Assembly (NCBI GenBank): GCA_964473825.1 | Contig: CAYYQL010000002.1 | Coordinates: 128,001-192,000, forward strand | Source: an uncultured archaeon | GTDB taxonomy: Archaea; Asgardarchaeota; Thorarchaeia; Thorarchaeales; Thorarchaeaceae | Direction of reading: 5' to 3' | DNA length: 64,000 nt | Shown here: positions 1 to 64,000 of the stretch, piece by piece | How the letters are laid out: each line of letters begins with the position of its first letter | Position numbering within the stretch: the stretch's first letter is position 1 | The notes under the pieces: model-generated | Told to the model about the DNA's origin: nothing | The model's input: only the letters and a program-made list of their open reading frames with translations | Databases searched by the model: none | Position numbers and translations under genes: made by a program

Positions 1-89
1 CATATTCTGACATCGTTCTTTGAGGAAGCCCTTGTGAGTGTGTTGATTAGAGCGCGTGTGTTTGGATCAGATGCTCGTGTTTCAATCAT
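1..89 (-). CDS. rpl18e: 50S ribosomal protein L18e (5' part, runs off window)
   Basis: Manual translation MIETRASDPNTRALINTLTRASSKNDVRI(W) matches the L18e N-terminus; directly downstream of rpoD, the usual synteny. Confidence 0.85.
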   Translation of the reverse strand, partial: MIETRASDPNTRALINTLTRASSKNDVRI

Positions 90-103
90 TTGTTTCTAAG
101 CTC

Positions 104-904
104 CTACAGTGAGTTTGCAAAGTCCAGAGCCTCACCAATTCTCTCTTTGAGAAGCTCTGTGGCCCTCTCCACAATTTCCTCCGGTGGAAGAGCTCCCGTG
201 GATTCCACCTTGAACAGAAAACTGTCCTCTTTGGAATCAATAGTTATGGCACCGGGCTCACATACACGAACACAGGCCTCGCAAAGACTGCATTCGAGTG
301 TGTTTTGTGTGGACAATACATCATCCTCAAGCAATAGAATGCCCTTGGGGCAAACCTCAACACAGTCGCCGCATTGGTTGCATTTTGACCTATCAACGCT
401 GACCAAGGGAACGTTCTTGTATGCCACTGTGGCCACCGGTTGGAATTTCGCATTCTCGAGGCCTGTGCCTAGTCGAGCATATGCTTCAAGTATCAGAGTC
501 TGGCGTGGAGCAAGCTTGACAAGAGGTATACCTTCTGTGGCAGGCACGACCTCGGGGTCTTGTGATGATAGGTCACCAGAGTAGACCATCATGTCTTGAG
601 CTCCAGCTTCCTTCTCGAGTGTAAGTGTGCATTGACAGAGGCTACATCCTTTGCCCTCGCAATCACACTCTTCTGGGAGATTGTAGTCGTCCAGTTTTGT
701 GACGAGAGGCACAAGTCCCAAGCGGTGGGCGAGAATCTCATCGTACATGACGCTTGTATTCTCAAGTATCAGAACCTCATCGATTGACATCGAGGGGACT
801 CTGGTCAACATTGTTCTGCGAAGTGCATTCGCAAACCCCACATGTGCGCCCTCGAGGAGAAAATGGATTGTATCATCTTGTTTCCGAATGATTGTGATTT
901 CCAT
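104..904 (-). CDS. rpoD: RNA polymerase subunit D (Rpo3) with ferredoxin-like Fe-S domain
   Basis: ANALRR, NTSVMYDEILAHRLGLVP, VESTGAL motifs; two CxxCxxCxxxC motifs; ATG at 904 with GAGGT/CAGGT SD upstream. Confidence 0.96.
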   Translation of the reverse strand: MEITIIRKQDDTIHFLLEGAHVGFANALRRTMLTRVPSMSIDEVLILENTSVMYDEILAHRLGLVPLVTKLDDYNLPEECDCEGKGCSLCQCTLTLEKEAGAQDMMVYSGDLSSQDPEVVPATEGIPLVKLAPRQTLILEAYARLGTGLENAKFQPVATVAYKNVPLVSVDRSKCNQCGDCVEVCPKGILLLEDDVLSTQNTLECSLCEACVRVCEPGAITIDSKEDSFLFKVESTGALPPEEIVERATELLKERIGEALDFANSL

Positions 905-1078
905 TCTAGCACCTGACCTCGGAGGTATTTGGTTACCCAAAAGACACTATTCCCGGACGGACTCGCTAAGGCCTGTACTCTCGGTTAGCTCACTCGCCCG
1001 TGTCCTGGGCTAGCCTGCCTCGATTTACAAAGCATAAAAGGATTGTCCTAGAACGATCGAAGGCCTTCGCCTTGTTGT

Positions 1079-1591
1079 TCAGGCAGCAACTTGGACCATA
1101 TCCTTGAGTCCATTGACGATGAGTCTGTATCCCTTCAAGCGCTGCTTAGGGTCAATAGCCACCATCCCATAGGTAGGAATACCGAGCAGATCCTGAACTG
1201 ACTCGGGCTTCATTGAACCTGGAATATCCTGCTTATTCGCAATAGCAATGACTTGTGCACCAGCAAACCGATGTCTGTATTTTTCCAGCAACTGCCGCGT
1301 CTTCAGTACTGCCTTAGGTGTACTCTCTGTCACAACTACGACCATGCGACTTCCTTGCAACATGTCGGGCCACATGAACTCAAAATGCGATTGACCACCC
1401 ATCTCAACCAGAGATACCTTGGTGTCTTCATCAAGGGTGATTGTCCCACAGTCCATACCAACCGTTGGCCGATAGTTGCACTCTAATTTGGATTTGCTAT
1501 CAGTTAACAGCTTAATCAGAGTAGATTTCCCAGCGTATCCTGATCCCATAAGGGCAACCTTGACATATTGGGTCATTCCTGTAGACTCCAA
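1079..1591 (-). CDS. Ras-superfamily (Arf/Rab-like) small GTPase
   Basis: G1 GSGYAGKS, G2 PTVG, G3 EMGGQ, G4 NKQD. Confidence 0.88.
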   Translation of the reverse strand: MESTGMTQYVKVALMGSGYAGKSTLIKLLTDSKSKLECNYRPTVGMDCGTITLDEDTKVSLVEMGGQSHFEFMWPDMLQGSRMVVVVTESTPKAVLKTRQLLEKYRHRFAGAQVIAIANKQDIPGSMKPESVQDLLGIPTYGMVAIDPKQRLKGYRLIVNGLKDMVQVAA

Positions 1592-1763
1592 GTGGTCGTC
1601 ACACTACGCGAAGCAGCCTGGACATATCAGGTGTCGTGTTACCAAGATAACACTGGGTAATACTCTCTTCGATGAGATATGACAAAAGTTTCCGAGAAGG
1701 CGTTTCGCACCAGATAGAAGCTCTTAACAGTGGATGATAAGTGCCTTGACCCGAGCTGATTCG

Positions 1764-2756
1764 ATGTCCAAGGTTTGCCCCAATACAATCATCGTTGAGG
1801 AGAATGCACTTCAGAAACTTGGGAGCCTTCTACAGGGGTATGAGAGAGTCATATGTGTTTCCGATGAAACAATAATTGGGCGATACAGCGCACAGCTCGA
1901 AGCCATTCTTAATCAAGAGCCACACTGGTTACTAGCAGAAGACGCTAGGAATGATGGAGATGAAGCTCTGTCCGAGGGAAGCATAATCATAGGATTTGGA
2001 GGAGGTAGAAGCCTTGATGCAGCCAAAATACTCGCAGCAAAGACTGACATGGATTGGATTTCGATTCCAACGGCTGCTTCCCATGATGGCATAGCAAGCG
2101 AAGTGGCATCGGTGAGTCACGACGGCTATAGGTATTCCAAGAAATGCAGATTGCCCATTGCCATTGTGGCAGATCTGACCATTATGTCGAAAGCACCAGA
2201 AAATCTACAGCGTGCAGGAATGGGCGACATACTCTGTAAAGCATCTAGTCTCAGCGAGTGGAAACTCGCTCACGAAAAGGAAGGAGAACCGCTTGATGAG
2301 GACGCGTTCAGCATGGTGCAGAGGGCTCTGGAAGATGTCTTGAGAAGTGATGACCTGAAAACGCTTGTCCGTGCCGAGATTGATGCAGGTACCGCCATGT
2401 GCATGAATGGCAGCTCGAGACCATGTTCCGGTTCCGAACATGCAATATCTCATGCTATGGACAGAAACCAACATAGTCTGCACGGACTTCAAGTCATTTT
2501 TGCTACTCCCTTGTGTCTGTACTTCCTAGAAAGGGCTGGGTATGCACTTTATTCACAGGAGTACATCAGTGATGTCATTAGGGAGAGGAACCTACCTGCA
2601 AAGTGCAGAGACATGAGCATTTCCAGAGAGATGTATCTGGATTATATCACACATGCCATCCGTATTATGAGAAAGCGTGGACGATATTCTATTCTAGAGA
2701 ACTTGGACAGGAAGACTTTGGCTGAAGTAATCGGCCACCTATACGATTGTGAGTGA
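1764..2756 (+). CDS. egsA: Glycerol-1-phosphate dehydrogenase [NAD(P)+]
   Basis: GFGGGRSLDAAK, IPTAASHDGIAS, SSRPCSGSEHAISH, LHGLQV. Confidence 0.92.
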   Translation: MSKVCPNTIIVEENALQKLGSLLQGYERVICVSDETIIGRYSAQLEAILNQEPHWLLAEDARNDGDEALSEGSIIIGFGGGRSLDAAKILAAKTDMDWISIPTAASHDGIASEVASVSHDGYRYSKKCRLPIAIVADLTIMSKAPENLQRAGMGDILCKASSLSEWKLAHEKEGEPLDEDAFSMVQRALEDVLRSDDLKTLVRAEIDAGTAMCMNGSSRPCSGSEHAISHAMDRNQHSLHGLQVIFATPLCLYFLERAGYALYSQEYISDVIRERNLPAKCRDMSISREMYLDYITHAIRIMRKRGRYSILENLDRKTLAEVIGHLYDCE

Positions 2757-2869
2757 TACTTCGACAGTTTTAAAAGATGACTGAGCCTCGAGCCCGAGAG
2801 CACATGACGGCCATGTCGTGTACTTTTCACGCTTGATACCAATGAAGTGCGAACAGAGGTAGATAAAAG

Positions 2870-3241
2870 ATGCCAAAACCAAGTTTTGTAGAATGGGAGC
2901 CAACTGAAGAGCTCCAGAAGAAAGCTCTAGAATCCTTAGAAACAGCTCGTGATACCGGCAGGATTAAGAAGGGGATCAATGAGGCAACGAAGGCAGTTGA
3001 ACGAGGTAATGCTCGGCTAGTGCTGATTGCGGAGGATGTTGATCCACCAGAGATCATCATGTTCCTACCAGGCCTCTGCGATGACAAGAAGGCCCCCTAT
3101 ATCTTTGTCAACAACAAGGATAGTCTAGGTGAAGCTGCAGGCATTGACCGACCGACCGCTGCTGCTGCAATCGTGGTCGAGGGGAAGGCAAAGGATTTAG
3201 TTGCTGATGTCGTTGAGAAGATTGCGGGGATTCGGAAGTAA
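2870..3241 (+). CDS. rpl7ae: 50S ribosomal protein L7Ae
   Basis: GRIKKGINEATKAVERG..LVLIAEDVDPPEI. Confidence 0.97.
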   Translation: MPKPSFVEWEPTEELQKKALESLETARDTGRIKKGINEATKAVERGNARLVLIAEDVDPPEIIMFLPGLCDDKKAPYIFVNNKDSLGEAAGIDRPTAAAAIVVEGKAKDLVADVVEKIAGIRK

Positions 3242-3263
3242 AACCACCAGGTGATGACTCTTA

Positions 3264-3485
3264 ATGAGTAGTGATGATAAAGAACCGTCTATACCTGCTG
3301 AGGTAATTCAGTTACTCGGGAGAACTGGTGTCACTGGCGAGATTACACAGGTTCGAGTGAAAGTGCTCGAGGGAAGAGACAAGGGACGCGTCTTGACTAG
3401 AAATGTTAAGGGCCCCATAAGGATGGGAGATATTCTCATCCTTCGAGAGACTGAACGCGAGGCCCGAAAGATGAGGAGGCGTTAG
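3264..3485 (+). CDS. rps28e: 30S ribosomal protein S28e
   Basis: [37 protein letters not shown]. Confidence 0.97.
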
Positions 3486-3487
3486 AG

Positions 3488-3685
3488 CTGGTAGGTACAC
3501 AGCGCTGTCAATTCTGCGGCCAAGACATTGAACCCGGAACAGGGACAGCTTTTGTGAGAACCAAGGATGGGTCCATCCATTGGTTCTGTTCAAAGAAGTG
3601 CAAGGTGAAAAGCCTGAAACAGGGCTTCAAGCCAAGAGAAACAAAGTGGACTACGGCCTATGAAAAAGGTGGTAAAGAGAAGTAG
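3488..3685 (+). CDS. rpl24e: 50S ribosomal protein L24e (probable CTG start; absent from ORF track)
   Basis: Manual translation (M)VGTQRCQFCGQDIEPGTGTAFVRTKDGSIHWFCSKKCKVKSLKQGFKPRETKWTTAYEKGGKEK; SD GAGGAGG at 3473-3479. Confidence 0.93.
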   Translation: MVGTQRCQFCGQDIEPGTGTAFVRTKDGSIHWFCSKKCKVKSLKQGFKPRETKWTTAYEKGGKEK

Positions 3686-3717
3686 AAGAAGAGGTGGCTC
3701 TTCGCCACCAATTCCTT

Positions 3718-4383
3718 CTAATCTGATTTTTCAATCTGCTCTTCAATGGTTGCATGGATTGCGGACGCAAGGGCTTTGATCTCTCGTTCCTTGATACCCT
3801 CTGCATCTTTGCTGAGAAGCGTCTCTAGTGACTCAACCACTTCGGGCCCCGCTTCTTGTCTTTCAATAGCCTCATTTATGACGCCTCGAATCTCCTCAGT
3901 ATAGTCGGCATCCAAATCAAGATGCTTCTGGACGTACTCGCGCGCTTGTTGTTCGGCCTTTTCAGAGCGTTCCAGTCCTCCGTATTCCGTCCATAGTTGG
4001 ATTTCTTTTTCTGCAGTTTTTGGCGCATCAGATGCATGAGCAATATTGATTCCTGCAATCAGGCCGTATTTACCTCTGAGTGAGTCAGGCGACGCTTTCT
4101 CAACGAAGGTTGCGCCAAGAGCGTCACGAACTCCCTGAATCACATCCTTGCCTTCAAGAATCATGACAAGCACTGGGCCAGATGTAATGAATTGAACCAG
4201 CCATGGAAAGAACGACCGCTCTTTATGCACATCATAGTGTTTCTTTGCCAAGTTCTCAGAGACCGTCATCTCCTTGAAAGCTTGAATATTATACCCCGTC
4301 TCAAGGAGTGTCTTGACAACCAGTGCGCCAACACTTCTCCGTAGAGTTCCATCAGGTTTGACTATAACAAGTGATTCTTCCAT
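3718..4383 (-). CDS. ndk: Nucleoside diphosphate kinase with C-terminal extension
   Basis: IVKPDG, FITSGPV, SLRGKYG, NIAHASD (catalytic His). Confidence 0.92.
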   Translation of the reverse strand: MEESLVIVKPDGTLRRSVGALVVKTLLETGYNIQAFKEMTVSENLAKKHYDVHKERSFFPWLVQFITSGPVLVMILEGKDVIQGVRDALGATFVEKASPDSLRGKYGLIAGINIAHASDAPKTAEKEIQLWTEYGGLERSEKAEQQAREYVQKHLDLDADYTEEIRGVINEAIERQEAGPEVVESLETLLSKDAEGIKEREIKALASAIHATIEEQIEKSD

Positions 4384-4558
4384 TGTTATCACCGAAGTTA
4401 ATCCGCCACCAATCGGTCTATCGAATATTGGCTATGGCGCCAGAATGCAGATTGTATTTTAGCGTTATGACATCACTGTATCAAAATGACAACAATCATG
4501 AAGCTAACGACAGTTTCATAAACATGCAATTGGTGGCCGCAGGTAATCTTCTCAGTAG

Positions 4559-6364
4559 GTGGTGACCGTGTCACACTCTCATTCAGGAAAGAACAGAAAA
4601 CTGCGTTCCCCTATTGTCACCGTTCTTGGTCACATAGACCATGGCAAGACATCATTACTTGATAAGATGAGGGGTACAGCTGTTCAAAGTAGAGAGGCGG
4701 CCGGGATAACTCAACACATTGGAGCCTCATTCTTTCCAACTGCAACCATTGAATCAGTATGCGGTGATTTGTTGAAGAGCATGACGACCGAGCTCGATAT
4801 AGACGGACTTCTCTTCATCGATACTCCCGGTCATGAGGCATACCTCAATTTAAGACGGCGCGGTGGGTCGATTGCGGATATTGCCGTTCTTGTTGTTGAC
4901 ATTACCGAGGGGCCACTGACTCAGACCTATGAATCACTGAAAATTCTTCGTTTGGGCAAGACACCGTTTGTCATAGCTGCGAACAAGCTCGATAAGATAC
5001 CAGGCTGGCAGTCCAAACCTGACAAGAAATTGATTCCATCCATAAGAGCACAGTCTAAAGCAGTACAGATGGAGATTGATAGAAGAATCTATGAGATAGT
5101 GGGCGCGCTTTCGGCAAATGACATCATGTCTGAACGATTTGATCGGGTAAAGGACTTCAAGAAAAGTGTGGCCATTGTCCCAACTAGCGCCAAGACCGGG
5201 GAGGGTGTTCCCGAACTGCTGGTTGTCTTGTCCGGTCTAACTCAGCAGTATCTGAAAGAACGTCTGACGTATACCGACGGACCTGCAAGGGGAGCCATCC
5301 TAGAAGTGCGCGAAGAAACCGGATTGGGAGTGACCCTTGATACCATCATCTATGATGGCGTATTGAAAAAAACCGATACGGTTGTGATAGGTGGTCTAGA
5401 GGGGGTCATTGTGGCCAAGATAAGAGCACTTCTTCAGCCGAAAGAACTTGATGAGATCCGCGATCCGAGAGAACGATTTGTCCCTGTCGATGAAGTTCAT
5501 GCTGCAGCAGGTGTTAAGATTGTGTCTCCAGACATCGAAAAAGCCGTGGCAGGAGCTCCGGTCTATGCAGTGGAAGACCCCGAGAATCTAGACGAGATTG
5601 TTGAGAGGGTGAGAGGAGAAGTTGCGGCGATTCGGATTAAGAAGGACTCGTCCGGAATCGTTCTCAAGACAGACACGCTAGGTTCATTGGAGGCAGTAGC
5701 ACAGTTTCTACAAGAGAGAAAGGTACCCGTACGTATTGCTGATGTGGGACCCATTGTAAAGCGGGATATTGTTGAAGCGGCAGCCGCAGGAGACACAGAT
5801 CCTCTCAATGCAGTAGTCCTCGGTTTCAATGTCAAAGTTTCCTCGGAGATGGAGGAGCTTGCTGCAGAGTATGGCGTTGAGATATTCCAGAGCGACGTCA
5901 TATATCGGCTATATGATGAATACAATGCATGGCTTGTTGTTAAGAGAGAGCAAGCAAAGGCAGAATCACTGAGCAGCATCGTTCGACCCGCCAAGATAGA
6001 ATTGATTCCAGACTATATCTTCAGACAGAGTGGACCGGCAGTCGTTGGTGTGCGGGTTCATGGCGTTCTTCGACCAAAGGTCGGTCTCATCAATGAGGAG
6101 GGAAAGCGGGTGGGGCAAGTACAGCAAATCCAAGATCGTAGTGTCACGATTGATGAGGCGACCAATGAGATGGAGGTAGCAGTTTCGATTCGTGGACCGA
6201 CAATAGGACGACAGGTGAAAAAGGATGAAACTCTGTACGTCGATGTGCCTGACAAGCACATACTGGCGATAAGAAAAAAATTCAAGGAAGACTTGACACA
6301 GCCCGAACTAGAGGTCTTAGAGGAGATTACCCAAATCAAACGAGCAGCTGGAGCCTTCATCTAG
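4559..6364 (+). CDS. infB: Translation initiation factor aIF5B/IF-2
   Basis: LRSPIVTVLGHIDHGKT, EAAGITQHIGA, DTPGHE, NKLD. Confidence 0.97.
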   Translation: MVTVSHSHSGKNRKLRSPIVTVLGHIDHGKTSLLDKMRGTAVQSREAAGITQHIGASFFPTATIESVCGDLLKSMTTELDIDGLLFIDTPGHEAYLNLRRRGGSIADIAVLVVDITEGPLTQTYESLKILRLGKTPFVIAANKLDKIPGWQSKPDKKLIPSIRAQSKAVQMEIDRRIYEIVGALSANDIMSERFDRVKDFKKSVAIVPTSAKTGEGVPELLVVLSGLTQQYLKERLTYTDGPARGAILEVREETGLGVTLDTIIYDGVLKKTDTVVIGGLEGVIVAKIRALLQPKELDEIRDPRERFVPVDEVHAAAGVKIVSPDIEKAVAGAPVYAVEDPENLDEIVERVRGEVAAIRIKKDSSGIVLKTDTLGSLEAVAQFLQERKVPVRIADVGPIVKRDIVEAAAAGDTDPLNAVVLGFNVKVSSEMEELAAEYGVEIFQSDVIYRLYDEYNAWLVVKREQAKAESLSSIVRPAKIELIPDYIFRQSGPAVVGVRVHGVLRPKVGLINEEGKRVGQVQQIQDRSVTIDEATNEMEVAVSIRGPTIGRQVKKDETLYVDVPDKHILAIRKKFKEDLTQPELEVLEEITQIKRAAGAFI

Positions 6365-6438
6365 TCGTGTTCTTCAGGGCATTACGAGAAATTGTGTACG
6401 ACGGAATCCTTTTAGGTGAACCTAGCAAGTCTAACAAC

Positions 6439-6751
6439 TGCAGCGGGCAGGGTGGGCCGTTTGCCGCGGCTGAAACCATAATGGCAATAATGGCACCAGT
6501 AACACCGTAGAGGCTGAACCCAGACTCTCATGGTTTTCGTTGCGTGACGTTGATGGGCGGTCTTTGGAGTCCGTCACGGCCGAAGCAGCATTCGTAAGTC
6601 TGCTGTGATCGGCTTAGACTTCCGAACCGTGTCAGGCCCTGGCGGGAACAGCACTTAGGATGGGTGGTGGAGCCCCAGAGGTAGCCGCTCTGAGAAGCGC
6701 ACCGAGTTCGCCATCAGCGAATGGACAGTCGAAGCTGTGTGGGCCGCTGCA
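6439..6751 (+). ncRNA. ffs: Archaeal SRP (7S) RNA
   Basis: Terminal helix TGCAGCGG (6439-46) / CCGCTGCA (6744-51); ~313 nt; helix-6-like hairpin with GUAA loop (~6578-6613); helix 8 GTGTCAGG-CCC-TGGC-GGG-AACAGCAC (6629-6654). Confidence 0.8.
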
Positions 6752-6843
6752 CCTAATTATTCTTCTGCTGGTCAGATGCTCCGCTGAAATAGCATCCTTA
6801 CACACAAACGTTTAAGAGAAAAACGCAATCTCAGCAGATTTGA

Positions 6844-6991
6844 GCTGAGGTTTCCTAGCCTGGACTTCGACCTTATCAGATGTCGAAGGGGCAACAAGGA
6901 GCTGGCCTGCTATTCGCCCTTGCGTGAGGCAGGCGAGCTGTCAGTCAGTGCGGTTATCCGCGCGAGGGTTCGAATCCCTCCCTCAGCGCCA
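6844..6991 (+). tRNA. tRNA-Ser(GCT) with two introns (D-loop 6864-6894; 37/38 6913-6942)
   Basis: Acceptor GCTGAGG/CCTCAGC, G73, encoded CCA, long variable arm, BHB motifs at both introns. Confidence 0.93.
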
Positions 6992-7052
6992 TCTTCTCCC
7001 AGATTTTGACATATTGCTTCTCTTTAGCCACATCAAGACCTGATAGGATAAG

Positions 7053-7466
7053 TTATCCTATGAAGAGGCGAGCACTGCAAATCGGACAAAGAACAACCTT
7101 GTCGGCAATCGGCGTTGCATTGGCCAGCTCGAAGGACATGCCGCAGTCTGGACAACGGTACATCTCAAGCCCGCCCACCTGCTCTGCGGGTAAGGCATGA
7201 TGACGCATCGGTTCAAAGATCTCCCCATCGTTTGATGTATCGCCAGACACAGAATACCCCTGTGCCCATCTGAATGCTATATAGAGAAAGAGGATCACGC
7301 CGGGTACAAGCAGTATGGTGTAGAAGAGGATAGACTCATACGAAGCTGTGAGAACGACTCCTAGAATCAGAGTGATTCCTAGAGCCAACAATGTAAGGAA
7401 GACTGCCCAACGGAATGGGGATACCTCATCCTGTAGGTCATCTTCGCGGTAATCATCATTCATCAT
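7053..7466 (-). CDS. Two-TM membrane protein with C-terminal zinc ribbon
   Basis: Two hydrophobic segments; CPDC...CPIC. Confidence 0.75.
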   Translation of the reverse strand: MMNDDYREDDLQDEVSPFRWAVFLTLLALGITLILGVVLTASYESILFYTILLVPGVILFLYIAFRWAQGYSVSGDTSNDGEIFEPMRHHALPAEQVGGLEMYRCPDCGMSFELANATPIADKVVLCPICSARLFIG

Positions 7467-7499
7467 GATAAGAAGGATAGGAATCAGGGAGATTTCAGC

Positions 7500-7754
7500 C
7501 TACCGTATCGCAGAGAAATGAGAGAAGGGGGTCCGGCGGCGGTTTCGAATAGTTCGAGCTACTATGAATACAGACACGGCGAATACTCCTGCAACAAACA
7601 GCAGAAGAACTGCATTCGGTCGCTGGTCAGGAACAAACAGAACAATGAAGCCGGGAGATACAAGGAGCGCAATGACTAGAATCGTAAGGATTAGTCGTAT
7701 GCCCCTGATGGCCGGGTCTTCTTCGTGCCAAAGTTCCTCGTTCATAACAAGCAC
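7500..7754 (-). CDS. Small two-TM hypothetical membrane protein
   Basis: Two TM segments and a basic tail; co-oriented with neighbours. Confidence 0.6.
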   Translation of the reverse strand: MLVMNEELWHEEDPAIRGIRLILTILVIALLVSPGFIVLFVPDQRPNAVLLLFVAGVFAVSVFIVARTIRNRRRTPFSHFSAIR

Positions 7755-7996
7755 TAACAGCTTTCATGTTGATGCAGATAAGACTGCTTCGAAATGGTAA
7801 CAACGTTACCGCTAGTATGATGGCACATGGGAGAAAAACTGTGGTAGTTAATTGATGATGTATTCGCTCTCCTGGACGAAATCCGGATTCTTACCATTTT
7901 TGGCATCAGATTCACAGTTCTCTCTGTGATTGAAACAAAAAGAAGAAAGAACGCGGGCCGTGCGGCCCGGTTCAATGAACTAGGAGTTGTATCGGC

Positions 7997-9334
7997 CTAT
8001 TTCTTCTTGGCTGCGCCCATGTCTCTGGGCGTCACGTCAAGTACTACGCCCACAGCAACAGTCATACCCATGTCTCGCACTGCGAAACGTCCGAGCTGTG
8101 GAAGTTCCTTGTACTTCTCAATCACCATCGGCTTGAGTGGCACAAGTACCGCGTGCATCGACTCTCCCTTCTTGATGAAATCGGGATTCTCCTCGATGAC
8201 CTGGCCTGAGCGCTGGTCGAGTTTCTTGAGGAGCTTGTCAAATCTACATGCAATCTGTGCAGTATGCGCATGTATGACTGGGGTGTAGCCCACAGTGATT
8301 GCAGTCGGATGCTGGATGACCATTACCTGACCTGTGTAGTCTGCAGCCACAGTTGGTGGTGTATCAACAGGACCAGCAACGTCGCCACGACCGAGGTCTT
8401 TCCTCTCGACACCACGGACATTGAAGCCGATGTTGTCACCAGGAACTGCCTCATCCATTGTTTCATGGTGCATCTCGATGGTCTTGACCTCACCGGTCTT
8501 GTTTGGCGGCATGAACGTAATCTTTGAGCCTACCTTCAGGACACCGGTTTCGACACGACCAACTGGAACAGTACCGACGCCCTTGATAGAGTAGACGTCG
8601 TTGATTGGTACACGTAGGGGTTTGTCTATTGGCTTGGGAGGGAGTTCAACAGTGTCAAGTGCCTCCAGCAGGCTTGGGCCCTCGTACCATGGGGTCAGGT
8701 CAGGAGTCTTCTCCTTCAGGTTGCATGCGGATAGCGCAGAAGTTGGTATGAAGTCCATCTGATCTGTCTTGTAGCCGATGCTCTTCAGGAACCCACCGAC
8801 CTCTTCTTTGACTTCTTTGTACCTGTCCTGGCTGTATTCGACGCTATCATCGTCCATCTTATTGATGCACACAATGATGCTGGGAACACCAAGAGTCATC
8901 GCTAGGTATGCATGCTCCTTGGTCTGACCACCAGGGCCAACTCCGGCTTCAAACTCGCCTCTCTTGGCTGAAACAACCAAAAGAGCAACGTCTGCCTGAG
9001 ATGCACCTGTAATCATGTTCTTGATGAAGTCCTTGTGTCCGGGAGCGTCAATAATCGTGTAGTAGTACTTGTCAGTGAGGAACTTGAAGAACGCAATGTC
9101 TATTGTAAGTCCTCGCTCTCGCTCCTCTTTCAGCCTGTCAAGGGCAAATGCCCAAGCCCAGGAAGGACGGCCAAGCTTCTCGGCCTCAGCCTTGTGCTGC
9201 TGGAATGTTCTCTCGTCTACAGCACCGGTTTCGTAAAGCAATCTGCCCGTCATAGTGCTTTTACCGTGGTCAACGTGCCCTATGACGACCAGGTTTAGGT
9301 GCTCTTTATCTTTCTTACTCAATTGTAACACCAC
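7997..9334 (-). CDS. tuf: Elongation factor aEF-1 alpha
   Basis: GHVDHGKST, EERERGLTID, DAPGHKDFIKNMITGASQAD, LGRFAVRDMG. Confidence 0.98.
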   Translation of the reverse strand: MVLQLSKKDKEHLNLVVIGHVDHGKSTMTGRLLYETGAVDERTFQQHKAEAEKLGRPSWAWAFALDRLKEERERGLTIDIAFFKFLTDKYYYTIIDAPGHKDFIKNMITGASQADVALLVVSAKRGEFEAGVGPGGQTKEHAYLAMTLGVPSIIVCINKMDDDSVEYSQDRYKEVKEEVGGFLKSIGYKTDQMDFIPTSALSACNLKEKTPDLTPWYEGPSLLEALDTVELPPKPIDKPLRVPINDVYSIKGVGTVPVGRVETGVLKVGSKITFMPPNKTGEVKTIEMHHETMDEAVPGDNIGFNVRGVERKDLGRGDVAGPVDTPPTVAADYTGQVMVIQHPTAITVGYTPVIHAHTAQIACRFDKLLKKLDQRSGQVIEENPDFIKKGESMHAVLVPLKPMVIEKYKELPQLGRFAVRDMGMTVAVGVVLDVTPRDMGAAKKK

Positions 9335-9475
9335 GTTTTTATAAAGCCCAATCCCTCATCTGGGGAATGGACTAACCCTCCAGTTTGAGTGTTACTTTTA
9401 ATGATTTCGACAAGGTTCTTTCGCCAGGGCAGGTCATAGCAACACCGAGGAGCAATTCTGTGTGAAATCTCTCAG

Positions 9476-10135
9476 ATGTCCGGAGGACCTGATACGAAAG
9501 TAAGACCATCGGAAGTGAGATATCCGTCCTCTGTAGTAGGCCTGTTCGATGCAGAGAAAGCACCGGGAATCGCAGGTGGGCTTGAGGGGAAGATGGATGA
9601 TGACAGTGTACTGTATCCCTGTTATTTTGGAGCGCCAGCAGCAGGACTCCACTTGGAAGCACTCATCGCGTCCGGTGTCAGCACTGTGGTGATGGCCGGT
9701 GAAGGTGGTTCGATTTCCGCGGATTTGCCCATAGGTTCGATTGTTATTCCTACCTGTGGAATGAGAGAAGAAGGGACATCCTATCATTATCTTCCTCCAC
9801 AGGATACGGTCCTTCCATCGGAATCGCTTCTTAGGCAGATTGAGGAGTCGATTGGAGCAGATGGCTCGACACAGGGTGGTGTATGGACGACAGACGCAGG
9901 ACTCCGCGAAACCAAAGACAAGGTCATAAAATATGCAGAGAAAGGAATTGTAACGGTGGATATGGAATGTACTGCCCTGATGGCCATTGCAATATTCCGA
10001 GAGGTAGAATTCGCGGCAGTGCTTGTTGTCACAGATGAACTCTTTGCTGGACGATGGAAGAGAGGTTTTAGAAGCAGAGAAGTTGAAGTGGCAAAGAAAC
10101 ATGTTGCAGAGAGCATCGCGAGAGTTCTACACTAG
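9476..10135 (+). CDS. Nucleoside phosphorylase (PNP/UDP family)
   Basis: FGAPAA, REEGTSYHY, WTTDA..RET, VDMEC. Confidence 0.88.
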   Translation: MSGGPDTKVRPSEVRYPSSVVGLFDAEKAPGIAGGLEGKMDDDSVLYPCYFGAPAAGLHLEALIASGVSTVVMAGEGGSISADLPIGSIVIPTCGMREEGTSYHYLPPQDTVLPSESLLRQIEESIGADGSTQGGVWTTDAGLRETKDKVIKYAEKGIVTVDMECTALMAIAIFREVEFAAVLVVTDELFAGRWKRGFRSREVEVAKKHVAESIARVLH

Positions 10136-10347
10136 CTCTGTTGTCTGCAGAGACCGGTGTTCCAGTAGTTCTTTGACGGAAGTTCTGGTTCTGCGTGCTA
10201 GGTCTGTCTGACGGTCTTGCCCCAAGACACTTCCGCCCCCACCATCTTCTTCCATGTTTCGGGATTCATCAGTGGCATCATGGAACAAGAGTGTCACTAC
10301 TAGCTGAAAGAAATAGCGAGTGCTCCTTTCCGATCCGTTCAGGTGTG

Positions 10348-10884
10348 TCATACTAAGAGACTGCGTATCCAGTTTCTAACTTGCTCGAAGTCCCGAAAGT
10401 CTATGACTTCAGGAATCTCCTCATCCGTCTTCTGTCTGCTCTTGACGATTTTCTTAACAAGAAATCCCACTAAACGATTATACTTGGAGAAATCAAAGGC
10501 CCCGCCAAATAGGCCTGTCGAAACTGGATTGAGGCCCGGATAGGAAGAGGCGACCTTATCCAAGTATTCTTCTTGTGCAATCTCGCATCTTTCAGGATCC
10601 CCAGCGTCACCACATACTACAAAGAGTGCAGTCTTGGTGTCTGAGAGAAGCGCTAGGTTGGTTTCGATGAATTTGAGAGGCTCCTTTGTCCATTGACCTG
10701 CCTGTATCCCACTCCCAATAACGACGAGGTCGTAGGCTGAGAGGCCCTCAGACGGTTGGGCCTCCTTCAGATTGAAGACATCAACCTGTACATTCTGCTC
10801 ACGTGCAGTCTTCGCCATCTCCTCAACAATACCTATTGTGGTCCCATAGCGTGTCCCGTAGCCAATCAGCATGCGTTCAATCAT
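10348..10884 (-). CDS. Flavodoxin-fold protein (HemG-like)
   Basis: YGTRYGTT FMN loop, YDLVVIGSGI, FGGAFDFSK, DFRDFEQVRNW. Confidence 0.85.
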   Translation of the reverse strand: MIERMLIGYGTRYGTTIGIVEEMAKTAREQNVQVDVFNLKEAQPSEGLSAYDLVVIGSGIQAGQWTKEPLKFIETNLALLSDTKTALFVVCGDAGDPERCEIAQEEYLDKVASSYPGLNPVSTGLFGGAFDFSKYNRLVGFLVKKIVKSRQKTDEEIPEVIDFRDFEQVRNWIRSLLV

Positions 10885-11004
10885 GGCAATCTCCTTCAAT
10901 CAAGACGATCGGGATGCTTTTGAACCTTCCACTCGTCCATAGTGCTAGAGCAGTTTCCTGTAAAGGAGAGAAGCGTTTACTTCTTCAAAAAGAGATAGTG
11001 ATGC

Positions 11005-11109
11005 TCACGTTGCTTCTAACGCAAGCACTTCTTCGCGAGAGGGGGTGTTGTTACCTTGGGAGGAGACATCATTGCCCTGAAGCTGCTCAGCGATAGGCTG
11101 CGAGGTCAT
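11005..11109 (-). CDS. Putative 34-aa microprotein MTSQPIAEQLQGNDVSSQGNNTPSREEVLALEAT
   Basis: ATG 6 nt after the previous stop, AGGAGA SD, followed by a T-rich tract; no homology recognised. Confidence 0.35.
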   Translation of the reverse strand: MTSQPIAEQLQGNDVSSQGNNTPSREEVLALEAT

Positions 11110-11115
11110 AACAGA

Positions 11116-11199
11116 CTATCTCCTAAAGTATGAGTATGCAACAGCATCAGCGGAATCGGGATACTTCATTGTCTTCGTTTTGTTCTTAGCAAGTGCCAT
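11116..11199 (-). CDS. 27-aa microprotein MALAKNKTKTMKYPDSADAVAYSYFRR
   Basis: Strong SD GAGGTGA 7 nt upstream; paralogous to the upstream peptide. Confidence 0.65.
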   Translation of the reverse strand: MALAKNKTKTMKYPDSADAVAYSYFRR

Positions 11200-11206
11200 G
11201 ATTGAT

Positions 11207-11308
11207 TCACCTCAGAATGGTGTAGTATGCGTAACCAATGGCTTGGGTAGACTGAATGGTCTTGTTCTTCTTCTCGGAGTCAGTTCGGTTGTTGGTTGTT
11301 AGAGCCAT
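11207..11308 (-). CDS. 33-aa microprotein MALTTNNRTDSEKKNKTIQSTQAIGYAYYTILR
   Basis: TATA box about 32 nt upstream; paralogous to the downstream peptide. Confidence 0.65.
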   Translation of the reverse strand: MALTTNNRTDSEKKNKTIQSTQAIGYAYYTILR

Positions 11309-11340
11309 GATATTTCACAAGGATTACCACTCAGAATCAG

Positions 11341-11395
11341 TATATAATGGAAAGCCACAATGGAGGGTCACGCAATGAAGTCACAATTTGTGACT
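11341..11395 (-). promoter_or_regulatory. TATA box (TTATATA, 11341-11347) plus perfect palindrome AGTCACAA-T-TTGTGACT (11379-11395)
   Basis: Directly read; palindrome lies about 30 bp upstream of the TATA box. Confidence 0.6.
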
Positions 11396-11517
11396 ATGTG
11401 GATTGTGCTCCGGGCTTGGTGAGAACTAAGGAGATAGGCTGTTCGTGAGCCCATGGATTCCATTCTCTACAGCAAGGGATCCTTCGAAAAAACGGCCCAC
11501 AAAGTGCGAAATCGAGT

Positions 11518-12207
11518 CTATCTTGCCGACCGTGCTACACGTTCACGTTCATCCTTTCGGGAGATCGCATAGCTTGAAGGGTCTGCATTATATGCAAGAA
11601 GCAGTTCATCAACGATGCATTGCTCGACAGGTTTTGCGCTCTTATGGGCCGCCCGAATAGCGCCCACCGAGAGATACCTCAGGGCTATGTCGATTCTACG
11701 CTGTGGAGCAACATCGACTGAGCGGGGATATGCCATTCCACCGTAAGAAATGCGGGTTGTTTCCTCTGCTGGAGCTGCATTCTCTACGGCCGTCACCAAG
11801 ACCTGCATAGGATTCAAGCCGGTCCTATAGTCGATAATCTCGAAAGCCCGTCGAAGGAAAGAGATCATGCGGAGTTTCTTACCAGCACCTCGACCAGTAC
11901 GAGTCTTCTTTTCCTTGCGTTTTCCGGCGTTCATGAGCTTGTTAACAAAGCGCTCTACTATAGGCACTCTAGATTTGTGAAATCTGCTTCGAGCATGTCT
12001 TCCAGATGTATGAGGAATCAGAACAGGCTTGAGTGAAATGTAACGTTCAAGGCCAATATCCTTGATCTCTACCCTTGATGGATCCCACTTACCGAATAGA
12101 AGAAGGTCCGGAGTTTCTTCTGGTTGAATAGCCTCAGGGGGTTGACCGCCTTCGGGTTGTTCCTGTTCTCCTTCCACATCATTATCGACAGTTTCTTCTT
12201 CAGACAT
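11518..12207 (-). CDS. rps7: 30S ribosomal protein S7 (uS7)
   Basis: LLLFGKWD, PHTSGRH, PIVERF, VDVAPQRRID, ERVARSAR. Confidence 0.97.
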   Translation of the reverse strand: MSEEETVDNDVEGEQEQPEGGQPPEAIQPEETPDLLLFGKWDPSRVEIKDIGLERYISLKPVLIPHTSGRHARSRFHKSRVPIVERFVNKLMNAGKRKEKKTRTGRGAGKKLRMISFLRRAFEIIDYRTGLNPMQVLVTAVENAAPAEETTRISYGGMAYPRSVDVAPQRRIDIALRYLSVGAIRAAHKSAKPVEQCIVDELLLAYNADPSSYAISRKDERERVARSAR

Positions 12208-12216
12208 TGTGAGCAC

Positions 12217-12660
12217 CTAGCGAATTGGTTTCTCGGCCTTACCATAGATTAGAGACTCAAGGCTGACGCCATTGACCTTGATAACTTTCCATCGCACGCC
12301 CGGAAGGTCACCCATAGCCCCACCCATTGCACCGCCGATGCCTTCCACAAGCACTTGATCGTGTTCGTCTATGTATTTTAGACCGCCATCGCCCGGGATG
12401 AAAGCTGTGATTTGTTTACCATTCTTGGACAACTGCAATCGAACAGCCTTCCTTATAGCCGAGTTTGGTTGCTTACTCTCAATTCCAACCTTCTCAAGCA
12501 CAATTCCTCGAGCCTGAGGAGCTCCCTCTAGAGGATCGGTCTTCTTCCTTAGATTCAATACTTGCCTTTTGTAGCTGGCCTTCTTCCATCTAAATCGCTT
12601 TCTCTTGGCCTTTAATGCCCGGCCAGCGAATTCGCCCAACGGACTCTTCGACCCTGTCAA
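12217..12660 (-). CDS. rps12: 30S ribosomal protein S12 (uS12)
   Basis: [29 protein letters not shown]. Confidence 0.98.
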
Positions 12661-12772
12661 TTACATTACCTCTATCATAGCTAAGGAGCCTACATTCATG
12701 GTGTGCTCTGTGGGTGGTCAGTGCATCGCCCTTATGTATGCTTAAAAGCATTATGAAACGGGGCTGTGTGTT

Positions 12773-13207
12773 TCATGCGATAACAACATTATCAACGTCA
12801 AAATGTCGTCTGACAAGAATCCGAGCTCGCGCAACGTTACGGCCATCCTTGCCTATTGCAATGCCACGATCCTCTTCGTTCACAGTGACGCTAGCAACCT
12901 TAGTTCCATCTTTCTGTTCGGAGATTACCACATTCTTAACTCGTGCTGGGGCTAGCGCACTCTTTACAAACTCCTCTGGAGTGTCCGCGATTTCGACAAT
13001 GTCAATATGCCTGCCCAAGACTTCTGATGCGTGTCGTACGTTTGACCCCCCCTTTCCTATGGCTTTTCCCAAGTGCTTTCTGGGCACTACAAAAATCAAT
13101 CGTTCTGCTTCATCATCTCTAACGACATCAACTGCAGGAGCACCTGTGATTTTTTCGAATGAAGCAATGAGTGACATATCCTCCATTGAGATCTTGACAC
13201 TGGGCAA
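12773..13207 (-). CDS. nusA: Archaeal NusA (two KH domains)
   Basis: AIGKGGSNV and AIGKDGRNV KH motifs; synteny; TTG start at 13207. Confidence 0.93.
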   Translation of the reverse strand: MPSVKISMEDMSLIASFEKITGAPAVDVVRDDEAERLIFVVPRKHLGKAIGKGGSNVRHASEVLGRHIDIVEIADTPEEFVKSALAPARVKNVVISEQKDGTKVASVTVNEEDRGIAIGKDGRNVARARILVRRHFDVDNVVIA

Positions 13208-13217
13208 ACGGCTCGCC

Positions 13218-13517
13218 TCACACCATGTCAAGTATTCTTGAGTCGCCAGGCTTGATGACTGCAATAGCAGAAACCATGAACGGTTTCCCAATGACTTCAC
13301 CCAGATCCCAAGACGTGCCCTGGAATATTGTGAGTTTTGTGCCGCTCATCTGTGTGTATTGTTCGATGTCTTCATACGCATCCACAGGACAGTTAGCCGC
13401 AACTACTACCAGTTTCGCCTCACCCTTTCTAAGGGCGTCGATAGACTCTTGCGTACCGATGCGGCACTCGCCTGTGTTGACTGCACTCTCGATTGGTTGA
13501 TTTAGGCTCAATTCCAA
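13218..13517 (-). CDS. rpl30e: 50S ribosomal protein L30e
   Basis: AKLVVVAANCP, LGEVIGKPF, PGDSRIL. Confidence 0.95.
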   Translation of the reverse strand: MELSLNQPIESAVNTGECRIGTQESIDALRKGEAKLVVVAANCPVDAYEDIEQYTQMSGTKLTIFQGTSWDLGEVIGKPFMVSAIAVIKPGDSRILDMV

Positions 13518-13615
13518 ATACCTCGCTATTCTATGTTATAACTTCTTATTGAACCTGAAGCGGTTCTTTCGGGTTGAAGCACCGTTTTAATGCTTCCGTA
13601 CTGTGCCTCCAAACC

Positions 13616-14815
<1,200 letters not shown>

Positions 14816-17473
14816 CTATTTCATCCTACTCTTGCCTAGTACCTTCTCTATTGCAATGTCAATGTTCACTGACCTACCGTGGTCTGATTTACTTGGGTCG
14901 ACACCATCATCACCAAATCGGAATTGTACAATCCGACCTGGTGCAGTCCTGACAGTACCATCAGATTCTACCTTCAAGTCCTGCAACGCCGTCATCAGTC
15001 TTCGCTGCATATACCCGGAAGTAGATGTCCGAACTGCAGTGTCAACAAGACCCTCTCGGCCACCAGCTGCGTGGAACCAGTATTCAATTGGATCAAGTCC
15101 ACTCTTGTAACTAGATGTAACAAAACCACGAGCACGAGCGCCCAAGTCACCTCTCTCAAAGTGAGGGAGTGTGCGGCCAATATAGCCTCGACTGATGCGT
15201 TCGCCACGAACAGCCTGCTGTCCAACAACCGCAGCCATCTGTGAGAGGTTCAGTCGTGACCCCCGAGCTCCTGTCTGTGCCATGATAACTGCAGAGTTCT
15301 CAAGGCCCAAGTGTTCACCTGCAACCTCACCTGCAGAGTCTCTTGCCTCTGCAAGTGTGGCCATGATTCGCTGCTCTAGTGTTTCAAGCAGTGTCTGGCC
15401 GGGATTTGGATCTAGCTCAGCTCGTTTGTAAGTTTCAATGAGTTGATTGACCTTCTTGTCAGCCTCTTCGAGGATTATCTTGATTCTTCGAGATGCCTCC
15501 TTAGGCAGCGTCACGTCATCAAGACCCATTGAAAAGCCTCGATCTGTGATTAGTCGAACAAGAAGGCGTCCAACTGAGTCCATGAAATTGCGCCCTGCGG
15601 TGGAGCCTTTTTCCTTGATGATGCGATGGAATAAGGAGTCGGGCTCACCGGCACCAAAGGCTTTCTCATCCACAACGCCGAACTCTAGTTCTCCGTTCCG
15701 GATGACAACGTATGCGTCATACTCACAGTCCTCCATCTTGCACACCTTACATTTTCGGCAAATATTGGCCTTGAACGAGATGTTGATGCCTTCGGGGATG
15801 AACATACTGAATATCTGTTTCCCGGTCCATAACTGCAGAGGTGCCTTGATTGCGGGTTCAGGTAGCTCGCCCTCAAACTTTGCTGTGGCCGTCAGCTGGT
15901 TCACCTGATTCAGAGTGAACAGACTTGACTTCCGAGTCAGCAAAAATGCTGCTGAAATGTAGTCCTGTAGTGCTCCGATGATAGGACCACCATACCGCGG
16001 AGAGAGGATCTGTTCTTGTACCCGCATGAGGACACGTGCCTCGGCGCGGGCCTCTTCAGATTGTGGTACATGAAGATTCATTTCATCACCATCAAAGTCT
16101 GCGTTGTAGGGTGGGCAGACGAACAGGCTCAGTCTGAAGGTTCGGTAAGGCATTACCCGCACTTCATGAGCCATGATGGACATCCTGTGAAGTGAAGGTT
16201 GTCGATTGAACAACACGATATCGCCTGAGTCAAGGTGTCGTTCCACAACGAAACTGGGCTCTATCGTTTCTGCTATGGTAGTTCTGTCCTTCACGAATCG
16301 TAGGTCTACTCTACGGCCATCGGTACGAATCAAATAGTTCGCACCCGGATGACGATCGGGACCCCGAATCACAAGCTCTTTCATCTTATCCATGTTCCAC
16401 TCAGTCACCCGTTGTGGAATTGTCAGGATCCTCGCTATCTCTTCGGGAACCCCTACCTCATTCATGCTTATATTCGGGTCGGGCGAAATCACTGTTCGCG
16501 CTGAAAAGTCCACACGTTTACCTGACAAGTTAGATCTGAATCGACCTTCCTTACCTTTGAGCCGTTGAGCCAGTGTTCGCAGCGCTCGACCACTTCTGTG
16601 CCTTGCTGGTGGAATACCACTCACTCCATTATCAAAGTAGGTAGTCACATGGTACTGAAGCAGCTCCCAGAGATCCTCAACAATCAGTTGAGGGGCTCCA
16701 GCATCGAGGTTCTCTCGAAGACGTTGATTGATTCGGATGATATCGATGAGTTTGTGGGAGAGATCGTCTTCTGAACGTACCCCTGAATCCAGTGTGATAG
16801 AGGGGCGCACAGTGACAGGGGGGACTGGCAGCACTGTGAGAATAGCCCATTCAAGTCGTGCAGCCTCAGCATTGATATTCATAAGCTTAAAGTCTTCATC
16901 TGGAATGTTCTCAAGGCGAGCCCGAACATCGATAGGCGTGAGCCGAACAGACCCTGCCTCACTGATCTCATATATCGATGTGGGTTTCTCGAGCTTGATC
17001 TTAAACTGTTCAGCCTCGCAATGGGGGCAGTTCTTTGCCTTATTGCCCCGTTTCAGAATCTCCTTGGAGAGATTTGCGGTCTTCTGACCAATCTCAGGAT
17101 AGCGTTTGAACAGTTGCTCAAAGTGTTCAATCTCCTCTTCGCTAAGAAGAAGTCGGTTGCATTCTCTGCATGTGGCTCTCAGTACCTTATAGATTACCTT
17201 AGCGTAGCCCTCGTGCATCACAGGACGAGCAAGCTCAATGTGTCCAAAGTGGCCCGGACAGTTACCCACACGGTTTCCGCAGGTTCTGCAACGCTGACCC
17301 GGGTCAATAACACCCAGTCGTGGATCCATAATTCCTGATTCGATTGGATAACCATCTTCATCGTACGTGTCAGCGACCACGATTTGTGCGACAGACATCT
17401 TGCGGATGTCCTCCGGTGCGAGTAGTCCGAACTCAATCTCGTCAACTTTCTTAGTGCTAGTTGTGGACATCAT
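14816..17473 (-). CDS. rpoA1: RNA polymerase subunit A'
   Basis: YNADFDGDEMN active site. Confidence 0.99.
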   Translation of the reverse strand: MMSTTSTKKVDEIEFGLLAPEDIRKMSVAQIVVADTYDEDGYPIESGIMDPRLGVIDPGQRCRTCGNRVGNCPGHFGHIELARPVMHEGYAKVIYKVLRATCRECNRLLLSEEEIEHFEQLFKRYPEIGQKTANLSKEILKRGNKAKNCPHCEAEQFKIKLEKPTSIYEISEAGSVRLTPIDVRARLENIPDEDFKLMNINAEAARLEWAILTVLPVPPVTVRPSITLDSGVRSEDDLSHKLIDIIRINQRLRENLDAGAPQLIVEDLWELLQYHVTTYFDNGVSGIPPARHRSGRALRTLAQRLKGKEGRFRSNLSGKRVDFSARTVISPDPNISMNEVGVPEEIARILTIPQRVTEWNMDKMKELVIRGPDRHPGANYLIRTDGRRVDLRFVKDRTTIAETIEPSFVVERHLDSGDIVLFNRQPSLHRMSIMAHEVRVMPYRTFRLSLFVCPPYNADFDGDEMNLHVPQSEEARAEARVLMRVQEQILSPRYGGPIIGALQDYISAAFLLTRKSSLFTLNQVNQLTATAKFEGELPEPAIKAPLQLWTGKQIFSMFIPEGINISFKANICRKCKVCKMEDCEYDAYVVIRNGELEFGVVDEKAFGAGEPDSLFHRIIKEKGSTAGRNFMDSVGRLLVRLITDRGFSMGLDDVTLPKEASRRIKIILEEADKKVNQLIETYKRAELDPNPGQTLLETLEQRIMATLAEARDSAGEVAGEHLGLENSAVIMAQTGARGSRLNLSQMAAVVGQQAVRGERISRGYIGRTLPHFERGDLGARARGFVTSSYKSGLDPIEYWFHAAGGREGLVDTAVRTSTSGYMQRRLMTALQDLKVESDGTVRTAPGRIVQFRFGDDGVDPSKSDHGRSVNIDIAIEKVLGKSRMK

Positions 17474-17474
17474 A

Positions 17475-20400
17475 TTAGATCATCTCCTTGAGCCTGAGTC
17501 TACAGGCAAGTCCCAGCGACATCATTTCCTGCAGTAGAAGCTTGAATGCATACGACACGGTGATATTGCTCACCTTAGCGCTGGTACCACAGATGGGGCA
17601 GTATGTCATGTCCTTATTCCTATCATAGACCCCAATGAGGCCACATTCCTCACAGACAAGCATACTGCTCTTGTCTGATTCGTCCAAAAGGCGGCCCTTG
17701 AGAAGGATTGCCGCGCCGTGCCCAATCAGTACATCACGCTCCATCTCTCCGAACCTGAGCCCGCCCTCTCGCGCACGCCCCTCTGTGGGTTGTCTTGTAA
17801 GGATCTGGACAGGGCCACGAGCGCGAGCGTGAATCTTGTCAGCCACCATGTGGTGAAGCTTCTGATAATAGATTACACCGACAAAGACATCGGTTGTGAG
17901 TTTCTCCCCTGTGATGCCAGAGTACATGGTTTCGCGACCGTTGTACTGGAGACCGTGCCCCTGTAGCTGGTCGAACAGCTCCTGCTCGGTGACACCACAG
18001 AACGGGGTAGCATCCTCTTGTTCGCCCTCCATACAGGCTGCCTTTCCGGCAATCATCTCAAGAATCTGACCGATTGTCATTCGACTTGGGATAGCATGAG
18101 GATTGATTATCAGATCGGGAACAACTCCATCCTCGGTGAATGGCACGTCTTGTTGGGGTACGACATATCCAATGACACCCTTCTGTCCGTGTCGTGAAGC
18201 GTACTTGTCGCCTAGCTCAGGTACTCGCAAGTCACGTACTTTCACCTTCACAAGACGGTTTCCGTCAATGGTTTCTGTAAGGATGACACTGTCTACAACA
18301 CCCGATTCGCCATGTCTCACCGCGACGGAGGTTTCACGACGGTTTGGTGAAGCAATCTCAAACTCTGAGTATTCTTCAAGGAAGCGTGGGGGAGATGTTC
18401 GTCCAATCAGTACATCACCGCCCTGCACCTCAACCTCAGTTTCGATGATTCCGTCTTCACCAAGATTGCGATATGACTCAGAGGCTCTATAGCCCCGCAC
18501 GCTGCGTTCAGGAATCTCAAATCGATCCTCTTGACCACCAGGGTATTTCCGCTCCTCGCTCTCATATACACGAGCAAAGGTGCTTCTTCCCAGACCTCTT
18601 TCGATGGAGGCCTTGTTCATTATGAGTGCGTCTTCTATGTTGTAACCCTCAAAGGAGAGAATTGCAACAACAAAGTTCTGTCCGGCCGGACGCTCTTCGT
18701 AGCCAATGGAATCCATGGCACGAGTCTTGACAAGCGGTATCTGAGGATAGTGGAAGAAATGGGAACGGGTATCTGCACGATACTTGAAGTTTGAAGCAGG
18801 CACGCCCACGGATTGCTTTGCCATTCCAGCCATGTAGACGTTTCGAGGAGACTGATTTCGCTCAGGGAAAGGAATAAGGGCGGCAGAAATACCAAGAATG
18901 GTTGCAGGAACAATCTCAAGGTGCGTGGTATTAGGTCCGATTTCTTCAGGACCCATTGCAATCAACGCATTTTCTTCTTCTTCTGCGTCAAGAAACTCAA
19001 CAATCCCGTTCCGCAAGAGGTCTGGATAGGCCCATTCGCCATCATCAATCATGCGAAGATGTTCATCTGTCAAACGACTGCGCCCATTCTCTACAACAAT
19101 CAGTGGCCGACGGACACGTCCGGCATCACAGTTCACCTGAACTTCGTGAGTGCCATCGTAATAGGCAATGTTTACCTCTGAGTCTATCTCTCCAGCACGG
19201 CGTTTCTGAATCATGGTCTTGGCCAAGACCTGAGGGGCTGGATGAACACCTACAAGTCTACCGTTGAGAAAGACATCGGCCCATTTCGAGTCCCTCTTGC
19301 CTTTGAGCTCCTCGATGGGCTCTACCTCTGCATTGAGCATTGTCCGCTCCACAGCCTCTTCGTCTGTTCCCACGGAGATGTAGGCCATCATTGCTATGTT
19401 CTTTACAAGACCACAGTTTGGTCCTTCAGGTGTTTCATTAGGACATATCTTTCCCCAGTGGGTCGAGTGAAGGTCTCTGGCCTCAAAGTGAGGTTGTGAC
19501 CTGGACAACGGTGAAACAACCCTTCGCAGGTGAGAGAGTGATGATATGTAGTTGGTGCGATCTAGTAGTTGGGATACGCCCGCCTTTCCGCCAACCCAAT
19601 TACCTGTAGCAAGAGCATGTTTCAAGCGCTGGGTAATGACATCGGCACGGACAGCAGTTCTGATGTTCGGTTTCCGACCGCGAACTGCCGTACGTTCAAG
19701 CTGGTACTTGATGTCCCTTGTCAGAGAATAGAGAGCGACTCTGAATAATGACATCAGTAAATCGCCAGAGAGCTTCAGTCGCTTGTTTGCATAATGGTCC
19801 TTGTCGTCTGGCTGTCTCTTGTTGAGTACAAGCTGAAGAAGTCTCTCCACCATCTGACCAAGATAGTATGCCTTCTTGAGGCGATGGTCTTCTTCTGTGC
19901 CAACGTGAGGCAGAAGATATCGATCCAAGACTTTCTCGGCTCTGGCTAAACGATAGTCCTTCGTCTGGCCCACTGCAACTCGTTTACCGAGAAAATCGAG
20001 TGCGTTCTCAAGGGTTGAACCCTCCTCATCGTCCATTTTGACATTGATTGGTTGAGCTTGTTCAATTGTTACAATCAGTTCATTGCGAATCTCATCATCA
20101 TCTGAGATTACATCAACAATCTCCCTATCGGACTCTAGACCCAATGCTTTCATCAGGATTGCTAGGGGTATCTTGCCTGGGACAGATGGAAATGATACAC
20201 GAAGCTCTCCGGTCTTCTTTCTCTCAATGGTGACAGGTGCACGGAAACCACGAGAAGTTGAGAATACTTTACCGACGTGCGTGTAACTGGAACTCTTACT
20301 GGCCTCTTCAATCAGGATTCTGTTGGGGGCAAGATCTTCTTGGGTGACAAGAACTCGTTCAGATCCATTGATGATGAAATAGCCACCCGGATCTTTCGGG

Positions 20401-20840
20401 TCTTCGCCGTGCTGGATGAGCTCCTCATCCGACATTCCATGAAGGAGACACTTCTCGCTACGAAGCATGATTGGCAAATCACCAATGTATATCCGAAGCG
20501 TTTCCATTCGGGTAGTAGATGAGTCTTCTTTTCTGACAGGAGTCATGTGAAGATACAGCTTGCTAGCGTAGGTCAAATTCCGAATACGTGCCTCATTGGG
20601 ATAGAGAGGGTGTTCACTGCCGTCTGCCTCGCGGACTGAAGGACTCTCAATCTCAATATCTCCCAGATCTACATAGTAGCCTTCCACTTTCGGATTCAAC
20701 CGAGCAACACTATCAACTACATCCTTCAATTCGTGCTTCACGAATCGATTGAATGAATCGAGATGCTGCCCAACTAAACCTCTGTCTCTGAAATACGCTT
20801 CAATTACTGGCCAATACTTTTGGCGCTCTTCGACACCCAA
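17475..20840 (-). CDS. rpoB: RNA polymerase subunit B (unsplit)
   Basis: GGYFIINGSERV, GDKYASRHGQKG, GGLRFGEMERD. Confidence 0.99.
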   Translation of the reverse strand: MGVEERQKYWPVIEAYFRDRGLVGQHLDSFNRFVKHELKDVVDSVARLNPKVEGYYVDLGDIEIESPSVREADGSEHPLYPNEARIRNLTYASKLYLHMTPVRKEDSSTTRMETLRIYIGDLPIMLRSEKCLLHGMSDEELIQHGEDPKDPGGYFIINGSERVLVTQEDLAPNRILIEEASKSSSYTHVGKVFSTSRGFRAPVTIERKKTGELRVSFPSVPGKIPLAILMKALGLESDREIVDVISDDDEIRNELIVTIEQAQPINVKMDDEEGSTLENALDFLGKRVAVGQTKDYRLARAEKVLDRYLLPHVGTEEDHRLKKAYYLGQMVERLLQLVLNKRQPDDKDHYANKRLKLSGDLLMSLFRVALYSLTRDIKYQLERTAVRGRKPNIRTAVRADVITQRLKHALATGNWVGGKAGVSQLLDRTNYISSLSHLRRVVSPLSRSQPHFEARDLHSTHWGKICPNETPEGPNCGLVKNIAMMAYISVGTDEEAVERTMLNAEVEPIEELKGKRDSKWADVFLNGRLVGVHPAPQVLAKTMIQKRRAGEIDSEVNIAYYDGTHEVQVNCDAGRVRRPLIVVENGRSRLTDEHLRMIDDGEWAYPDLLRNGIVEFLDAEEEENALIAMGPEEIGPNTTHLEIVPATILGISAALIPFPERNQSPRNVYMAGMAKQSVGVPASNFKYRADTRSHFFHYPQIPLVKTRAMDSIGYEERPAGQNFVVAILSFEGYNIEDALIMNKASIERGLGRSTFARVYESEERKYPGGQEDRFEIPERSVRGYRASESYRNLGEDGIIETEVEVQGGDVLIGRTSPPRFLEEYSEFEIASPNRRETSVAVRHGESGVVDSVILTETIDGNRLVKVKVRDLRVPELGDKYASRHGQKGVIGYVVPQQDVPFTEDGVVPDLIINPHAIPSRMTIGQILEMIAGKAACMEGEQEDATPFCGVTEQELFDQLQGHGLQYNGRETMYSGITGEKLTTDVFVGVIYYQKLHHMVADKIHARARGPVQILTRQPTEGRAREGGLRFGEMERDVLIGHGAAILLKGRLLDESDKSSMLVCEECGLIGVYDRNKDMTYCPICGTSAKVSNITVSYAFKLLLQEMMSLGLACRLRLKEMI

Positions 20841-20995
20841 CTTGTCACCACACCCTGATGGAGGACGGGGAAACTACTGCGAGCATGGATGCTTCCCAAC
20901 GCATGAACCCAGAGAAATCCGAGCTCGTCATATACCGCAATAGCCGCCCCGTTTGTTTCGCTCTTGCAGATCCCGATTCTAATCCTGTAGGACTG

Positions 20996-21072
20996 TGGCG
21001 GGCTCGGCGGGATTTGAACCCGCGGCCGTCAGGTTAAAAGCCTGCTGCGCTACCTAGCTGCGCCACGAGCCC
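20996..21072 (-). tRNA. tRNA-Lys(TTT), intronless
   Basis: Cloverleaf GGGCTCG/CGAGCCC, loop CTTTTAA, CCA. Confidence 0.95.
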
Positions 21073-21442
21073 GAACATCGATGCTTACCATATCGTGGCT
21101 CGTGCACCCAGAGTTCATGTAGAATCATGTCTTGCCTGCACTGTCAGTTATGGTCATGCATGGATGGGAAGCAGTACCTGCCTGAGCACCCGACGAAAAT
21201 TTTGTGAGCATAAAAGGATTGCGATAAAACGAAGATATGGTCTATCAACTAGCGGGGCTATAAGAAAACAAGCCGAGAAATATATGGGATACTGTCTGTA
21301 AAAAGCTTATGCTGCTGTTATCAACTCAGGCTAGTGATGCCTTGAAGGAGATCTAGACTGAGCTATGTCCGACAACTTTAATAGATTAACAAGAATCGAG
21401 CGAATCGGCTCGTCAGTCCAAGGGGATTGAGGGCTGAATTGG

Positions 21443-21550
21443 GCCCCTGTAGTGTAGTTCGGCCTAGCATCCGAGACTGTCAAGCTTTGACGCTTGATGT
21501 CTTGGAGCAGACCTCTCGGGACCCGGGTTCGAATCCCGGCGGGGGCGCCA
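21443..21550 (+). tRNA. tRNA-Asp(GTC) with 37/38 intron (21483-21512)
   Basis: GCCCCTG/CGGGGGC, CGAGA/TCTCG stem, BHB, CCA. Confidence 0.94.
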
Positions 21551-21766
21551 CTTTCTTTTGACAAATAGTATTGTGATTCCGCCAAGGCACTGAGTTTGCC
21601 TTGTTGAGATTATGCTTTCACGTATTTCGCGTCTGTTCGAGCACAGTCTTGCTGAGAAACAACCTCTCTTGAAAGCTCTCGAGGAGTTTAATCTGGAATG
21701 GTAGCAATAGGATTGTTGAAATGGACGGCATATACCTTACCGGGTACAATGTTGTTCCAGTGGTGA

Positions 21767-22768
21767 GTGATGATTACAACTGATTTTCTTAGTTCCTGCT
21801 ACAAGGCAATGATACAGCAAGAGCAGTCAATTCCAAGAACCTTGAGGAACGTTCGGGAAGGACAAGAGGATATTCTGAGAAATGCGGACAGAGTGATTCT
21901 GACGGGTGCAGGAGACTCATTAGCAGTGGCAGAATACGGTGCATTGTTATTGCAAGAACTGGGTATTCATGCCATTGCTTTGACGCCACCAGTCGTCAAT
22001 AGATTGCCAATCTCTACAGGAGATCTCCTCGTTGGAATCACAGCATCAGGCAGAAGTCTTTCCACTATTGATGCATTAGAGTATGCTAGGGAAAAACGAG
22101 TCACATCTGTAGTCTTGACAGACAATCCAGATGGAAGCGCTGCAAATCTCGCAGAAACAGTATGGACTACAGTTTCAGGAGTTGATACATACGATATCAT
22201 TCCAACAGCACCTACAACGACAGCAATGGCCTTCCTGCTGGCTCTTGGTTCACGATTGGATGACAGATTGGACCAAGGAATCGAGAAATTACTTGAATAC
22301 CTGCCATCAATGATGGATTGGGCGGAATCTAGGGGAAAAGAGATTGCAGGAAGAATAAGATTGGATGGCATAGTGTGTCTCCTCTCAGAGGGAGCAAATA
22401 TGGTAGCTGCACATATAGGGATGATGAAACTGAATGAGAGCGCACTTGTTCGGGGAGTTGTGGTGCTTCGTGAAGAGTTCGAGCATCATGGCAACCTACC
22501 AGCCCGAGAAGAGGACTTCGTAATCCTAATCAGTGACACGCTGAATAACGAGAAGGATTTCCAGTATATGCAAGTGCTCACTGAACGCATTGAACTCCAA
22601 GCCTATAACCTACATTTGCCTGAAAGATACCAGATAGCGGAGCCAACAGTTCAGGCCTTGGGTAATACAATTGCCATGCAGATGATGGGATATTATCTGA
22701 TTCTCGAACATAATCGCTCAATGGAGTGGTTCAGAATGCCTAACGCAAAAGCATTCAGAATCTATTGA
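21767..22768 (+). CDS. SIS-domain sugar isomerase/deglycase (GlmS-C-like)
   Basis: LTGAGDS, GITASGRS, MKLNE, EEFEHHG. Confidence 0.85.
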   Translation: MMITTDFLSSCYKAMIQQEQSIPRTLRNVREGQEDILRNADRVILTGAGDSLAVAEYGALLLQELGIHAIALTPPVVNRLPISTGDLLVGITASGRSLSTIDALEYAREKRVTSVVLTDNPDGSAANLAETVWTTVSGVDTYDIIPTAPTTTAMAFLLALGSRLDDRLDQGIEKLLEYLPSMMDWAESRGKEIAGRIRLDGIVCLLSEGANMVAAHIGMMKLNESALVRGVVVLREEFEHHGNLPAREEDFVILISDTLNNEKDFQYMQVLTERIELQAYNLHLPERYQIAEPTVQALGNTIAMQMMGYYLILEHNRSMEWFRMPNAKAFRIY

Positions 22769-22829
22769 TCTTCATTGGGACTTGCGATAAGGCAAAAGGT
22801 AACATGTCCTTGCGTGCCTAGATACACAG

Positions 22830-23804
22830 ATGAAAGTGATTGAGATACTCTCGAGGATAGACGACCCTTCTAAGCGCGGAGAGGTTGCAGATTATATCAA
22901 TAACCACGAGAGTGCGTTCTCCGAACTGATTGATAAGGCATTCTCGGACTCGCCTGATGAGATGAAGGAGACGAGGAGGCGACTGCTTGATCTTGTGGAT
23001 CTACTGAATCAACGGATTGCAACAGAGATTATCGAACATGCAATATCCAGTACAGATACCAATACCAGAATAAAAGGGCTGAAAGCGGCCTATAGAAACA
23101 TGGTAGACGTACTGAATGATGAACTTCTAAGTATGCTTGACAACAGAAACTCCAACTTCGAAGCCCGGAAGTGGATTGTTCACATTCTAGCTACAACAGA
23201 TTCTGGGACCTTTGGCCGTAGCCTTAGGGCCTTGGCAAGAAACCACGATGAAACCGTTGAAATTCGCAAAGAGGCAATCTTTGCGTTGACCAATGTTGCT
23301 GATGATGAAAGCTTAGGGATCCTGTGTGCAGTCTTGGGTGATAGCGACGTAGAGATTCGTCGATCAGGAGCTTGGGCATTGAGCAAGATTGGTGACAGGA
23401 GTACTATCAACTGTCTTTTTGCAGCACTTGAAGATCAGGACCCCGATGTCAGGGACTGGGCCATCCGTGCACTACGCGACATGGATGATGCAAGAGCGCT
23501 TCAAGGACTGGCCGACGCACTTCACAGCGTGGCACCCGAGGAGCAGATTCGGATGATACGGCTAGTTGTTGAGAAACGTTCAGAGATTATTCTTCGTGCA
23601 ATTGCTGAGCTCCTCAGTTCGCCTAATACAGAAGTCCGACGAGTCGCAGCATGGGCGATGGGAGTATCTCCTTATCCGCCAGCTGCAGGAAGTCTTGAAA
23701 CTCTATTGAGTGACCAGGATGAACAGACGAGATATTATGCTAGGACGGCATTGCAGCGCTTAGGCACCGTAGAATACTCTGACTTTGGCTCGTTCCTTGA
23801 ATAA
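22830..23804 (+). CDS. HEAT/PBS-lyase repeat protein
   Basis: Repeated D.D.EVR..AAWAL motifs. Confidence 0.85.
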   Translation: MKVIEILSRIDDPSKRGEVADYINNHESAFSELIDKAFSDSPDEMKETRRRLLDLVDLLNQRIATEIIEHAISSTDTNTRIKGLKAAYRNMVDVLNDELLSMLDNRNSNFEARKWIVHILATTDSGTFGRSLRALARNHDETVEIRKEAIFALTNVADDESLGILCAVLGDSDVEIRRSGAWALSKIGDRSTINCLFAALEDQDPDVRDWAIRALRDMDDARALQGLADALHSVAPEEQIRMIRLVVEKRSEIILRAIAELLSSPNTEVRRVAAWAMGVSPYPPAAGSLETLLSDQDEQTRYYARTALQRLGTVEYSDFGSFLE

Positions 23805-24560
23805 TCACATCATTCCTCTATACAGACCGCCATCTATGAGCAGCAAGGTTCCATGGATATAACTTGAAACGGGGCTCAAGAGGAATGCACTCGCTCTTCC
23901 AAATTCCTTGGGTGTCCCCATTCTTCCCAGTGGAATACGTGATATGATTTCACCCTTTGAAGAAGAGTCATCCGAGAGTAGCTCATCAACACGATCGGTC
24001 AAAATCCAGCCCGGGCAGATTGCATTGACTCTCATACCAGTGGGTCCGATTTCATCCGCAAGAGTGCGCATCATGCCAATGACCGCTGAACGGAGTGAAT
24101 TGGAGAGCATAAGGTTCTCGATGGGCTGTTTCACCGAGATTGAAGTACTGTACAGAATAGAGGGAGAATCGGCGTTCCGAAGAAGAGGGAGAGCCTCTCG
24201 GGTTAAACGTACAGCACTCATCAGCGTCAGGTTATATGCTCTCAGCCACTGTTCTTCCGACAGATCGGAGAATGAACCAGGTGGAGGGCCTCCTGCATTG
24301 ACAAAGAGGCCATCAATATGATCCGTGATGGCTGCTACATCGACAAGCAGAGCCGTGATATCTTCCTCTTGTGATAAATCGCAGACGAAGAAACGAGATA
24401 GATTTCCAAGGGAGCTGGTGGCAGACTTCAGAGCCGCTTTCTGGCGGCTACAGATTATAACGCTGGCGCCCTCCCCTACTAGTGCCTCTGCGACGCCATA
24501 ACCAAGCCCTCGAGAAGCGGCGGTCACTAAGAAGGTCTTTCCCTCTAGTCTAAGGTCCAT
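23805..24560 (-). CDS. Short-chain dehydrogenase/reductase
   Basis: VTAASRGLG, NAGGPPPG, VNAICPG, IPLGRMG. Confidence 0.92.
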   Translation of the reverse strand: MDLRLEGKTFLVTAASRGLGYGVAEALVGEGASVIICSRQKAALKSATSSLGNLSRFFVCDLSQEEDITALLVDVAAITDHIDGLFVNAGGPPPGSFSDLSEEQWLRAYNLTLMSAVRLTREALPLLRNADSPSILYSTSISVKQPIENLMLSNSLRSAVIGMMRTLADEIGPTGMRVNAICPGWILTDRVDELLSDDSSSKGEIISRIPLGRMGTPKEFGRASAFLLSPVSSYIHGTLLLIDGGLYRGMM

Positions 24561-24617
24561 GATGAATTGATCACCATCAGACAGAATTGAGATGGAGCTA
24601 TTTCACTGCTCCGAAAC

Positions 24618-24920
24618 TTAACCCCCCACTTCGTTTCGTTCCGATTCTGTGCGGGCGCCCATCACCACTTCAAGATGGACAAAGGCAGCACTAAGTCTTC
24701 GGAAGGAGTTCTCCACCTGAAAATGACCAATACCCATCGAATTCAGCGCCTTCTTGATCTTTCGTGGGGTCAACCGTTTGTTATCTCTGGATCCAAATGC
24801 TAGGAGAACTCGTGTTTCATTGACATCTGGCATTTGACATACTGAGTGACACTCAATGCCCTTCTCCTTGAGTCCGCTCTTTATGGTAGAAACGATTGCT
24901 GTCATTGTGTCTGTCAACAA
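24618..24920 (-). CDS. Hypothetical protein
   Basis: 100-aa ORF with protein-like composition, co-oriented with the SDR gene. Confidence 0.6.
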   Translation of the reverse strand: MLTDTMTAIVSTIKSGLKEKGIECHSVCQMPDVNETRVLLAFGSRDNKRLTPRKIKKALNSMGIGHFQVENSFRRLSAAFVHLEVVMGARTESERNEVGG

Positions 24921-25197
24921 GAATTATGTTCCTGATTGGAGTACTAAAAGACCCGTAATATGCAAGTATTACCGTGTAGTTCGCGCGAAATACGTACAGA
25001 ACGACACTCCTACTGGAGATGACGGTGACGATAGGGACGTGTACCTCCAAACGATGCAATCCGCCGTAGTCATCGGTTCATTAACAATATAAAACTCTGG
25101 ACATATCTGGGTCGAGGATACATGGCACCTCAAGTTCCCAAGCATGTTCTGCCTGAACTGCTTCCTTTCTATTATTCCCGAAACGGACAACCGAAAA

Positions 25198-25274
25198 TGG
25201 TCGGAGCGGCCGGATTTGAACCGGCAACCGATGGATCTACAGTCCATTGCTCTGCCAGGTTGAGCTACGCTCCG
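25198..25274 (-). tRNA. tRNA-Tyr(GTA), intronless
   Basis: C1-G72 pair, ATGGA/TCCAT stem, A73, CCA. Confidence 0.95.
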
Positions 25275-25402
25275 CAAGGGGGGAGCACAGCGATTTTCCT
25301 TTAAAGATTTCCCATTGAGTGCATCGGAAATTTCTCCTGGGTTTGTTTGTTCATAGCCATAATGATCTCACGATTCGACTTTACGAGGGGGAGGAATACA
25401 AT

Positions 25403-25561
25403 ATGAAATCTGCTCCGATGACATTGAGATTCTCGGAGATAGATGGACAATCCCGGTTCTGTACGTGCCTTAACTTTATAGAGGATGACTATCGAAACAA
25501 CAAGAAGAGTAGACGAATTGCCCTTGTTTCTCGGAACCTTGAAAGGGCTTGGGGTCCTTGA
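25403..25561 (+). CDS. Putative 52-aa protein
   Basis: Strong GGGGGAGGA SD upstream of the ATG; no recognised homology. Confidence 0.45.
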   Translation: MKSAPMTLRFSEIDGQSRFCTCLNFIEDDYRNNKKSRRIALVSRNLERAWGP

Positions 25562-25592
25562 CTGAGATGACATACAACAAGGAGGTCCGAAC

Positions 25593-27815
25593 CTGAACGA
25601 TTCCCCAATTGAAATTATCTTTCCCATCTCTGAGGTCAATAGGATTGCAGAGAAGGAATCGACAGGATTTGGCAGAAGACACTATCGTCCAGTATACGTC
25701 ATGCACAAGTGGTGGGCGAGACGGTTGGGTTCTGTGTTTCGGGCGATACTATTGTATACTCTGGCTGATTCCAGCTTAGAAGGGTGGGATGGCAACCCGA
25801 AAAGCCTCTGGCAATTCTATGCTCGCGATGTAACTATGGAACCGAAGACTGTACTCGATCCAATGATGGGTGGCGGAACTACCATTGTTGAGAGTCTGAG
25901 ATTTGGATGTAGAGTCATAGGTGGAGACCTTAATCCTGTAGCTTGGTTTGTCGTCAAGAAACAGGTAGAAGACTTGGACCCGAAGCTGCTAGAGCAGAGT
26001 ATGAAGAAACTGGACGATGATCTGGGCGATGAACTGCGTCGCCACTATGTGACAAAATGCCCTGTATGTGGAAGAGATGCTGAGGGACTCTACTATTTTC
26101 ACACGAAGATGGTATCATGTCCTGACTGTGGTAGAGAACTCCCATTAGTCAGGGATTTCTTTCTTGCTCGCTCTCGCAGAGAAGAGGGGGATGTTGTGGT
26201 GTGTCCCAGCTGTTGGAACGTCTTTGAAACACCGGATGCAGAGAAACATACATCCTGCCCCCAATGTAGCAACGAGTTTGTTCCGAAAAAGTGCGGTCAT
26301 GTAAGGGGGAGAAGTTTCAGGTGCTGCGGTAAAGAGTGTGAGTCGCATAGCATTGTGGATCATATTCAGAAGAACGGGCGACCCTCAGAGAGGATGTATG
26401 CCGTTGAGTTCTACTGTCCCCATTGTGATGATGAGGAAGATTCAAGGCTTAAGAACGGGAGGGGATACAAGACGAGTGATGATCAAGATATACAGCTTCT
26501 CGAGGCTGCACGCGAGGAGTTCGAGAAAATAGGTCATAATTTGCCCATTCCAGACACGCGTATTCCTGATGGAGTTGAAACCCGACGGGCGTTAAACCAT
26601 CAATATAATCGGTTCCGAGATATGTTCAACAAACGTCAGCTGCTGAACCTTGGCAAAATATATCGTTGGATCTTGCAGGAAGAGAATGCGAATCTACGGG
26701 AGTTTCTGATTCTTGCATTCTCTAACTGCTTGAAGTACAACAACATGTTCTGCAAGTATAACGGAACGAGAGGCTTCATAACTGATATATTCCGTACGCA
26801 CTCCTTTTCGCCCTCGATGGCACCTGTCGAGTGCAACTGTTATGATATAACAAAGGGAAGAGGATCTTTCAGTGCCTTTGTGAACTTGGTCATCGAAGGG
26901 AAAGAGTACTGCATGAATCCTTTCGAGAGACACTTTCACCACGGGCAGATGAAGAAGACTCGAACGGAAACACCAATCTCCGGCAATGTCGTCGGTAGCT
27001 ACAAACAGTTAGAGAGTCCCGGAGACACCCTCTTGATGTGCAGTTCCTCTGCTCATCTAGAGATACCAGACAGTTCAGTTGATATCGTGGTCACCGACCC
27101 GCCATATGCGGACAACGTGATGTACTCTGAGCTGTCGAATTTCTTCTATGTCTGGCTGAAAATCGGGCTAGGTAGCGATTATGACGAATTCGGGAGTGCA
27201 CTGGTTCCTTGGGAATCGGAGGTGATAGCAAATAGAGTGCAGAACAAATCACCAGATGACTTCCTAGACGGCCTGCGCAGCATTCTTGAAGAAACAAATC
27301 GGGTGCTGAAGGAAAACGGAATACTTGTCTTCACATTTCATCACAAGTCCTTGGATGCATGGTCTTCTGTGCTGCAGGCTGTGCTAGATGCAGGATTCTT
27401 CATCCGGACAATCTATCCTGTTAGGAGCGAGATGAAGGCATCCACTCACTTTCTAGGCAAGAGCAACATCAAGTACGATGTGATTATTGTCTGTAAGAAG
27501 CGAAAAGAGAAAGGAGAATCCATCACTTGGGCTGAGTTGGCTTCAGAGATTCAGTCTTCTGCAACTCACCTAATGAAACGTATGAACTCCTCGGGTGAGG
27601 ACTTGGGACGGTTAGATAGATATGTCATTGCTGTTGGGAAGTGTTTGGAGCTCTATTCGCAATATTACCCGCAAGTCATAGAAGAGCAGATGCCGGTAGA
27701 TGTGAGAACCGCTGTTGAAAGAATTGAGAATTGGACTCTTGATATCGGTTTCAGAAGAACAGGAGTTGTGGTAGAAGACCAAGGACTGCAAGAATCACCC
27801 CAGTCAGAATCATAG
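25593..27815 (+). CDS. DUF1156-type adenine DNA methyltransferase with Zn-ribbon insert (probable CTG start)
   Basis: PIEIIFPISEVNRIAEKE...HKWWARR N-terminus, DPMMGGGT (motif I), TDPPY (motif IV), many CxxC; SD GGAGGT at 25581-86. Confidence 0.88.
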   Translation: MNDSPIEIIFPISEVNRIAEKESTGFGRRHYRPVYVMHKWWARRLGSVFRAILLYTLADSSLEGWDGNPKSLWQFYARDVTMEPKTVLDPMMGGGTTIVESLRFGCRVIGGDLNPVAWFVVKKQVEDLDPKLLEQSMKKLDDDLGDELRRHYVTKCPVCGRDAEGLYYFHTKMVSCPDCGRELPLVRDFFLARSRREEGDVVVCPSCWNVFETPDAEKHTSCPQCSNEFVPKKCGHVRGRSFRCCGKECESHSIVDHIQKNGRPSERMYAVEFYCPHCDDEEDSRLKNGRGYKTSDDQDIQLLEAAREEFEKIGHNLPIPDTRIPDGVETRRALNHQYNRFRDMFNKRQLLNLGKIYRWILQEENANLREFLILAFSNCLKYNNMFCKYNGTRGFITDIFRTHSFSPSMAPVECNCYDITKGRGSFSAFVNLVIEGKEYCMNPFERHFHHGQMKKTRTETPISGNVVGSYKQLESPGDTLLMCSSSAHLEIPDSSVDIVVTDPPYADNVMYSELSNFFYVWLKIGLGSDYDEFGSALVPWESEVIANRVQNKSPDDFLDGLRSILEETNRVLKENGILVFTFHHKSLDAWSSVLQAVLDAGFFIRTIYPVRSEMKASTHFLGKSNIKYDVIIVCKKRKEKGESITWAELASEIQSSATHLMKRMNSSGEDLGRLDRYVIAVGKCLELYSQYYPQVIEEQMPVDVRTAVERIENWTLDIGFRRTGVVVEDQGLQESPQSES

Positions 27816-28569
27816 TCATGAAAAAGCACACAGCGGTGTCTTTGAGCGTCCAGAAAGGTCTGCGAAGATACGTGCGAGTGTCTTGGTATCCGAAGCCGCG
27901 ACCGTCCATCGATAAAGACAGAGACTCAGCCTTGGTGAGCGCTGACACTAGTAAAGGGAAGAATGTGTAACGGATGGTTCGTAGTGTCTTACTTACTCCT
28001 CCCACCTTAGGATATACTCCCCTTGAGTGTTGAGCCATACGTACGGTTTCATTTTCTTGATCAAAGAGAGGCAAAAAGCGGAGTGCCACTACAAGTCCGA
28101 ACGCGTATCTGTAAGGGATTCCGATGTCTGTGAGAGCATAGGACAAGAGTGTGGGGTCAGTAGTGGCCACAAAGAGCATGCTGGATAGGACTATGACCAG
28201 GAAACGTAGCATTATGGAAACACCACGACTAATGCCGTAGTCTGTCACTGGGAGGGCAGGTCCAACGGGGCCAATCCTTGGAATCAGGTACCAGAAAACG
28301 GTTCCATTCATAGTAACAAGTACTTGAACAATGAACAGCAGAATGGAGAAGACAAGAATGAACCTCAGCTTTCGAACGACTCGTGCAAGAGATACCTTTG
28401 CTAGGCGAAAAGTAAGCAATAGAATGGACAAAACGAGAAGGCCGAATACCCCGTTCTGGTAAAGAATCACTGATGTATTCAAAGCAATTAGTATCCAGAA
28501 TTTTGTCAGGGGATGTAACTGGTGAATGGGGGACTTGACATCCATGAAACCGATTCTAGAAGGCATCAA
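27751..28569 (-). CDS. ecfT: ECF transporter T component
   Basis: HPLTK, ALRFLP, AQHSRG, SMDGRGF, RTYLR. Confidence 0.92.
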   Translation of the reverse strand: MMPSRIGFMDVKSPIHQLHPLTKFWILIALNTSVILYQNGVFGLLVLSILLLTFRLAKVSLARVVRKLRFILVFSILLFIVQVLVTMNGTVFWYLIPRIGPVGPALPVTDYGISRGVSIMLRFLVIVLSSMLFVATTDPTLLSYALTDIGIPYRYAFGLVVALRFLPLFDQENETVRMAQHSRGVYPKVGGVSKTLRTIRYTFFPLLVSALTKAESLSLSMDGRGFGYQDTRTYLRRPFWTLKDTAVCFFMTMILTGVILAVLGLLPQLLFF

Positions 28570-30014
28570 ACATCACCTGGTCTGTTGACGTATTCACTGC
28601 GTCCAAGTCTGCGAAGCTGATTCATGACATCGGCTGGCTTGCCATCGAGTAGAATCCGTCCATCGTCGATGAATACAATTCTGTCGCAGAACTGCACGGC
28701 AAACTGAGAGTCATGAGTCACAACAATGGCAGAGCCTCCACGATTTACTGTTGAGAGAATCATGCTCTGGACAAACTCGCGTCCCTGAACATCTTGGCCG
28801 ATGAAAGGTTCGTCAAGGAGGAGTAGTTCGGGTTCATGCATCATTATGGAAGATATGTTCAGTCTTCTCTTCTGACCGTGGCTTAGGGAGAAGGGATTCC
28901 GAGTACGAGTGTCAGCTAGTCCTGTCAGTTCAAGTAATTCATTGGCCCTTTCAAGGGCCTCCTCTTCCTCCAGTCCGAATATGTCTATGCCGAGAGTCTG
29001 TTCCCTCCATACGGAGGTTTCGAAGATTTGATGATTGGGGTTCTGAAAGACAACAGCAGTCTTTTTTGCAACAGCGGTCTTTGGCAAACTCTCTATTGTT
29101 TCTGAGTCCAGATAGACCAGACCCCTCTGAGGAGATAGCAGTCCTGCAAGAAGCAGCAGAAGGGTAGTCTTACCCGACCCATTATCCCCCATGAGAGCCA
29201 CAACCTCTTTTCTGGCCACTTCGATTGTGATATCCTGAACTGCATGTAGAGAGCCGTAGGAATACGCTATCGATTCTGCCCGAATCAGGGGACGATAATC
29301 TCGTTCAATTGGTGGTCTGATGGCCGAAGAGCTGAATTCGGATGATGGGCTGAAGGGCACGATATCATCACCTGTGAGGGACAATATCCTGTCTGCAATC
29401 GAACGCAGTTTCTCGAAACGATGTTCGATGCACAGTACTCCCATGCCCTGAGACCTTAGGTTTGATAGAACATGACGAAGCTTGGTCGCACCTGCGGGAT
29501 CAAGGCTTGAAGTGGGCTCGTCAAGTATCAGATAATCAGGCTCAGGTGCCAACATCGATGCAATGGCAACACGCTGCTTTTCGCCCCCCGAGAGCTGATA
29601 TGTAGCCCGATCTCTCAGGTCAGTGCGCTCCACTGCCTCGAGGGAACTGGTGACCCTTTGAGCTAGTTCACCTTCAGGAATTAGGAAGTTCTCGGGACCG
29701 AATGCTACTTCATCCGACACGCGCAGGGTACATAGCTGACCCTCGGGATCCTGTTGCACCAGAGCTATCTTCCGAGCTATCTCACTGATTCTCATCGAAT
29801 CTAAGTCATTGTCGTCAACTGCAACATAACCAGAGAGAGTGCCAGCTATTACGTGGGGGATGAATCCCGCGAGACATCTTGCTAGGGTAGACTTACCCGA
29901 ACCGGTTGGACCTGTAAGAAGGACAATTTCTCCTCTGTCCAAGTTCATTGAAACACTGTCAAGAACGATGCTTCCATCAACATATGAGAAACTGACATCT
30001 CTTGCCTCAAGCAT
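28566..30014 (-). CDS. ECF transporter fused double ATPase
   Basis: Two ABC cassettes: GPTGSGKS/LSGGEKQR and GDNGSGKT/LSHGQKRR; QDP/QNP Q-helices. Confidence 0.93.
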   Translation of the reverse strand: MLEARDVSFSYVDGSIVLDSVSMNLDRGEIVLLTGPTGSGKSTLARCLAGFIPHVIAGTLSGYVAVDDNDLDSMRISEIARKIALVQQDPEGQLCTLRVSDEVAFGPENFLIPEGELAQRVTSSLEAVERTDLRDRATYQLSGGEKQRVAIASMLAPEPDYLILDEPTSSLDPAGATKLRHVLSNLRSQGMGVLCIEHRFEKLRSIADRILSLTGDDIVPFSPSSEFSSSAIRPPIERDYRPLIRAESIAYSYGSLHAVQDITIEVARKEVVALMGDNGSGKTTLLLLLAGLLSPQRGLVYLDSETIESLPKTAVAKKTAVVFQNPNHQIFETSVWREQTLGIDIFGLEEEEALERANELLELTGLADTRTRNPFSLSHGQKRRLNISSIMMHEPELLLLDEPFIGQDVQGREFVQSMILSTVNRGGSAIVVTHDSQFAVQFCDRIVFIDDGRILLDGKPADVMNQLRRLGRSEYVNRPGDV

Positions 30015-30025
30015 TCTCTACCCGC

Positions 30026-31084
30026 CTAATAGATATGTAGCTCGGTCACCTGTCTTACCCAAACAGATCCCTCGTAGTTCCCGGCTATCAGCCAGAGGCC
30101 GTCACTAGATTCTGTAAGTAAAAGTCTTTGATCAGCTAGAACTGCCTCGAGATTGAAAGTAATTGTATACCCATCTCTGGCAATCACCTGTATACTACTC
30201 GTCTGTGGCTCTGGTTCTGCTACACCAATAATGGTTGATAGTAAGACCCCTGTGTAGTTAGTTGGAGGAATGTAGGTGTATGCCCCTTGGAGTTCTGCTA
30301 CAATAGTTACTTCATACTCTGAGAAATCAGCATGGTGATATATGTAGGGATTATCAACACGGCCCGTCACCGCACATGAATATGGATCAGCAAATACGTC
30401 TGCAATGGCTACCACGTAATAGGTGGACCCAAGAACAAGAAAGGTCACAAAGACAAACGCGGGAAGATTTCGTCGGATGATAACGGAACGGCCTTCTCTT
30501 TCTGTCACAGGAGGGTGATGTGTCAGACCCGCCTCATCTAGGAAACCCAGAGTTTCCCATGCAAAATAGCCGGCGAATATTATACCCGAACAGAATGCTA
30601 GTATCGTGATTAGGCCTATGTAGATCAAGGGTGTTCCGACAAAGTAGAAGAGCTGGAATGCGATAACGTTGGATGCGGACGACAGACCGGCGAAAAGCCA
30701 CCAGTTCAGTCGTTCCATGGCTGGTCTATCGGACGTAGCGTTAGGAGAAATCGAGGGAATATCAAGGATGATACCTTGAACAAGTGACACGATGACGGTC
30801 ACTATTCCATGTGTACTACCAGTGAACATCTCTACAAATCCTTTCAGGAAGCCAGCGAAAGTGCCAGAGCCACGTTTGGGGACAAGTACTCGAATCAACA
30901 CAATCCAGAAGACATGTAATCCTGCAATGATTTGTCCTGCACCGAAAGGGACTCCAACGGCGATATTAATCAGGTTTCCTAGATAACCAACAAAAGTGCT
31001 AAGAGCCCCACCTAACGAAGAGAGAATGAATAGTGTCACAAGTTCTCTTGTGGTCATAAGGTTCGAGAGGTTTTTCTCTGTCAT
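30026..31084 (-). CDS. ECF S-component (YkoE-like) fused to a C-terminal molybdopterin-binding-fold domain
   Basis: About 6 TM N-terminal region (KRGSG...GFVEMFTG...VQG..D), a further TM, then VTGRV..YTGVLL..ARDGY..WVRQV. Confidence 0.8.
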   Translation of the reverse strand: MTEKNLSNLMTTRELVTLFILSSLGGALSTFVGYLGNLINIAVGVPFGAGQIIAGLHVFWIVLIRVLVPKRGSGTFAGFLKGFVEMFTGSTHGIVTVIVSLVQGIILDIPSISPNATSDRPAMERLNWWLFAGLSSASNVIAFQLFYFVGTPLIYIGLITILAFCSGIIFAGYFAWETLGFLDEAGLTHHPPVTEREGRSVIIRRNLPAFVFVTFLVLGSTYYVVAIADVFADPYSCAVTGRVDNPYIYHHADFSEYEVTIVAELQGAYTYIPPTNYTGVLLSTIIGVAEPEPQTSSIQVIARDGYTITFNLEAVLADQRLLLTESSDGLWLIAGNYEGSVWVRQVTELHIY

Positions 31085-32637
31085 GGTATCACCTCGATAA
31101 TCTGCGTGTAGCGGATCCACCGAGCCCCTGCTGAGAGGTATATGTTACAGCCCGTGCCTGGAGCTGATGTCTGAAGACAGTCCTCAATGCTGTACTGGCA
31201 ATCCTCCGGTAACATCACGAGTCGCAGCCCAATAGACCAGTCAGGAACGGTTGTTCCATTATAGGAATAGGCCAGTATCATGTCGCCTTGCAGCTGGTAC
31301 CAACTTTCGTTCGGATACACATTGCCATAGCAGAATTCTTGTTGGTAGCCATCATTAGCAATCACTCTAACTGTGTTTTCGGGAGTCATGCCACCCACTA
31401 GAGATAACAGGTCTGAAATCTTCACGCCTACGTAGTTACCTTGACCTTGCCAGTTTCCAAGCTGATTCTGGAAGGAGGAGAACCCCTCTATCGCTGGCAA
31501 TTGCATCAGATCTTCTATTGTTAGGGTTATGTCCTCGTCCTTACCCCGAACGACAACTTGATCTCTCGCAAAGGAAGGCTCTCCTAAGAGAATAGGTTCT
31601 ATCTCGATCTGCGAGTCGGACACTGTGACGTTGACATAGTGGTGTATGCCGCCCTTCTCAGCAGCTTCATAGAGAGTGGCACCTGCTCCACCCGTTATGA
31701 CATAGGTCACGTTGTTTCGATTACTGACATTGAACATATGGATGTGGCCTGCAAAGACCACATCCACCGATTCTGATTCGAAGATATCCATGAGGCGCAT
31801 GGCTGTTGTGGTGTTGAGTAATGTATGATTGCCCTCCGGTCGCGGGTCAAATGGCGGGATGTGTGTGAAGACGAATTTGTGCTGTGCCATCGCAGTGGAG
31901 AGGTCATTCTCAAGCCATTGCAGTGTTGTTTCTGATACATCCCCGGCCGATGAGTTGAAGATGATGAAATGCGCGCCACCAAAATCAAAGGAGTAGGTGG
32001 AGGGGCCGTATCTACTCTGATATCGTTGGCCCCCGTTCAACTTGATATCATGATTTCCGGCTGTGAGAAACAGAGGAACAGAGAGATTTACCGCTGTGTC
32101 ATCAAATCGTTGGTATTGTTTCTCTTGACCAAAGGGAGTGATGTCACCACAGTGAAACAGCATATTGGGACGGGCCATATTTGCAGTAGCAATAATCTCC
32201 TCTATGGATCCCTGATACCCCTGCGAGTCGCCAAGTACGAAGAAATTCAGAGGAGGCGTATCTGAGGTTTCCATTGTGATGCTTGCATTGGTCATCTGAG
32301 TTTCTAAGCGAAGCATATTGGATGATACATTTGAGTGTACTATGGAGTAGGGAACATCTGATGAGAAGCTGACTCTTTCTGTGTCGATATTGGTGATTTG
32401 AACATCATGGTTGTTCAGGAAACCGGCTGCATCGGACGAGAGTTTCACTTGCATGGACAGAGCCATTGCACGGATTACCGTCTGATCGGCAGTCTGGGTC
32501 AATACGTGTCCACCTTGGACTACTATTTCCGGTGCCGGAGTGGGACTTTCAGTGTGTATCAGATACACTGACCCTATGCCAGCAATACAGATGATGAGAA
32601 TGCCTACAAGAGCAATAACCTCCCTTTGCTGCTTCAT
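31081..32637 (-). CDS. Exported/membrane-anchored calcineurin-like metallophosphoesterase fused to a molybdopterin-binding-fold domain
   Basis: N-terminal signal anchor; GDSQ, GDIT, GNHD, THIP, GHIH; C-terminal YVGVKISDLL..ANDGY..MILAY..LRLV..RWIR. Confidence 0.85.
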   Translation of the reverse strand: MKQQREVIALVGILIICIAGIGSVYLIHTESPTPAPEIVVQGGHVLTQTADQTVIRAMALSMQVKLSSDAAGFLNNHDVQITNIDTERVSFSSDVPYSIVHSNVSSNMLRLETQMTNASITMETSDTPPLNFFVLGDSQGYQGSIEEIIATANMARPNMLFHCGDITPFGQEKQYQRFDDTAVNLSVPLFLTAGNHDIKLNGGQRYQSRYGPSTYSFDFGGAHFIIFNSSAGDVSETTLQWLENDLSTAMAQHKFVFTHIPPFDPRPEGNHTLLNTTTAMRLMDIFESESVDVVFAGHIHMFNVSNRNNVTYVITGGAGATLYEAAEKGGIHHYVNVTVSDSQIEIEPILLGEPSFARDQVVVRGKDEDITLTIEDLMQLPAIEGFSSFQNQLGNWQGQGNYVGVKISDLLSLVGGMTPENTVRVIANDGYQQEFCYGNVYPNESWYQLQGDMILAYSYNGTTVPDWSIGLRLVMLPEDCQYSIEDCLQTSAPGTGCNIYLSAGARWIRYTQIIEVIP

Positions 32638-32743
32638 CTAGGATTCCAACTCCACTGAGTGATATGCATGACTGTATATTTCGGTTGTGCGAGGTGGTTA
32701 AGAAGCTTGGCACGTGGTCACAGATCAGGAGGGGATTCTCTCC

Positions 32744-34726
32744 TCATTTCTCAGACTTTTTTATCTGCACGGTTGTTGAATTGAAGGAAGACCCCCCACC
32801 AAGTCTTTGGGGTGTTGATAGTGTTATGGAGTTGGTAGGTCTTCCATCTAAATCGGCACCTTGGCGAGGGACCCATAAGACGCCTGATGGAATGGACTCT
32901 GCGAGTCGAGCTTGCATCTTAATCTGCCCGCGTTCGTTTGAGAGTACTACAGTATCTCCTGAACGGATGTTCCTCTCTTTGGCATCGAGCGGATTGATTC
33001 GCACCATAGCAGGAATTGCCCCGAAGACCTCTTGAAATTGAGTATGACTGTATCGTGCCATTGCACTGTTCAAGAGAATGAACTCTTCGGGCTCGGGGGA
33101 TAGCGGAGAATACTGTGGGATAGGTGACAGATCGTAACTGTCAGCCTGAGTAGAATACAATTCGAGTTGCCCAGAGGGCGTAGGGTAATAGTCCAGAGGG
33201 AGATACTCCAATTCTACACACTTCCCACTCATTAGGTCGCCAAATGAGGCCTCTCTCAGCGATTCGTTCATGGCAATCTTCAGTGCGTCCCATGGATTCT
33301 CAAACAACCAATCATTGTCAAGCTTCAAGCGTTTTGCTATCTGACGCATCAACCATATCTCATCTCTGCTCTCGCCGAGAGGCGACACTATATTTCTGGA
33401 TGCCATTGTATAGCGATGCGCCCAAGCAATCGTTACATCGTCTTTTTCCAAGTAGGTACAAGCAGGGAGAATCAGATCTGCATAGTCTGTGGTTTCAGTC
33501 CAATGGGTATCGTGTACAACCACGAAGACATCATCCTGAGAGAGTCCCTCTCTCAAGGGAACTTGGTCGGGAATTGTCAATGCGGGATTCATATTGTAGA
33601 CAAATATGAACTTGAACTCACCACGTTCAATGAGAGGAGCCAAATCTACTTGACTCACAGTTTTCCAGTCGTTTGCTGACTGGTGCTTACCACTCAGATA
33701 CTCGTTGTCAATCTTGAATCCGCTTTCATTACTATAGAAAAAACCTCTGTGCATTCCGACAAGAGCGGGAAGAAGAGCAACAGCCCGAGTTGATTCAGCG
33801 CCCTGTAGATGCTTTTGCATGCCTACCCCTATCATAGTAGCACTGGGCTTCCGATTCGCATACAGATCGCCCAGTTCGCGAATGACTCCCTCGTCCAGAC
33901 CAGATATAGAAGAAGCTTTGGTCAGCGACCAATGGGTAACTTCCTGAGCAAACCGCTCATAACCCGTGGTATGTGTCGCGATGAACTCGTGGTCGGCCTT
34001 GTCGGTTTGGATGAGGTAATTTGCGAGGGAAAGAGCGAGGGGGACATCTGTACTGGGCCGAATTGGAAGCCATTTGTCAGCCTCTTCTACAGTTCGAGTC
34101 CTCCGGGGATCGATAACAATTATCGACGTATCATTCCTATCTCGTGCCTCTAGGGCCATGTCCCATATGTGTGGTGCGCTGACCACGGCATTGAAACCCC
34201 AGAAGACAATCATCTCCATGTGTAGGAGGTCATCAGGTTGAATGCCATAGTCTGAGCCGTAGTGGAGCGAGATGGCATCCCGACCGGACTTTGCACAGAG
34301 GGCATGGTCGGTTCTTGTTGCGCCCAAGGCATTCCAAAGACGCTGAGGAAAATGTAGGGTGAGTAGACCAGTGTTCCCGAAGTAGTCCAATAAGAGAACA
34401 CTTTCCTTTCCATGCTCTTCTATTGTGTTCTCCAGCCTAGTAGCCAGGATTTCTAGTGCCTCTTCCCATGATATCTGGCGCAGTTCATCCTGAGCATTAT
34501 CACGAAGATATGGATGTTCCACACGGTTTGTCACAAGACGCACCATGTCCTTAGCGGCGCGAGGACAGGTTATGCCTCGTGTGACGGGGTGCTCAGAATC
34601 ACCACGAATAGACTCGATTTGGCCGTTAGCATCGAGTGCAACAAGAAGGGTACAAGTGTCATAGCAGTCTCTTGGACAGACTGTTCGAAACTCATAGGGA
34701 GCAGCCATCGGATTTCCTGACTCCAA
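32744..34726 (-). CDS. Mo/W-bisPGD (DMSO reductase family) oxidoreductase
   Basis: CPRDCYDTC...C Fe-S motif, IDPRRTRT, ADLILPACTYLE, C-terminal INPLDA domain. Confidence 0.92.
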   Translation of the reverse strand: MESGNPMAAPYEFRTVCPRDCYDTCTLLVALDANGQIESIRGDSEHPVTRGITCPRAAKDMVRLVTNRVEHPYLRDNAQDELRQISWEEALEILATRLENTIEEHGKESVLLLDYFGNTGLLTLHFPQRLWNALGATRTDHALCAKSGRDAISLHYGSDYGIQPDDLLHMEMIVFWGFNAVVSAPHIWDMALEARDRNDTSIIVIDPRRTRTVEEADKWLPIRPSTDVPLALSLANYLIQTDKADHEFIATHTTGYERFAQEVTHWSLTKASSISGLDEGVIRELGDLYANRKPSATMIGVGMQKHLQGAESTRAVALLPALVGMHRGFFYSNESGFKIDNEYLSGKHQSANDWKTVSQVDLAPLIERGEFKFIFVYNMNPALTIPDQVPLREGLSQDDVFVVVHDTHWTETTDYADLILPACTYLEKDDVTIAWAHRYTMASRNIVSPLGESRDEIWLMRQIAKRLKLDNDWLFENPWDALKIAMNESLREASFGDLMSGKCVELEYLPLDYYPTPSGQLELYSTQADSYDLSPIPQYSPLSPEPEEFILLNSAMARYSHTQFQEVFGAIPAMVRINPLDAKERNIRSGDTVVLSNERGQIKMQARLAESIPSGVLWVPRQGADLDGRPTNSITLSTPQRLGGGSSFNSTTVQIKKSEK

Positions 34727-34777
34727 GTATCGTGGTGGTTTCTTGGTGGTCAGTCCTATATTAAGTGGAGGAATGTG

Positions 34778-35554
34778 TCAATTAACGGGTATTCCTTCCT
34801 GCCTCACACGTTCAGATAGCGTTTTGATACGCTTGTCTTTTCGCCAGACAGCAGTTTCTGCCAGGGTATCGGCAGTAACCGCCTGAAATCTTTCTTCGAT
34901 TGCCCCGGTGCGAGACTGTCCTATCAGGCCAAGATATTCATCAAGCAAAAGCCAGACCATTCTTCGTTTCTCCGGGGTGAAGATTGGGTCGGTATCAAGG
35001 ATACTCGCCGCTATTCCCCCGATGTCGAGAAGCCACGGCCCTTCACGAGCCTCCTCGAAGTCCACCCCCCAGAGCATATCATCAGCAAGAATGAAGTTTC
35101 GGAGACGGGGATCACCTTTGACCATCCCTGTAGTCTTATGGAAGTCGTAGTACCAATGTGCTAGCATTGCTGCGTATCTATTCTCTAGAGTGCGATTGAG
35201 TACATCAACTAATGATTCTCCAGAGATGTATTGCATGAGAATGACGCCGTTTCTTGCGCCGTATACCTCAGGTACGGAGAGCCCTACAGTCCGACAGGTA
35301 ACTAGCAGGTCATGTTCCAGGTCGAAGTGCCCTGTGACAAAGAGCTTACCAATCAGATTCTCTCCAGAAGAGAGGGTGAGTCTGAGAACGACGTTCTTCT
35401 TGCTCCTTAGGTGGTGAACTCCAGTGACCCTGTAAGGACGGCTCTTATGTTCGCCAACAAGCTCCCGGAGAATCTTCACGCGTTCCGCCTCCAGTATTTG
35501 ACCGTCTAGGCCATGTAGTCTTCCAGAGAGTCCGTCAAGAGCGTCCATTGTCAC
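34778..35554 (-). CDS. Protein-kinase-like (RIO/APH-fold) phosphotransferase
   Basis: LMQYISG, KGDPRLRNF, VDFEE. Confidence 0.8.
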   Translation of the reverse strand: MTMDALDGLSGRLHGLDGQILEAERVKILRELVGEHKSRPYRVTGVHHLRSKKNVVLRLTLSSGENLIGKLFVTGHFDLEHDLLVTCRTVGLSVPEVYGARNGVILMQYISGESLVDVLNRTLENRYAAMLAHWYYDFHKTTGMVKGDPRLRNFILADDMLWGVDFEEAREGPWLLDIGGIAASILDTDPIFTPEKRRMVWLLLDEYLGLIGQSRTGAIEERFQAVTADTLAETAVWRKDKRIKTLSERVRQEGIPVN

Positions 35555-35641
35555 TAGCCTTACGGGAGAAGATGTCTATTAGACTACCGACCGACCAATC
35601 ACTCTTTAAGCCCAGGGTGAAAGCGCTCTCCTGATTGACAA

Positions 35642-35856
35642 TGGATGGCCGAATTTGTAACGTTGAGAAAAACAAGGAAGACTGCGGCTGCACGTACCCT
35701 GGTTGTTCTCGCAAGGGATACTGCTGTGACTGCCTGAGATATCATTGGAAACACCGTGAACTCCCAGGTTGCCTGTTCCCGAAAGACGCCGAGAAGACAT
35801 TCGATAGGTCTCTAGAGTATTTTATCGAAGTCTGGAGTAAGGAGTTAGGCTTGTAG
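35642..35856 (+). CDS. Small Cys-rich protein (DUF6485-like)
   Basis: CGCTYPGCSRKGYCCDCLRYH..ELPGCLFP..TFDRS. Confidence 0.8.
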
Positions 35857-35860
35857 AAAG

Positions 35861-35965
35861 TGGCGGGCGCGCCAGGATTCGAACCTGGGACATCTTGCTG
35901 GCTTCGGGCCGTCTACGAGAATGACCCACCGAAGGCAAGCACCTTATCCGCTAGATTACGCGCCC
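35861..35965 (-). tRNA. tRNA-Arg(TCG) with 37/38 intron (35900-35928)
   Basis: GGGCGCG/CGCGCCC, CTTGC/GCAAG, BHB, CCA. Confidence 0.94.
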
Positions 35966-36412
35966 TTGCGTGTAGCCCACAGATTCTGCTCTTAAGGACT
36001 TCCCTTGGAATCATTCAATCTGTCTGCTGTCACTGCATATCCAGAGCAGACTCACTACGGGTTTCGAGATTTGGGAATCAGTGGTATCTCGCAACAAGCA
36101 AGCTCTGGAGAGAATTCTCCTAGGGAAAGATTCGCTCCGTCAGTGGGATGCTGTACAAGACACGCAGGTTGATGTCCATGAGTCGATCATGTGAGGTGTC
36201 TAGACCTCTGAGTTGTGTAATGCCATTCCACGCGAAAGAGAACCAGTTGAGTCCTCTATACTGAGATGTCTCTACGATGCTGATTGCGCGATTTTTCTGT
36301 GTCTTGAAATTGGTCTGAATCTAGCACTCTTCCAGGGAACTCCAGAGGAAGTTCCCTCTTCGTTCGCAATTCAGAGCGAGGGGTCGTCAATATATTCTCC
36401 AAGATGTGAAGA

Positions 36413-37447
36413 CTACTTCTCAGCCATTCTGCGCATCTTTTCCTCTGTCGGATCCTTTACGACACTTTTGTCAGTAACAATCGCTGTCACGAGTTCGGGA
36501 GGAGTAATGTCAAAGGCAGGATTGTAGACCTTGGCATTGGGTAGAGTAACATACTCTCCATTGATGACTCGAATCTCGTCGGGGTCACGCTCTTCAATCA
36601 CCACGTCTTCGACATCGGTGACCATGTCAACTGTAGACATAGGCGCCACCGCATAGAAAGGAATCCCATGATGCTTTGCAGTAATTGCCATGGTGTAGGT
36701 GCCTATCTTGTTGATCACATGTCCTGTGCGCAAGATGCGATCTGCGCCCACTACACAGCAGTCGATTCGTCCCTGCTTGAATACGGTTCCAATCATTCCG
36801 TCGGTTATCAGAGTCGTGTCGATGTCATCTTCAAGGAACTCGAACACTGTCAGTCTAGCACCCTGTTGGCGTGGACGTGTTTCGGCCGCATAGACCTTGA
36901 TATCACCGTATTCCTCGTGAGCAACACGAACCACGGCACCAACTGTGCCTAGATGCACTGTAGCCAAGGAACCAGCGTTGCATATTGTCTGGATTGTGTA
37001 TCCAGGCTCAATGAGAGAGAGAGCATTCTCGCCTATCTGACGGCACATGCGTACGTCTTCCTCAGCGACCTCTTTCGCCTCTTCAATCAGTCGTTCTGTG
37101 ATTTTTTCAATAGAACCCTCCGTTTCTTTTGCCACACGAAGCATCCGCGCTGTAGCCCAAGTGAGATTGAATGCTGTTGGGCGAGTATTCAGGGTGTCAG
37201 CGGCATTCTCAAGATAGTCAACCAGAGCGTCCTTTTCTTCCGTCTTGCTCTCTAGAGCAGCCAATGCCATACCCATTGCTGCGGCTGCACCAATCGCAGG
37301 AGCTCCTCGAATCTCCATAACCTTGATCGATTCTGCAATTCTCTCGTGACTATCGGTCACTATGTGTTGGACTTCCAAAGGAAGCTTGGTTTGGTCCACT
37401 AGTCGTACTTTGTTATTGTCAAGCCATTCAATTGTCCGGAACATCAT
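36413..37447 (-). CDS. mtnA: Methylthioribose-1-phosphate isomerase
   Basis: DQTKLP, IRGAPAIG, TRPTAFNL, CNAGSLAT, ETRPRQQGARLT, NPAFDITP. Confidence 0.93.
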   Translation of the reverse strand: MMFRTIEWLDNNKVRLVDQTKLPLEVQHIVTDSHERIAESIKVMEIRGAPAIGAAAAMGMALAALESKTEEKDALVDYLENAADTLNTRPTAFNLTWATARMLRVAKETEGSIEKITERLIEEAKEVAEEDVRMCRQIGENALSLIEPGYTIQTICNAGSLATVHLGTVGAVVRVAHEEYGDIKVYAAETRPRQQGARLTVFEFLEDDIDTTLITDGMIGTVFKQGRIDCCVVGADRILRTGHVINKIGTYTMAITAKHHGIPFYAVAPMSTVDMVTDVEDVVIEERDPDEIRVINGEYVTLPNAKVYNPAFDITPPELVTAIVTDKSVVKDPTEEKMRRMAEK

Positions 37448-37946
37448 TAGGTACTCCAAAATTCTGTCTGATAATCTGCTGAATCACGATGACGAGCTCT
37501 TGTACCACCTCTTGTATCTCGGAAGTGAGGCCCTCTCCAAATGTAACACTTAGGGGTTGAACTCCCAGTAGGATGGTCTTTGCACCGGTCTCCTGCTCAA
37601 GGTAGGTCATCAATAGAGAAAGAGGCATTCGGTGTGTGCTTATTGCGATACCACCAATCCGATCCTTGGTGATCAGTTCTATGCTACCGGGCTCTTTCCT
37701 CATATCGGCTGCATCAACCAAGATGACTCGTTCAGCACCGAACTTGGCAATTGGACGAGCAAATGCCTCGGGTACAGAACCAACATTCTCAACCATGACT
37801 GAAGGGTGATGGACATCCAAAGAGTTCACAACATAGATGCCCAGCCCATCGTCTGTCCGTAGATCATTGCCTATACCTAGTATGGCAATTCTGTTGGCTC
37901 CTTCGATGAAGACTTGGAGCTCCTTGGTTACCGTGTTAGCAGTCAC
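37428..37946 (-). CDS. hycI: Hydrogenase maturation protease (HycI-like)
   Basis: LGIGNDLRTDDGLG, VDAAD, STHRMPL. Confidence 0.9.
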   Translation of the reverse strand: MTANTVTKELQVFIEGANRIAILGIGNDLRTDDGLGIYVVNSLDVHHPSVMVENVGSVPEAFARPIAKFGAERVILVDAADMRKEPGSIELITKDRIGGIAISTHRMPLSLLMTYLEQETGAKTILLGVQPLSVTFGEGLTSEIQEVVQELVIVIQQIIRQNFGVPNDVPDN

Positions 37947-38046
37947 AAGTTAATTCTATGCGGAGGGTTAATTTATTCTTGTGGATGGTCACGTCGAAGA
38001 CTTTTTCACGATACTGAATTCAGCTGATGTGAAAGGGGACTGTGAA

Positions 38047-38646
38047 TTGTCCAACGAACATGATGTGGAACAGAATGACTTGGAAGAGTCCGAAGAAGAG
38101 ATACCGGCAGTGACTATCTTCTCCGGAAACAAAGGCTATGTTCCAAAAGATGAGGCAGATAGGATAGCCCAGCAAGGCTTCTATGGAGTCAGACTTGATG
38201 ATGGCAGACTAGAGCTGATACCTGTAGAGGTACTGCATCTGCTTGAAAGGCAAAGGATAGAACTGGTTGACGAGAAGGGGGAGAGGGTTGAGGCTAAAGA
38301 TGTAATCAACCTGCTCGTAGAGGAGGATCCAAGTCTCTGGACACGCTATCTCGTGTTCCGCGACCTGAGAAGTAGAGGATATGCTGTCAGGCAGGGGTTT
38401 GGTGGAGGAATTGGATTTCGTGTATATGCCCGGGGGGATAAGCCCGGTATTGCCACTGCAAATCAACTAGTTTATGTTCTGAAGGAAGGAGATTCTATCT
38501 CCCTCAATGACTTGGACAGAGTGACAGAAGCTGCAGCGGTTGCAAGGAAGAAACTGGTCTTTGCACTTGTTGACCAAAATGGAGAAGTGAACTTCTACAG
38601 AGTCGCTCAAACAATCCTTCAGGATAAGATCGGTGATAGCAAATGA
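38047..38646 (+). CDS. tRNA splicing endonuclease-family subunit lacking the catalytic His (probable structural subunit)
   Basis: YLVFRDLRSRGY, FRVY, ARKKLVFALVD; the His position reads GIATA. Confidence 0.85.
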   Translation: MSNEHDVEQNDLEESEEEIPAVTIFSGNKGYVPKDEADRIAQQGFYGVRLDDGRLELIPVEVLHLLERQRIELVDEKGERVEAKDVINLLVEEDPSLWTRYLVFRDLRSRGYAVRQGFGGGIGFRVYARGDKPGIATANQLVYVLKEGDSISLNDLDRVTEAAAVARKKLVFALVDQNGEVNFYRVAQTILQDKIGDSK

Positions 38647-39914
38647 AACGGGGTTGGATAGATAAAGAGAATGAAGATCTGCTGAGGCTCGAGACCTTCT
38701 TTGATGATCACACCATGAGCGTACATCTGGTGGAGAATAATCCTCCGCGTGCCAAAAGAGGGGCACCGGGGGACTGGTCACTCATTGAGCTATCAGACAG
38801 GTTACTTACCTATGAGGAGCTTGACACACTTGCCCAAGCGATATTAGAAACGGCCAGATACGATAGAGGCTCTTTTATTGAGATCGAAGAAGAGGGAGCG
38901 GTGGTTGTACAGCTCAGGAACTATCGTATTGCTATAGCCATGCCACCGTTTGCAGACAAATACGAGATATCTGCTATCCGGCCCATCACGAAACTCACTA
39001 TTGATGACTACAATCTCAGTCCGAAGTTGATGACACGCTTCGAGTCCCGGGCAGAAGGCATTCTAATCTCAGGCTCACCAGGTTCCGGGAAGAGCACGTT
39101 TGCAGCAGCTCTTGCAGAGTTCTACAGCAATCAAGGAAATGTAGTCAAGACGCTGGAACAGCCCCGAGACCTTCAGGTAGACGAGGCGATTGTTCAGTAT
39201 TCTCCACTTGATGGAAGCATGGAGAAGGCAGCAGATGTCCTCCTTCTCGTCCGCCCCGACTTTGTGATTTACGATGAGCTCAGAAAGACAGTTGATTTCG
39301 CAGCCTATTCTGACTTAAGGTCAGCTGGTGTTGGAATGGTAGGGATTGTACACGCGGGTTCCTCGATTGATGCCCTTCAGAGGTTGATACACGGAGGCAG
39401 AGTTGAACTCGGGCAAATACCGAGTACTGTTGATACTGTAATCCATATTGAGGCAGGACTTGTCGCCAAGGTATCATCGCTCTCACTGAAAATCAAACTG
39501 CCCACAGGGATGAGTACATCACAACGCGACCTCTCTCGGCCAGTGGTAGAGGTCCGTGACTTCGAGACTGGGATTCTTGAATATGAGATGTTCACTTTCG
39601 GTGGAGAGAGAATTGTAGTACCAGTAAGAGGTGAGAAATCACCAGGTTTCTCACAACGAAGAGGTCGGGAACGGGGAACCCCGGGAGAAACAGTACCATT
39701 GTCGGTCAGCTACTCTAAGAAGAAGGTGACGGTGTACGCTGGCAGGAAATACTCGAAACAACGCATTGATATCTTTGCAGACGGTCAATATCTGTTCACC
39801 ACTGTGATAGGTCGAAATGGAGAAAGCTCTATCCGCATAAAGACGCGGCAGGGCAGAACCCTTGTAGATGCTATGGAAGAAGGAGCAACAATTACGGGAC
39901 AAGTGTCTAAATAG
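38643..39914 (+). CDS. PINA/VirB11-like ATPase without an N-terminal PIN domain
   Basis: GSPGSGKST, KTLEQPRDL, LLVRPD..YDELR, GVGMVGIVHA. Confidence 0.88.
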   Translation: MKRGWIDKENEDLLRLETFFDDHTMSVHLVENNPPRAKRGAPGDWSLIELSDRLLTYEELDTLAQAILETARYDRGSFIEIEEEGAVVVQLRNYRIAIAMPPFADKYEISAIRPITKLTIDDYNLSPKLMTRFESRAEGILISGSPGSGKSTFAAALAEFYSNQGNVVKTLEQPRDLQVDEAIVQYSPLDGSMEKAADVLLLVRPDFVIYDELRKTVDFAAYSDLRSAGVGMVGIVHAGSSIDALQRLIHGGRVELGQIPSTVDTVIHIEAGLVAKVSSLSLKIKLPTGMSTSQRDLSRPVVEVRDFETGILEYEMFTFGGERIVVPVRGEKSPGFSQRRGRERGTPGETVPLSVSYSKKKVTVYAGRKYSKQRIDIFADGQYLFTTVIGRNGESSIRIKTRQGRTLVDAMEEGATITGQVSK

Positions 39915-39965
39915 ACATGTGCTGCAGACAGTTTTAATAACAGGACGTCCGTTCTCTTCTGTTCA

Positions 39966-40068
39966 GGGCCCGTTGCCTAGCTCGGATAGGGCACCAGCCT
40001 CCTATGAACCAATACTAATCTTCGGAGCGAGCTGGGGTTCCCCGGTTCAAATCCGGGCGGGCCCGCCA
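39966..40068 (+). tRNA. tRNA-Arg(CCT) with 37/38 intron (40005-40029)
   Basis: GGGCCCG/CGGGCCC, CCAGC/GCTGG, BHB, CCA. Confidence 0.94.
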
Positions 40069-40147
40069 CAACACGGAAGATGTCAGTCCAGCTGGATTTC
40101 AGAGATTGGATTCTTCTTGTCTGCTGCCTGCTTGGTGTAGAAATGTC

Positions 40148-40834
40148 CTACTCTCGTTTCAAAATGTAAGATTCTACCTCGGTGCCAACATGCACTTCGT
40201 CTGCCATGTTCACGAAAAGACCTGTTTCAAGGACGCCGGATATCATTTTGAGATTCACTGCAATCTCCTCTGGATTTTCGATTGGTTCAGGAAACTTGAG
40301 ATCGAGAATGAAGTTGCCATTATCTGTTACGACGGGGCCCATCTTCCTTTGTGCCTCTCTTAATGTGGATGTGATGCCGAATTCGGCTATCTTTCGTCTA
40401 ACTACCCCTAGAGCAAAAGGTAATACCTCAACAGGGACATCACACTGCGTTCCAAGATGTTTCACCATCTTACTCTCGTCCACAATAATCACAAGTCGAC
40501 GAGATGCCGAAGCGACAACCTTCTCTTGGAAGAGGGCTCCACCGCCTCCTTTTGTCAGATTCAGGTCCTTGTCAACCTCATCTGCCCCATCCACCGTTAG
40601 AAGGAGCTCCGGATTAACATCTAGATTCGTCAGAGGAATGCCGTTTGTGATAGCCAGTTGATAGGCCTGATACGAACTCGGAACAACCGAAACTTCGACC
40701 TCTTTGTCTATGATTCTCTTACCTAATTCCTTCGCAAAGAGAACGACGGTGGATCCGCTTCCGAGACCTATTGCCCCACGTTCTGGGATTAATCTCACGG
40801 CACTCCGAGCTGCATGTTTCTTTGCACTTGACAT
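40148..40834 (-). CDS. rpiA: Ribose-5-phosphate isomerase A
   Basis: GLGSGST, DGADEVD, KGGGGALFQEK. Confidence 0.96.
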   Translation of the reverse strand: MSSAKKHAARSAVRLIPERGAIGLGSGSTVVLFAKELGKRIIDKEVEVSVVPSSYQAYQLAITNGIPLTNLDVNPELLLTVDGADEVDKDLNLTKGGGGALFQEKVVASASRRLVIIVDESKMVKHLGTQCDVPVEVLPFALGVVRRKIAEFGITSTLREAQRKMGPVVTDNGNFILDLKFPEPIENPEEIAVNLKMISGVLETGLFVNMADEVHVGTEVESYILKRE

Positions 40835-41058
40835 ACTAGATACCTCTTGCCTTGTATAAGGGGCTGAGATACACCGAAAAAAGCCTTCCTGCAAGCAGGG
40901 CTCTGTAGAATAATTCACATCAGGTGTGGGAGCGAGTCCTGTCCTTGTTCCAGAATGTCCGGATGTGAACATTATGCTAGCAAACTGATGATGATCATGG
41001 TCATCGCGACCCTAGTCCCGTTGACTTTTTCTACAGAGCCTGCAAGCAGAGTAAGGAA

Positions 41059-41274
41059 TTAGACGATGAAACCACAGTGAGTGGCAAGATTGGCTTCGCT
41101 CTTCGACCTTGGGCGCCAATATACTGCCCAGCGTTCATCTTGGGTCTTGATTATTACGGCAGTTCGGTCTTCTCTGACTTCTTGAGCATGAACGACAGCT
41201 TCAGAATCACTATCAAAGACTGCCAGCAATTGGTAGACGTTTCCTGCAATCAACTTCCATTTTTGAGCTGTCAT
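41059..41274 (-). CDS. Small hypothetical protein
   Basis: 71-aa ORF with globular composition in an intergenic gap. Confidence 0.6.
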   Translation of the reverse strand: MTAQKWKLIAGNVYQLLAVFDSDSEAVVHAQEVREDRTAVIIKTQDERWAVYWRPRSKSEANLATHCGFIV

Positions 41275-41385
41275 AGAGATGGGTTTCCGTACTGCCTAAT
41301 AATCTCCCATCGATTTGGATGTGCAATTATTGATGAATAGATATGTTTGTGTGGGTGTAGAAAGAAAAGCGGGTCGATTCGGTAA

Positions 41386-42369
41386 TCAGTCCCCGCCCAT
41401 CAATGTCTTCAGTCGTTCCATTTCTGCAAGCATCTCAGACTGGAGTGAACTCTTGGGGCCGCCGGTCTTGGGGCCGCCACTGGAAGAGGCACCAGTCGGG
41501 GAAGTAGCTTCGGGGGGACTACCACCAGGAGGACCACCGCTTGGAGGACTACCACCAGGAGGACTACCGCTTGGAGGACTACCACCAGGAGGACTACCGC
41601 TTGGAGGACTGCCACCAGGAGGACTACCGCTTGGAGGACTGCCACCTGGGGGACCACCGCTTGGAGGACTGCCACCTGGGGGACCACCGCTTGGAGGACT
41701 ACCACCTGGGGGACCACCGCTTGGAGGACTACCACCTGGAGAGCCTACCCCAGACGGTTGGGGTTCTACAGACTTGGCTTCGCCCGGTACACCAACGCTC
41801 GGGGGGCCGCTCTCGTCTGCTTCAACGGCCTTGCCCGACATGGCTTCAAGTTTACGTAGATAATCAGATCGTGCTCGATCAACCGCAGAGGAAGAGTCAA
41901 GCATCTCCTTGAATTGTTCATCCTTCGCAATAGCCGCACGCACCGCTTCCATCCTTTGCTGATATGTAGACACAAGTTTTTGCCTCATATCTTCACTCAA
42001 ATCTTCCAAGTCTGAGTAGTACTCGATTGCTGCTAGGGCCTGCTGTACAGCATTCTCTTCGATTTTCAAGAAGATAAGAGCGTCTGAGGGATTTTTGATG
42101 TAGCTCAGTTTCTTGGCTCCAGAGATGCCGCTTGAAATATCCCCGGTCGATGCAACGATTCGTTGAATGCCAATCGCTACGTCATCTCGTGTTGAGGTTC
42201 GCTTACGTACTACCAATACAAGTATGATGACCAATAGCGGTACGACTGTCAAGATATAGAACCACGCAATCGGGCCAAATGGTATTCCCAGAGGCTGGAG
42301 GGTATCTGATATGGAGCGGAATAAATCGACGATGAGTCTCGTGAACTCAGTGTAAGGGGAGGTTTGCAA
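41386..42369 (-). CDS. Single-pass membrane protein with coiled region, Pro/Gly/Ser repeats and C-terminal amphipathic helix
   Basis: TM at about aa 32-54, AGGTGA SD, (GGSPPSG[G/S]PP)x7, tail SSLQSEMLAEMERLKTLMGGD. Confidence 0.85.
   Translation of the reverse strand: MQTSPYTEFTRLIVDLFRSISDTLQPLGIPFGPIAWFYILTVVPLLVIILVLVVRKRTSTRDDVAIGIQRIVASTGDISSGISGAKKLSYIKNPSDALIFLKIEENAVQQALAAIEYYSDLEDLSEDMRQKLVSTYQQRMEAVRAAIAKDEQFKEMLDSSSAVDRARSDYLRKLEAMSGKAVEADESGPPSVGVPGEAKSVEPQPSGVGSPGGSPPSGGPPGGSPPSGGPPGGSPPSGGPPGGSPPSGSPPGGSPPSGSPPGGSPPSGSPPGGSPPSGGPPGGSPPEATSPTGASSSGGPKTGGPKSSLQSEMLAEMERLKTLMGGD
41516..41740. repeat. 30-bp coding tandem repeat, 7 full copies plus partials
   Basis: Unit RCCACCWGGRGGACYACCGCTTGGAGGACT repeated from 41521 to 41730. 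Confidence 0.97.
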
Positions 42370-42607
42370 TTGGTATCACCTAGTAGTACATATCGACATA
42401 GATGCAAGCTTATGTGCGGTATTTTAGCTTTCTCGTGGGTATTTTATTTTGTATCACGCAGGTGTGACACGGATAGGGTCGATTAGTGGTTTGTGGTTAA
42501 CCCCTATGTTCGCACGAGCACTCATAAACATGTGTGTGATGCCACCACTAACGAACCACCGAGAGAATAGCTTTTAAGGTCAACACCTGCTCAGTTGCTT
42601 CAGAACT

Positions 42608-42740
42608 GCCCCAGTAGCAAAGCGGCCCGCTGTAGTTCTGTGCTACAGGCCGAAACTGCGCCTGACTTGTATGTCAGGAAGCTACTAGCCCTGACCACGA
42701 AATCAGGAGATCGCGAGTTCAAATCTCGCCTGGGGCTCCA
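42608..42740 (+). tRNA. tRNA-Thr(TGT) with two introns (D-loop 42629-42654; 37/38 42672-42701)
   Basis: GCCCCAG/CTGGGGC, U73, CCTGA/TCAGG, BHBs, CCA. Confidence 0.92.
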
Positions 42741-42787
42741 CTATCTTCGTACTTGAGTATCAGCTCGAAGTGTCACTGGTTCCTCTG

Positions 42788-44005
42788 TCATGCTTGTGAA
42801 TTCATTCTCTTTGCAGCGGTCTCGAGCGCTTCAATCAGGGGTAATTTCTTGCCAGTCATGAAGTCCATAGCAGCGCCACCACCTGTACTGATGTGAGTGA
42901 TTTCATCAGCAAGGTTCATCGTTTCTGCCATTGCACCAAGGTGGCCTCCACCAACTACGGTGATGCATTCGCATTCAGCCATTGCTTGTAGCACAGCAAT
43001 GGTCCCGCGGGCGAATTGCTCCTTTTCAAAGTAGCCCATAGGACCGTTTGCAAAAGCTATACCCGCTTTGTCTATGGCCTTGGTGAAGGCCTCTGTAGTC
43101 CTCGGACCAATATCATAGAGTGGATCACCACCGGTTTCATCAAATTCACACTCTACACGATTGCCATTTCGCTCCACTGCTGCATCAATCGGAAGCTGAA
43201 TTGCGTTCTGGTATTCCGAAAGGAGATTCTTGGCTACTTGTATCAAAGACTCGTAGTCCTTTATTGGTTCGGCATAGTGCTGTGGGATTTTGCCTGCGGC
43301 GACCAAGAATAGATTCCCGATAAGACCTCCGACTAGAACGGCATCTGCCCGTCCGGTTTCCAGAAGAGTATTGACAATCTTCAGTTTATCAGCAACTTTG
43401 CTGCCCCCCAGAACAAGAATCCAAGGATGTTTCTCCGATGAGAGAACCTCTGATAGTGTTCGTATTTCCATTTCCATTAGACGGCCTGCAACCGAGGGCA
43501 GATAAGGTGTGAATCCCACGACGGAAGCTTGAGAGCGATGTGCCGCCCCAAATGCATCGTTGACAAAGAGGTCAAAGAGTGGATATAATTCCTGTACGAT
43601 TGGTTCCTGAGACACCTCTTCTACAGGAGCCTTCTTCATCTCTCCGTCAAACATCCTGACATTTTGGAGAACAAGGATTTCGCCAACCTTGACCTTTTGA
43701 ATTGCATCCTTTGCAGCATGCCCAAAGATGTCATCAATGAATTGGGCATCGAGGCCAAGGTCTCTCATAATTCTGGCATGCTGCTCTAATGATATGAAGT
43801 CATCACTGCCGGGACGTCCTTGGTGGGCCATGAGGACAACCTTGCTTTTTCGGAGCTCTTCTAGAGTTGGAATTGCTGCTCTGATTCTCGAGTCGTCAGT
43901 AATCTCTTTCGTGTCGGGATTCACGGAGCAATTGATGTCGACACGGACGAGAACCCGCTTTCTCTCATATTGTACGTCGTCGAGTGTCTTGAAGGGGAGA
44001 TTCAT
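42788..44005 (-). CDS. pgk: Phosphoglycerate kinase
   Basis: RVDIN, HQGRPG, NDAFGAAHR, ISTGGGA. Confidence 0.97.
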   Translation of the reverse strand: MNLPFKTLDDVQYERKRVLVRVDINCSVNPDTKEITDDSRIRAAIPTLEELRKSKVVLMAHQGRPGSDDFISLEQHARIMRDLGLDAQFIDDIFGHAAKDAIQKVKVGEILVLQNVRMFDGEMKKAPVEEVSQEPIVQELYPLFDLFVNDAFGAAHRSQASVVGFTPYLPSVAGRLMEMEIRTLSEVLSSEKHPWILVLGGSKVADKLKIVNTLLETGRADAVLVGGLIGNLFLVAAGKIPQHYAEPIKDYESLIQVAKNLLSEYQNAIQLPIDAAVERNGNRVECEFDETGGDPLYDIGPRTTEAFTKAIDKAGIAFANGPMGYFEKEQFARGTIAVLQAMAECECITVVGGGHLGAMAETMNLADEITHISTGGGAAMDFMTGKKLPLIEALETAAKRMNSQA

Positions 44006-44214
44006 ATCGCCACGCACTCCTCATCATCACGGTTTGATAGCCATTATGATGATACTTTGGAAATGTAATAGTGCCTACACAAAAACCTACCTGATTAGAA
44101 ACAACTTGATTTCAGACGACGAGTCTGATGCAAGTCCGCATCCTGTTATACTCATGATAGGAGTGCCTTCGCAGACAGTGTAGATAGATTGACGGATTCC
44201 TTGTAAAAACAGAG

Positions 44215-44379
44215 TGGTGCCGCAGGAGGGCACCTCGCACCATCACCAAGAAGTGATAATGATTCGATCCCTCGACTTCGAGATGCCTCATCAGGCGCAG
44301 TCTCAATGACCCCAATAGTTTCTTGGGAATTCCAAGAAGATTATGAGTCTCGCGCCCCACCAGGCTAGGCTACTGCGGC
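44215..44379 (-). tRNA. tRNA-Met(CAT), probably elongator, with two introns (37/38 44285-44341; T-loop 59/60 44232-44262)
   Basis: GCCGCAG/CTGCGGC, CGAGA/TCTCG, GAGGG/CCCTC, A73, CCA; 77 nt after removing both BHB introns. Confidence 0.88.
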
Positions 44380-44519
44380 AGGTTAGAACTCATCTTGAAG
44401 TCTAGCAAGCAAGCACACCGGATTTCTCTAATTAAGGTTGTCCTCAAGTCAGAGAAACTCACTCCATTGAAGTGATTTTTGAATCGAACACGCTTGGTCT
44501 GAGATTGCTTTTGCCGCCG

Positions 44520-46439
44520 CTATTCCTTCCTCAATACTCGTTGGACTTCTTTCTCTAGCATCTCCTTGACTTTCTTGCCATCTGCCTTTCCTTTTAGCTC
44601 TTTCATGGCAATTCCCATCAGCCCACCAACGGAGCGTTCTCCCTGTTCCTGAATGAAGTCAGTTCGATTCTCAACAATTTTCTGGATGATGGCGCTGATT
44701 TCCTGATCAGCAACCATCTGAAGGTCCAGAGCACTGACTGCGTTAGCTAGATTATGATCGGGATTCTCCGCTAGGTATGAGAGAATGTCGGGCAGAGCTT
44801 CTGCTGAGATTTCCTCAGCCTCTATTGCATAAAACACCTGGAGAATCAGATCTTCACTGATATTCTCCACAGGAACGCCCTCACGATTAAGGCTAACCAA
44901 TGTGTTTTCCAGCGTAACAGCGACTAAGGTCGGGGAAACCTCTGTTTCATCTATTACTCTCTCAAAAGTATCGAGATTCAGAGAGCGTACGATGAGAGAT
45001 GCTAGCTCTTCGCTTAGGTCAAGTGTTTCAACAAAGCGTTTCTTCTTCGACTTCAGAGATTCTGGCATGCTGGAAAGAATACGCTTGTGCCGTGAATCCG
45101 TAATCTTGACTGGACGTACATCTGTTTCGGGGTACATCCGTTCCGCCCCTGGACGGGGACGAGCATAACGAGTTGTACCATTTGGTAGTGGAGTGCGTGT
45201 TTCCGCCGGTACGCCCTCCAGTGCTCTCTTAGCACGGTCCAATACAGCCGTGAAGCTATCCGTTCCGCTTTCCTCGTCTGCAACTACGAGGACTACTGCG
45301 TCTTGGGATTCTGCAGATACAGCTGTTCTTAGCCCCTTTATCTCGTCTGCTGAGATTCCATACGCTGGTAGTTCGTCGGTGTGAAAGATGCCCCCGACTC
45401 CACCCCAGAATTTCGCATAGTCTGAGAACTCCGTTCCGAGTCGCCTCTCTGGCTGAATCTCCCGTCCTATCAAACCAGCAAATCCCGGCAGACAGATAGC
45501 ATAGGCTCTGTCACCTTTTTGGAGAGCCCGTTTGATGGTTCTTGATTCTGAGTTCTGGAAGACCGATGAAACATTAGTAATCTCTTCTCCGATGTCTTGA
45601 GATTCGATTCCTCTTTCTCTGAGATTATGAGCAATTTCTAGGAGATTTTTCTGCCGAAGGGCTTCATTCTCTACAATACTGGCAAGCATGTCAAGTTGCT
45701 GGAGACCCTTGATCTCAGTTATTGCTCCACCCTTGATTGATACATTAACATCTTGTCTGATACTTCCAAGCCCTCTCTTCACCTTCTTTGTGGACCTGAG
45801 CAAGAAACCGATAGTGAGCGCCACTTCTTGTGCTTCCTGAGGTGTGGAGATGTCAGGTGCCGTTGCAATCTCGATGAGAGGAATTCCTAGTCTGTCGAGA
45901 CGATAGGTACGTATGTTCTTCTTCTCATCCTCATCTGTCTTACGAGCGGCATCCTCCTCAAGGCAGATTGTCTGGATACCGATTGGTTTGTCATTGACTA
46001 ATATACTGCCCCCCATGGCTATGACAGCAGTTCTCTGAAATCCCGTTGTGTTGCTACCATCAATCACTATCTTTCTCATCGGGTGGATTTCATCCATAAC
46101 ATTAGAATCCAAGAAATGAGCCATTATTAGGGAAATATCTATTGACTCTTCATCAATCTCGTGAGGTGGTTCTTCATCTGCCTCGACCAAGCAGGTCGTG
46201 CTGTTGTAATACTCGTAATAGAAGAGCTTCTTTCGCTGGAATTCGAAGAGTGCTGCAGGATCAATTTCTCCGAGTTCGCTTTGTGTAGGGCGTAGGCGTC
46301 GTAAGAATCCACCGTCTGGTTCATCATCTCGTATTACTGTTGGGCAGTGACAGAATAGCTTCCTTGTAGTTTCAAGTTGTTGGTGAAGTTCAAGCCCGAC
46401 CTTCAGCCCTAGCTTCTCGAAGTCAAGGGCGTCCGTCAT
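44520..46439 (-). CDS. gatE: Glu-tRNA(Gln) amidotransferase subunit E
   Basis: GLELHQQL, DGSNTTGFQRT, LDRLGIPLIEI, RMYPETD. Confidence 0.97.
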   Translation of the reverse strand: MTDALDFEKLGLKVGLELHQQLETTRKLFCHCPTVIRDDEPDGGFLRRLRPTQSELGEIDPAALFEFQRKKLFYYEYYNSTTCLVEADEEPPHEIDEESIDISLIMAHFLDSNVMDEIHPMRKIVIDGSNTTGFQRTAVIAMGGSILVNDKPIGIQTICLEEDAARKTDEDEKKNIRTYRLDRLGIPLIEIATAPDISTPQEAQEVALTIGFLLRSTKKVKRGLGSIRQDVNVSIKGGAITEIKGLQQLDMLASIVENEALRQKNLLEIAHNLRERGIESQDIGEEITNVSSVFQNSESRTIKRALQKGDRAYAICLPGFAGLIGREIQPERRLGTEFSDYAKFWGGVGGIFHTDELPAYGISADEIKGLRTAVSAESQDAVVLVVADEESGTDSFTAVLDRAKRALEGVPAETRTPLPNGTTRYARPRPGAERMYPETDVRPVKITDSRHKRILSSMPESLKSKKKRFVETLDLSEELASLIVRSLNLDTFERVIDETEVSPTLVAVTLENTLVSLNREGVPVENISEDLILQVFYAIEAEEISAEALPDILSYLAENPDHNLANAVSALDLQMVADQEISAIIQKIVENRTDFIQEQGERSVGGLMGIAMKELKGKADGKKVKEMLEKEVQRVLRKE

Positions 46440-46440
46440 A

Positions 46441-47793
46441 TCAGATGACCTCCTTTGGCGGCTGATATTCTTGCATTTCAGTTCGCATTTCAATCTCACC
46501 CACGTGAGAAAGAGTCATAAGCTCCTCTACTTTCTCAGACGTCCTCTCATTGGCCAATAGCCACATCAGTTTCACCAAGGCTGTTTCAGCAAGTGTGTCC
46601 TGGAGGGGGATGACGCCCATCTCAAGGAGCTCTACGCCGGAACGATATACGTCCATGTTGACACGTCCCCAGATGCATTGTGATGTCATGCCAACAACTA
46701 GTCCTTCATCAATAGCATTCTGTATTGCAGGATAAAGGCCGTTCGGGGTGTGACCCAAGCCTGAGCCTTCTAGAATCAGGCCCTTATGTCCCGTGGAGAT
46801 AATATTCTCAATGAAAGTTGCCTGTATTCCGGGGTATGTCTTCACGAGGGCAACCTTCTCCTCGAATCTCGGTTTAACTCGGAGTTTCCTTTCCTTGGCG
46901 CGGTGAAATAGTGGAGGTGATAGTTCGGTAATCTGAGGAGGATCAATTCGATAGAGGGGACGACTATTGATGGAACGGAAGGCGTCACGGCGACTGCTGT
47001 GGCATTTGCGCACTCGAGTACCTCGATGTGCAAGGAGAGCTTTGTCATCGGTTTGCCCGTGCATCACAACCATAACTTCTGCCACATCTGTATTACCGGC
47101 CAAATCAATGGCCCCTGTGAGATTCAGTGCCGCATCTGATGAGGGTCTATCCGAAGATCTCTGTGAACCTACAAGAGCCACAGGCACCGGAAGGTTTTGG
47201 AGTGAGAAGGAAAGGGCTGCTGCTGTGAAGGCAAGGGTATCCGTGCCGTGTGCAATCACGACACCATCAACCCCTGCACGTATTTCCTTAGCCACAGCTC
47301 TTGTGATTTTTGACCAGTCGGATGGATAGATATTCTCAGAAAGGCGGCTCATGATGACTTTGGCCCTGATGTTGGCTCTTTCTCCTAGTTCTGGAACAGT
47401 ATCATGTAGGTCCTGCACAGATAAGGCGGGGTTAACTGCACCGGTTTGATAATCAACTTTGCTTGCAATGGTTCCCCCGGTACTCAGGATTGAAACAGTG
47501 GGCAGGTCCTTCTTGGGTTCAAGCTCAATCTTATCACGATGATGTCTTCTTCTTGCTCTTTTGATCTGTCGAATTGAAGCTTTCTTGTCGATCCGGATGC
47601 CCGTGTTGTATCCGCTATCTAGTTTGATGACAATATGTTCCGGGTCACTTCCGATTTGAGCCCGGGGCATGAGTATACCAGTAAGATCTCTAGTATCAGT
47701 GACAACCCTGATGGTATCGCCAACTCTCGCATTTGCTTGCTGCAATTTCTTCAGAACAACGCCAGCATACCCGGAACTATCTAATCCTGACAT
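46441..47793 (-). CDS. gatD: Glu-tRNA(Gln) amidotransferase subunit D
   Basis: KLDSGYN, TGGTIAS, HGTDT, QRSSDRPSSD. Confidence 0.97.
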   Translation of the reverse strand: MSGLDSSGYAGVVLKKLQQANARVGDTIRVVTDTRDLTGILMPRAQIGSDPEHIVIKLDSGYNTGIRIDKKASIRQIKRARRRHHRDKIELEPKKDLPTVSILSTGGTIASKVDYQTGAVNPALSVQDLHDTVPELGERANIRAKVIMSRLSENIYPSDWSKITRAVAKEIRAGVDGVVIAHGTDTLAFTAAALSFSLQNLPVPVALVGSQRSSDRPSSDAALNLTGAIDLAGNTDVAEVMVVMHGQTDDKALLAHRGTRVRKCHSSRRDAFRSINSRPLYRIDPPQITELSPPLFHRAKERKLRVKPRFEEKVALVKTYPGIQATFIENIISTGHKGLILEGSGLGHTPNGLYPAIQNAIDEGLVVGMTSQCIWGRVNMDVYRSGVELLEMGVIPLQDTLAETALVKLMWLLANERTSEKVEELMTLSHVGEIEMRTEMQEYQPPKEVI

Positions 47794-47877
47794 ATATCAT
47801 ACGCCTCTGGGATGTCAAGCCGACTGCAGTTGGGCTTGGACATAAATGTTCGCCAATTAATATAATGGGGTGTTGCA

Positions 47878-48441
47878 TCATATCAGACTGAAGATGACCG
47901 ACAGACCGATAACAACGAATACAGTTCCTGTCGCAATCTGCACTTTTCTAATGGGAAGCCGTTCTGCCATCCTATCTCCTGCAAATGCACTTATTCCGTT
48001 TAGAAGAAGAAAACTGACAAAGGAACCCACAAATACGGCAATTGGAAACGCTGACTGTGCTGCGAGACCTAGAATCGCGATTTGACTCTTATCACCTAGC
48101 TCCGACAATAGAATCAAAGAGAACATGCTGAACATGCTCTTTGGACTATCACAGTACTCAGATAGGTCACCATCCCTATAGATGAGCGTGTGCAGGCCCA
48201 TGATTACGAAAAGGATGCCTGATACATACAAGATAATCTGGATTGGTAGTGCGAATGACAGGATTACAGCAACAATAATGGCAAAACCAGAAGCAACAGC
48301 CAGTGCTAGTATTGAGGAAAGAATCACTGATGCGGGTCGTCTGAACTTGGCACCAAGACAGAGTGTCGTGAGCATCGTCTTGTCACCCAGTTCGGTAAGG
48401 AGAATGATTAGTGTGGTTGAAAGGAAAGTCAATATTGGCAT
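47878..48441 (-). CDS. TMEM165/GDT1 (UPF0016) cation transporter
   Basis: Two ELGDK(T/S) motifs. Confidence 0.9.
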   Translation of the reverse strand: MPILTFLSTTLIILLTELGDKTMLTTLCLGAKFRRPASVILSSILALAVASGFAIIVAVILSFALPIQIILYVSGILFVIMGLHTLIYRDGDLSEYCDSPKSMFSMFSLILLSELGDKSQIAILGLAAQSAFPIAVFVGSFVSFLLLNGISAFAGDRMAERLPIRKVQIATGTVFVVIGLSVIFSLI

Positions 48442-48489
48442 TATATTTTCGTCCTCTGGAACCTCGTGAGGCTAAGATGGTCTGAAAGT

Positions 48490-49803
48490 TCACTTTGAGA
48501 GATACTCTGATTGCATTTCTTTGGTGAAACCGTTCTCCTTGATTATATCTCTGAAGAGATATGCGCTCTCTCTAGGGATACGCTCAAGCGTGTCATAGTC
48601 GATTTCAATCAGGCCGAAATGGCTCTCAAATCCCTGGGCCCATTCAAAGTTGTCAGTAAGAGACCACACAAGGTAGCCTCGGATGTCAGCACCCTTCTGA
48701 ATGACTCGATGGACCTGCTGAAGATGTTTCAGGATATACCTGCAACGAAGATGGTCGTCTTGGGTACCAATACCGTTCTCTGTGAGAAAGATGGGGGTCT
48801 TATACTTCTCCCAGTATGATTTCAAGACATGATAGTAGCCTTCGGGGTACACTTCCCAGTCTAGCCCCTCACATCGCTCAAGCTCTGGATCCTTCGGAGG
48901 GGTTTCGCCAGTCATGATATCATATTCAGAGGAAACTACCATACGGCTATAGTAGTTGATACCGATAAAATCGGCAGAATCATCGAGGAGAGCGTATCTG
49001 CTTCCATCGCCAGCGGGCTCCGGAATAGTCGAGGTCATCACACCACGAATCCAGACATGATTATACAAATCGTCCAAGTAGCCTGCCAACTCCACATCAT
49101 CAGGATTCTCAGGATCTTGGGGCATGAAATATGTACAGCTGAGTACTGGTGCAATCTGGGGCGGTTCAAGTCCTTCTGATTCATACACCTCACGGATTCC
49201 TGTGGCAGCATGTCCATGTGCCCTTAGCAGGTTCCCGGCTACGGCTAATGCTTTTATATAGTCATTAAGACCTGGTGGGAATTCGCCGTATAGATACCCC
49301 ATTGTGACAACAACCATGGGTTCATTGATTGTGTTCCAGATGATGTCATAATCTGATAGAGCATCGACAATTTTCCGAGTGTATCTACCAAAGAGCCCCG
49401 GACTTTCAGGATTCAACCACGCATCCATATCACGGAACCAGATTGGATTTGTGAAATGATGAAGAGTCACCATAGGTTGGATATCACGTTCGATGAGCGA
49501 TTGCACAACCTTGCGATAGTGCTCTATCCCTCTCTCATCCCACTTCCCCGGACGAGGCTCTATGCGACTCCATTCGATGGAAAACCGGTGAACTTGGTGC
49601 CCGAATTTCCTCGCGAGGTCAAAGTCCTCTTCATAGCGATTATAGTGATCACAGGCAATTTCTGAGGTCTTGCCATCACGTATCTTCCCAGGAATCTTTT
49701 CCCATTCGCGCCAATCGTTTCTGTTTCCCCCCTCAGTCTGATGAGAGGAGGCGGCACTTCCCCACAGAAACCCCTCTGGGAATTCTAAATCTCTATAGGT
49801 CAT
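48490..49803 (-). CDS. Glycoside hydrolase family 1
   Basis: FSIEWSRI, TINEP, TENG, DNFEW. Confidence 0.95.
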   Translation of the reverse strand: MTYRDLEFPEGFLWGSAASSHQTEGGNRNDWREWEKIPGKIRDGKTSEIACDHYNRYEEDFDLARKFGHQVHRFSIEWSRIEPRPGKWDERGIEHYRKVVQSLIERDIQPMVTLHHFTNPIWFRDMDAWLNPESPGLFGRYTRKIVDALSDYDIIWNTINEPMVVVTMGYLYGEFPPGLNDYIKALAVAGNLLRAHGHAATGIREVYESEGLEPPQIAPVLSCTYFMPQDPENPDDVELAGYLDDLYNHVWIRGVMTSTIPEPAGDGSRYALLDDSADFIGINYYSRMVVSSEYDIMTGETPPKDPELERCEGLDWEVYPEGYYHVLKSYWEKYKTPIFLTENGIGTQDDHLRCRYILKHLQQVHRVIQKGADIRGYLVWSLTDNFEWAQGFESHFGLIEIDYDTLERIPRESAYLFRDIIKENGFTKEMQSEYLSK

Positions 49804-49852
49804 AGTTGTTCTCTCCAAGTAGGCAACCGGTCTGTTTCATAAGAGTTGCTGA

Positions 49853-49972
49853 TGGTGCGGGAGGAGGGATTCGAACCCTCGGACTCCTTCGAGAGCGGAT
49901 GACTCATTCCTTGACCCCGTAGTTCATCAGATCTTAAGTCCGCCGCCTTTGACCGGGCTTGGCAACTCCCGC
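49853..49972 (-). tRNA. tRNA-Leu(TAA) with 37/38 intron (49901-49932)
   Basis: GCGGGAG/CTCCCGC, long variable arm, A73, CCA. Confidence 0.92.
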
Positions 49973-50051
49973 ATGAGTAATCTATTGCGCCTTGCACTCC
50001 GCACGTGTACTCTTCAAGGTTGCTAGAACAGATGAAGAAGTCCGGAGTGTA

Positions 50052-50157
50052 TGGTGGGGCGGGCCGGATTTGAACCAGCGACCGTCGAGAACAGCGAGAA
50101 TCTCGTCTGTTTTCTCGGTGTAAGCGAGACATCATAGCCGAGCTAGACTACCGCCCC
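50052..50157 (-). tRNA. tRNA-Val(TAC) with variable-loop (44/45) intron (50084-50111)
   Basis: GGGGCGG/CCGCCCC, intact anticodon loop CTTACAC, 28-nt insert with CGAG/CTCG central helix. Confidence 0.9.
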
Positions 50158-50216
50158 GATGAAGAACGGCCTCATCTTCCGAAGTGTGAAGATGATGTAT
50201 CCAATAAAAGAATTCC

Positions 50217-50894
50217 CTAGTGACGCCGTGCGATTATATGGAATTCGTGCTTCGAATCCGATAGTACGAGTGCCTTGATATCCGAGAAGCCGATTTCAAC
50301 CAACTTTGAGTGTATCTGCTTAGCAGAATCCTGATGGAAGTCCATCTTGATGGCTAGGACGAGCCAACCAGCATCTTTCAGAAAACGAGCATATCTTTGT
50401 GCCAGCCGAAGTGTTCCGTCTGGTTTCGTGGTCACATCAATGAGCAATGTTTCAAGCTCGCCCTCAGAGCATACGGCTTTCGGGTCGATTGAAAATGCAT
50501 CACCAATTACGACAGAAATATTGTCGTATTGCTTGGCAATTGTAAGTAGATTCTCTGCAAAACTATCTGAAATCTCGATTCCAATGCAGTTCGCTCCAAT
50601 CTTTGAGCAATAGAGAAGAAAGCCCCCAGCTGAGCTTCCAATGTCTAGGACCATGTCCCCTTCTTGAATTATCCCCGACCCAAAGCTGTCATTGATTCGC
50701 CTGAGTTTCTCAAATCCGAGCGGATAGTCCAGATAATCCGAAAGGATTCGGACAGAATCGCTATCGTCTATGTCTGTTGATGGTTTGGCAGGTTGTCCAT
50801 TTACTAGTATATGACCGGAATTGATTCCTCTCTTTGCAGTCTGTCTGGACGAGAAATGACCCTCTTCTACCAACCATCGGTCAAGCCTTGTCAT
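50217..50894 (-). CDS. TlyA-like S4-domain rRNA methyltransferase
   Basis: RLDRWLVEEGHFSSR S4 domain; LDIGSSAGGF. Confidence 0.9.
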   Translation of the reverse strand: MTRLDRWLVEEGHFSSRQTAKRGINSGHILVNGQPAKPSTDIDDSDSVRILSDYLDYPLGFEKLRRINDSFGSGIIQEGDMVLDIGSSAGGFLLYCSKIGANCIGIEISDSFAENLLTIAKQYDNISVVIGDAFSIDPKAVCSEGELETLLIDVTTKPDGTLRLAQRYARFLKDAGWLVLAIKMDFHQDSAKQIHSKLVEIGFSDIKALVLSDSKHEFHIIARRH

Positions 50895-51654
50895 TTCTCT
50901 TACTCCTTGCTTCGTCAGGAATGAAAAGGTGAATTGGAACACCCCGTAGCAGGGGGCCTATCTCAGTGATAATGCCGGTTGCATTTGTAGTTCTCTTACA
51001 TACCAGACAATACTCGTGGCGTCCTAGATCTTCGATTTGATAGATATCATCTTGATGGCCAGATTGCTGCAGAGCACCATGAATCATTGCTAGACTGGAA
51101 CCGAGAACTAGCAGTCTATCGTGATCATCAGAAAGCCAGGAGTTGAATCTCTCGATTGTGGAGTCAGCAAGAGTTGCCTCCAGTGTTCTATCATGGGGGT
51201 TCTTATCAGCGATGATGATTCTAACAGGGAGATGCTCAACCAATGTCAGAGCGTCGGCAATACCCCTCACAGAAGCTCTCTCCATATTGATCTGACCGCG
51301 TAGTCGATGTAGAGGCACGAGGGCATCGATGAAAGCCGGTGTGATGACTCCAATGTCTACGTAGACTCCATAGCCTACATGACCAATGTCGATGAGTTGA
51401 CCGGTGTATTCGCTTCCAATCTCAATCTCATCGAAAGTGTGAGTCTGGCCATATTCCATCTCTAGTACATTCTTTAGGAACTCTTTGTCCTCCCCAATAG
51501 TCTGACATGTCAGATGACCTCGTTCGTCAGAACCGACATTTTGTATCCGGACCTGAAGGCTCTGTGTTTTATCCTCAAGGTCGGCCCTGAAGTTGGAGAG
51601 AAGCCGATTCCTGTATGCGCCATAGATCTTTGTGAAAAGAACCAGTTCTTTCAA
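50881..51654 (-). CDS. DUF2110-like conserved archaeal protein
   Basis: VGYGVYVDIG OB-like motif; usual neighbour of tfe. Confidence 0.75.
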   Translation of the reverse strand: MKELVLFTKIYGAYRNRLLSNFRADLEDKTQSLQVRIQNVGSDERGHLTCQTIGEDKEFLKNVLEMEYGQTHTFDEIEIGSEYTGQLIDIGHVGYGVYVDIGVITPAFIDALVPLHRLRGQINMERASVRGIADALTLVEHLPVRIIIADKNPHDRTLEATLADSTIERFNSWLSDDHDRLLVLGSSLAMIHGALQQSGHQDDIYQIEDLGRHEYCLVCKRTTNATGIITEIGPLLRGVPIHLFIPDEARSKRNDKA

Positions 51655-51729
51655 GTAGATACCTCAGTAGTTTTTTCATGTACATGAAATGCGTTCATTT
51701 TCAGACAGAATACAATGAGAATGCTAGTT

Positions 51730-52257
51730 TCAAGTCGTACTTGTGGCCTCAAGGTCGGCTTTCAGCTCTTCTACTCGCTTGCGAAGAAAACTTATCGCCT
51801 TCTCGTTGTCAACGTATTCAAGTTGTCCATTACAGACAGGACATCTGAATGAAAGATTCATCGCCTCTTCAAAGGGTACAGGAGATGAGTCTCTATTCAC
51901 GCATGCATATAGGTCATTATTGGTTTCGTGCTCCAATCGCTGTTCAAGAAGATTCAGTACCATTCGTTTCTTCCTATTTACTAGAGCTTGTGCTTTGTTT
52001 GGATCGATTTTCCAGAAATAAAGAAACCACCCGGTATCGGTATCTCTTATTCTACGATATGATGCAAGGTGATTGTCATGAAGCTTGTACAGGATTCGAC
52101 GTACGACATTCAATTTGAGGTCGGTCTTCGTTGCGATTTCTTCATCAGTTGTTTCGTCAGAGTTGACAAGTACTGTGGCGACTTCAACGCCTTCCTTGCC
52201 GGCTATCTCCTCGACTACTAGTCTGAATAGGTCATTGTTGAAGCTGGGATGTGCCAT
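51730..52257 (-). CDS. tfe: Transcription factor E alpha
   Basis: TDEEIA..LNVVRRILYKL..TGWFLYFW; FRCPVC. Confidence 0.96.
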   Translation of the reverse strand: MAHPSFNNDLFRLVVEEIAGKEGVEVATVLVNSDETTDEEIATKTDLKLNVVRRILYKLHDNHLASYRRIRDTDTGWFLYFWKIDPNKAQALVNRKKRMVLNLLEQRLEHETNNDLYACVNRDSSPVPFEEAMNLSFRCPVCNGQLEYVDNEKAISFLRKRVEELKADLEATSTT

Positions 52258-52445
52258 CTAGGTAATCACCTTAGTACGTGTCTGTTGGCCAGTTGACTAG
52301 ACATTGATGATATCCAAAATTGCCAAGCAGAGATTTGCACCAATTATATTATTAGATTGAATACTATATAAGAGCTCTGACCTGATGATGCTTTCCTCAG
52401 ACGATGAGTCTTGATATTGTGACCTTTTCGGGAGAAGTGGTTCTA

Positions 52446-53021
52446 CTAATTCCCCTTTTGTGATTTCTTTCTCTTCACCTTTACAACATCACCCAAAGTA
52501 GTGCCCTTGTAGGAATCCTTCTTGTACGTCTTGACTGGAACTGCTGTAATAGGTTCTAGAAGAGAGAGATCCAGCTCTCGTTCTAGACCTCGAATTGCTT
52601 TCTTTGTCGGTTTGAGCCGTCCAGATTCTATGGACTGCAAGGTCGTGATTCTTTCGCCTATCTTCTGTGCCAACTCATCCTGACTCAGTTTCGCTCGTTG
52701 TCGAGCAGTACGAATCTTCTTAGCATAGTCTTCCACAAGAATCATGTCATCTAGAGTAACGCCCCGAGAGTGGTTCTTCTTCGTTCTGTTGCGCTTCACA
52801 GGTGCATGAGTTGTCTGTGTGGAGGAAGGACTCCGACCCCGACTTCCTGACCAAGCGGGGCGGCCACTGGATCTTGTTGATGAAGTCGAGCTGTGTGGGC
52901 TCTTGGTAGCTCCACCGAATTTCATGGCACATTCGTAACAGACGAGCATCTCGGCGCCTTCAATCTTAACTTGACGACCTCTGCTTTTCATCTGTCTGCC
53001 ACATAGCTCACAACTGGGCAT
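52446..53021 (-). CDS. mbf1: Archaeal MBF1 (Zn ribbon plus HTH)
   Basis: CELCG..IEGAEMLVCYEC; LVEDY..IRTAR..LSQDELA; TLGD. Confidence 0.93.
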   Translation of the reverse strand: MPSCELCGRQMKSRGRQVKIEGAEMLVCYECAMKFGGATKSPHSSTSSTRSSGRPAWSGSRGRSPSSTQTTHAPVKRNRTKKNHSRGVTLDDMILVEDYAKKIRTARQRAKLSQDELAQKIGERITTLQSIESGRLKPTKKAIRGLERELDLSLLEPITAVPVKTYKKDSYKGTTLGDVVKVKRKKSQKGN

Positions 53022-53366
53022 TAGATTGTCCTCTGGTAGCAGAACATCACTTCTGGAATCTTAAAAACATCTTGATTTCCTAGTCATTTTGTCAGAAAAA
53101 AGTGTCAGATATGTGTAAGATTTCCTCCTTGCTGACACGTAGTCTTGAACACTCTCAGGGGAGGGATGGAACGCAGAAGTCTCTTACAGGTGACGTTCAC
53201 TCACCAAATTGTAAGAAACGGATTATTATCAACTCACCATTAATCCTCAAAGGGTGATTCTGCAAGATATCGTATTACTGATATTACAATAGAGTAAAAT
53301 GGCGCCGTAACCCTCAAAGATAGCCTTAAAAAACTAGTAGTTGATGAGGAGTTGAGGTGCTACTGC

Positions 53367-54569
53367 ATGCCAGGTACTACCGATGCTAAGAAAGATGGAA
53401 GCCTAGATGACTCGTCGTATACACAAAGCTATACACGACACCTTGAGCGTCGACTTAGGGCATTGGAAACAGAGAAACAGATTCTACAGGCAGAGCGCAG
53501 TAGGCTTGAGAAAGAAACACAGACACTTAGAACCGAGCTCGAAAAGCTCAGACAGTCACCACTGATAACTGCAACAATAATTGACATGTTAGAAGACGGA
53601 AGAGCGATAGTGAAGAGCTCCACAGGACCGAATTTCGTTGTTCATGTCGCTTCATCAATCTCAAGAGATAAACTACGCTCCGGTATGAGAGTTGCTCTGA
53701 ATCAGAGATCGTTTTCTGTCACTCAGGAGCTTCCACCTTCGCGCGACCCGATGATTCGTGCCATGGAGATTGAGGAAGCGCCGGATGTATCATATGTGGA
53801 CATAGGTGGTCTCAGAGAGCAAATAGATGAAATCAAAGAAACAGTTGAGTTGCCGCTCTTGAAACCCCATGTTTTTGCTGAGGTGGGTGTTGAACCTCCA
53901 AAGGGTGTTCTTCTAACGGGACCTCCGGGAACCGGGAAGACGCTGTGCGCACGTGCAGTTGCCCATGAAACCAATGCCACATTTATCCGTGTTATCGGAT
54001 CTGAGTTAGTCCAGAAATTCATAGGCGAGGGAGCACGACTCGTGAGAGAAATCTTCATGTTGGCAAAGGAAAAGGCTCCCGCGATTGTCTTTGTTGACGA
54101 GCTGGACGCAGTAGGGTCTCATCGGCTAGATATTGCAACTTCAGGGGACAGGGAGGTTCAGCGAACACTCATGCAGCTTCTCAGCGAGCTGGATGGCTTT
54201 GAAGCTAGGGGGCAGGTGGCAGTTCTAGGCGCCACCAATAGACCAGATATTCTGGATCCGGCCCTGCTTAGACCAGGCCGTTTCGATAGGATAATCCAGT
54301 TCCCAAAGCCAGATAGTCATAGTCGACTTGAGATATTCAAGATTCATACACGTGGAATGAAACTAGATTCTGAATTGGACTTCGGTTTCTTGGTGTCTGC
54401 AACTGAGGGAACCACCGGGGCCGACATCAAGGCAATCTGCACGGAAGCAGGAATGTTCACAATCCGAGATAGTAGAGTCTGTGTTGGTCAGGAAGATTTT
54501 CGGAAAGCAATAAACAAAGTACAGACACGCGGTACAGGTGATCAAGCCCCTAGCGGAATCTATTGTTGA
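53367..54569 (+). CDS. pan: Proteasome-activating nucleotidase
   Basis: Coiled coil/OB, GPPGTGKT, DELD, LRPGRFDR, HbYX tail IYC. Confidence 0.97.
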   Translation: MPGTTDAKKDGSLDDSSYTQSYTRHLERRLRALETEKQILQAERSRLEKETQTLRTELEKLRQSPLITATIIDMLEDGRAIVKSSTGPNFVVHVASSISRDKLRSGMRVALNQRSFSVTQELPPSRDPMIRAMEIEEAPDVSYVDIGGLREQIDEIKETVELPLLKPHVFAEVGVEPPKGVLLTGPPGTGKTLCARAVAHETNATFIRVIGSELVQKFIGEGARLVREIFMLAKEKAPAIVFVDELDAVGSHRLDIATSGDREVQRTLMQLLSELDGFEARGQVAVLGATNRPDILDPALLRPGRFDRIIQFPKPDSHSRLEIFKIHTRGMKLDSELDFGFLVSATEGTTGADIKAICTEAGMFTIRDSRVCVGQEDFRKAINKVQTRGTGDQAPSGIYC

Positions 54570-54597
54570 ATGGAATAGTCCAGTAATTGTGAAGTGA

Positions 54598-55425
54598 ATG
54601 AGATACCGTACTTATCTTGAGCGTGAATTGAAAGGGCAAATCCCCGAAGGTGCAAGAATACCTAGAGGCTATCACCTCATAGGACATGTCATCCTACTTG
54701 AGGTTGATCTATCACTACGGGGTTTTATACAGGAAATTGCTGAGTTGAGTCTTGCTTATGAATCACGAGCCAAGAGTATTCTCGTCCGGAATGGGCCAAC
54801 TTCTGGTGAGCATAGAATACCATCATATCGATTCATAGCGGGGGATCCAAATACAGAAACGGAACATATAGAGAATGGGGTTCGATTCAGGCTGGACCCG
54901 ACCAAGGTGACCTTCTGTGGTGGAAATCGAGCTGAACGAATACGTATGGGGTCTAGCGTTCACGAGAATGAACGGATTGTTGATATGTTCGCTTGTGTGG
55001 GACAGTTTGGAATTCATTTTGCCAAGACGGGAGGAGCAGAAGTTACGTGTATAGAGATTAATCCTGAAGCATTTCGGTATTTGGAGAAGAACATTGTGCT
55101 TAATGGAGTAGAGAACAGAGTTCGGGGCATCTTAGGAGATTGTAGAGAAAAGGTACCAAGAGAATGGGCTGATAGGATTGTCATGGGGTATCTAGACAAT
55201 ACTTGTGACTACTTGCCGTATGCTTTCAAAGCGTTGAAAGCTGGTGGCGGGGTTGTCCATATGCATATTTCGGCACCACTGCACGAGAGAGATTCTATTG
55301 GGAGGACCATAGGTTCGATAGGACTAGCAGCTGGCTTCTCAATATCTTATAATGTACGAGAAATCAAGAGCTACGCACCGGGTATCGTACATCTGGTGTA
55401 TGATGTTGACGCAATTCCATCCTAG
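54598..55425 (+). CDS. Trm5/Taw2-family SAM-dependent tRNA-modifying enzyme
   Basis: HIENG, DMFACVGQF, EINP, ADRIVMGY, IKSYAPG. Confidence 0.88.
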   Translation: MRYRTYLERELKGQIPEGARIPRGYHLIGHVILLEVDLSLRGFIQEIAELSLAYESRAKSILVRNGPTSGEHRIPSYRFIAGDPNTETEHIENGVRFRLDPTKVTFCGGNRAERIRMGSSVHENERIVDMFACVGQFGIHFAKTGGAEVTCIEINPEAFRYLEKNIVLNGVENRVRGILGDCREKVPREWADRIVMGYLDNTCDYLPYAFKALKAGGGVVHMHISAPLHERDSIGRTIGSIGLAAGFSISYNVREIKSYAPGIVHLVYDVDAIPS

Positions 55426-55506
55426 ATGCAGTATAACGTAATCGTTTTATCATCACAACTGGGAGCTAGCTACTAGAAGTAAACCGGTTATGACGAGGAA
55501 TTCAGA

Positions 55507-55890
55507 ATGGGATTCAGAGGAGTGTCACCAAAGCAGCTTGCACGAATGATGAAGAAGATGGGTATTGAACAGAAGGAGGTGCCCGGTGCCAAAGAAGTGA
55601 TTATTCGATTTGAGGACAAGGAATGGGTGATAAACAGTCCACAGGTGACTATGGTCAAACAAGGGGGTTCCGAGACCTATCAGATTGGAGGAGATCGCTC
55701 CGAACGAGGTCTTACAACAGGAAGTGCTCCTGAGAAACGTGAGGAATCGAAAGAGCAGGAGATTGAAATCCCAATGGAAGATGCAGCTCTTGTGGCTAGT
55801 CAAGCTGGCGTCGATGTGGAACGAGCAAAAGAGGCTCTGAAAGAAACAAAGGGCGATCTTGCAGCTGCAATTCTTAGACTAAAATCGTAA
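55507..55890 (+). CDS. nac: Nascent polypeptide-associated complex protein
   Basis: MMKKMGI..EVII; UBA-like LVASQAGV..GDLAAAIL. Confidence 0.93.
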   Translation: MGFRGVSPKQLARMMKKMGIEQKEVPGAKEVIIRFEDKEWVINSPQVTMVKQGGSETYQIGGDRSERGLTTGSAPEKREESKEQEIEIPMEDAALVASQAGVDVERAKEALKETKGDLAAAILRLKS

Positions 55891-56163
55891 TATTGGTATT
55901 ACAATTCAAGCATATCTTGGATTTGGTGATAATTCCGTTGATGGTTACATCAGCTCTAAGATTTAGGACTCGCCGTGCTTTTCGGCAATCTTCAGTTCGG
56001 TCTTGAAACCAGAAACATTGCATGTGCTGTTGTTGTAACATAGGGGTGTCATTCATTCGATTTGTGAATGGATTGAAGCATTAATCATAGCTGCTATGTG
56101 GCTCCGGCAACCCTGAGATGTCCATCTTCGTCCAAGTATTCTATAGTTGCTGGTGTGCCCTGA

Positions 56164-56442
56164 CTATGCGAAAGTGTATGCAAGTGCAGATACTAGAATC
56201 ATGAAGATACAGACAAGAATCCATTGTCTTAGGTACCTCTTGGTAAGTTTTGGACGCTCATTGATTTGACCAGTCACTATTAGAGTCATTGCGGAGATGA
56301 AGAGAAAAGCAAAAGGCAATGACACCGAGCTCGTGCTGAGTGGGGTATCAGTTATCACTATTATTGCAGCAAGACCACCAAAGATGAGAAAGGAGATGAT
56401 CATCAGCGAGTTTAGTACGTGTCGGACCCTATCAGTATTCAT
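56164..56442 (-). CDS. Small 3-TM membrane protein
   Basis: Three hydrophobic segments. Confidence 0.7.
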   Translation of the reverse strand: MNTDRVRHVLNSLMIISFLIFGGLAAIIVITDTPLSTSSVSLPFAFLFISAMTLIVTGQINERPKLTKRYLRQWILVCIFMILVSALAYTFA

Positions 56443-56661
56443 TTTATCTGGCTCCGTGAATTCTGGCCAGGTGTTTCAGGAATCGGACACTAGAAAAAGA
56501 TTGTGTAATCTGCTCGTTTGCTTGCAGGTCCCTTGAGAAAGGATCGGGATTTGTAGAGTGTGTTTATGAGGGAATGTAGCCGCATTGCTTATAACACAAT
56601 GTTGTATTACAAGAACTACTCTTGATACAGTATGTTAGTTTCGACTTCAGAGGTCTAGAAC

Positions 56662-57636
56662 ATGACAATTGCAATTCACGAGTCGGCTCTGATCCGGCAC
56701 TTCAATACGCGCAAAGAAACTCTTCGTATGTGGGAAGAGAAGATCGGCTGTAGGTTCTCTCCCTTCCGTGGATTCAAGATGCCAGATAGCCGGTTGTACG
56801 TTGAACATCCCGATTTCTTAGATGCAATAGTTGACTTAGTCTTGACAAATGAGAGACATATATTTCTCCGTGGAGCTGTTGGTTCGGGCAAGAGCACACT
56901 GATGCTTTTAGCCTTGCGAGACCTACCAACACTTGCTGATAGAAGAGGTAACAAGTTCGTCACTGGATATGTGGGCATGACAGGACTTTATGAGAAACAG
57001 ATGGCTGCGGCAATCGCTGATTCTTTGCGTATCAAGTATCGACGTTCTTGGGAGTCTAGTCAGATAATCGAGGCAGTAGCAGAAGAGTGTCTCAGACGAT
57101 ACGTAGAGGAAAACAGTAGAACCGCACTGTTCATTGAAGATGTTGCTGATAACCAGGAAGCAGCATTTCACAAACTGCGATTCCTCGCAGACTTGCCTAC
57201 TGAGGAGATGGTTGAGGAACATCCTGAACCATTGGATGAGCCTATTGTCACTCTGATTATGTCAGGTACAGCCGAATACTGGAATGCTATGCTGAACTTT
57301 CTCCCCCAAATAGCAGATAGGACCGAACCATTGGATGTGCCACCTTTGGAAGATGCCAAGGCAAAGGAATTCATTGGTAGAAGAATTGCTTATGCGCGGG
57401 GGAACATAGATGAATTTGACAAGAACGATTTTGACATCAGCCCATTCAGTGAGGAGGCAATCGAGATAATCAATGATGCAGCTGGCGGTAACCCGCGGGA
57501 TATACGGATGCTTGCTAGAGGCTGTCAGCAAGTTGCCGCAGAGAATTTCAAACAACGAGGCGATCCAACAGTTGGCCGGGAGATAGCCAGTCTTGTTGCT
57601 GATGCTTATGATACCATACTCAGAGAGGTGCGCTAA
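56662..57636 (+). CDS. AAA+ ATPase (ExeA/TnsC/Cdc6-like core, no winged helix)
   Basis: Walker A GAVGSGKS, deviant Walker B LFIED, IMSGT, QIADR arginine finger, GGNPRDI. Confidence 0.88.
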   Translation: MTIAIHESALIRHFNTRKETLRMWEEKIGCRFSPFRGFKMPDSRLYVEHPDFLDAIVDLVLTNERHIFLRGAVGSGKSTLMLLALRDLPTLADRRGNKFVTGYVGMTGLYEKQMAAAIADSLRIKYRRSWESSQIIEAVAEECLRRYVEENSRTALFIEDVADNQEAAFHKLRFLADLPTEEMVEEHPEPLDEPIVTLIMSGTAEYWNAMLNFLPQIADRTEPLDVPPLEDAKAKEFIGRRIAYARGNIDEFDKNDFDISPFSEEAIEIINDAAGGNPRDIRMLARGCQQVAAENFKQRGDPTVGREIASLVADAYDTILREVR

Positions 57637-57927
57637 GTGAGTCTACTAGGAAAATACAGAAAGGAATCTGAGAAGGAGGAAAGCGAAGCTGCTTCTGATA
57701 CCACTACAAGGGTTCGTAAGGAAGAAGAAACACGGGAATCGGTTCCGAACAAAGAACGGAAGAGTCCTATTGTCTCTTTTTCGATTGATGCAGATCTTAG
57801 AGAGTGCCTACAAGCTATCAGGAAGGCAAAAGCAATCAATCTGAGTATGTGGGTTGAGAAGAAGTTGAAAGCTGCAGTCTTCAGCGAGTTCCCACGAATA
57901 GCTGAGCAGTTCTTGGAATCTACCTGA
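57637..57927 (+). CDS. Putative ribbon-helix-helix DNA-binding protein with disordered N-terminus
   Basis: IVSFSID strand, helix ADLRECLQAIRKAK, INLSMWVEKKL; GAGGTG SD; starts immediately after the ATPase stop. Confidence 0.78.
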   Translation: MSLLGKYRKESEKEESEAASDTTTRVRKEEETRESVPNKERKSPIVSFSIDADLRECLQAIRKAKAINLSMWVEKKLKAAVFSEFPRIAEQFLEST

Positions 57928-58060
57928 TTATGTAGCACATTGACCTTCCCGATTGCCTTCTCGAGAGAGTTGTTAAGGCATCCGGCTAGAGTACTGCTCA
58001 ATTGGGAACCTCTGATTAGTAGATTCACTGTAACTCAGATATGTAATAACCGTAATACAG

Positions 58061-59434
58061 TTATTTCTTGGTGGCCTTGTGCATCTCGGCAAATTGGGTG
58101 ATACGATCCATACAGAGAATAGCGGTGGATGGATCATCATAACATGGGATTCTGTTCATCTCAAGCAAATCCTTACCCGGTTTTCCAACATCGCCAGCAA
58201 GCCAGACACCCACAACAGGTTTGTTGGTTCTAGATGTCCTTACACCCTCTAAGGTGCCAGCCGCGTGTTCGGTCTGTGTCATCCCTGCAAATGTAGGGAC
58301 ACCGCAGAGCACAAGAAGCATGTCGATGCTTGGATCGCGCAGCATAAGTTCGGTGGCCACTCTGTATTCTCTTCTCCCACCACTTGCCACTACATCTACA
58401 GGATTGTCAGTCGCTGCCATAGGTGGCAGGACTTCGTATAGTCTATCGCGAGTTTCTGAAGAAAGATGTGGAATCTCTAGCCTGTATCGTGAGGCTTCAT
58501 CTGTGGCCAAGACCCCTGCGCCTCCTGTATTACTAATAATACCAATATTACGACCCATCGGAAGTGGTTGGTAATCAAAGAGCTTCGCGATTTCGAATAG
58601 AGTATCTAGAGTGGGAGCTGTTACACAGCCAGCCTGACGGATTGCCGCCCCGAAGACCTTGGAAGAGCCAGCAAGAGATCCTGTGTGGGATTTCGTAGCC
58701 CGTGCGCCAGCTTTACTCGTGCCACCTTTCAGGACAACAACTGGTTTCCTTTCGGAAGCTCGCTTCAATGCTTGGTATAGCGCACGTCCTTTCTCAACTC
58801 CTTCGACATAGACAGTTATCACTGTGGTCTTTGAGTCATTGCGCAAGTAGTCAAGTAGTTCCACAAAACCGACATCAGCTGCGTTGCCTATGCTTGCAAA
58901 CTTGCTCATGCCAATTCTTTTTGCACGAGTTGTGTAGATTATCATTCCTCCGAGAGCACCACTCTGCGAAATCAGGGCTATATTACCTCGTTCAGGCATC
59001 ATCGTGAATGTGCCGTTGAAGAGACGGCTGTTTGAAACTCCGACACAATTAGGTCCAATTATTCTGACATCTGATTCCTTCGCGGCTTTGACTAGCTTGT
59101 TCTCAAGGATTGCCCCTTCTTCGCCTACTTCACTGAATCCACCAGATATTATCACTGCGTTCCTAGCTCCTGTTTCACGGATGTCCTTCATCAGTGATGG
59201 ACAGTATTTCGCAGCGATAGCTACAATGACCAGATCAACAGGTTCTGGAATCTCTTTGAGACTCTCGTAGGCCTTCACTCCCATGACCTGTTCTCGACTC
59301 CGCGTTACTGGATAACTGTCTAGTTCAGAAGCAAGGAGATTCATAAGCAGAGAATTTCCCAGTTTCCGGTAATCGGCAGAGGCCCCGACTAGAGCGACTC
59401 TTCTTGGATTGAAGAAGGGGTCAATGTCTGACAT
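58061..59434 (-). CDS. ADP-forming acyl/acetyl-CoA synthetase alpha subunit
   Basis: FFNPRRVALVGAS, IIGPNC, SQSGA, SHTGSLAG, DNPVD. Confidence 0.93.
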   Translation of the reverse strand: MSDIDPFFNPRRVALVGASADYRKLGNSLLMNLLASELDSYPVTRSREQVMGVKAYESLKEIPEPVDLVIVAIAAKYCPSLMKDIRETGARNAVIISGGFSEVGEEGAILENKLVKAAKESDVRIIGPNCVGVSNSRLFNGTFTMMPERGNIALISQSGALGGMIIYTTRAKRIGMSKFASIGNAADVGFVELLDYLRNDSKTTVITVYVEGVEKGRALYQALKRASERKPVVVLKGGTSKAGARATKSHTGSLAGSSKVFGAAIRQAGCVTAPTLDTLFEIAKLFDYQPLPMGRNIGIISNTGGAGVLATDEASRYRLEIPHLSSETRDRLYEVLPPMAATDNPVDVVASGGRREYRVATELMLRDPSIDMLLVLCGVPTFAGMTQTEHAAGTLEGVRTSRTNKPVVGVWLAGDVGKPGKDLLEMNRIPCYDDPSTAILCMDRITQFAEMHKATKK

Positions 59435-59843
59435 ATTGGGATGGCACAATTGTGTTTGATTTATGTCTGTCGTAGGTTGGCCACCTTTGAAGTTCAATTC
59501 TCAAATCCGACCGATAAGATGTGAAGATGCAAGATGTTGTAATACTATTATTATGACTAATAGAGTCGTAGGGAGGGAGAGATCGGTACTGTCTTTTTTC
59601 CTCCACGTATACACCCATGATGCGATTTCGTTCTTCCGTGAAATAACGGAGGATATTCGCCAATGTCATGACAATCCTTTTCAGCATTTAACGGTCAGTC
59701 GTATACAAAATTGTATCCGCTGAAACGAACAGAAATAGAGTAAGTTGAAGGAGCCCTCATAACTCTTTATTTATAGTTTGAAGAGTTATGGGCTCTGTTA
59801 CGAAATGCCTCTATTAGAGGTAACATGATTCATAGGTGGAAGA

Positions 59844-60395
59844 TTGAAAATGACCGGTTCTGACCAGAAACGAAGTAGTACAAAAGCTGTTGCATCAAAT
59901 GTGAAGAAGACTTTGAAGGAGCCTATACTACAAGGGCTACTTGACCGGAGTGGCTTGACCGAAGTGCAGCTAGAAACCCTATTGATTGATCTGGTCATAG
60001 AAGATCTGATTGATGGCAGTGTGCCCTATGAGAAGAAGGCATCTCTAAGGTCTCGAGAAGGCAGTAGATCACTGGGAGTGAGTCGGGGGGCATTCAATCG
60101 TACTTTGCACCAAGCGCGGCGGAATGTAACCAAGGCAGTGCATACTATGCTTCTTCTTGCCTATCTTGATTTATTCGATCTGAATATCTTTCGTCCTTTC
60201 GAAGAAGTTGCAGGGGAAATCCGGAAATATCGAAACATCAGAGATGTGTTAGCTGGCAGAGCAGAGCTCTCAGCCGAGGATTTAGAGAGTTATCGTACAG
60301 CAGAAAGAGCAATCATAAGCGCTGTTGATGACCTTACATCTCCGCTCATTTTGAAATCTGAGAATTCGAAAAAACAGGCAGGCTTCGGACGTTAA
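59844..60395 (+). CDS. Hypothetical HTH-type DNA-binding protein
   Basis: LTEVQLETL...GVSRGAFNRTLHQARRN resembles a sigma-r4/LuxR-like HTH. Confidence 0.7.
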   Translation: MKMTGSDQKRSSTKAVASNVKKTLKEPILQGLLDRSGLTEVQLETLLIDLVIEDLIDGSVPYEKKASLRSREGSRSLGVSRGAFNRTLHQARRNVTKAVHTMLLLAYLDLFDLNIFRPFEEVAGEIRKYRNIRDVLAGRAELSAEDLESYRTAERAIISAVDDLTSPLILKSENSKKQAGFGR

Positions 60396-60817
60396 GGTAT
60401 GTAATATTTGTAATACTGTCATCTTGGGTTTGAATAGAGAGCATCAGTCAAGAACTAAAAAAGAAAAATGGCACGAGTGTGCCGCGCTGAAGCAATCAGG
60501 CATGTTCCAACCGTTGCTACGGAATCATCTTGGAGGTTTGTGTTTGAGGAGATAGAGATGCCGTAACTGACGATTGAAGATCCGGGAAGGACCTAGCCGT
60601 CATTATCTCTATCAACACGACACACTCACTATTATTGTGGGATACGGGTATACATAGTTCTAATCCTAGAACGAGGATTTTCCGCTTGGATTTGTGCGAC
60701 TTTCTGTCTTTGGCATTCCAGTTTCTCCGCATAATACTTGTAATACAGTATCGTGATAGAGAAGAATCCTTATTCGCAAGATGTTAGGACTGTTTGAGCG
60801 GCACAATCGCGTCTTAG

Positions 60818-62050
60818 GTGATACAAGTGAGTGGAAAACGACGCCTAGATGAATTGCGCAAAAGGGCAGAACAACACTCTAGGAATTCGGAAAAAGCACG
60901 AGTTCAAGAATCCATCACAAATGCAATCGGTGATAGAAGAGGAAGGGATCTTGTAGACCAGATTTCGAAGATTGAGAAGCATTCAGGATGGGAGCATGTG
61001 GTGGAGGTATTGGCTTCAGCGCGGCTTGCAGAGTATTCTACTCCTATAGCACTCGGATTCCAGAAGAGGAAGCTGGAACCGTTGAAGTTCAGAGAGGTGT
61101 TGTTCGGACTCTTTTCATGTTCAGGTTTTGAACCGATAGATGTTCCCACCGAAGAGATTCTTAATCAGCTTTATGAAGTTGATAGTTTCGTTAAGGCGAA
61201 CACTCTATTCCGGGCTCTTATTGAAAATCATGCTTCGAATCAGATTAAATCAGGAGACCTGTTATTCTTCTCAGGGGACTCGTGGAATTCTGACATAACT
61301 GAGAGAGTCAACTCGCTACAAGAGAGTCAAATGGAGAATTTTGTTCTACCCAGTGTGAATGAGAATGTTCAACTACAGAAACTATGGAGGACAGAGTTAG
61401 GACGCCGCCTGCTTGCTAATCTAGGTGTGAAAGGGACTATCCTCAATCTCGATAGTGATGTAATACAGATATTAACTGTATCATTTCCTGGTTTGACAAC
61501 GACAACAGAGAAACAAGTGAAGGCCAACTCACAGATACCTAACGTTCCTTCCCTTCCGGTTTATGACCGTCTGCTTACGGCTATTATTGAGCATGAGATA
61601 GAAGATCTCCGGAACCTAGGTAGTCAATGGGCATATCCAGTTCTTGACTACTACGTGAGTGAGTCACTGAGAGATTATTTGGAAAGTGATAGTCCAGAGG
61701 AGTATCGGCGATATCTGAGTGGTCTCAATGCACATATTGCGGTCCGTGCTGTTGAATCGATATCTACGTTCCAGAAACTCATAGAAAGAATTGACGTCCC
61801 TAGAGTTTCAGAGCCAGCAGCACTTGCCCTGGGAAACTTCTTCACTGAACCAGCCATCGCTGTTCTCTTGGAAAAAGTCTGTTCTACGTTAGATGAAACA
61901 AGCGAAGCTGCTCTGAGAGCATTGCAACGGATTCATGACTTTACACCCGAAGCTGAGCCAATGATAAGACTGGCAGCTGAGACCAACTGCAGGTCAGCTG
62001 CAAGACTGAATGCAATACTGGAAACACGTATTTGGAGCTCATCGCGTTGA
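60818..62050 (+). CDS. Hypothetical helical protein with C-terminal HEAT-like repeats
   Basis: 410-aa ORF; PAALALGN, EAALRALQRI. Confidence 0.75.
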   Translation: MIQVSGKRRLDELRKRAEQHSRNSEKARVQESITNAIGDRRGRDLVDQISKIEKHSGWEHVVEVLASARLAEYSTPIALGFQKRKLEPLKFREVLFGLFSCSGFEPIDVPTEEILNQLYEVDSFVKANTLFRALIENHASNQIKSGDLLFFSGDSWNSDITERVNSLQESQMENFVLPSVNENVQLQKLWRTELGRRLLANLGVKGTILNLDSDVIQILTVSFPGLTTTTEKQVKANSQIPNVPSLPVYDRLLTAIIEHEIEDLRNLGSQWAYPVLDYYVSESLRDYLESDSPEEYRRYLSGLNAHIAVRAVESISTFQKLIERIDVPRVSEPAALALGNFFTEPAIAVLLEKVCSTLDETSEAALRALQRIHDFTPEAEPMIRLAAETNCRSAARLNAILETRIWSSSR

Positions 62051-62096
62051 TTGCGGCCAATCGTATTACAAGTATTCCTTATAATACGTGACGTTC

Positions 62097-62501
62097 TTAT
62101 CGTGGAAGTGTCCATTCTGAATGCTCTTCAACTGGAACAAACCCCAGGATTAAGTTGCCTCGAACTTCATCGAACTTGAACACTCCGAAAATATGGCGGT
62201 CGCTACTGTTCCCCCAATCGATTCTTTGTCGAGCGATCAGGTTCTCAAAGAGAGACCTGCATTGTCGCCTTACCGTCAAGAAAAGATTCCGATACCGTCT
62301 GCGTTGAGATGGTCGGATATCCCACCGCTCTAGAATAAAACGATTGGCAAGGCTATTGCTCGAGATCAGGATTGATCTCTTTTTCATGTTTGACAACTGT
62401 ACACTCTCTTCCAGTGCCTTTCTCAAAATATCAGGAGCGGTTGCCAGAATAGACGGCGTTGCGATTGGTTCTTTGAATGCTATGCTGTTCTTCTTGGACA
62501 A
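62097..62501 (-). CDS. Hypothetical basic protein
   Basis: 134-aa ORF, GAGG SD, Arg-rich. Confidence 0.7.
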   Translation of the reverse strand: MSKKNSIAFKEPIATPSILATAPDILRKALEESVQLSNMKKRSILISSNSLANRFILERWDIRPSQRRRYRNLFLTVRRQCRSLFENLIARQRIDWGNSSDRHIFGVFKFDEVRGNLILGFVPVEEHSEWTLPR

Positions 62502-62660
62502 ATGCCTCGACCATCCTCACACTAATACTGTGTGTCTTGGCTTAAGAAGACCACAATCAAGATGAACGCATCAGCCGCCTAACAACTGCACACTCTCTTC
62601 CAGTTCCTTCTTCGGTGAACTAATATCATTACACGGACCTAGCTTTCAGGGTGTAGTGTG

Positions 62661-64000
62661 TTGAAACAAAGAGCCAGAATTCACGTTACAGGTATAGTAC
62701 AGGGAGTTGGATTCAGGCCCTTCATCTTTCGTCAGGCAAAAGAACGGTCTCTACAAGGTTATGTCCTCAATCTCGGAGATGCTGGCGTTAGAATAGTGAC
62801 AGAGGGCGATGAAGAGAAAATCCAAGATTTCATTCAAGAGATACAGAGTAATCCACCATCGATATCACGCATAGAAACTCTGGATACTGAATGGATGGAA
62901 CCAACCGGAGAATTCAACGACTTCGTTATCAAGAAATCATCGACCGGAAGAAGCAAGGATGCTGCACCTGAGATTCCACCAGACATAGCAATATGTCGGG
63001 ACTGTGTTGAAGACCTATTTGATCCAAATTCTCGGTGGCACCTCTACCCCTTTACATCGTGTGCTGCCTGTGGACCTCGGTTTTCCACTATCACCGACCT
63101 TCCTTACGATAGACCCAATACAACCATGGATGATTTTCCACTATGTGATACTTGTAATACGGGTTATACAAATCCACTCGATAGAAGGTACCATGCTCAA
63201 ACCACAGCGTGTGAGAGGTGTGGTCCTTCCTACAGACTTGTTGATAAGCAAGGAAATCTAGTCGAAGATGAAGATCCTGTTCCTGTTGCTGTATCTATGC
63301 TTGACCAAGGAAGGATTGTAGCGCTACAAGGAATATCTGGTACGCATCTTGCCACAATAGTGTCAGATCCTAATCCAATACGCAAGTTGCGTCGAAGGAA
63401 GCGAAAGTCGCATCGCCCCTTTGCTGTGATGTTTCGGGATATCGAAACCGTCAAGACACAGTTTGACCTCAGTGATATGGAACAGGACTTGCTCTTATCA
63501 TGGAGAAGGCCTATTGTTCTCTTGACTATTGGAGACGATGTATCACGTGTAATACCTCAGTCTTCAATTGACCAGATTGCACCTGGCCTGGATAGCATAG
63601 GAGTGATGCTGCCCTATGCGCCGATGCATCATATGCTATTCGAGTATACAGATGAACCCGCATTGATTATGACGAGTGCAAATCCGTCCGGTGTCCCCAT
63701 GTACATCGAACCAGACAGGATTATTTCGGACCTGAGAGATATTACTGATTTCTCTCTTGTTCATGATAGACGAATTCATCAACGGGCAGACGATTCTGTC
63801 ATTAAACCATTGACCAAGTCGAAGGCGGTATTCATTCGTCGTTCACGTGGTTACGTTCCAGAACCGATAGGGGTTCGTGGTCCTTGGGGCGACTTGACCG
63901 GTATTGCTGTTGGACCTGAAGAGAAAGTCACGGGATCTGTGCTCAAGGCTAGCAACGCCTACCTTACACAGTACATTGGTGATGTCGACAAAGTAGAAAC
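62661..64000 (+). CDS. hypF: [NiFe]-hydrogenase maturation carbamoyltransferase HypF (partial, runs off window)
   Basis: Manual translation MKQRARIHVTGIVQGVGFRPF; IPPDIAICRDC, CAACGPRF, LPYDR, DRRYHAQ. Confidence 0.95.
   Translation, partial: MKQRARIHVTGIVQGVGFRPFIFRQAKERSLQGYVLNLGDAGVRIVTEGDEEKIQDFIQEIQSNPPSISRIETLDTEWMEPTGEFNDFVIKKSSTGRSKDAAPEIPPDIAICRDCVEDLFDPNSRWHLYPFTSCAACGPRFSTITDLPYDRPNTTMDDFPLCDTCNTGYTNPLDRRYHAQTTACERCGPSYRLVDKQGNLVEDEDPVPVAVSMLDQGRIVALQGISGTHLATIVSDPNPIRKLRRRKRKSHRPFAVMFRDIETVKTQFDLSDMEQDLLLSWRRPIVLLTIGDDVSRVIPQSSIDQIAPGLDSIGVMLPYAPMHHMLFEYTDEPALIMTSANPSGVPMYIEPDRIISDLRDITDFSLVHDRRIHQRADDSVIKPLTKSKAVFIRRSRGYVPEPIGVRGPWGDLTGIAVGPEEKVTGSVLKASNAYLTQYIGDVDKVE

Follow-up and report, generated by a model that had tools for sequence, protein, structure and literature searches.

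A multicopy family of micro-protein operons with a putative palindromic operator in the archaeal family Thorarchaeaceae

Introduction

In an uncultured archaeon (Asgardarchaeota; GTDB family Thorarchaeaceae), the S12-S7 ribosomal protein genes are separated from a flavodoxin-like gene by a gap in which a reading made from the letters alone, here called the sequence-only reading, had placed a hidden, regulated operon of paralogous micropeptides. The locus raises the question of whether such short reading frames are genes at all and, if they are, what controls them and what their products do. Asgard archaea are the closest known relatives of eukaryotes, and to our knowledge almost nothing is known of their gene regulation or of the part of their proteome that falls below annotation. 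Coordinates below are those of the window, by which we mean the whole stretch of 64,000 nucleotides that was analysed.

Results and Discussion

Layout of the locus

The operon consists of three ORFs on the minus strand (11308-11005), in the gap between the S12-S7 genes (S7, 11518-12216, with its cassette-side end at 11518) and the flavodoxin-like gene (10899-10348). All of the elements named by the sequence-only reading were present on this strand: a motif shared by ORF1 and ORF2, a GAGGTGA sequence over the first stop codon, a third ORF and a T-rich tract, with a TATA box (11348-11341) and a perfect 8-1-8 palindrome (11395-11379) upstream. Three further features had not been listed, namely an RNA hairpin that holds the ORF3 stop codon, additional operator half-sites, and the presence of the cassette in multiple copies.

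The palindrome, with the core GTCACAAnTTGTGAC, is the putative distal operator, a designation that draws on genomic and family-wide counts against controls. Downstream of it stand two half-site-like repeats on the minus strand, GTGAC (11371-11367) and TTGTGGC (11360-11354), at a spacing of 13 nt; the columns of these repeats are conserved in an alignment of 20 promoters from 13 genera as well as among 59 cassettes, and the second repeat abuts a G+C-rich (weak) BRE position. The TATA box (ATTATATA) follows at a fixed distance, position 47 from the start of the palindrome in all cassettes. A promoter-proximal TTGTGAA repeat (11320-11314) is located at the predicted transcription start, where the column block CTTGTGAAA is conserved in the promoter alignment. 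From archaeal promoter geometry, we infer that transcription would begin about 24-27 nt after the TATA box and leave a leader of about 8-11 nt.

ORF1 (11308-11207) encodes a basic peptide of 33 aa (pI 9.7) with the N-terminus MAL..NNR..KKN and the C-terminal motif ST.A[IL].YAY....R. The Shine-Dalgarno sequence for ORF2, GAGGTGA (11213-11207), overlaps the last Arg codon and the stop of ORF1 and ends 7 nt before the ORF2 ATG, an arrangement that is conserved among cassettes. ORF2 (11199-11116), a paralogue of ORF1, encodes a basic peptide of 27 aa (pI 9.9) with the C-terminus ..AY.YFRR, and its last two Arg codons are at the same time the Shine-Dalgarno sequence for ORF3, AGGAGA (11124-11119), 9 nt before the ORF3 ATG. 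The product of ORF3 (11109-11005) is an acidic peptide of 34 aa (pI 4.1) with a variable, disordered body and a near-invariant tail (..EVLALEAT). Because the C-terminal Arg codons of one ORF contain the Shine-Dalgarno site of the next, the three ORFs appear to be translationally coupled and should be co-produced.

The wider neighbourhood departs from the order S12-S7-EF2-EF1alpha that is customary in archaea. At 7997-12660 of the window this order is broken: no EF-2 gene lies between the S7 gene and the EF-1alpha gene (7997-9334), and the interval is occupied by the micropeptide cassette, the flavodoxin-like gene and an opposite-strand gene for a PNP_UDP_1 phosphorylase. At its N-terminus the S7 protein is extended by about 40 residues, and this extension is acidic.

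Copies and chromosomal positions

The cassette is present in five copies within this 3.27-Mb genome. Three palindrome sites head the paralogous cassettes on C2 (the window), C30 and C36, whose promoters are nearly identical and whose ORFs have diverged yet retain their frames. A fourth copy, on C13, was found in a promoter profile search, and a fifth, on C6 and with another promoter, was found via its 3' hairpin. BLASTN matches to the cassette were obtained from 21 of the 24 genomes searched in the same GTDB family and from none of 16 genomes of other families, and divergent copies were recovered from the two BLASTN-negative genera by peptide and pattern searches. A pattern describing the 3' hairpin was matched in 36 of 59 family genomes, in none of the 191 genomes taken from other families in this phylum, and in no control. 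Scanned against one genome per species for 185,579 species, the same pattern gave 37 matches, all of them in Thorarchaeota-type MAGs. No cassette outside Thorarchaeota was found either among the other-family genomes of the phylum or in this 185,579-species scan. The collection assembled in this way comprises about 59 cassettes from at least 13 genera.

The copies occupy stable syntenic chromosomal loci, and for this reason we rejected the possibility that the cassette is a mobile element. Window-type copies share a neighbourhood of S7, flavodoxin-like and EamA-like transporter genes, the last adjoining the S7-region copy in three other genera. Several loci carry additional tandem copies of peptide ORFs. 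Cassettes of the C30 type always have a PolX/PHP polymerase gene on one side and a convergent tRNA gene on the other (L063, G000:C30:16000-27000; about 14 syntenic loci), and after these come genes for a small IclR/MarR-like winged-helix protein and an amino-acid kinase.

The divergent cassettes at G000:C6:11300-11900 (L156, minus strand) and in L158 (G021:C1:239059-242142) belong to the same peptide family and are headed by a second class of operator, GTTTG-n5-CAAAC. The C6 site is a perfect palindrome of 17 nt placed between a TATA-like box and ORF1, and two of the four ORFs of the C6 cassette have TTG starts. This class of site suggests that a second regulator controls the sub-family.

The reading frames as protein-coding genes

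Loss of the reading frames in relatives was among the outcomes that, according to the sequence-only reading, would refute its proposal. The frames are kept in about 59 cassettes from at least 13 genera and, overall, across at least 14 genera with substitutions of the coding type. Between copy pairs, differences at codon positions 1/2/3 numbered 153/138/225 for ORF1, 121/86/344 for ORF2 and 54/58/108 for ORF3, and the excess at third positions was confined to the annotated frames. Codon differences divided into synonymous and non-synonymous ones at 122/233 (ORF1), 252/193 (ORF2) and 52/111 (ORF3), against 8-63/142-371 in shifted frames, so that synonymous differences were 3-6 times commoner in the annotated frame than in the two shifted ones. 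Invariant Ser, Ala and Leu residues are encoded by many synonymous codons, and both the start codons and the Shine-Dalgarno sites are conserved among the roughly 59 cassettes. Judged by these substitution patterns, all three frames are under selection at the protein level.

We give hardly any credence to the alternative that the unit is a non-coding regulatory RNA in which the ORFs are incidental. It is true that conservation at the DNA level is highest in the promoter and in the 3' hairpin, but the codon-position and synonymous patterns fit the annotated frames only, and a non-coding unit would not account for the conserved start codons and Shine-Dalgarno sites. A search of the window from 9000 to 13000 against Rfam, with E values up to 1, gave no match, and in genus g5 (L158) the ORF3 tail motif persists with a different hairpin sequence.

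Families and properties of the peptides

Across the cassettes, ORF1 follows the consensus MAL..NNR..S..KKN, 3-7 variable residues and QST.A[IL].YAY....R; ORF2 reads MALAK, 8-14 variable residues and ST[KR]AI..AYFRR; and in ORF3 a variable body, acidic and rich in Ser/Thr, precedes the tail L[ST]..EVLALEAT. The paralogy of ORF1 and ORF2 that had been read from a few shared residues is true homology of two peptide families, as seen in the profile-profile comparison (hhalign, 97.7%, E 2e-12). A search of 1.84 billion representative proteins with the ORF1 HMM returned 38 clusters. The true matches are stand-alone peptides of about 30-37 aa, and no fusion of an ORF1-type peptide to any domain was found among these representatives. 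Other matches were set aside: one of 532 aa is an unrelated repeat protein, and those of 46-103 aa are over-extended gene calls.

None of the three peptides was assigned to a family in Pfam, NCBIfam or PHROGs, and the ESM Atlas gave no usable match for them. In Pfam, ORF1 (11210-11308) matched the N-terminal segment of crescentin with 17.9 bits (E 0.005), below the cut-off of 27, and this match is most likely due to chance, though it is curious beside the bactofilin-like partner in the regulon. Readings of the C-terminal motif as a PIP-box (PCNA-binding) or as HbYX (proteasome-gate) were rejected on account of a misfit in spacing.

All three peptides are very hydrophilic (GRAVY about -0.7, hydrophobic runs of at most 6 residues), with pI values put in this assessment at 10.4-10.7 for ORF1 and ORF2 and at 4.6 for ORF3. 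Their sequence properties gave no membrane segment or signal peptide in any of the three. AF2 models place helical C-termini over the conserved motifs at low-to-moderate confidence (pLDDT 64-68), with the C-terminal helix of ORF3 at residues 25-32.

These properties bear on the suggestion, made in the sequence-only reading, that the peptides have the leader-plus-core design of RiPP precursors, which would here be matured by unlinked enzymes. The genes are multicopy and their products are small peptides with conserved Ser/Thr and Tyr residues, and in other systems, such as the prochlorosins, precursors occur scattered far from their maturase. In these families, however, both ends are conserved and the middle is variable, the putative core would be the most conserved part, no fused or longer forms exist, and the searches of Pfam, NCBIfam and PHROGs gave no match to a precursor family. 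As the same reading had remarked, no modifying enzyme is adjacent at the window locus, where the neighbours are S7, the flavodoxin-like protein and the PNP_UDP_1 protein. Over about 40 loci the recurrent neighbours are of a housekeeping kind (PolX, amino-acid kinase, URO-D, methyltransferase, aaRS, OsmC, HDAC and hydrolase), with no gene for a radical-SAM, YcaO, Lan or ATP-grasp enzyme or a peptidase among them. We consider a RiPP origin very improbable, and this part of the earlier proposal was not supported. The peptides may still act in signalling or as peptide regulators, the other roles put forward in the sequence-only reading.

A small regulon around the palindrome

Genomes were scanned for the palindrome, as the sequence-only reading had recommended, to define its regulon. 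The 15-nt core occurs at five sites in the 3.27-Mb genome against none for its reversed control, and 44 perfect palindromes were found in 31 family genomes against none for controls, nearly all of them at the head of cassettes. The promoter alignment contains four conserved blocks, formed by the palindrome, the GTGAC/GTGGC repeats, the BRE position with the TATA box, and the TTGTGAA repeat. On these counts the palindrome is the predicted operator of a regulon, and the regulon that it defines is small, so the earlier description of the operon as regulated is borne out to that extent.

The main palindrome outside the cassettes is located between a gene for a 104-aa HTH_45 winged-helix protein and a gene for a 414-aa bactofilin-like protein. 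The order of winged-helix gene, palindrome, TATA box and bactofilin-like gene is kept in most family genomes, and the spacing from palindrome to TATA box is constant within each type of promoter (47 nt in cassettes, 34 nt at the bactofilin-like gene). Variants of the operator, with a GTAAC half-site or an AAGAT centre, are common to the bactofilin site and the cassettes in several genera. Counterparts of the HTH_45 protein in the family's other genera share 59-80% identity with it. The protein is weakly Sso10a-like, and its gene is not beside the palindrome in about a quarter of the genomes. It is by adjacency only that this protein is the candidate regulator.

Another perfect palindrome, at G000:C63:5948-5962 (L062), is followed after about 60 nt by an ORF of some 440 aa that contains an HTH-like segment. 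This site has no recognisable TATA box at the usual spacing and is conserved in a sister genome (G002:C15, L095); it may mark a further member of the regulon or be an intragenic match that arose by chance.

In other genera the same promoter, usually together with an ORF1-type peptide, precedes genes for MFS_3 and MFS_1 transporters and for an uncharacterised membrane protein. Such loci raise the possibility that the peptides are exported without leaders through co-regulated MFS-type exporters, as a multi-peptide bacteriocin or an intercellular signal. Several features would suit such a role: the operon encodes, in tandem, cationic paralogues of about 30 aa that lack leader sequences; in some genera MFS_3 ('secretion effector') and MFS_1 genes stand behind the peptide ORFs within one operon; and an EamA-like gene adjoins the S7-region copy. 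Against it stand the strong hydrophilicity of the peptides, which have neither an amphipathic hydrophobic core nor a Trp-rich face, the acidic, low-complexity nature of the third peptide, and the fact that the same type of peptide precedes different, unrelated membrane proteins. In the genome studied here, moreover, no exporter carries the operator. Taken together, we regard export as quite improbable.

The 3' end of the cassette

Over the final eight codons of ORF3, the stop codon and the bases that follow, there is almost no variation, not even at synonymous sites. This stretch forms the RNA hairpin (11028-11001, minus strand), which has 11-12 bp and a GAAG-type four-base loop and is made up of the last 7-8 ORF3 codons, the TGA stop and 4 further bases. 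Among 42 copies, 92.7% of the pair cells hold standard pairs, four of the pairs show compensatory double changes, and none of 500 shuffles reached the observed covariation score. A G-U pair is kept in 38 of the 42 copies, which favours an RNA element of the sense strand over an inverted repeat at the DNA level. The peptide is under selection as well: the ORF3 frame is open from the ORF2 stop to the stop in the hairpin in 27 of 27 hairpin-bearing cassettes, and Leu and Ser/Thr residues just 5' of the hairpin are conserved with varied codons. In C30-type cassettes a different acidic third ORF again has its stop inside a hairpin ahead of a T-rich tract. By these patterns, the end of ORF3 is dual-coded, with the peptide motif and the RNA hairpin sharing the same bases, and we see in it an unusually clean case of dual coding.

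At the window locus a T5 tract (10991-10987, minus strand) lies 10 nt past the hairpin and gives the unit a terminator-like 3' end. A T run within about 10 nt, or more broadly a T-rich tract 3' of the hairpin, was seen in nearly all copies, which matches the plan of an intrinsic terminator, a G+C-rich hairpin followed by a T run. A sigma-70 promoter/terminator scanner, whose model does not extend to archaeal promoters, found nothing; it perhaps missed the hairpin because the T5 tract starts 10 nt past the stem, beyond the scanner's own search range. At 29 loci the next gene 3' of the hairpin was convergent in 11 cases, on the same strand within 250 nt in 8 and farther away in 8, with no such gene in the remaining 2, a distribution that indicates a self-contained unit. 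The hairpin and T tract are best read as a terminator or a 3'-end stabiliser. Attenuation of a downstream gene was rejected as a general role for the three-ORF cassettes, many of which face convergent genes.

Role of the peptides

Our preferred reading, to which we assign a probability of about 0.5, is that the peptides are trans-acting cytoplasmic micro-proteins that are made together as the output of a winged-helix regulon. The cassette would be a self-contained operon of three genes, two for paralogous basic micro-proteins (ORF1 and ORF2) and one for an acidic micro-protein (ORF3). Transcription would start about 10 nt before ORF1 from the TATA box with its weak BRE, and would depend on a dimeric factor bound to the palindrome and to the half-site repeats downstream of it, for which the conserved 104-aa HTH_45 winged-helix protein is the best candidate. 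The helical C-terminal motifs might then pair the basic with the acidic partners, or dock on a conserved partner in the cell. The third ORF varies among cassettes, with another acidic ORF in the C30 type and none on C13, and since some cassettes are without an ORF3 of the window type, a strict 1:1:1 complex would not be universal. The regulon is probably a stress or an envelope/transport response, given that MFS exporters and a membrane protein also come under it in other genera.

An ORF1-type peptide directly before a transporter gene, found at 11 or more loci, would suit a cis-acting leader equally well. On that account ORF1 and ORF2, and perhaps the ORF3 tail, would be leader or arrest peptides on which a small molecule or drug causes ribosomes to stall at or near the stop codon, thereby controlling the neighbouring Shine-Dalgarno site or terminator hairpin and the expression of what lies downstream. 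Lengths of 27-37 aa match the exit tunnel, the C-terminal motif is conserved and aromatic, and the terminal Arg is near-invariant even where it is outside a Shine-Dalgarno sequence (CGC TGA, L049), while all three stop codons are in use. The loci at which the shared promoter and an ORF1-type ORF directly precede genes for MFS or other membrane proteins come from at least 9 genera; in L054 and L023 a hairpin and a T6 run immediately follow the ORF1 stop, and the ORF3 stop lies within the terminator hairpin. The bacterial leader SpeFL is a close parallel in its length, aromatic domain, Arg, indifference to the stop codon and hairpin. A second conserved class of uORF also precedes type-B MFS genes, this genome included. 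Against this account stand the cassettes themselves: that of the window, like some 45 of 60 others, forms a free-standing unit that ends in a terminator of its own, the next gene is often convergent (11 of 29 loci) or, for the C30 type, a tRNA gene facing the cassette, so that there is often nothing to regulate, and no consistent alternative RNA fold is found between ORF1 and the transporter genes. A short ORF directly upstream of a regulated gene is thus absent at the window cassette and present at the related transporter loci. The leader account is the main rival to our preferred reading, and we consider it unlikely.

The second class of micro-ORF has the motif GH[FK].P..AY.[VL]T and ends just upstream of type-B MFS genes at G000:C12:~2430-2560 (minus strand), L049, L050, L051, L055, L016 and L058. 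Its promoter in this genome is unrelated, and L016 and L058 also have it within stand-alone cassettes. This micro-ORF resembles a conserved uORF, or leader, for an efflux pump. The broader proposal that the ORF1/ORF2-type peptides and these uORFs are the first ribosome-arrest sensors of archaea, in which termination stalling triggered by a drug or metabolite gates hairpins or Shine-Dalgarno sites and from which the stand-alone cassettes are spin-offs, is speculative and distinctly unlikely. We found no description of arrest-peptide control in archaea in the searchable literature; if the leader account were true, it would extend nascent-peptide sensing to that domain.

Returning to the proposed trans-acting micro-proteins, the searchable papers on Thorarchaeota bactofilins, micropeptides and RiPPs yielded no description of these peptides, their operator or their regulon. 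The present analysis supplies a lineage-wide, multicopy family of micro-proteins, a defined operator sequence and, in the HTH_45 winged-helix protein, a named candidate regulator, and the small regulon would connect the peptides with exporters and with a cytoskeletal protein of the bactofilin-like type. Family, operator, regulator and regulon can all be tested without culture, using recombinant protein together with synthetic DNA and peptides.

Comparison with known systems

The closest likeness to the promoter is found in the regulon of TFB-RF1 (PF1088) of Pyrococcus furiosus and the Thermococcales, in which a palindrome of 13-15 nt with an AAnTT centre precedes a weak BRE and a TATA box at a constant spacing, and whose members are few, comprising the neighbourhood of the regulator itself and a transporter of the drug-exporter type (PMC5937170). 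Both systems thus have a palindrome with an AAnTT centre at a set distance from a weak BRE and TATA box, a tiny regulon around the regulator neighbourhood and a transporter, and a site that is conserved across a whole order or family. They differ in the bases that carry specificity (TCTGAAnTTCAGA there, GTCACAAnTTGTGAC here), in the extra half-site repeats that reach down to the start site in the cassettes, and in their targets, which are here micropeptide cassettes and a bactofilin-like gene. The candidate regulator of the cassettes is an HTH_45 protein; the likeness is drawn from the architecture of the site, and activation by recruitment of TFB would be our inference only.

With respect to arrest leaders, SpeFL is a leader of 34 aa with an aromatic effector domain that arrests with Arg34 in the P site ahead of any stop codon, and its hairpin includes the 3' end of the ORF (bioRxiv 10.1101/604074). 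Leaders of the SpeFL/TnaC type share with the cassette peptides a length of about 30-34 aa, an aromatic C-terminal segment, a terminal Arg before any stop and an RNA hairpin that takes in the 3' end of the small ORF. They are bacterial, whereas the cassettes are archaeal and without sequence similarity to them, and the window cassette is a chain of three ORFs that usually has no downstream target gene.

The leaderless multi-peptide bacteriocins of Firmicutes (aureocin A70, enterocin L50, garvicin KS) are hydrophobic or amphipathic, membrane-active peptides. Their operons resemble the cassettes in having tandem paralogous cationic peptides of about 30 aa without leaders and, in some cases, transporter genes within the operon. 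The peptides described here are in contrast very hydrophilic and include an acidic member, immunity and ABC genes are absent, and MFS genes are found at a minority of related loci, the window locus itself being without a transporter.

Finally, the cassettes share with prokaryotic small-protein genes in general a size below annotation cut-offs, conservation at the protein level and induction by a regulator of the stress type, the last of which is predicted here. What distinguishes them is their multicopy nature, the shared and portable promoter module, the trio of two basic peptides and an acidic one, and a stop codon placed within a dual-coded terminator hairpin.

Follow-up and report, generated by a model that had tools for sequence, protein, structure and literature searches.

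What does the ECF transporter encoded at this thorarchaeal locus import, and what are domains of the Moco-binding fold doing outside the cell in two of the proteins encoded with it? The window (the whole stretch of DNA analysed, 64,000 nt) carries on its minus strand, in this order, genes for a bisPGD enzyme, a membrane-anchored metallophosphoesterase, a YkoE-type ECF S component, a fused EcfA-A' ATPase and EcfT, all tightly coupled; with the kinase gene located upstream, the operon in full covers positions 27751-35554 (Table 1). In our opinion this operon is likely to encode a dedicated (group I) ECF importer of a pyranopterin cofactor, which replaces de novo synthesis. This reading rests on gene content, fold and regulation only, without ligand or transport data.

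Table 1. Features of the operon and of its SUOX-like domains (positions within the window)
Feature	Position	Strand	Characteristics
Kinase gene	34778..35554	-	cytoplasmic, eukaryotic-like/APH fold, 258 aa
Mo/W-bisPGD oxidoreductase gene	32744..34726	-	cytoplasmic, 660 aa
Ecto-metallophosphoesterase gene	31081..32637	-	membrane-anchored, 518 aa, C-terminal Cys-less SUOX-like domain
SUOX-like (PF00174) domain of the phosphoesterase	31084..31584	-	residues ~352-518, long form, 48-residue insert
ECF S component gene	30026..31084	-	352 aa; YkoE-type six-helix core, seventh helix and extracellular SUOX/PruR-like domain
SUOX/PruR-like domain of the S component	30029..30379	-	extracellular, residues ~236-352, short form
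Fused EcfA-A' ATPase gene	28566..30014	-	482 aa
EcfT gene, transmembrane coupling component	27751..28569	-	272 aa

The five-gene order and the tight coupling, both recognised in an earlier sequence-only reading, held when the junction sequences were re-read. The bisPGD and phosphoesterase genes are separated by 106 nt, the phosphoesterase and S-component genes share an ATGA overlap (the true start of the latter being the ATG at 31084), and a gap of 11 nt precedes the EcfA-A' gene. The claim that the couplings are ATGA overlaps or an 11-nt gap held only in part, as the EcfT gene overlaps that of EcfA-A' by a TTGA, or else begins at an ATG one base further on. Moreover, the system limits given in that reading (27751-34726) were too short, the conserved kinase gene upstream having been overlooked, and its statement that the system lies directly behind a Mo/W-bisPGD gene is true at this locus, yet this gene is not a conserved part of it and accompanies the operon in only 7 of the 48 importer-bearing genomes. 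Genera g1 and g4 alone have it between the kinase and phosphoesterase genes; in G078 and L020 it immediately precedes the kinase gene. Its product combines PF04879, PF00384 and PF01568, with a CxxCxxxC...C cluster motif, a Cys at about residue 144 and no twin-arginine leader; we read it as a client enzyme whose gene is a lineage-specific insert into the operon.

The importer itself meets the group I (dedicated) ECF criterion, since S, T and A/A' are encoded together, their genes overlapping or lying 11 nt apart. The S component is of the YkoE type both by sequence (PF09819, E 2e-16 in the profile search) and by its six-helix fold; its AF2 model (pLDDT 83) was matched by Foldseek to YkoE (5edl, TMt 0.76), with an additional seventh helix (residues 199-227) and a C-terminal beta domain (236-351). 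The fused ATPase contains two ABC_tran (PF00005) domains and scores above the cut-offs for both TIGR04521 (348 bits) and TIGR04520 (339 bits), and EcfT matches PF02361 (CbiQ; E 5e-32).

The phosphoesterase, whose gene is next to that of the S component in 22 of 26 genome loci, has a hydrophobic anchor at its N-terminus and a PF00149 domain at residues 131-301. In this domain GD, GNHD, H and GHIH are without variation, and the calcineurin-like metal motifs (D-x-H, GD, GNH(D/E), H, GH-x-H) are all present, bar the motif I His, which is replaced by Gln. With the exception of this His, the metal-binding motifs are invariant or nearly so in archaeal and bacterial members. Among its named relatives, cyclic-nucleotide phosphodiesterases are the best matches.

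Both the phosphoesterase and the S component end in a SUOX-like domain that topology places outside the cell. The C-terminus of the phosphoesterase (residues 345-518 alone) matches PF00174 with 25.8 bits (E 9e-6; cut-off 24), and that of the S component with 18.1 bits (E 0.002), which is below the gathering cut-off, but many S-component orthologues carry a precomputed PF00174 match. In Foldseek, the S-component domain matched SUOX-fold Moco domains (SorA, SoxC, YedY) and PruR with E of about 1e-5; the PruR structures found were 7kom, 7kos and 7rkb (the last with neopterin), at TMt 0.59-0.64. PruR itself binds pterins with a SUOX fold that has no Cys (PMC11194511). The invariant residues of the S-component domain are E264, L265, G267, N276, Y277, G279 and D304-G-Y, and the hairpin of its model bears the invariant E-L-x-G motif (E-L-Q-G-A-Y) and no Cys. 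The long form in the phosphoesterase has Q-N in the hairpin, also without Cys, and retains several SUOX motifs, GN-x-R, DGY and R-W-V (alignment A2). Relatives of the long form make up 409 clusters, including tandem arrays scoring 1e-42 to PF00174, the arrays of SUOX-like domains reaching 8 copies, and the triad of a SUOX-like protein, a phosphoesterase-SUOX and an S-SUOX protein was found in each locus examined.

The sequence-only reading had noted sulfite-oxidase/MsrP motifs in both C-terminal domains, which held, all quoted motifs being present. Two of the checks it had proposed, on the Moco fold of these domains and on their topology, were favourable, the nearest non-enzymatic relative being the pterin binder PruR. 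Its observation that Cys is missing at the Mo-ligand position is consistent with the model hairpin, although the PDB sequence alignment was too weak to confirm it and no residue-level superposition on a solved structure backs it. The lack of a conserved hairpin Cys and of dimerisation or haem domains, together with the extracellular fusion to non-redox proteins, leads us to infer that the ectodomains are binders and not enzymes; the pocket was not compared residue by residue and there are no binding data.

The product of the upstream gene gave only weak profile matches, all below the cut-offs, to RIO1 (21.6 bits, cut-off 22), APH and Bud32 (36.7 bits, cut-off 125). Its alignment with archaeal and bacterial neighbours revealed the invariants K70, D148-x4-N153 and D165-F-E, and its AF2 model (pLDDT 91.5) gave the best TM-scores with small-molecule kinases, i.e., homoserine kinase II (0.69) and PsiK (0.65), with macrolide phosphotransferases also among the highest and RIO/Bud32 at 0.51-0.57. 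The protein thus meets the criteria of an APH/choline-kinase-like small-molecule kinase (ELK fold), having the catalytic Lys, the D-x4-N loop, the metal-binding Asp and a helical C-lobe; its substrate is unknown. An identity as an atypical RIO/Bud32 kinase was rejected, given the scores below cut-off and a gene that goes with the importer and not with universal genes. It is present in 44 of 48 importer genomes versus 2 of 33 others, and it changes in the same direction as the importer in 13.3 of 15 independent pairs. On this co-occurrence we assign it to the import system, its role in re-phosphorylation being only proposed.

The distribution of the cofactor genes carries most of the argument. 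In the source genome (G000, 95.7% complete), the profile search found no match to the MoaA C-terminal domain, MoaC, MoaE or MoeA_N, and the sole PF00994 match is CinA-like; nevertheless, 9 AOR and 3 bisPGD matches are present. A MobA-like gene is retained there, as it is in 78 of 81 genomes of the class regardless of their importer or biosynthesis state. Among these 81 Thorarchaeia genomes, all of which encode AOR, 48 carry the importer, 29 carry MoaC or MoeA, one carries both and five neither. The sole overlap (G011) has each gene on a contig of ~3 kb, and it should be stressed that all genomes used are MAGs, so that absence and co-presence depend on binning. On the RpoB/RpoA' tree of Thorarchaeia the importer/biosynthesis state changes at least 12 times, and in 15 independent pairs differing in the importer (RpoB+RpoA' tree) biosynthesis was opposite in ~10.5 and the same in 0 (p ~0.002). 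As a control, the non-Moco pterin gene GCHY-1 showed no link to the importer (39/48 vs 21/28). Across 121 Asgard genomes the importer was found in 32, MoaC in 59, neither in 30 and both in none; within families f12 (13 importer vs 1 MoaC) and f21 (4 vs 1) the two always occur in separate genomes. Five more carriers, one of them from the Hadarchaeota and one a bacterial MAG, lack both MoaC and MoeA (0/5 each) and have AOR (5/5). The importer and the cofactor biosynthesis genes have therefore repeatedly excluded each other in evolution. The exclusion is not universal, because in one locus (L109) the cluster adjoins moaA-moaC, together with a xanthine-dehydrogenase-type gene.

This adjacency, and the cyclic-nucleotide phosphodiesterases among the relatives of the phosphoesterase, would fit import of the early intermediate cPMP (cyclic pyranopterin monophosphate), converted inside the cell by unknown enzymes. 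cPMP is the most stable intermediate of the pathway. We nonetheless consider this very unlikely, as MoaE and MoeA, both required after cPMP, are missing in the source genome, and MoeA is missing in all tested carriers.

Regulatory elements were found at bacterial relatives of the cluster. In L114 and L116 the bacterial operon is preceded by the riboswitch RF01055 (71.9 bits), and in the diderm locus L122 this riboswitch is found (74.5 bits) on a TonB-receptor operon that adjoins the cluster and runs divergently; none was detected in the window or in archaeal relatives. Both elements lack P3, and the P3-less variant of the Moco riboswitch was linked to the tungsten cofactor by Regulski et al. 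(PMC2408646). The related clusters of two bacterial lineages thus have Moco/Tuco riboswitches instead of TPP riboswitches. As Moco riboswitches also govern molybdate/tungstate transporters and client enzymes (PMC2408646), the riboswitch ties the cluster to cofactor metabolism and not to import specifically.

The same control, known from modABC/tupABC, would suit an importer of the oxyanions tungstate or molybdate, resembling the CbiMNQO/NikMNQO metal ECFs. Such transporters are commonly under Moco riboswitches, the source genome yielded no clear ModA/WtpA-type binding protein, and a TOBE gene adjoins one bacterial cluster (L125). This possibility appears highly improbable: an oxyanion alone would be useless, because MoeA and the entire pterin pathway are missing in the carriers, the S component is a vitamin-type and not a CbiM/NikM-type one, and the phosphoesterase, the kinase and the pterin-fold domains would have no role in oxyanion uptake.

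Another alternative is an importer or sensor of a non-Mo pterin (of the neopterin/monapterin type, or a folate/methanopterin precursor). In its favour, PruR, the closest non-enzymatic structural relative, has a truncated pocket and binds small pterins, not Moco (PMC11194511), and the short form in the S component is PruR-sized (~120 residues). Against it, GCHY-1, which catalyses the first step of the non-Moco pterin route, occurs irrespective of the importer, the exclusion is specific to Moco genes, the riboswitches are of the Moco/Tuco class, and the phosphoesterase-type domain keeps several SUOX motifs. We therefore give it very little credence.

Finally, the operon could encode an ordinary YkoEDC-type importer of thiamine or hydroxymethylpyrimidine (HMP), with the ecto-phosphoesterase dephosphorylating thiamine phosphates and the extra domains being accessory. 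In favour of this, the S component is a PF09819 member whose model fits YkoE, relatives carry the name 'thiamin/hydroxymethylpyrimidine transport' in their sources, and the source genome, which holds no other YkoE-type S component, gave no ThiC match, so that a need for HMP is possible. However, the added domains have a pterin/Moco fold and not a thiamine-binding one, the bacterial clusters are located at Moco/Tuco riboswitches, the exclusion with MoaC/MoeA is strict and repeated, and the neighbours are Moco enzymes, moaA-moaC and TOBE. The criterion of a TPP riboswitch or thi linkage was not met, as neither the window nor any of 15 related loci showed such a riboswitch and no thi genes were among the neighbours in the loci examined. 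This explanation is thus very improbable, although gene content alone does not exclude a thiamine role, considering the missing ThiC (source genome only) and the YkoE-like S component.

The preferred reading is import of the pyranopterin cofactor, the proposed cargo being molybdopterin in its W or Mo form, or a trimmed derivative; this is inferred, and neither the ligand nor its metal state has been shown. The outward Cys-less SUOX/PruR-like domains of the phosphoesterase and the S component would capture cofactor freed from other cells, and the metallophosphoesterase would trim it, taking off the nucleotide where the cofactor is a dinucleotide and/or the terminal phosphate. Transport inward would then fall to the YkoE-type S component together with EcfT and EcfA-A', and once inside, the co-inherited APH-like kinase may re-phosphorylate, and hence trap, the imported pterin. 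For bisPGD enzymes the MobA-like enzyme would remake the guanine dinucleotide; AOR enzymes would take the pterin form. As MoeA is missing, the metal is probably imported with the pterin; alternatively, an unknown route inserts it. Free cofactor is highly labile and as a rule bound to protein, and its extracellular availability is unproven. Capture, trimming and uptake of a pterin cofactor had been proposed in the sequence-only reading, and all of its computational checks that were run, including co-occurrence with Moco enzymes and loss of moa/moe genes (in Thorarchaeia and across Asgard), were favourable; the support comes from gene content, fold and regulation only, and binding and transport remain inferred.

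In the literature searched, no case of a prokaryotic Moco importer or of prokaryotic Moco uptake was found, and a pterin cofactor import route for microbes is not described. A bolder reading, which may equally well prove right or wrong, is that the W/Mo pyranopterin cofactor is traded as a 'vitamin' among the organisms of anoxic mats and sediments. Many of the Asgard archaea, along with certain Hadarchaeota and bacteria, would then be obligate auxotrophs importing it, probably with its metal, through an ECF system equipped with pterin-binding domains at the surface, an ecto-phosphoesterase and a kinase for trapping. If true, it would provide the first transporter and salvage pathway known for this cofactor in prokaryotes.

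Reliance on a cofactor made by others has a parallel in animals unable to make Moco: the nematode Haemonchus lacks Moco synthesis (PMC7619442), and C. elegans is known to take up dietary Moco; these are, however, eukaryotes, and the transporter is unknown. Riboswitch-controlled cobalamin uptake proceeds through the TonB-dependent receptor BtuB and an inner-membrane ABC importer. Locus L122 resembles it in having a cofactor riboswitch on a TonB-dependent receptor beside an inner-membrane importer, but the riboswitch is of the Moco/Tuco class, the importer is of the ECF type and the archaeal version needs no receptor. In Haemophilus, NadN/e(P4), PnuC and NadR provide an outer phosphoesterase, a transporter of the dephosphorylated vitamin and a trapping cytoplasmic kinase for NAD/nicotinamide riboside; the logic of dephosphorylation, import and re-phosphorylation, inferred and not shown for our system, is the same, while the protein families and the proposed substrate differ.

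With the Moco enzymes of the SUOX family (SorA, SoxC, YedY/MsrP, nitrate reductase; PF00174) the ectodomains share a homologous Moco-binding fold (Pfam, Foldseek) and, in the long form, several motifs; they differ in the features from which binding was inferred above. Periplasmic PruR of Agrobacterium and other Proteobacteria (PDB 7kos, 7rkb; PMC11194511) is likewise a small, secreted, Cys-less, non-enzymatic SUOX fold (Foldseek TMt ~0.64), and it binds a pterin outside the cytoplasm, as is proposed, without binding data, for the S-component domain. PruR signals to the DcpA cyclase/phosphodiesterase and has a P-W motif in place of Cys (PMC11194511); a Tyr/Trp sandwich is a further mark of proteins of its type. 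The domain described here, unlike PruR, is fused to a transporter and a phosphoesterase and forms arrays, with no DcpA-like neighbour in any locus examined, and the P-W motif was not seen in alignments A1 and A2. The closest transporter is YkoEDC(F), the group I thiamine/HMP ECF of Bacillus subtilis (YkoE PDB 5EDL), which shares the operon logic of S, fused A-A' and T, as well as the family and fold of the S component. The S component of the present system differs from it in being fused to a seventh helix and an extracellular SUOX/PruR-like domain, and the system itself is partnered with an ecto-phosphoesterase and a kinase, has bacterial relatives at Moco/Tuco and not TPP riboswitches, and shows a distribution that tracks the loss of Moco synthesis.

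The gene and junction description of the sequence-only reading, in which a phosphoesterase, an S component, a double ATPase and EcfT, all tightly coupled, directly follow a gene of a Mo/W-bisPGD enzyme, held with two corrections. Reading from the bisPGD gene to EcfT, the first two genes are 106 nt apart, the next pair shares an ATGA overlap, a gap of 11 nt comes third, and the last junction is a TTGA overlap, which had been given as ATGA. The upstream kinase gene, which counts as a member of the system, had been overlooked. The parts of the operon, encoded in an assembly (G000) of 95.7% completeness and 4.4% contamination, are shown in the table below. The sequencing runs containing the DNA of the window are microbial-mat metagenomes, and no RNA run is listed among them.

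Table. Coordinates of the operon genes and of further features discussed in the text
Feature	Sequence	Coordinates	Strand	Remarks
Kinase-like gene, 258 aa	window	35554-34778	minus	
Mo/W-bisPGD oxidoreductase, 660 aa	window	34726-32744	minus	
Phosphoesterase, 518 aa	window	32637-31081	minus	N-terminal membrane anchor, calcineurin-like phosphoesterase, C-terminal PF00174-like domain
ECF S component, PF09819 (YkoE-type), 352 aa	window	31084-30026	minus	true start is the ATG at 31084
Fused EcfA-A' ATPase	window	30014-28566	minus	
EcfT	window	28569-27751	minus	
N6/N4 DNA methylase-like gene, 704 aa	window	25701-27815	plus	convergent with EcfT, 65-nt overlap at the EcfT 3' end
tRNA gene (51 bits)	window	35864-35965	minus	about 310 nt upstream of the kinase gene
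rpoB (unsplit, 1121 aa), rpoA', rpoA'' operon	window	13616-20840	minus	7 kb from the importer
Protein with two SUOX-like domains, 428 aa	G000:C54	77-1372 (L031:74-1360)	minus	off-operon
Kinase-retaining locus L119	G080:C127	15000-22000		
Kinase-retaining locus L121	G042:C153			
moaA-moaC and xanthine-dehydrogenase-type Moco enzyme gene	L109	17882-19525		directly after the ECF operon
Small TOBE-domain (molbindin-like) gene	L125	8652-8861		just downstream of the bacterial cluster
Divergent operon headed by RF01055	L122	820-3700	minus	adjoins the ECF cluster
c-di-AMP riboswitch (96.9 bits)	L114	324-459	plus	upstream of a D-Ala-D-Ala-ligase-like gene

About 22 of 26 genome loci retain the gene order kinase, phosphoesterase, S, A-A' and T. 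Genera g1 and g4 are the only ones in which the bisPGD gene is located between the kinase and the phosphoesterase; one further genome (G078) and one further locus (L020) have it immediately past the kinase. As no more than 7 of 48 carriers have it at the operon, it was rejected as a defining part; it is a client enzyme recruited to the operon rather than a core component. This core is also found in other archaea and among bacteria, with at least one additional SUOX-like protein in front, and an APH-like kinase (or an NTPase) usually comes next after it. The metal-binding motifs of the phosphoesterase are kept, with the His of motif I replaced by Gln family-wide. The methylase-like gene is a conserved operon neighbour in many Thorarchaeota loci (55-89% identity), and a tRNA gene lies on the other side.

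At the level of gene content, G000 is a cofactor auxotroph. Searches for MoaC, the MoaA C-terminal domain, MoeA_N and MoaE, each positive in 11 control genomes, gave no match in it, and its sole PF00994 match is CinA-like. The clients of the molybdenum/tungsten pterin cofactor (Moco/Tuco) are nevertheless encoded (nine AOR and three bisPGD matches), and a MobA-like gene is kept, whose best NCBIfam matches are all MobA, under the cut-off.

Counts were made in 81 evenly drawn Thorarchaeia genomes. The S-component fusion (i.e., the YkoE-type S component with a C-terminal SUOX/PruR-like domain, hereafter the importer) is present in 48 of them, MoaC in 26, MoeA_N in 28 and either of the latter, which occur in an essentially identical genome set, in 29. 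Importer and biosynthesis co-occur in one genome and both are missing from five, with AOR present in all 81 (4-14 copies per genome), bisPGD enzymes in 73 and MobA-like genes in 78. The single genome with both the importer and MoeA (G011) was considered as a genuine exception and not relied on; as each of the two genes lies on a contig of about 3 kb, it was not used as evidence either way. One rival explanation, that the system imports oxyanions, is made very unlikely by the lack of both MoeA and the pterin pathway. PF13531 (ModA/WtpA) matched at 1e-10 in 3 of the 81 genomes and is uninformative on the oxyanion uptake of the carriers.

On a tree of RpoB and RpoA' (2003 columns, 76 genomes), both markers of which are encoded in the window, the states are interleaved, with a minimum of 19 changes for the importer and 15 for biosynthesis. 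Fifteen phylogenetically independent pairs, all on supported branches, contrast in the importer; biosynthesis changes in the opposite direction in about 10.5 of them, in the same direction in none, and remains unchanged in 4.5 (sign test, about 0.002). The p-value of a first run, limited to importer-only and biosynthesis-only genomes, was dropped as circular, and the analysis was redone with all rows. It is shown that importer and biosynthesis repeatedly exclude each other in gene content. As a control we used GCHY-1 (MptA/FolE2), which catalyses the first step of the non-Moco pterin route; it was found in 39/48 versus 21/28 genomes, with no link to the importer. This control, together with the riboswitch class described below, makes it very unlikely that the cargo is a small pterin.

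The S-component profile was found in 32, and MoaC in 59, of 121 Asgard genomes that are 80% or more complete, without any overlap. Within family f12, the importer is carried by 13 of 14 genomes and MoaC by the remaining one alone, and in family f21 the importer (four genomes) and MoaC (one) also occur in different genomes. It should be stressed that the phylum and class samples are not independent, because 23 Thorarchaeia genomes are common to both. Neither the importer nor MoaC was found in 30 of the 121 genomes. One genome without the importer and MoaC/MoeA (G016), 96% complete, has five AOR matches; such AOR-bearing genomes might use a divergent or different route. Five further carriers of unknown completeness, reached via their loci (a Hadarchaeota genome, a bacterial MAG, another archaeon and two Thorarchaeota), have 2-10 AOR genes, with MoaC and MoeA_N in none. 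In the metagenomic lineage of locus L109, moaA-moaC and a xanthine-dehydrogenase-type Moco enzyme gene directly follow the ECF operon, which ties the system to Moco metabolism but indicates that the exclusion is not universal. A small TOBE-domain gene was also observed beside the bacterial cluster of L125.

The topology and folds of the surface parts were likewise established. Taken alone, the C-terminus of the phosphoesterase reaches 25.8 bits against PF00174 (cut-off 24) and that of the S component 18.1 bits (E 0.002), below the same cut-off; a precomputed PF00174 match is already present on many S-component orthologues. The AF2 model of the S component, built from 37 orthologues (pLDDT 83), predicts a six-helix S core, a seventh helix (199-227) returning the chain outward and a beta-rich domain (236-351). 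In Foldseek searches, the core matched YkoE (5edl; TMt 0.76) and the domain matched SorA, SoxC, YedY, nitrate reductase and PruR, the "putative pterin binding protein", whose complex with neopterin (7rkb) is among the matches (E values between roughly 1e-5 and 1e-4). PruR is a secreted, Cys-less SUOX fold, which binds pterins in a site homologous to the Moco site (PMC11194511).

The domain exists in two forms. The long one, found in the phosphoesterase, stand-alone proteins and arrays, has the SUOX-like motifs GN-x-R, DGY and R-W-V, and the short one, on the S component, lacks a 48-residue insert and is most strongly conserved in a Cys-free hairpin, E-L-x-G...N-Y-x-G, and in D-G-Y. The earlier claim that no Cys occupies the Mo-ligand position is consistent with this hairpin and remains unproven at residue level, as there is no structural superposition; when PDB sequences were queried with the domain profile, SorA alone was returned (E 0.16), too weak for mapping the Cys position. 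An exhaustive search yielded 409 clusters, including surface proteins of 1-3 kaa in which the domain is repeated in tandem up to eight times (1e-42 to PF00174); the only shorter relatives recovered for the phosphoesterase domain were contig-end fragments. G000 encodes three domain-bearing proteins, and the gene of the third adjoins that of an NAD-dependent LigA-type DNA ligase.

The kinase is co-inherited with the importer, changing in the same direction in 13.3 of the 15 independent pairs. Its catalytic set (Lys70, Asp148-x4-Asn153, Asp165) is complete in the family, even at 27-28% archaeal/bacterial identity. The best TM-scores of its model (pLDDT 91.5) were obtained with small-molecule kinases, i.e., homoserine kinase II (0.69), PsiK (0.65) and macrolide phosphotransferases (0.60); those of RIO and Bud32 were lower (0.51-0.57) and their sequence scores were under the family cut-offs. 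In two biosynthesis-positive genomes (G080 and G042), the kinase is retained with the convergent methylase gene directly next to it, and the five-kb phosphoesterase/S/A-A'/T block is cleanly gone from the same site; the kinase may here be a remnant, or a marker of the empty site.

A riboswitch link was shown in bacteria. In L114/L116, where the operon encodes a SUOX-like lipoprotein, the phosphoesterase, S-SUOX and an A-A'-T fusion, with an APH-like kinase opposite, RF01055 (71.9 bits, gathering 36) lies on the same strand about 290 nt upstream. In L122, from a diderm, RF01055 (74.5 bits) heads a divergent operon whose products are a 272-aa protein without annotation and a TonB-dependent receptor, which by analogy might be the outer-membrane leg of the same uptake route. 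Both aptamers are without the P3 stem, and the P3-less variant was linked to tungsten-cofactor metabolism by Regulski et al. (PMC2408646). Riboswitches of this type also govern transporters of oxyanions as well as client enzymes; they assign the cluster to Moco/Tuco metabolism without proving import of the cofactor. Neither the window nor archaeal loci L107-L110, L016, L024 and L025 nor bacterial loci L111, L113 and L123-L125 gave a riboswitch match. The contig of L114 also bears a c-di-AMP riboswitch.

A thiamine/HMP importer has to be considered as well, in view of the S-component family and of the lack of any ThiC match in G000, a single genome, which is therefore a probable auxotroph for the thiamine pyrimidine as well; the S component of the operon is the only YkoE-type one there. 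The class of the riboswitches and the pterin fold speak against a thiamine/HMP importer, as do the neighbouring genes and the pattern of exclusion, and we consider it very unlikely.

The cargo is likely a molybdopterin-type cofactor, although no binding or transport data support this. In the putative scheme, surface SUOX/PruR-like domains would capture released cofactor, the phosphoesterase would trim the nucleotide and/or phosphate, the ECF module would bring the trimmed species in, the kinase would re-phosphorylate and so trap it, and MobA would rebuild the dinucleotide for bisPGD enzymes. In this detail the scheme is inferred and could as easily be wrong as right, perhaps slightly more easily. 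With MoaE and MoeA lost, cPMP and a metal-free pterin are disfavoured as the cargo, and a metal-loaded species or an unknown insertase is favoured; this inference is the weakest link of the scheme.

According to textbook accounts, in which the cofactor is too unstable to share, no microbe bearing Mo/W enzymes fails to make its own. No Moco-specific ECF system or prokaryotic uptake of the cofactor was found in the full text searched, and a survey of riboswitch regulons lists B12, thiamin, riboflavin, queuosine and folate as categories of coenzyme uptake, Moco being absent. New here are the exclusion at the scale of the class and of the phylum, a count of independent switches on the tree, the contrasts provided by MobA and GCHY-1, the loci with an empty site, and the TonB receptor under riboswitch control next to the cluster of a diderm. 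If the reading is true, much of Thorarchaeia (48/81 sampled) and whole other Asgard families rely on neighbours for a cofactor serving 4-14 aldehyde:ferredoxin oxidoreductases per Thorarchaeia genome, which bears on their resistance to cultivation and syntrophic lifestyle, and metabolic models equating "no moa genes" with "no Mo/W enzymes" are wrong. It would also give a concrete handle on the uptake of a cofactor whose delivery is a medical problem too; the S component, ectodomain, phosphoesterase and kinase can each be expressed.

We class the system among the ECF vitamin importers, whose S components would thereby gain a form with a fused extracellular receptor domain. Vitamin salvage by dephosphorylation, import and rephosphorylation exists, and the proposed scheme resembles it; the role suggested for the TonB-dependent receptor of L122 is likewise that of BtuB, the outer-membrane receptor for B12.

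Follow-up and report, generated by a model that had tools for sequence, protein, structure and literature searches.

Introduction

Type Ib plasmid partition cassettes, such as ParF-ParG-parH of TP228 and delta-omega of pSM19035 with its heptad arrays, combine a two-gene operon, encoding an NTPase and then a small RHH protein whose N-terminal tail is flexible, with short iterated repeats in either orientation that serve as both centromere and operator. The omega protein reads its 7-bp heptads cooperatively. We know of no AAA+ ATPase that drives partition. On archaeal chromosomes, the SegAB-segS system of the Sulfolobales relies on the site-specific protein SegB, which has a disordered N-terminus and recognizes a 13-bp palindrome (TCTAGA-S-TCTAGA) at 32-49 sites genome-wide; about 83% of these sites are intragenic, and one cluster of them lies beside the operon (PMC8682754; 10.1101/2025.02.07.637068; PMC12139799). 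A further small RHH protein, aCcr1 of Sulfolobales and their viruses, was found experimentally to bind AGTATTA (ccr-2 box TGTATTAT; PMC9976892). Here, we analyzed a 64,000-nt stretch of DNA from an uncultured Thorarchaeaceae archaeon (the window), in which a field of short repeats surrounds an ATPase-RHH operon. Field and operon most likely form an undescribed chromosome-partition or origin-organizing system; a published description of this combination of field, ATPase and RHH protein was not found in the literature.

Paired heptads are concentrated in a single field

The original prediction had reported 12 exact copies of GTAATAC or GTATTAC at window positions 53272-63555, and all of them were recovered where they had been listed. 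They belong to 19 exact GTAWTAC heptads in the 64,000-nt window, whereas 100 shuffled sequences average 3.16 and never exceed 9. The assembly as a whole contains 149 copies in 3.27 Mb (1 per 22 kb) and shuffles give about 1 per 20 kb, so that the chance rate of about 1 per 8 kb assumed earlier was too generous. A genome-wide count of the tandem motif, which had been proposed as a check, gave a single peak at this locus: 7 of the assembly's 8 strict RTAWTAY-N2-RTAWTAY pairs and 20 of its 24 relaxed pairs (up to 2 mismatches) lie within C2:181272-194491, and the reversed-pattern control gave none. The paired-heptad field is the only one in the genome. It covers the following interval:

G000:C2:181272-196241 (window 53272 to about 68235-68241; in-window part 53272..64000), unstranded: whole heptad field

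The field is about 15 kb long, runs on for about 4 kb beyond the window end and is located centrally in a contig of 269 kb. Over the last 14 kb of the window, the GC content is somewhat reduced (0.45 vs 0.49).

The heptads are near-palindromic singly, and their arrangement is strongly phased. Partners at a 9-bp offset were seen at every place for which they had been predicted, and the heptads at 59539 and 63549 turned out to be paired as well (with 59548 and 63540, respectively). When 13 loci of the family were pooled and each exact heptad was measured against the nearest following heptad with no more than 1 mismatch, 92 offsets were of 9 bp and 22 of 18 bp, while every other offset up to 60 bp occurred 0-3 times. 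Past the two or three heptads, no conservation was detected in these 13 loci. The sites within the window, all unstranded, are:

53272..53287: site 1, pair GTATTAC-tg-ATATTAC; the PAN gene starts 65 bp downstream
55887..55902: site 2, heptad pair between convergent 3' ends, covering the stop codon of NAC
56604..56628: site 3, degenerate triple heptad, with a TATA-like box upstream and the ATPase start downstream
58043..58067: site 4, two to three heptads between convergent 3' ends, immediately past the stop of p96
58527..58551: site 5, triple heptad within the ADP-forming acyl-CoA synthetase (ACS) gene, codons RNIGIISNT
59539..59554: site 6, heptad pair; the ACS start lies 42 bp downstream
60401..60416: site 7, heptad pair shortly past the u183 stop
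60731..60746: site 8, heptad pair 5' of the HEAT-repeat gene
61460..61475: site 9, heptad pair within the HEAT-repeat gene
62063..62087: site 10, triple heptad at the convergent 3' ends of the HEAT gene and u134
63145..63169: site 11, triple heptad within hypF, codons CDTCNTGYT
63540..63555: site 12, heptad pair within hypF

Gene positions bear out the earlier placement of the sites at 55887, 58043 and 62063 between convergent 3' ends. Site 3 is a candidate autoregulatory operator of the operon.

The central operon encodes an AAA+ ATPase and an RHH-like protein

Two genes form the operon at the center of the in-window sites:

56662..57636, + strand: AAA+ ATPase, 324 aa, initiator clade, Orc1/Cdc6- and TnsC-like fold, without a winged-helix domain
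57637..57927, + strand: p96, 96 aa; its start abuts the ATPase stop codon

The ATPase is 78-98% identical across the family, with no variation at its Walker A, Walker B, sensor 1, Arg and sensor 2 positions (G74, G76, K77, T79, D160, T203, R220 and R279). A Foldseek search with the structural model (pLDDT 87.5) returned archaeal Orc1/Cdc6 and then TnsC as top PDB matches, the best structures (1w5t, 1fnn, 2qby, 2v1u; 7plh, 7m99) aligning with TM 0.52-0.59 on the query at 12-17% identity. The model shows the initiator-type two-helix insert between beta-2 and beta-3 and a sensor-2 GNPR. Pfam yielded weak AAA_22 and AAA_16 matches only and no match to Cdc6_C or Cdc6_lid, the protein ending after the lid. 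A ParA-type motor with a deviant Walker A is ruled out by this AAA+ fold. The protein was likewise rejected as a bona fide Orc1/Cdc6 initiator: its nucleotide-binding motifs are intact, but it has no winged helix, and the Orc1/Cdc6 family model TIGR02928 matches four other loci in the genome, not this gene. Homologues carry the database name of the type II secretion ATPase ExeA/GspA; this assignment was dismissed with a best NCBIfam score of 30.9 bits vs a cut-off of 324.5 and with origin and housekeeping genes as neighbors. MinD/ParA-superfamily ATPases are encoded elsewhere in the genome, and p96 could therefore have another partner.

The p96 protein consists of a conserved N-terminal peptide (MSLLGKYRK), a disordered charged linker and an RHH-like domain (residues 43-96) with the strand-helix-helix pattern. 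RHH proteins, among them omega, SegB and pCXC100 ParB, make up about half of its top 50 structural neighbors, at low Z-scores of 4.0-4.4 obtained with a monomer model, which cannot form the ribbon. Its language-model neighbors are Arc, CopG, ParG and other RHH clusters. Both lines of evidence agree with the RHH identity originally predicted; Pfam and PDB sequence searches gave no placement in any RHH family. By eye, the p96 strand PIVSFSI resembles the aCcr1 strand KIITFKI, and BLASTP gave no alignment between the two proteins.

Heptad sites are conserved between and inside genes

Within the family, heptad field, gene order and many single sites are shared by 16 genera or more. All 19 family loci examined show the field in one and the same syntenic block, with sites at matching positions, and 13 of them contain 10-22 site clusters each; these genomes are related and do not represent independent samples. 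A site is present at the position of site 3 in most family genomes and at that of site 4 in nearly all, and heptad sites flank the operon on both sides in every one. The proposed co-occurrence of tandem motif and ATPase-RHH pair was thus seen in every family genome in which the region is assembled, and additionally in the distant family f27.

Conservation of intragenic sites was assessed with sites taken from G000 alone and scored in other genera. In the ACS, HypF and HEAT genes, these sites rank in the top 0.1-0.7% of 16-mers (site 5 in the top 0.5% of the ACS gene), and the motif is retained in 10-17 of 13-17 genomes. Site 9 is kept in 13/13 other-genus genomes, although identity of the HEAT-repeat protein between genera is only about 30%; site 11 is retained in 12-14 of 15, and site 12 is less conserved (6/15). 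Purifying selection on the heptad sites in these three genes acts at the DNA level.

The slightly lower GC content might be taken to indicate that the field has no function and arose by compositional chance, from a mobile element or through chimeric assembly. However, none of the 100 shuffles reaches the observed GTAWTAC count, the field lies well inside its contig, housekeeping genes (PAN, NAC, ACS and HypF) stand in conserved synteny, and conservation extends across genera and into genes. Together, these findings refute a functionless field, the probability of which we consider practically nil.

A second explanation is a local regulon, in which p96 would be an aCcr1-like cell-cycle regulator, the heptad pairs operators of PAN, NAC, ACS, HypF and other genes, and the ATPase accessory or unrelated. 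The occurrence of AGTATTA in aCcr1-bound promoters of cell-cycle genes (PMC9976892) fits this view, as do the overlap of one site with the operon promoter and the enrichment in intergenic DNA, which holds 57% of the heptad sites in 22% of the length. However, 40% of the 204 site clusters in the family are intragenic, where selection acts on the DNA, and 32 sit between two converging 3' ends, with no promoter there; the sites are therefore not simple operators. Moreover, hardly any copies of the motif occur elsewhere in the genome, an odd distribution for a regulator, the spacing of sites looks regular rather than gene-linked, and in f27 the sites are packed into a single array behind the operon (see below). 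A local regulon thus appears unlikely.

Related modules in other Asgard families point to p96 as the probable reader

The ATPase-RHH module also occurs in other Asgard families. In f27, the ATPase is 40-43% identical, the p96 homologue carries the same N-terminal peptide, and 6-10 GTAWTAC tandem sites form a single non-coding array in the gap of about 1 kb directly behind the operon, which also places them upstream of u183. In f19 and f7, the RHH strand is another one (NFNVR[LM]P), as is the private repeat, which is GATATC at 13-bp phase. All six GATATC-N7-GATATC copies of a closed 3.58-Mb genome in this comparison fall within 11.5 kb around origin and operon, and two f7 genomes have their sole copy at the operon. 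Judged from sequence, the RHH strand co-varies with the private repeat type (GTAWTAC vs GATATC) across families. This relation is blurred by G030 of f7, which has a GTAATAC-N4-GTATTAC pair upstream of the operon despite its differing RHH strand. In f2 (G025), the operon is present and the heptad field is absent, with only a 7-N4-7 pair upstream.

Other proteins of the block could be considered as readers of the heptads, among them

59844..60395, + strand: u183, conserved origin-neighborhood protein with an HTH-like segment, GVSRGAFNRTL.QAR.N

Like u183, the basic protein u134 and u96 are conserved within the block, and one of these or an unlinked factor might read the heptads, the operon merely sitting in the field. 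The position of the f27 array upstream of u183 and the missing sequence-level family assignment of p96 are compatible with such a reader. In contrast, the u183 HTH segment is nearly unchanged across families with GTAWTAC, with GATATC and without a field (of identical type in f1 and in f2, which lacks a field), whereas the RHH strand differs between repeat types. In addition, sites lie on both sides of the operon in every family genome, and the f7 private repeat has its only genome-wide copies at the operon. We regard a reader other than p96 as very unlikely.

The field ends at a predicted replication origin

Beyond the window, the field meets a predicted origin:

C2:195672-195840 (about 3.7 kb past the window end): ORB-DUE-ORB origin, inverted ORB pair

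The inverted ORBs span a 121-bp AT-rich spacer, are conserved at the same position in relatives and belong to the only three ORB-like elements of the assembly, all of which lie at this locus. Its layout matches that of Sulfolobus oriC1 (PMC12141716). Cumulative GC skew, suggested earlier for mapping the origin, turns at the same place, at the edge of the field. By these sequence features (inverted ORBs, AT-rich unwinding region, uniqueness in the genome), it is predicted to be a canonical ORB-type origin. The field abuts the origin, stops there and lies on one side of it only; no heptads occur between the two ORBs. Linkage of the module to ORB origins was seen in f1, f3, f7 and f19; in f27, it is at most about 16 kb away from an ORB. 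A closed f13 genome without the module encodes ParA-ParB between the ORBs and the u183 homologue, which is the interval of the AAA+-RHH pair in f7 and f19, and family-level distributions of ATPase and ParB_N are largely complementary.

The link to origins raises the possibility that field and Orc-like ATPase regulate origin firing, or helicase loading or exit, at oriC. They could do so by once-per-cycle sequestering or remodeling of the origin flank, or as an auxiliary initiator-like complex, with no DNA movement. The field's adjacency to the origin would agree with this role, and the nearest modeled folds of the ATPase, replication initiators sharing its two-helix insert, would fit it equally well as partition. 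A one-sided field is moreover unusual for a centromere, which counts against partition. On the other hand, bona fide Orc1/Cdc6 genes are located elsewhere and canonical ORBs already define the origin, between which heptads are lacking. Family f13 fills the interval with ParAB and not with a replication factor, and a tailed RHH protein with NTPase and repeats is a partition layout. Replication control therefore seems rather unlikely.

A proposed centromere-like platform for p96

We favor the interpretation, with a probability of about one half, that the field is an origin-proximal, centromere-like assembly platform for p96 on which the AAA+ motor works. We infer that p96 binds the heptads and contacts the ATPase, and that the outcome is segregation. 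Each near-palindromic heptad would be bound by a p96 dimer, and two or three dimers would line up next to each other at 9-bp phase. Sites of this kind, about 16 in number and roughly one per 1 kb, would fill the 15 kb from the PAN promoter to oriC, and p96 on the site over the operon promoter might confer autoregulation. The N-terminal peptide, on its flexible linker, would engage the co-translated ATPase, which may bind DNA without a sequence-reading domain of its own and assemble on or between the marked sites. ATP turnover could then compact, pair, position or separate newly replicated origin regions.

Comparison with known systems

In its layout, the locus resembles type Ib cassettes: the NTPase gene precedes that of a small protein, probably of RHH type, with a predicted flexible N-terminal tail, repeats lie beside the operon with one set over the promoter, and the omega structure (PDB 2bnw) is among the top fold neighbors of p96. 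Iterated repeats bracket the operon in every family genome, and the compact f27 array lies behind it. The locus differs in its NTPase, which belongs to the Orc/Cdc6/TnsC clade of AAA+ proteins and is not a deviant-Walker ParA, in the 9-bp spacing of heptads that are contiguous in type Ib, and in its sites, which are chromosomal, origin-adjacent, spread over 15 kb and written into genes. With SegAB, it shares a chromosomal location and many sites, and the SegB structures 7duv and 7dv2 are weak fold neighbors of p96 (Z 4.0). However, SegA is ParA-type, the sites here all belong to a single 15-kb field at oriC, and sequence homology was not detected; membership was rejected on the AAA+ ATPase and a motif unlike TCTAGA-S-TCTAGA.

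Chromosomal ParABS likewise has multiple sites near oriC, with origin-proximal parS clusters, and is connected to the module by the shared interval in f13 and the largely complementary phyletic patterns. The module contains neither ParB (CTPase, HTH) nor ParA, and its site architecture differs. The small regulator aCcr1 is comparable in its motif, as AGTATTA contains the GTATTA core of the heptad, and by eye in its beta-strand, but has no tail, no ATPase partner and sites in promoters across the genome. Orc1/Cdc6 and TnsC are the best structural matches of the ATPase, with the beta-2/beta-3 insert, sensor-2 GNPR and origin location as common features; the ATPase departs from Orc1/Cdc6 in lacking the C-terminal winged helix and a family-model match, at 12-17% identity. 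Much like TnsC, which a partner directs to its target, the ATPase presumably leaves DNA targeting to the separate RHH protein. Functionally, the locus would thus correspond to a partition cassette that combines an NTPase with a tailed RHH adaptor and an iterated centromere, an AAA+ motor of the initiator clade replacing ParA.

A phased heptad field at one locus

The features to which the following results refer are listed here; positions are window numbering unless the contig (C2) or the origin-side locus L003 is named, and strand is given for the two genes of the operon.

From 53272: heptad field, a cluster of sites that each consist of two or three GTAWTAC boxes at 9-bp phase
56662..57636, +: AAA+ ATPase gene
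57637..57927, +: p96 gene
59844-60395: u183, HTH-like, 183 aa
L003:7898-8188: u96, small and basic, 96 aa
L003:10999-11631: u210
C2:195672 and C2:195822: inverted copies of an origin recognition box (ORB)
C2:199916: third ORB copy

The original prediction was that 12 exact GTAWTAC heptads lie within 53272-63555, mostly beside degenerate copies at a 9-bp offset. A motif count recovered all 12 at the predicted places, and the site listing showed a degenerate partner at 9 bp beside each of them. The window as a whole contains 19 heptads, a count not attained in any of 100 shuffles (3.16 expected); the complete assembly (3.27 Mb, 103 contigs, with the window at C2:128001-192000) contains 149, or one per 22 kb. 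The proposed single peak was borne out by a genome-wide count of RTAWTAY-N2-RTAWTAY, in which 7 of 8 strict pairs fell within C2:181272-193008 and thus in one locus. Allowing up to two mismatches gave 24 pairs in the assembly, 20 of them inside the field (C2:181272-194491); a reversed-pattern control for the paired motif gave 0 matches. The field extends beyond the window end, with the last paired site at ~66.5 kb and the last exact heptad at ~68.2 kb.

A 21st relaxed pair, GTAATAC-tc-GTAATAG, is found at C2:174206 (window 46206-46221), 7 kb upstream of the field in a 659-aa ORF; all other relaxed pairs of the window belong to the field. The fetched loci L028, L031 and L032 have a similar pair.

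Phasing was analyzed by pooling the field with those of 12 related loci and measuring the distance from each exact heptad to the next near-heptad. An offset of 9 bp occurred 92 times and one of 18 bp 22 times, while each other offset up to 60 bp occurred 0-3 times. No conserved sequence was found outside the two or three heptads in the 13 pooled loci, and the motif is therefore neither a longer repeat nor a mobile element. The site list showed no orientation bias of the central A/T with respect to the origin.

The field stops at a predicted ORB-type origin

The genes in and near the field are of ordinary chromosomal kinds, and homologues of proteins of the window bear Thorarchaeota names in public records. 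They encode TFE-alpha, aMBF1, PAN, Trm5/Taw2, NAC, a small membrane protein, the ATPase and p96, an ADP-forming acyl-CoA synthetase (ACS), u183, a HEAT-repeat protein, u134 (basic, 134 aa), HypF, IorA, u96, and alanine and saccharopine dehydrogenase-like proteins. A mobile element or integrated plasmid was ruled out by aMBF1, TFE-alpha, PAN, Trm5/Taw2, NAC, ACS, HypF, IorA and others, and by conserved synteny.

GC-skew mapping, put forward in the original prediction as a check for an origin, placed the turn of the cumulative skew of the contig at 185-195 kb. The two inverted ORB copies flank a 121-bp AT-rich spacer, and beyond these and the third copy the whole assembly has no element of this kind (consensus C-T-A-[CG]-T-G-G-A-A-A-[CT]-[GA]-A-A-G-G-G-G-T). 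The pair matches the layout of the widely conserved Sulfolobus oriC1, in which inverted ORBs surround an AT-rich unwinding region (PMC12141716). The field stops at this predicted origin, whose far side is free of sites except for a single exact heptad directly beyond u96. The genome has two bona fide orc1/cdc6 genes at other places, one of them 24 kb off.

Three copies of an 18-bp palindrome of the type TTGGAACACATGTTCCAA were observed at C2:195644-196222 (L003:7644-8222), ~3.6-4.2 kb past the window end, where they bracket the ORB pair and the u96 gene. The palindrome also flanks the origin of a distant family (L033:11733-11750, and two tandem copies at 12437-12470). The genes u183, u96 and u210 form a conserved origin neighbourhood in at least six Asgard families; none of the three products has a Pfam family.

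Most sites are conserved at the DNA level

The co-occurrence of field and operon anticipated for related genomes was found in every genome of the same family (f1) in which the region is assembled, with nearly all genome-wide strict pairs in one locus. The syntenic block from PAN to the origin is the same in 19 loci from 16 genera, in each of which GTAATAC ranks among the commonest 7-mers. In 13 loci, 10-22 site clusters were counted per ~15 kb. Among these 204 clusters, 81 fall inside genes, 32 between convergent 3' ends, 23 between divergent starts and 62 between tandem genes, and the coding share of the field length is 78%. This placement indicates that gaps are preferred, yet are filled regardless of promoters, and that long genes carry sites. 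A local regulon, in which the sites would serve neighbouring genes, has the preference for gaps on its side and the convergent and intragenic clusters against it, and appears rather improbable.

In a non-circular test of DNA conservation, sites were defined in the studied assembly alone and scored in other genera. The triple in ACS, three sites in HypF and the one in the HEAT gene ranked within the top 0.1-0.7% of the 16-mers of their genes, and the motif was retained at these sites in 10-17 of 13-17 genomes. The HEAT-gene site was kept in 13/13, although the HEAT protein is only ~30% identical. Three further intragenic sites showed no conservation in the other genera. Since intragenic sites defined in one genome keep the motif in other genera, the DNA itself is under selection at most sites.

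Four f1 genomes (G015, G144, G207 and G237) lack the ATPase and have 0-1 tandem sites. Because matches to NAC and HypF are missing from them as well, we consider the region unassembled and the genomes no evidence of natural loss. The origin-side block seems prone to drop out of assemblies or bins in these four.

The block of u183 and HEAT is inverted in the genus of the studied genome compared to other f1 genera (window 59500-62100 versus L015:6400-8930), and both breakpoints coincide with heptad sites (59539 and 62063).

The gene of an initiator-like ATPase is coupled to that of a putative RHH protein

The ATPase (324 aa) is 78-98% identical across genera, a conservation equal to that of PAN. 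Its predicted structure (pLDDT 87.5) has archaeal Orc1/Cdc6 and Drosophila Cdc6 as top PDB matches, followed by TnsC, and Walker A, Walker B, sensor 1, an arginine and a sensor-2 GNPR motif are invariant. We rejected a divergent Orc1/Cdc6, as the ATPase has neither a winged-helix domain nor a match to the Orc1/Cdc6 model, and likewise the label "ExeA" of some databases, for which the score is far below the family cut-off. A role of field and operon in replication control, to be weighed with the initiator-like fold and the adjoining ORB pair on one side and the separate bona fide orc1/cdc6 genes on the other, is in our view unlikely.

p96 starts at the first base after the ATPase stop codon. 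Its N-terminal peptide MSLLGKYRK carries an invariant L-x-K-Y-R motif and is joined by a variable, charged linker with predicted disorder to a strand-helix-helix domain. In a structural comparison of residues 43-96, ribbon-helix-helix (RHH) proteins made up about half of the top 50 neighbours, at Z scores of only 3-4.4; they include omega, SegB, the ParB of pCXC100, NikR, PutA and several antitoxins. Language-model neighbours were Arc, CopG, ParG and other RHH clusters. Sequence searches of p96 against the PDB gave no match, no Pfam RHH family was detected in 18 homologues, and tblastn found nothing in phages. The RHH protein aCcr1 of Sulfolobales binds AGTATTA (PMC9976892) and is thus an independent precedent for an archaeal RHH protein reading heptad-like DNA. 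Its strand resembles that of p96 in a comparison by eye, while BLASTP of p96 against SIRV2 ORF59b (59 aa, taken as aCcr1/gp21 by its size) gave no alignment.

Repeat and partner differ between Asgard families

The ATPase is present in seven Asgard families and absent from the others sampled.

Table. Module, repeat and origin context by family
f1: ATPase and p96; GTAWTAC at 9 bp, dispersed over ~15 kb; field abuts the ORB pair
f27: ATPase 40-43% identical, p96 homologue sharing the N-terminal peptide; GTAWTAC, 6-10 tandem sites in a ~1-kb gap behind the operon (compact array, L035:9353-10303), more upstream and between both genes; one ORB ~16 kb off
f19 and f7: ATPase and a different RHH-like protein (strand NFNVR[LM]P); GATATC at 13 bp; order u210, ORB, u96, ORB pair, ATPase, RHH-like gene, u183, HypF
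f3: ATPase and RHH-like partner; no clear private repeat (G026); adjoins ORBs and orc1/cdc6
f2: ATPase and p96 homologue; only a 7-N4-7 pair upstream; ORB in the same block
f13 (closed genome): AAA+-RHH module absent; ParA-ParB between ORBs and a u183 homologue

In a closed 3.58-Mb f19 genome, 6/6 copies of GATATC-N7-GATATC lie within 11.5 kb around origin and operon, and two f7 genomes have their sole genome-wide copy at the operon. The f2 genome (G025) has the operon and no field, and a de novo search gave no further heptad at 9-bp phase in it.

In f19 and f7 (loci L039, at G060:C1:1632001-1652000, L033 and L041), GATATC at 13-bp phase is restricted within the whole genome to the origin/operon locus, where some pairs adjoin ORBs. 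Heptad pairs with a 4-bp spacer, compared to 2 bp in f1, lie upstream of the operon in G030 of f7 (L033:11483-11500, GTAATAC-acac-GTATTAC) and in G025 (L029:9223-9247, GTATTCC-gatt-GTAATAC).

In the module-less f13 genome (G036:C1, L045:5553-10391), the order is orc1/cdc6, three ORBs, two small ORFs, ParA, ParB, two small ORFs and the u183 homologue, so that ParA-ParB occupies the interval filled by the AAA+-RHH pair in f7 and f19. By family, the distributions of ParB_N and of the ATPase are mostly complementary; the genomes are related and hence not independent, and ParB_N also occurs in non-partition proteins.

Reading of the heptads by a protein other than p96, which has the empty Pfam RHH search for p96 on its side, is improbable. 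u183 does not track the repeat, because its HTH-like segment is near-constant across families with either repeat or none.

A candidate partition-like cassette

Five features speak for a machine of the partition or origin-organising type, with p96 as putative reader and the initiator-clade AAA+ protein as putative motor: an NTPase gene is coupled to the gene of a tailed RHH protein, private phased repeats change together with the RHH protein, one site covers the operon's own promoter, the locus is at the origin, and ParAB takes over the same interval. Our farthest-reaching reading, to which we assign a probability of roughly 0.4, is that several Asgard lineages segregate or organise their origin by a new class of partition machine that replaces ParABS in the same interval. 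In this class, an Orc1/Cdc6-related AAA+ protein would act as the motor and a tailed RHH protein as the adaptor, together with phased repeats that differ by lineage (GTAWTAC in 9-bp, GATATC in 13-bp phase). These repeats can extend into a dual-coded field with kilobase spacing next to oriC. The literature searched contained no description of the ATPase-RHH module, the heptad field or Thorarchaeota origins.

Whatever its function, the field is a clean replication-origin marker for metagenome-assembled Thorarchaeota genomes and a clear natural example of putative protein-binding sites selectively kept within coding sequence, and repeat and putative reader change together between lineages. With its two small soluble proteins and a defined DNA site of 16-25 bp, the locus is a concrete system that can be tested. 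If the farthest-reaching reading is true, an ORC paralogue would have been recruited to chromosome handling or architecture beside the origin in the closest archaeal relatives of eukaryotes.

Overall, we class the locus as a candidate partition-like cassette, with a considerable chance of its being something more distant; it would differ from known systems in its motor class and its dispersed, dual-coded centromere. The known partition motors are ParA, actin-like and tubulin-like proteins, and if DNA partition is the true function, an AAA+ machine of the initiator clade would represent a fourth type.

Follow-up and report, generated by a model that had tools for sequence, protein, structure and literature searches.

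A two-gene operon of a Thorarchaeaceae genome, coding for an AAA+ ATPase and a small tailed protein of RHH-like layout, lies within a field of short boxes that is found at a single place in the genome and reaches a computationally defined replication origin, and the gene pair has been inherited vertically, as a single-copy module, across Asgard classes. We give about an even chance to its being an origin-proximal module, partition-like or origin-organizing, that employs an AAA+ NTPase and is specific to several Asgard lineages. Our search of the literature retrieved no description of this ATPase-RHH module. Within the window, i.e., the whole stretch of 64,000 nucleotides that was analyzed, the operon has the following features:

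56662..57636, + strand: AAA+ ATPase gene, 324 aa, of an ExeA/AAA_22-like family with a Cdc6/Orc1/TnsC/MuB-like fold
57625..57630, + strand: GAGGTG, a Shine-Dalgarno-like hexamer in the 3' end of the ATPase gene, 6 nt upstream of the small-gene GTG
57637..57927, + strand: tailed RHH-like protein gene, 96 aa, with the N-peptide MSLLGKYRK, a linker, and at the C terminus a strand (IVSFSI) leading into helix-helix

As the first-pass annotation had it, the genes abut without a gap, the TAA stop of the first (57634-57636) being directly followed by the GTG start of the second at 57637, and the placement of the hexamer inside the ATPase gene end points to translational coupling of both. The ATPase has GAVGSGKST as Walker A and FIED as Walker B, with ED in place of DE, an unusual form that had been spotted earlier and that may result in poor ATP hydrolysis. 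In an alignment of 28 sequences down to 20% identity, G74, G76, and K77 (Walker A), R220, and R279 (in GNPR) were invariant and T203 nearly so; R220 is the candidate arginine finger and R279 the sensor 2 residue, both as anticipated. The structure model (pLDDT of 91) consists of a five-strand core plus lid, and the chain stops after the lid domain, at residue 324; in line with the previous reading, it has no winged helix and gave no match to the Cdc6_C domain. The alpha-beta-alpha core, the lid, and the motifs, together with Z scores of 12 to 19 against many AAA+ structures, place it in the AAA+ superfamily, with values of 19.4 for Cdc6, 18.7 for archaeal Orc1, 17.4 for the TnsC filament, and 17.2 for the MuB filament (TnsC and MuB matches span 231 to 244 residues) and a Foldseek match to Orc1/Cdc6 at an E value of 1e-10. 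The earlier claim that it is an AAA+ protein and not a deviant-Walker ParA agrees with these data, since there is no deviant Walker A and no match to ParA, CbiA, or AAA_31, and membership in ParA/SegA is discarded.

The ATPase resembles the archaeal Orc1/Cdc6 in its fold, its location by an ORB-type origin, and the conserved Walker A, arginine finger, and sensor 2. However, besides the missing C-terminal winged helix and the ED of its Walker B, it reaches only 12.5 bits on the Orc1/Cdc6 model (TIGR02928), far under the cut-off of 181.3, and it is not an Orc1/Cdc6 initiator by membership. Its N-terminal G-x3-SPF...PD motif, compared with that of a genuine ExeA-like protein, is of the ExeA type and not of the Orc1/Cdc6 type. 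The nearest sequence families are AAA_22 (23.6 bits, with a cut-off of 27) and TIGR03015 (30.9 bits, with a cut-off of 324.5), and its homologs are named “ExeA” by both JGI and PGAP. With these ExeA/GspA and XrtA-associated ATPases (COG3267, TIGR03015, and AAA_22) it has in common the N-terminal motif and the G-x-PR sensor 2, but it scores far under their cut-offs and has no C-terminal extension, no transmembrane or peptidoglycan-binding part (PG_binding_1 is present in distant bacterial-type relatives), and no secretion genes nearby, so it does not qualify as an ExeA/GspA secretion ATPase. As for the TniB/TnsC/MuB transposition ATPases, the fold is alike (Z of 17) but the context is not, with no transposase within ca. 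8 kb. In other Asgard families, paralogs of the ATPase have a winged HTH fused at their C terminus, which suggests that DNA work is native to this ATPase clade. Sequence searches of the PDB with profiles of both operon proteins returned only P-loop-level or chance matches.

A chance ORF as the origin of the small gene is ruled out by 384 homologs with conserved termini. Its proposed layout held up in an alignment of 21 Thorarchaeota homologs, where S2, L4, G5, K6, Y7, and R8 were invariant, the charged, disordered linker was variable and gapped, and the block from 37 to 89 was conserved, and in the AF2 monomer, with helices at 3-18, 52-63, 69-84, and 86-92 and a pLDDT of <50 at 19-32. The RHH fold itself was backed in part: orthologs from one Asgard family (f27) match Pfam RHH_1 (best E value of 2.2e-4, 21.5 bits with a cut-off of 20.5, residues 61-94, in the block that corresponds to the conserved one of the window protein), and both RHH helices are present in the model of the window protein, but its strand was left as coil and it gave no match in the Pfam search. 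The small partners from a second family (f19) match Arc weakly (E values of 0.03 to 0.05), and the Atlas neighbors of the window protein at 0.89 to 0.90 include Arc, HicB, RHH_1, RHH_3, RHH_5, and CopG clusters. Foldseek with the model retrieved nothing significant (Reg576 and SegB appeared at E values of 7.5 to 8), and no sequence match to ParG, omega, or SegB was found. Comparison of sequence and model gives the protein a type Ib/SegB-like architecture, with repeats present at the operon. Among three groups of small partners, hhalign detected no homology, and their likeness is one of architecture and position only. A complex prediction of the ATPase with the small protein had a score of 0.00, was run without controls, and counts neither way.

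The motif GTAWTAC appears 19 times in the window against 3.2 expected, a number reached by 0 of 100 shuffles, while across the genome as a whole it is under-represented (149 copies in 3.27 Mb). No 10-kb window away from the operon locus has as many as five copies, and the maximum (13 copies versus ca. 0.5 expected) is centered on the operon. The heptad is repeated at -9 and +9 in the box flanks, and the five paired-box matches of the genome are all located at C2:181272-188731. The main elements of the field are as follows:

53272..63555, no strand: in-window part of the GTAWTAC field, 12 exact cores, the majority accompanied by degenerate copies in a 9-bp phase
56588..56630, + strand: operon promoter region, with a TATA-like TTATAAC ahead of an array of heptads (GTATTAC at 56604 and, at +9 and +18, degenerate versions of it)
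58043..58058, no strand: heptad pair GTAATAA-cc-GTAATAC, 116 nt past the small-gene stop
58527..58551, no strand: triple phased box in the acyl-CoA synthetase gene, at synonymous positions conserved in 8 other Thorarchaeaceae genomes

Beyond the window, the field extends to the window-equivalent position 68235 and encloses an origin with ORB pairs at ca. 67671-67841. At the operon, the promoter array stops 32 nt before the ATPase ATG. The cluster from the operon to ca. 10 kb downstream was also present in 9 other Thorarchaeaceae genomes; all 9 that were examined again have a box ca. 500 bp upstream of mid-ATPase, and the one at ca. +830 to +990 from the same point recurs in other genomes of the family as well. 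The acyl-CoA synthetase is ca. 68 to 74% identical in seven of the genomes in which the triple box was compared, and the retention of this intragenic element at synonymous positions argues against the boxes being promoter operators only. Box sites are inside genes in 90 of 177 cases, where the coding density is ca. 0.83, which leaves an intergenic enrichment (49% of the sites in ca. 17% of the sequence). We discarded an artefact of AT-rich intergenic DNA as the cause of the enrichment, given that half of the sites are intragenic, controls with the reversed pattern gave 0, and the motif is under-represented genome-wide.

Box fields were also found in other Asgard lineages. In four genomes of family f27, all the paired boxes of the genome were within ca. 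2 kb downstream of the operon (0 for the reversed control). The complete genome of family f19 has, instead of GTAWTAC, GATATC at a 13-bp phase, and all six copies of GATATC-N7-GATATC fall within 11.5 kb around the operon (control of 0). In Jordarchaeia, GTTAAC is partly locus specific (2 of 4 and 2 of 5 paired sites), and simple k-mer and palindromic-dyad counts gave no clear box field in f2, Odinarchaeum, and f21. The box type tracks the RHH strand, NFNVR[ML]P going with GATATC and P[IV][VI]S[FA][ST][IV] with GTAWTAC, a correspondence between two independent groups only. However, f2, f21, and Jordarchaeia likewise have exact GTAWTAC next to the ATPase gene despite small proteins of other sequence types, so a more conserved factor could be the binder, and a neighbor of the operon is a candidate for this alternative role:

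59844..60395, + strand: uncharacterized HTH-like protein gene, 183 aa, operon neighbor kept in six other Asgard families

The locus is also linked to the replication origin. In Thorarchaeaceae, inverted ORB pairs (TCCAGTGGAAAC-N3-GGGGT) are found ca. 10 kb downstream of the operon, and in f19, Jordarchaeia, and Odinarchaeum, they are 1 to 5 kb from it. In these last three lineages (f19, Jordarchaeia, and Odinarchaeia), the best Orc1/Cdc6 gene (cdc6-1) shares the operon locus, and we consider an operon within ca. 5 kb of oriC and cdc6-1 to be the probable ancestral layout. In Thorarchaeaceae, cdc6-1 has moved off, with the linkage between operon and origin retained, and bona fide Orc1/Cdc6 paralogs are encoded elsewhere in the genome. 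By its computed elements, the oriC described here is predicted to be a canonical ORB-type origin.

The genes within ca. 8 kb code for TFE-alpha, an MBF1-like HTH protein, PAN, Trm5/Tyw2, NAC, an ADP-forming acyl-CoA synthetase, and HypF, all of them housekeeping genes, with no transposase or secretion genes, just as noted in the first-pass annotation, and PADLOC assigned none of five locus proteins to a defense family. A mobile-element, secretion, or defense role of the operon was rejected on this gene context. The ATPase gene is single copy in the genome and ca. 80% identical in amino acids across Thorarchaeaceae, and a sample of 30 Asgard families yielded full-length orthologs in 7, Thor-, Odin-, and Jordarchaeia among them (f1, 69/76; f2, 1/1; f27, 8/11; f19, 5/6; f7, 5/5; f3, 4/4; f21, 3/3). 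In all seven, a same-strand small gene with an N-terminal motif, a linker, and strand-helix-helix follows the ATPase gene. The synteny survey that had been suggested earlier placed none of the orthologs of the sampled Asgard families within transposon or secretion loci. The genes between the boxes differ by family, the acyl-CoA synthetase, HEAT-repeat, and 134-aa genes being matched only within the order, in f2, or nowhere. Four ParA/MinD-like ATPases that might function in segregation are also encoded in this genome. The sequencing runs found for it are DNA runs only, from microbial-mat and sediment metagenomes.

Several known systems have part of this organization. In type Ib plasmid partition (ParF-ParG of TP228 and delta-omega of pSM19035), an RHH protein binds the centromere and stimulates the ATPase with a flexible N-tail, tandem short boxes act as both centromere and operator, and the ATPase gene comes first and is tightly coupled. 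Unlike here, those systems have a ParA/Walker-type motor and are plasmid-borne, whereas the Asgard module has an AAA+ protein, is chromosomal, and gave no ParG or omega match. TnsC and MuB, among the best fold matches of the ATPase, form ATP-dependent filaments on DNA, a behavior that may be proposed by fold for the ATPase, and a short peptide from a partner protein dismantles their filaments, the same logic that we propose for the RHH tails. In contrast to these, ours is a vertically inherited chromosomal gene, present in a single copy and linked to the origin, with no transposase or TniQ near. A close parallel in layout among archaea is SegAB of Sulfolobales, in which SegA is a ParA-type ATPase and SegB its partner (PMC12139799, 10.1101/2025.02.07.637068). 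It is likewise a chromosomal two-gene operon with the ATPase first; SegB interacts with the ATPase through its N-terminal region and carries at the C terminus a DNA-binding domain that contains an RHH, and it binds heptad-type repeats beside its own operon, fairly near an origin, where our boxes are similarly placed and the small protein would be the binder. However, SegA is a deviant-Walker ParA and not an AAA+ of the ExeA/Orc clade, SegB homologs were found only in Thermoproteota and Euryarchaeota in that study (PMC12139799, 10.1101/2025.02.07.637068), and the full triple repeat of the Sulfolobales segS appears a single time in that chromosome, with partial repeats scattered over it, versus 14 to 28 phased arrays over the 10 to 15 kb to oriC here.

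From all this, we infer a centromere-like nucleoprotein system near the origin, of which the operon would supply both trans-acting components, with a mechanism in which the identity of the box binder, the tail-ATPase contact, the binding of DNA by the ATPase, and the cellular function are the deduced parts. Dimers of the small RHH protein would bind cooperatively to short palindromic boxes in fixed-phase tandems (GTAWTAC at 9 bp in Thorarchaeaceae and f27, GATATC at 13 bp in f19 and Jordarchaeia), located at the operon's own promoter and at ca. 1-kb intervals across the 10 to 15 kb reaching oriC. From each bound dimer, a pair of the conserved N-terminal peptides would extend on charged, flexible linkers. 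The ATPase in its ATP state may assemble on DNA, as suggested by the DNA-loading or filament-forming Cdc6/Orc1, TnsC, and MuB folds, and the RHH tails would recruit it, switch it off, or both. The outcome could be a ParA-like, ATP-driven positioning ratchet or, instead, a complex that compacts or bridges under ATP control and by which sister origin regions are marked and separated; the operon would moreover be autoregulated through its promoter boxes. The partition system first proposed for this gene pair has become more plausible with the unique box field, the adjoining ORB origin, and the layout conserved across classes, segregation itself being a putative role. Each of the three components of such a system, NTPase, centromere-binding protein, and cis centromere, has a candidate at the locus, and the candidates are conserved together. 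A more specific proposal, possible and held tentatively, is that, in at least seven Asgard families, the region of the primary origin is segregated or organized by a partition NTPase of a fourth class, an AAA+ of the ExeA/Orc/TnsC clade driven by box-bound RHH tails, as a ParABS analog derived from an initiator-type ATPase.

The same arrays could act on replication without moving DNA, the ATPase and RHH-box arrays regulating firing or licensing of the adjoining oriC1, for instance by gating the entry of Orc1/Cdc6-1 and MCM or by keeping the origin sequestered once it has been copied. The tight and ancient linkage of the operon to the ORB origin and cdc6-1, the top structural matches to Cdc6 and Orc1, and a field that encloses and ends at the origin would fit this, and it may overlap with the partition reading, as in Soj/Spo0J of Bacillus, which takes part in both segregation and replication control. 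We nevertheless think it unlikely, because the boxes are ca. 1 kb apart over 10 to 15 kb, half of them intragenic, and do not cluster at an unwinding element, the ATPase is without the winged helix by which Orc1/Cdc6 contacts ORB and MCM, and the operon-origin linkage persists in Thorarchaeaceae with cdc6-1 relocated. A split initiator, in which an Orc1/Cdc6 derivative has its winged helix replaced in trans by the RHH and the pair fires a box-defined origin, had also been considered in the first-pass annotation. In its favor count the Cdc6/Orc1-like fold minus this helix, the paralogs with a fused winged HTH, and the fact that archaeal initiator genes usually adjoin their origin (PMC4010727). 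It has lost ground and appears very improbable to us, with canonical Orc1/Cdc6 ORBs in the neighboring origin and its own cdc6-1 beside it in three lineages, a score of 12.5 bits versus 181 on the Orc1/Cdc6 model, a sequence in the ExeA/AAA_22 branch, and boxes dispersed over 10 to 15 kb that frame no AT-rich unwinding element.

The boxes might alternatively be the dense local regulon of a transcription circuit, with the RHH protein as autorepressor and regulator of neighbor genes and the ATPase as co-regulator or unrelated passenger. RHH proteins are mostly repressors, the boxes overlap the operon promoter in every lineage examined, and the intergenic enrichment is real (49% in ca. 17%). However, half of the boxes are intragenic or at 3' ends, the triple box is conserved at synonymous positions, the sole such cluster per genome follows the origin and not a gene set (the intervening genes vary by family), and the strict coupling to a highly conserved ATPase is left unexplained, all of which makes this quite unlikely. 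A conventional ExeA or TniB role, i.e., an ATPase for secretion or pilus assembly or for transposition target selection, could draw on the “ExeA” names, the weak AAA_22 and TIGR03015 matches, and the closeness to the TnsC/MuB fold; we give it hardly any credence for a single-copy, vertically inherited gene that keeps its synteny with oriC across classes, matches no defense family, has no transmembrane or peptidoglycan-binding part, and lies away from secretion and transposase genes.

The known classes of partition NTPases are three: ParA, actin-like, and tubulin-like. If the ATPase acts on box-bound RHH tails in the partition-like manner that we favor, an AAA+ motor would join them, and partition logic would be tied to the ORC/Cdc6 and TnsC/MuB branch of AAA+ proteins. 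The locus offers a precise and testable cis element that is unique in each genome, two small expressible proteins, and a computed oriC for several Asgard classes. Asgard archaea are the closest prokaryotic relatives of eukaryotes, and even a role in replication control would make the module a new factor associated with the origin in the lineage nearest to them.

The window spans G000:C2:128001-192000, in the second contig of an Asgard (Thorarchaeota) MAG of 3.27 Mb and 96% completeness. The operon lies at C2:184662-185927, and its ATPase gene is present in one copy in this genome. It consists of the following genes:

56662-57636, + strand, AAA+ ATPase, 324 aa
57637-57927, + strand, small tailed RHH-like protein, 96 aa

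Both ORFs were found across 56662-57927 as the first-pass annotation had described them, with zero gap between the TAA stop of the ATPase and the GTG start of the small gene, 6 nt upstream of which a GAGGTG ends. The reported lack of nearby transposase or secretion genes also held, the neighbors of the operon in the window, apart from the conserved ones named below, being housekeeping genes.

The only Pfam match of the ATPase was AAA_22, below threshold (23.6 bits, cut-off 27), while NCBIfam gave 30.9 bits to TIGR03015 (cut-off 324.5) and 12.5 bits to the Orc1/Cdc6 model (cut-off 181.3). Of 1.84 billion cluster representatives scanned exhaustively with HMMER, only 27 matched at E ≤ 1e-3, so the family is narrow. 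In the alignment of 28 sequences, down to 20% identity, residues G74, G76, K77, R220, P261, F262, and R279 are kept. The Walker B motif is FIED, with ED in place of the DE of its relatives, and the chain of the AF2 model (pLDDT 91.1, pTM 0.86) stops after an AAA+ core and lid, which bears out the earlier description of an AAA+ protein with an LFIED Walker B and no Cdc6 winged helix. Strands 2 and 3 of the model are separated by two helices joined by a basic loop (RIKYRRSW), an arrangement consistent with an initiator-type insertion. The top Foldseek match was archaeal Orc1/Cdc6 (E 1e-10), and an independent all-against-all structural alignment gave Z values of 19.4 with Drosophila Cdc6, 18.7 with archaeal Orc1, 17.4 with the ShCAST TnsC filament, and 17.2 with the MuB filament. 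Since a genuine ExeA-like protein shares its N-terminal G-x3-[NS]PF...PD and G-x-PR sensor motifs, the ATPase belongs by sequence to the ExeA/AAA_22 branch and by fold sits close to initiators, TnsC, and MuB.

In other Asgard families, distant paralogs have a winged HTH fused at the C terminus, and no small partner gene follows them. Two of them, of 351-356 aa, also have the same N-terminal motif:

L058:6811-7866, paralogous ATPase, family f16
L060:6330-7400, paralogous ATPase, family f6

Neither locus has an RHH partner or an ORB nearby, and these proteins are the fused counterpart of the split ATPase-RHH layout.

Among 301 Asgard genomes surveyed, full-length ATPase orthologs were found in Thorarchaeaceae (f1, 69/76), f2 (1/1), f27, labeled Heimdallarchaeota at source (8/11), f19 (5/6), f7, Jordarchaeales (5/5), f3, Odinarchaeum yellowstonii (4/4), and f21 (3/3). 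None appeared in the 28 genomes of f5, and the 21 of f22 gave a single weak, partial match. A same-strand gene of 93-160 aa lies 3' of the ATPase in all ortholog-bearing families and in three metagenomic relatives, and in all of these the encoded partner has a conserved motif at its N terminus and a strand-helix-helix at its C terminus, joined by a low-complexity linker.

The small protein has 384 homologs at E ≤ 1e-3. Its N terminus is invariant at S2, L4, G5, K6, Y7, and R8, the middle is charged, gapped, and variable, and residues 37-89 are conserved. The AF2 model (pLDDT 64) has helices at 3-18, 52-63, 69-84, and 86-92, with residues 19-32 disordered (pLDDT below 50). The conserved IVSFSI segment ahead of the helices is modeled as coil, as would be expected from a monomer of a dimeric ribbon. 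The f27 orthologs, found at the same position (E 7e-10 to 9e-7 against the window protein), match Pfam RHH_1 across the homologous block, one of them exceeding the gathering cut-off; the f19 equivalents have a weak Arc match, and the ESM Atlas feature neighbors are mostly Arc, HicB, CopG, and RHH clusters (0.89-0.90). Of the layout first proposed, the N-terminal peptide and charged linker are supported by alignment and model, and the C-terminal RHH is probable.

The operon is surrounded by palindromic GTAWTAC boxes, with 19 in the window versus 3.2 expected. The whole 3.27-Mb genome holds 149, and every 10-kb window with at least five of them falls at the operon locus, density peaking at 13 sites in C2:183001-193000, with the operon inside. 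Degenerate heptads stand at -9 and +9 around the aligned sites, which makes the units two or three boxes at a 9-bp phase, and the paired-box matches of the genome (5/5) lie at C2:181272-188731. The same cluster is present in nine other Thorarchaeaceae genomes, always with one site at the ATPase promoter, one just past the small gene, and the rest reaching ca. 10 kb downstream. Arrays are ca. 0.7-1.3 kb apart, more regularly than random in 7 of 10 Thorarchaeaceae genomes. In this family, 90 of 177 sites are intragenic, where coding density is ca. 0.83, as in this example:

58527-58551, triple phased box encoding NIGIISNT, inside an acyl-CoA synthetase gene (58061-59497, - strand)

Eight other Thorarchaeaceae genomes keep its codons (AAT ATT GGT ATT ATT AGT AAT ACA), seven of these at a protein identity of about 68-74%, and the box is lost where Ser becomes Thr. 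Genome-wide counts of GTAWTAC versus its reverse were 97 versus 308, 245 versus 537, and 331 versus 544 in three Thorarchaeaceae genomes and 360 versus 504 in one f2 genome, the box being 1.4-3 times rarer than the control word (whole genomes G242, G075, G128, and G112). Such rarity points to the box being avoided outside the field.

Every paired heptad in each of four f27 genomes is confined to the ca. 2 kb 3' of the operon (controls 0). The enriched word in f19 is GATATC, with 29-31 copies in 14 kb and arrays at a 13-bp phase; in a complete 3.58-Mb f19 genome, 6/6 copies of GATATC-N7-GATATC fall within 11.5 kb around the operon (control 0). In Jordarchaeia, GATATC boxes are few and lie at the ATPase promoter, in the ATPase-RHH gap, and at the ORB edge. 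One promoter holds two different box types:

L026:7403-7495, Jordarchaeales ATPase promoter, GATATC boxes plus an inverted GTAATAC/GTATTAC pair

The RHH strand NFNVR[ML]P pairs with GATATC (f19 and f7) and P[IV][VI]S[FA][ST][IV] with GTAWTAC (f1 and f27), so that, over no more than two independent groups, box type tracks strand type. Exact GTAWTAC is likewise present beside the ATPase gene of f2, f21, and Jordarchaeia, where the small proteins differ. By comparison with MetJ and Arc, tandem palindromes of 6-7 bp at a fixed phase would favor a beta-ribbon protein as their reader. A 183-aa HTH-like protein, the recognition-like stretch of which is kept in all families, is an alternative candidate binder. 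Together with HypF, a further 96-aa protein, and a 210-aa winged-HTH protein, it is a conserved neighbor of the operon. These four are listed here along with two further proteins encoded within the box field:

59844-60395, + strand, 183-aa HTH-like protein, neighbor of the operon in six other Asgard families
60818-62050, + strand, 410-aa HEAT-repeat-like protein, within the box field
62097-62501, - strand, 134-aa basic protein, within the box field
62658 to the window end, hypF, neighbor of the operon across five Asgard families (L021, L024, L026, L027, and L031)
L053:3898-4188, - strand, 96-aa protein, no Pfam match, read as Cas2-like at first pass
L053:6999-7631, - strand, 210-aa protein, C-terminal winged-HTH-like stretch, no Pfam match

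The 183-aa protein has a weak sigma-70 region-4-like stretch (GVSRGAFNRTLHQARRN), Bathyarchaeota clusters are among its Atlas neighbors, and in Jordarchaeia its gene lies directly 3' of the RHH gene on the same strand. The 410- and 134-aa proteins had no homolog in the compared loci of other Asgard families. The adjacency of hypF may simply be old oriC-region synteny.

The box field reaches an origin outside the window:

L053:3640-3900 (G000:C2:195640-195900, window-equivalent 67640-67900), ORB-pair origin

An AT-rich spacer of 127 bp separates two inverted, G-string-bearing ORB elements (CTCTAGTGGAAACGAAGGGG and a near-copy, window-equivalent ca. 67671-67841), and the third ORB is found 4 kb farther along (L053:7915). 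Judged by sequence, pair and spacer look like a canonical archaeal origin, in agreement with the reviewed layout (PMC4010727). Other Thorarchaeaceae genomes have same-type pairs at corresponding positions, and the distance from ORB pair to ATPase is 2 kb in f19, 0.9-1 kb in Jordarchaeia, and ca. 5 kb in Odinarchaeum. The 96-aa origin gene adjoins every ORB pair found (Thor-, Odin-, Jordarchaeia, and f19), with the 210-aa gene within a few kb. The best-scoring Orc1/Cdc6 gene (cdc6-1) shares the locus in f19, Jordarchaeia, and Odinarchaeum, and therefore the ancestral order appears to be cdc6-1, wHTH, oriC, 96-aa gene, AAA+-RHH, HTH-like gene, hypF. Thorarchaeaceae have their top-scoring Orc1/Cdc6 gene far off or on another contig and a second paralog 34-35 kb away, and no cdc6 adjoins the origin. 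In Thorarchaeota, copies of another palindrome stand on either side of the origin and its 96-aa gene; the sites there and in Jordarchaeia are:

L053:3644-3661, 3878-3895, and 4207-4221; L026 about 8450-8475 and 7745; L027 5690 and 6400, AGAACAnnTGTTCY

Its recurrence at equivalent places in Jordarchaeia marks it as a deeply conserved putative site for some other origin-linked factor.

Full-text literature searches found no description of this ATPase-RHH module. As in type Ib partition and SegAB, an ATPase gene precedes that of a tailed RHH protein, the series of short tandem boxes begins at the promoter of the operon itself, and the position is origin proximal. Unlike in those systems, the NTPase is an AAA+ protein, whose nearest structural kin load onto or polymerize along DNA. 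The main rival, which may coexist with a partition-like function, is a role in replication control, possible but on the unlikely side. A purely transcriptional circuit is doubtful, fitting poorly with intragenic, synonymously conserved boxes and with a single unique field per genome. The split replication initiator offered as an alternative in the first-pass annotation is very improbable, a poor fit with canonical ORBs and an adjacent cdc6-1 in f19, Jordarchaeia, and Odinarchaeum, and a secretion or transposition role, contradicted by the genomic context, is hardly credible.

Given partition-like parts combined with an AAA+ protein of DNA-loading or polymerizing kin, we therefore favor, with evenly balanced confidence, an origin-proximal centromere-like or origin-organizing system, in which the tails of box-bound RHH proteins would either recruit an AAA+ assembly on the DNA or switch it.
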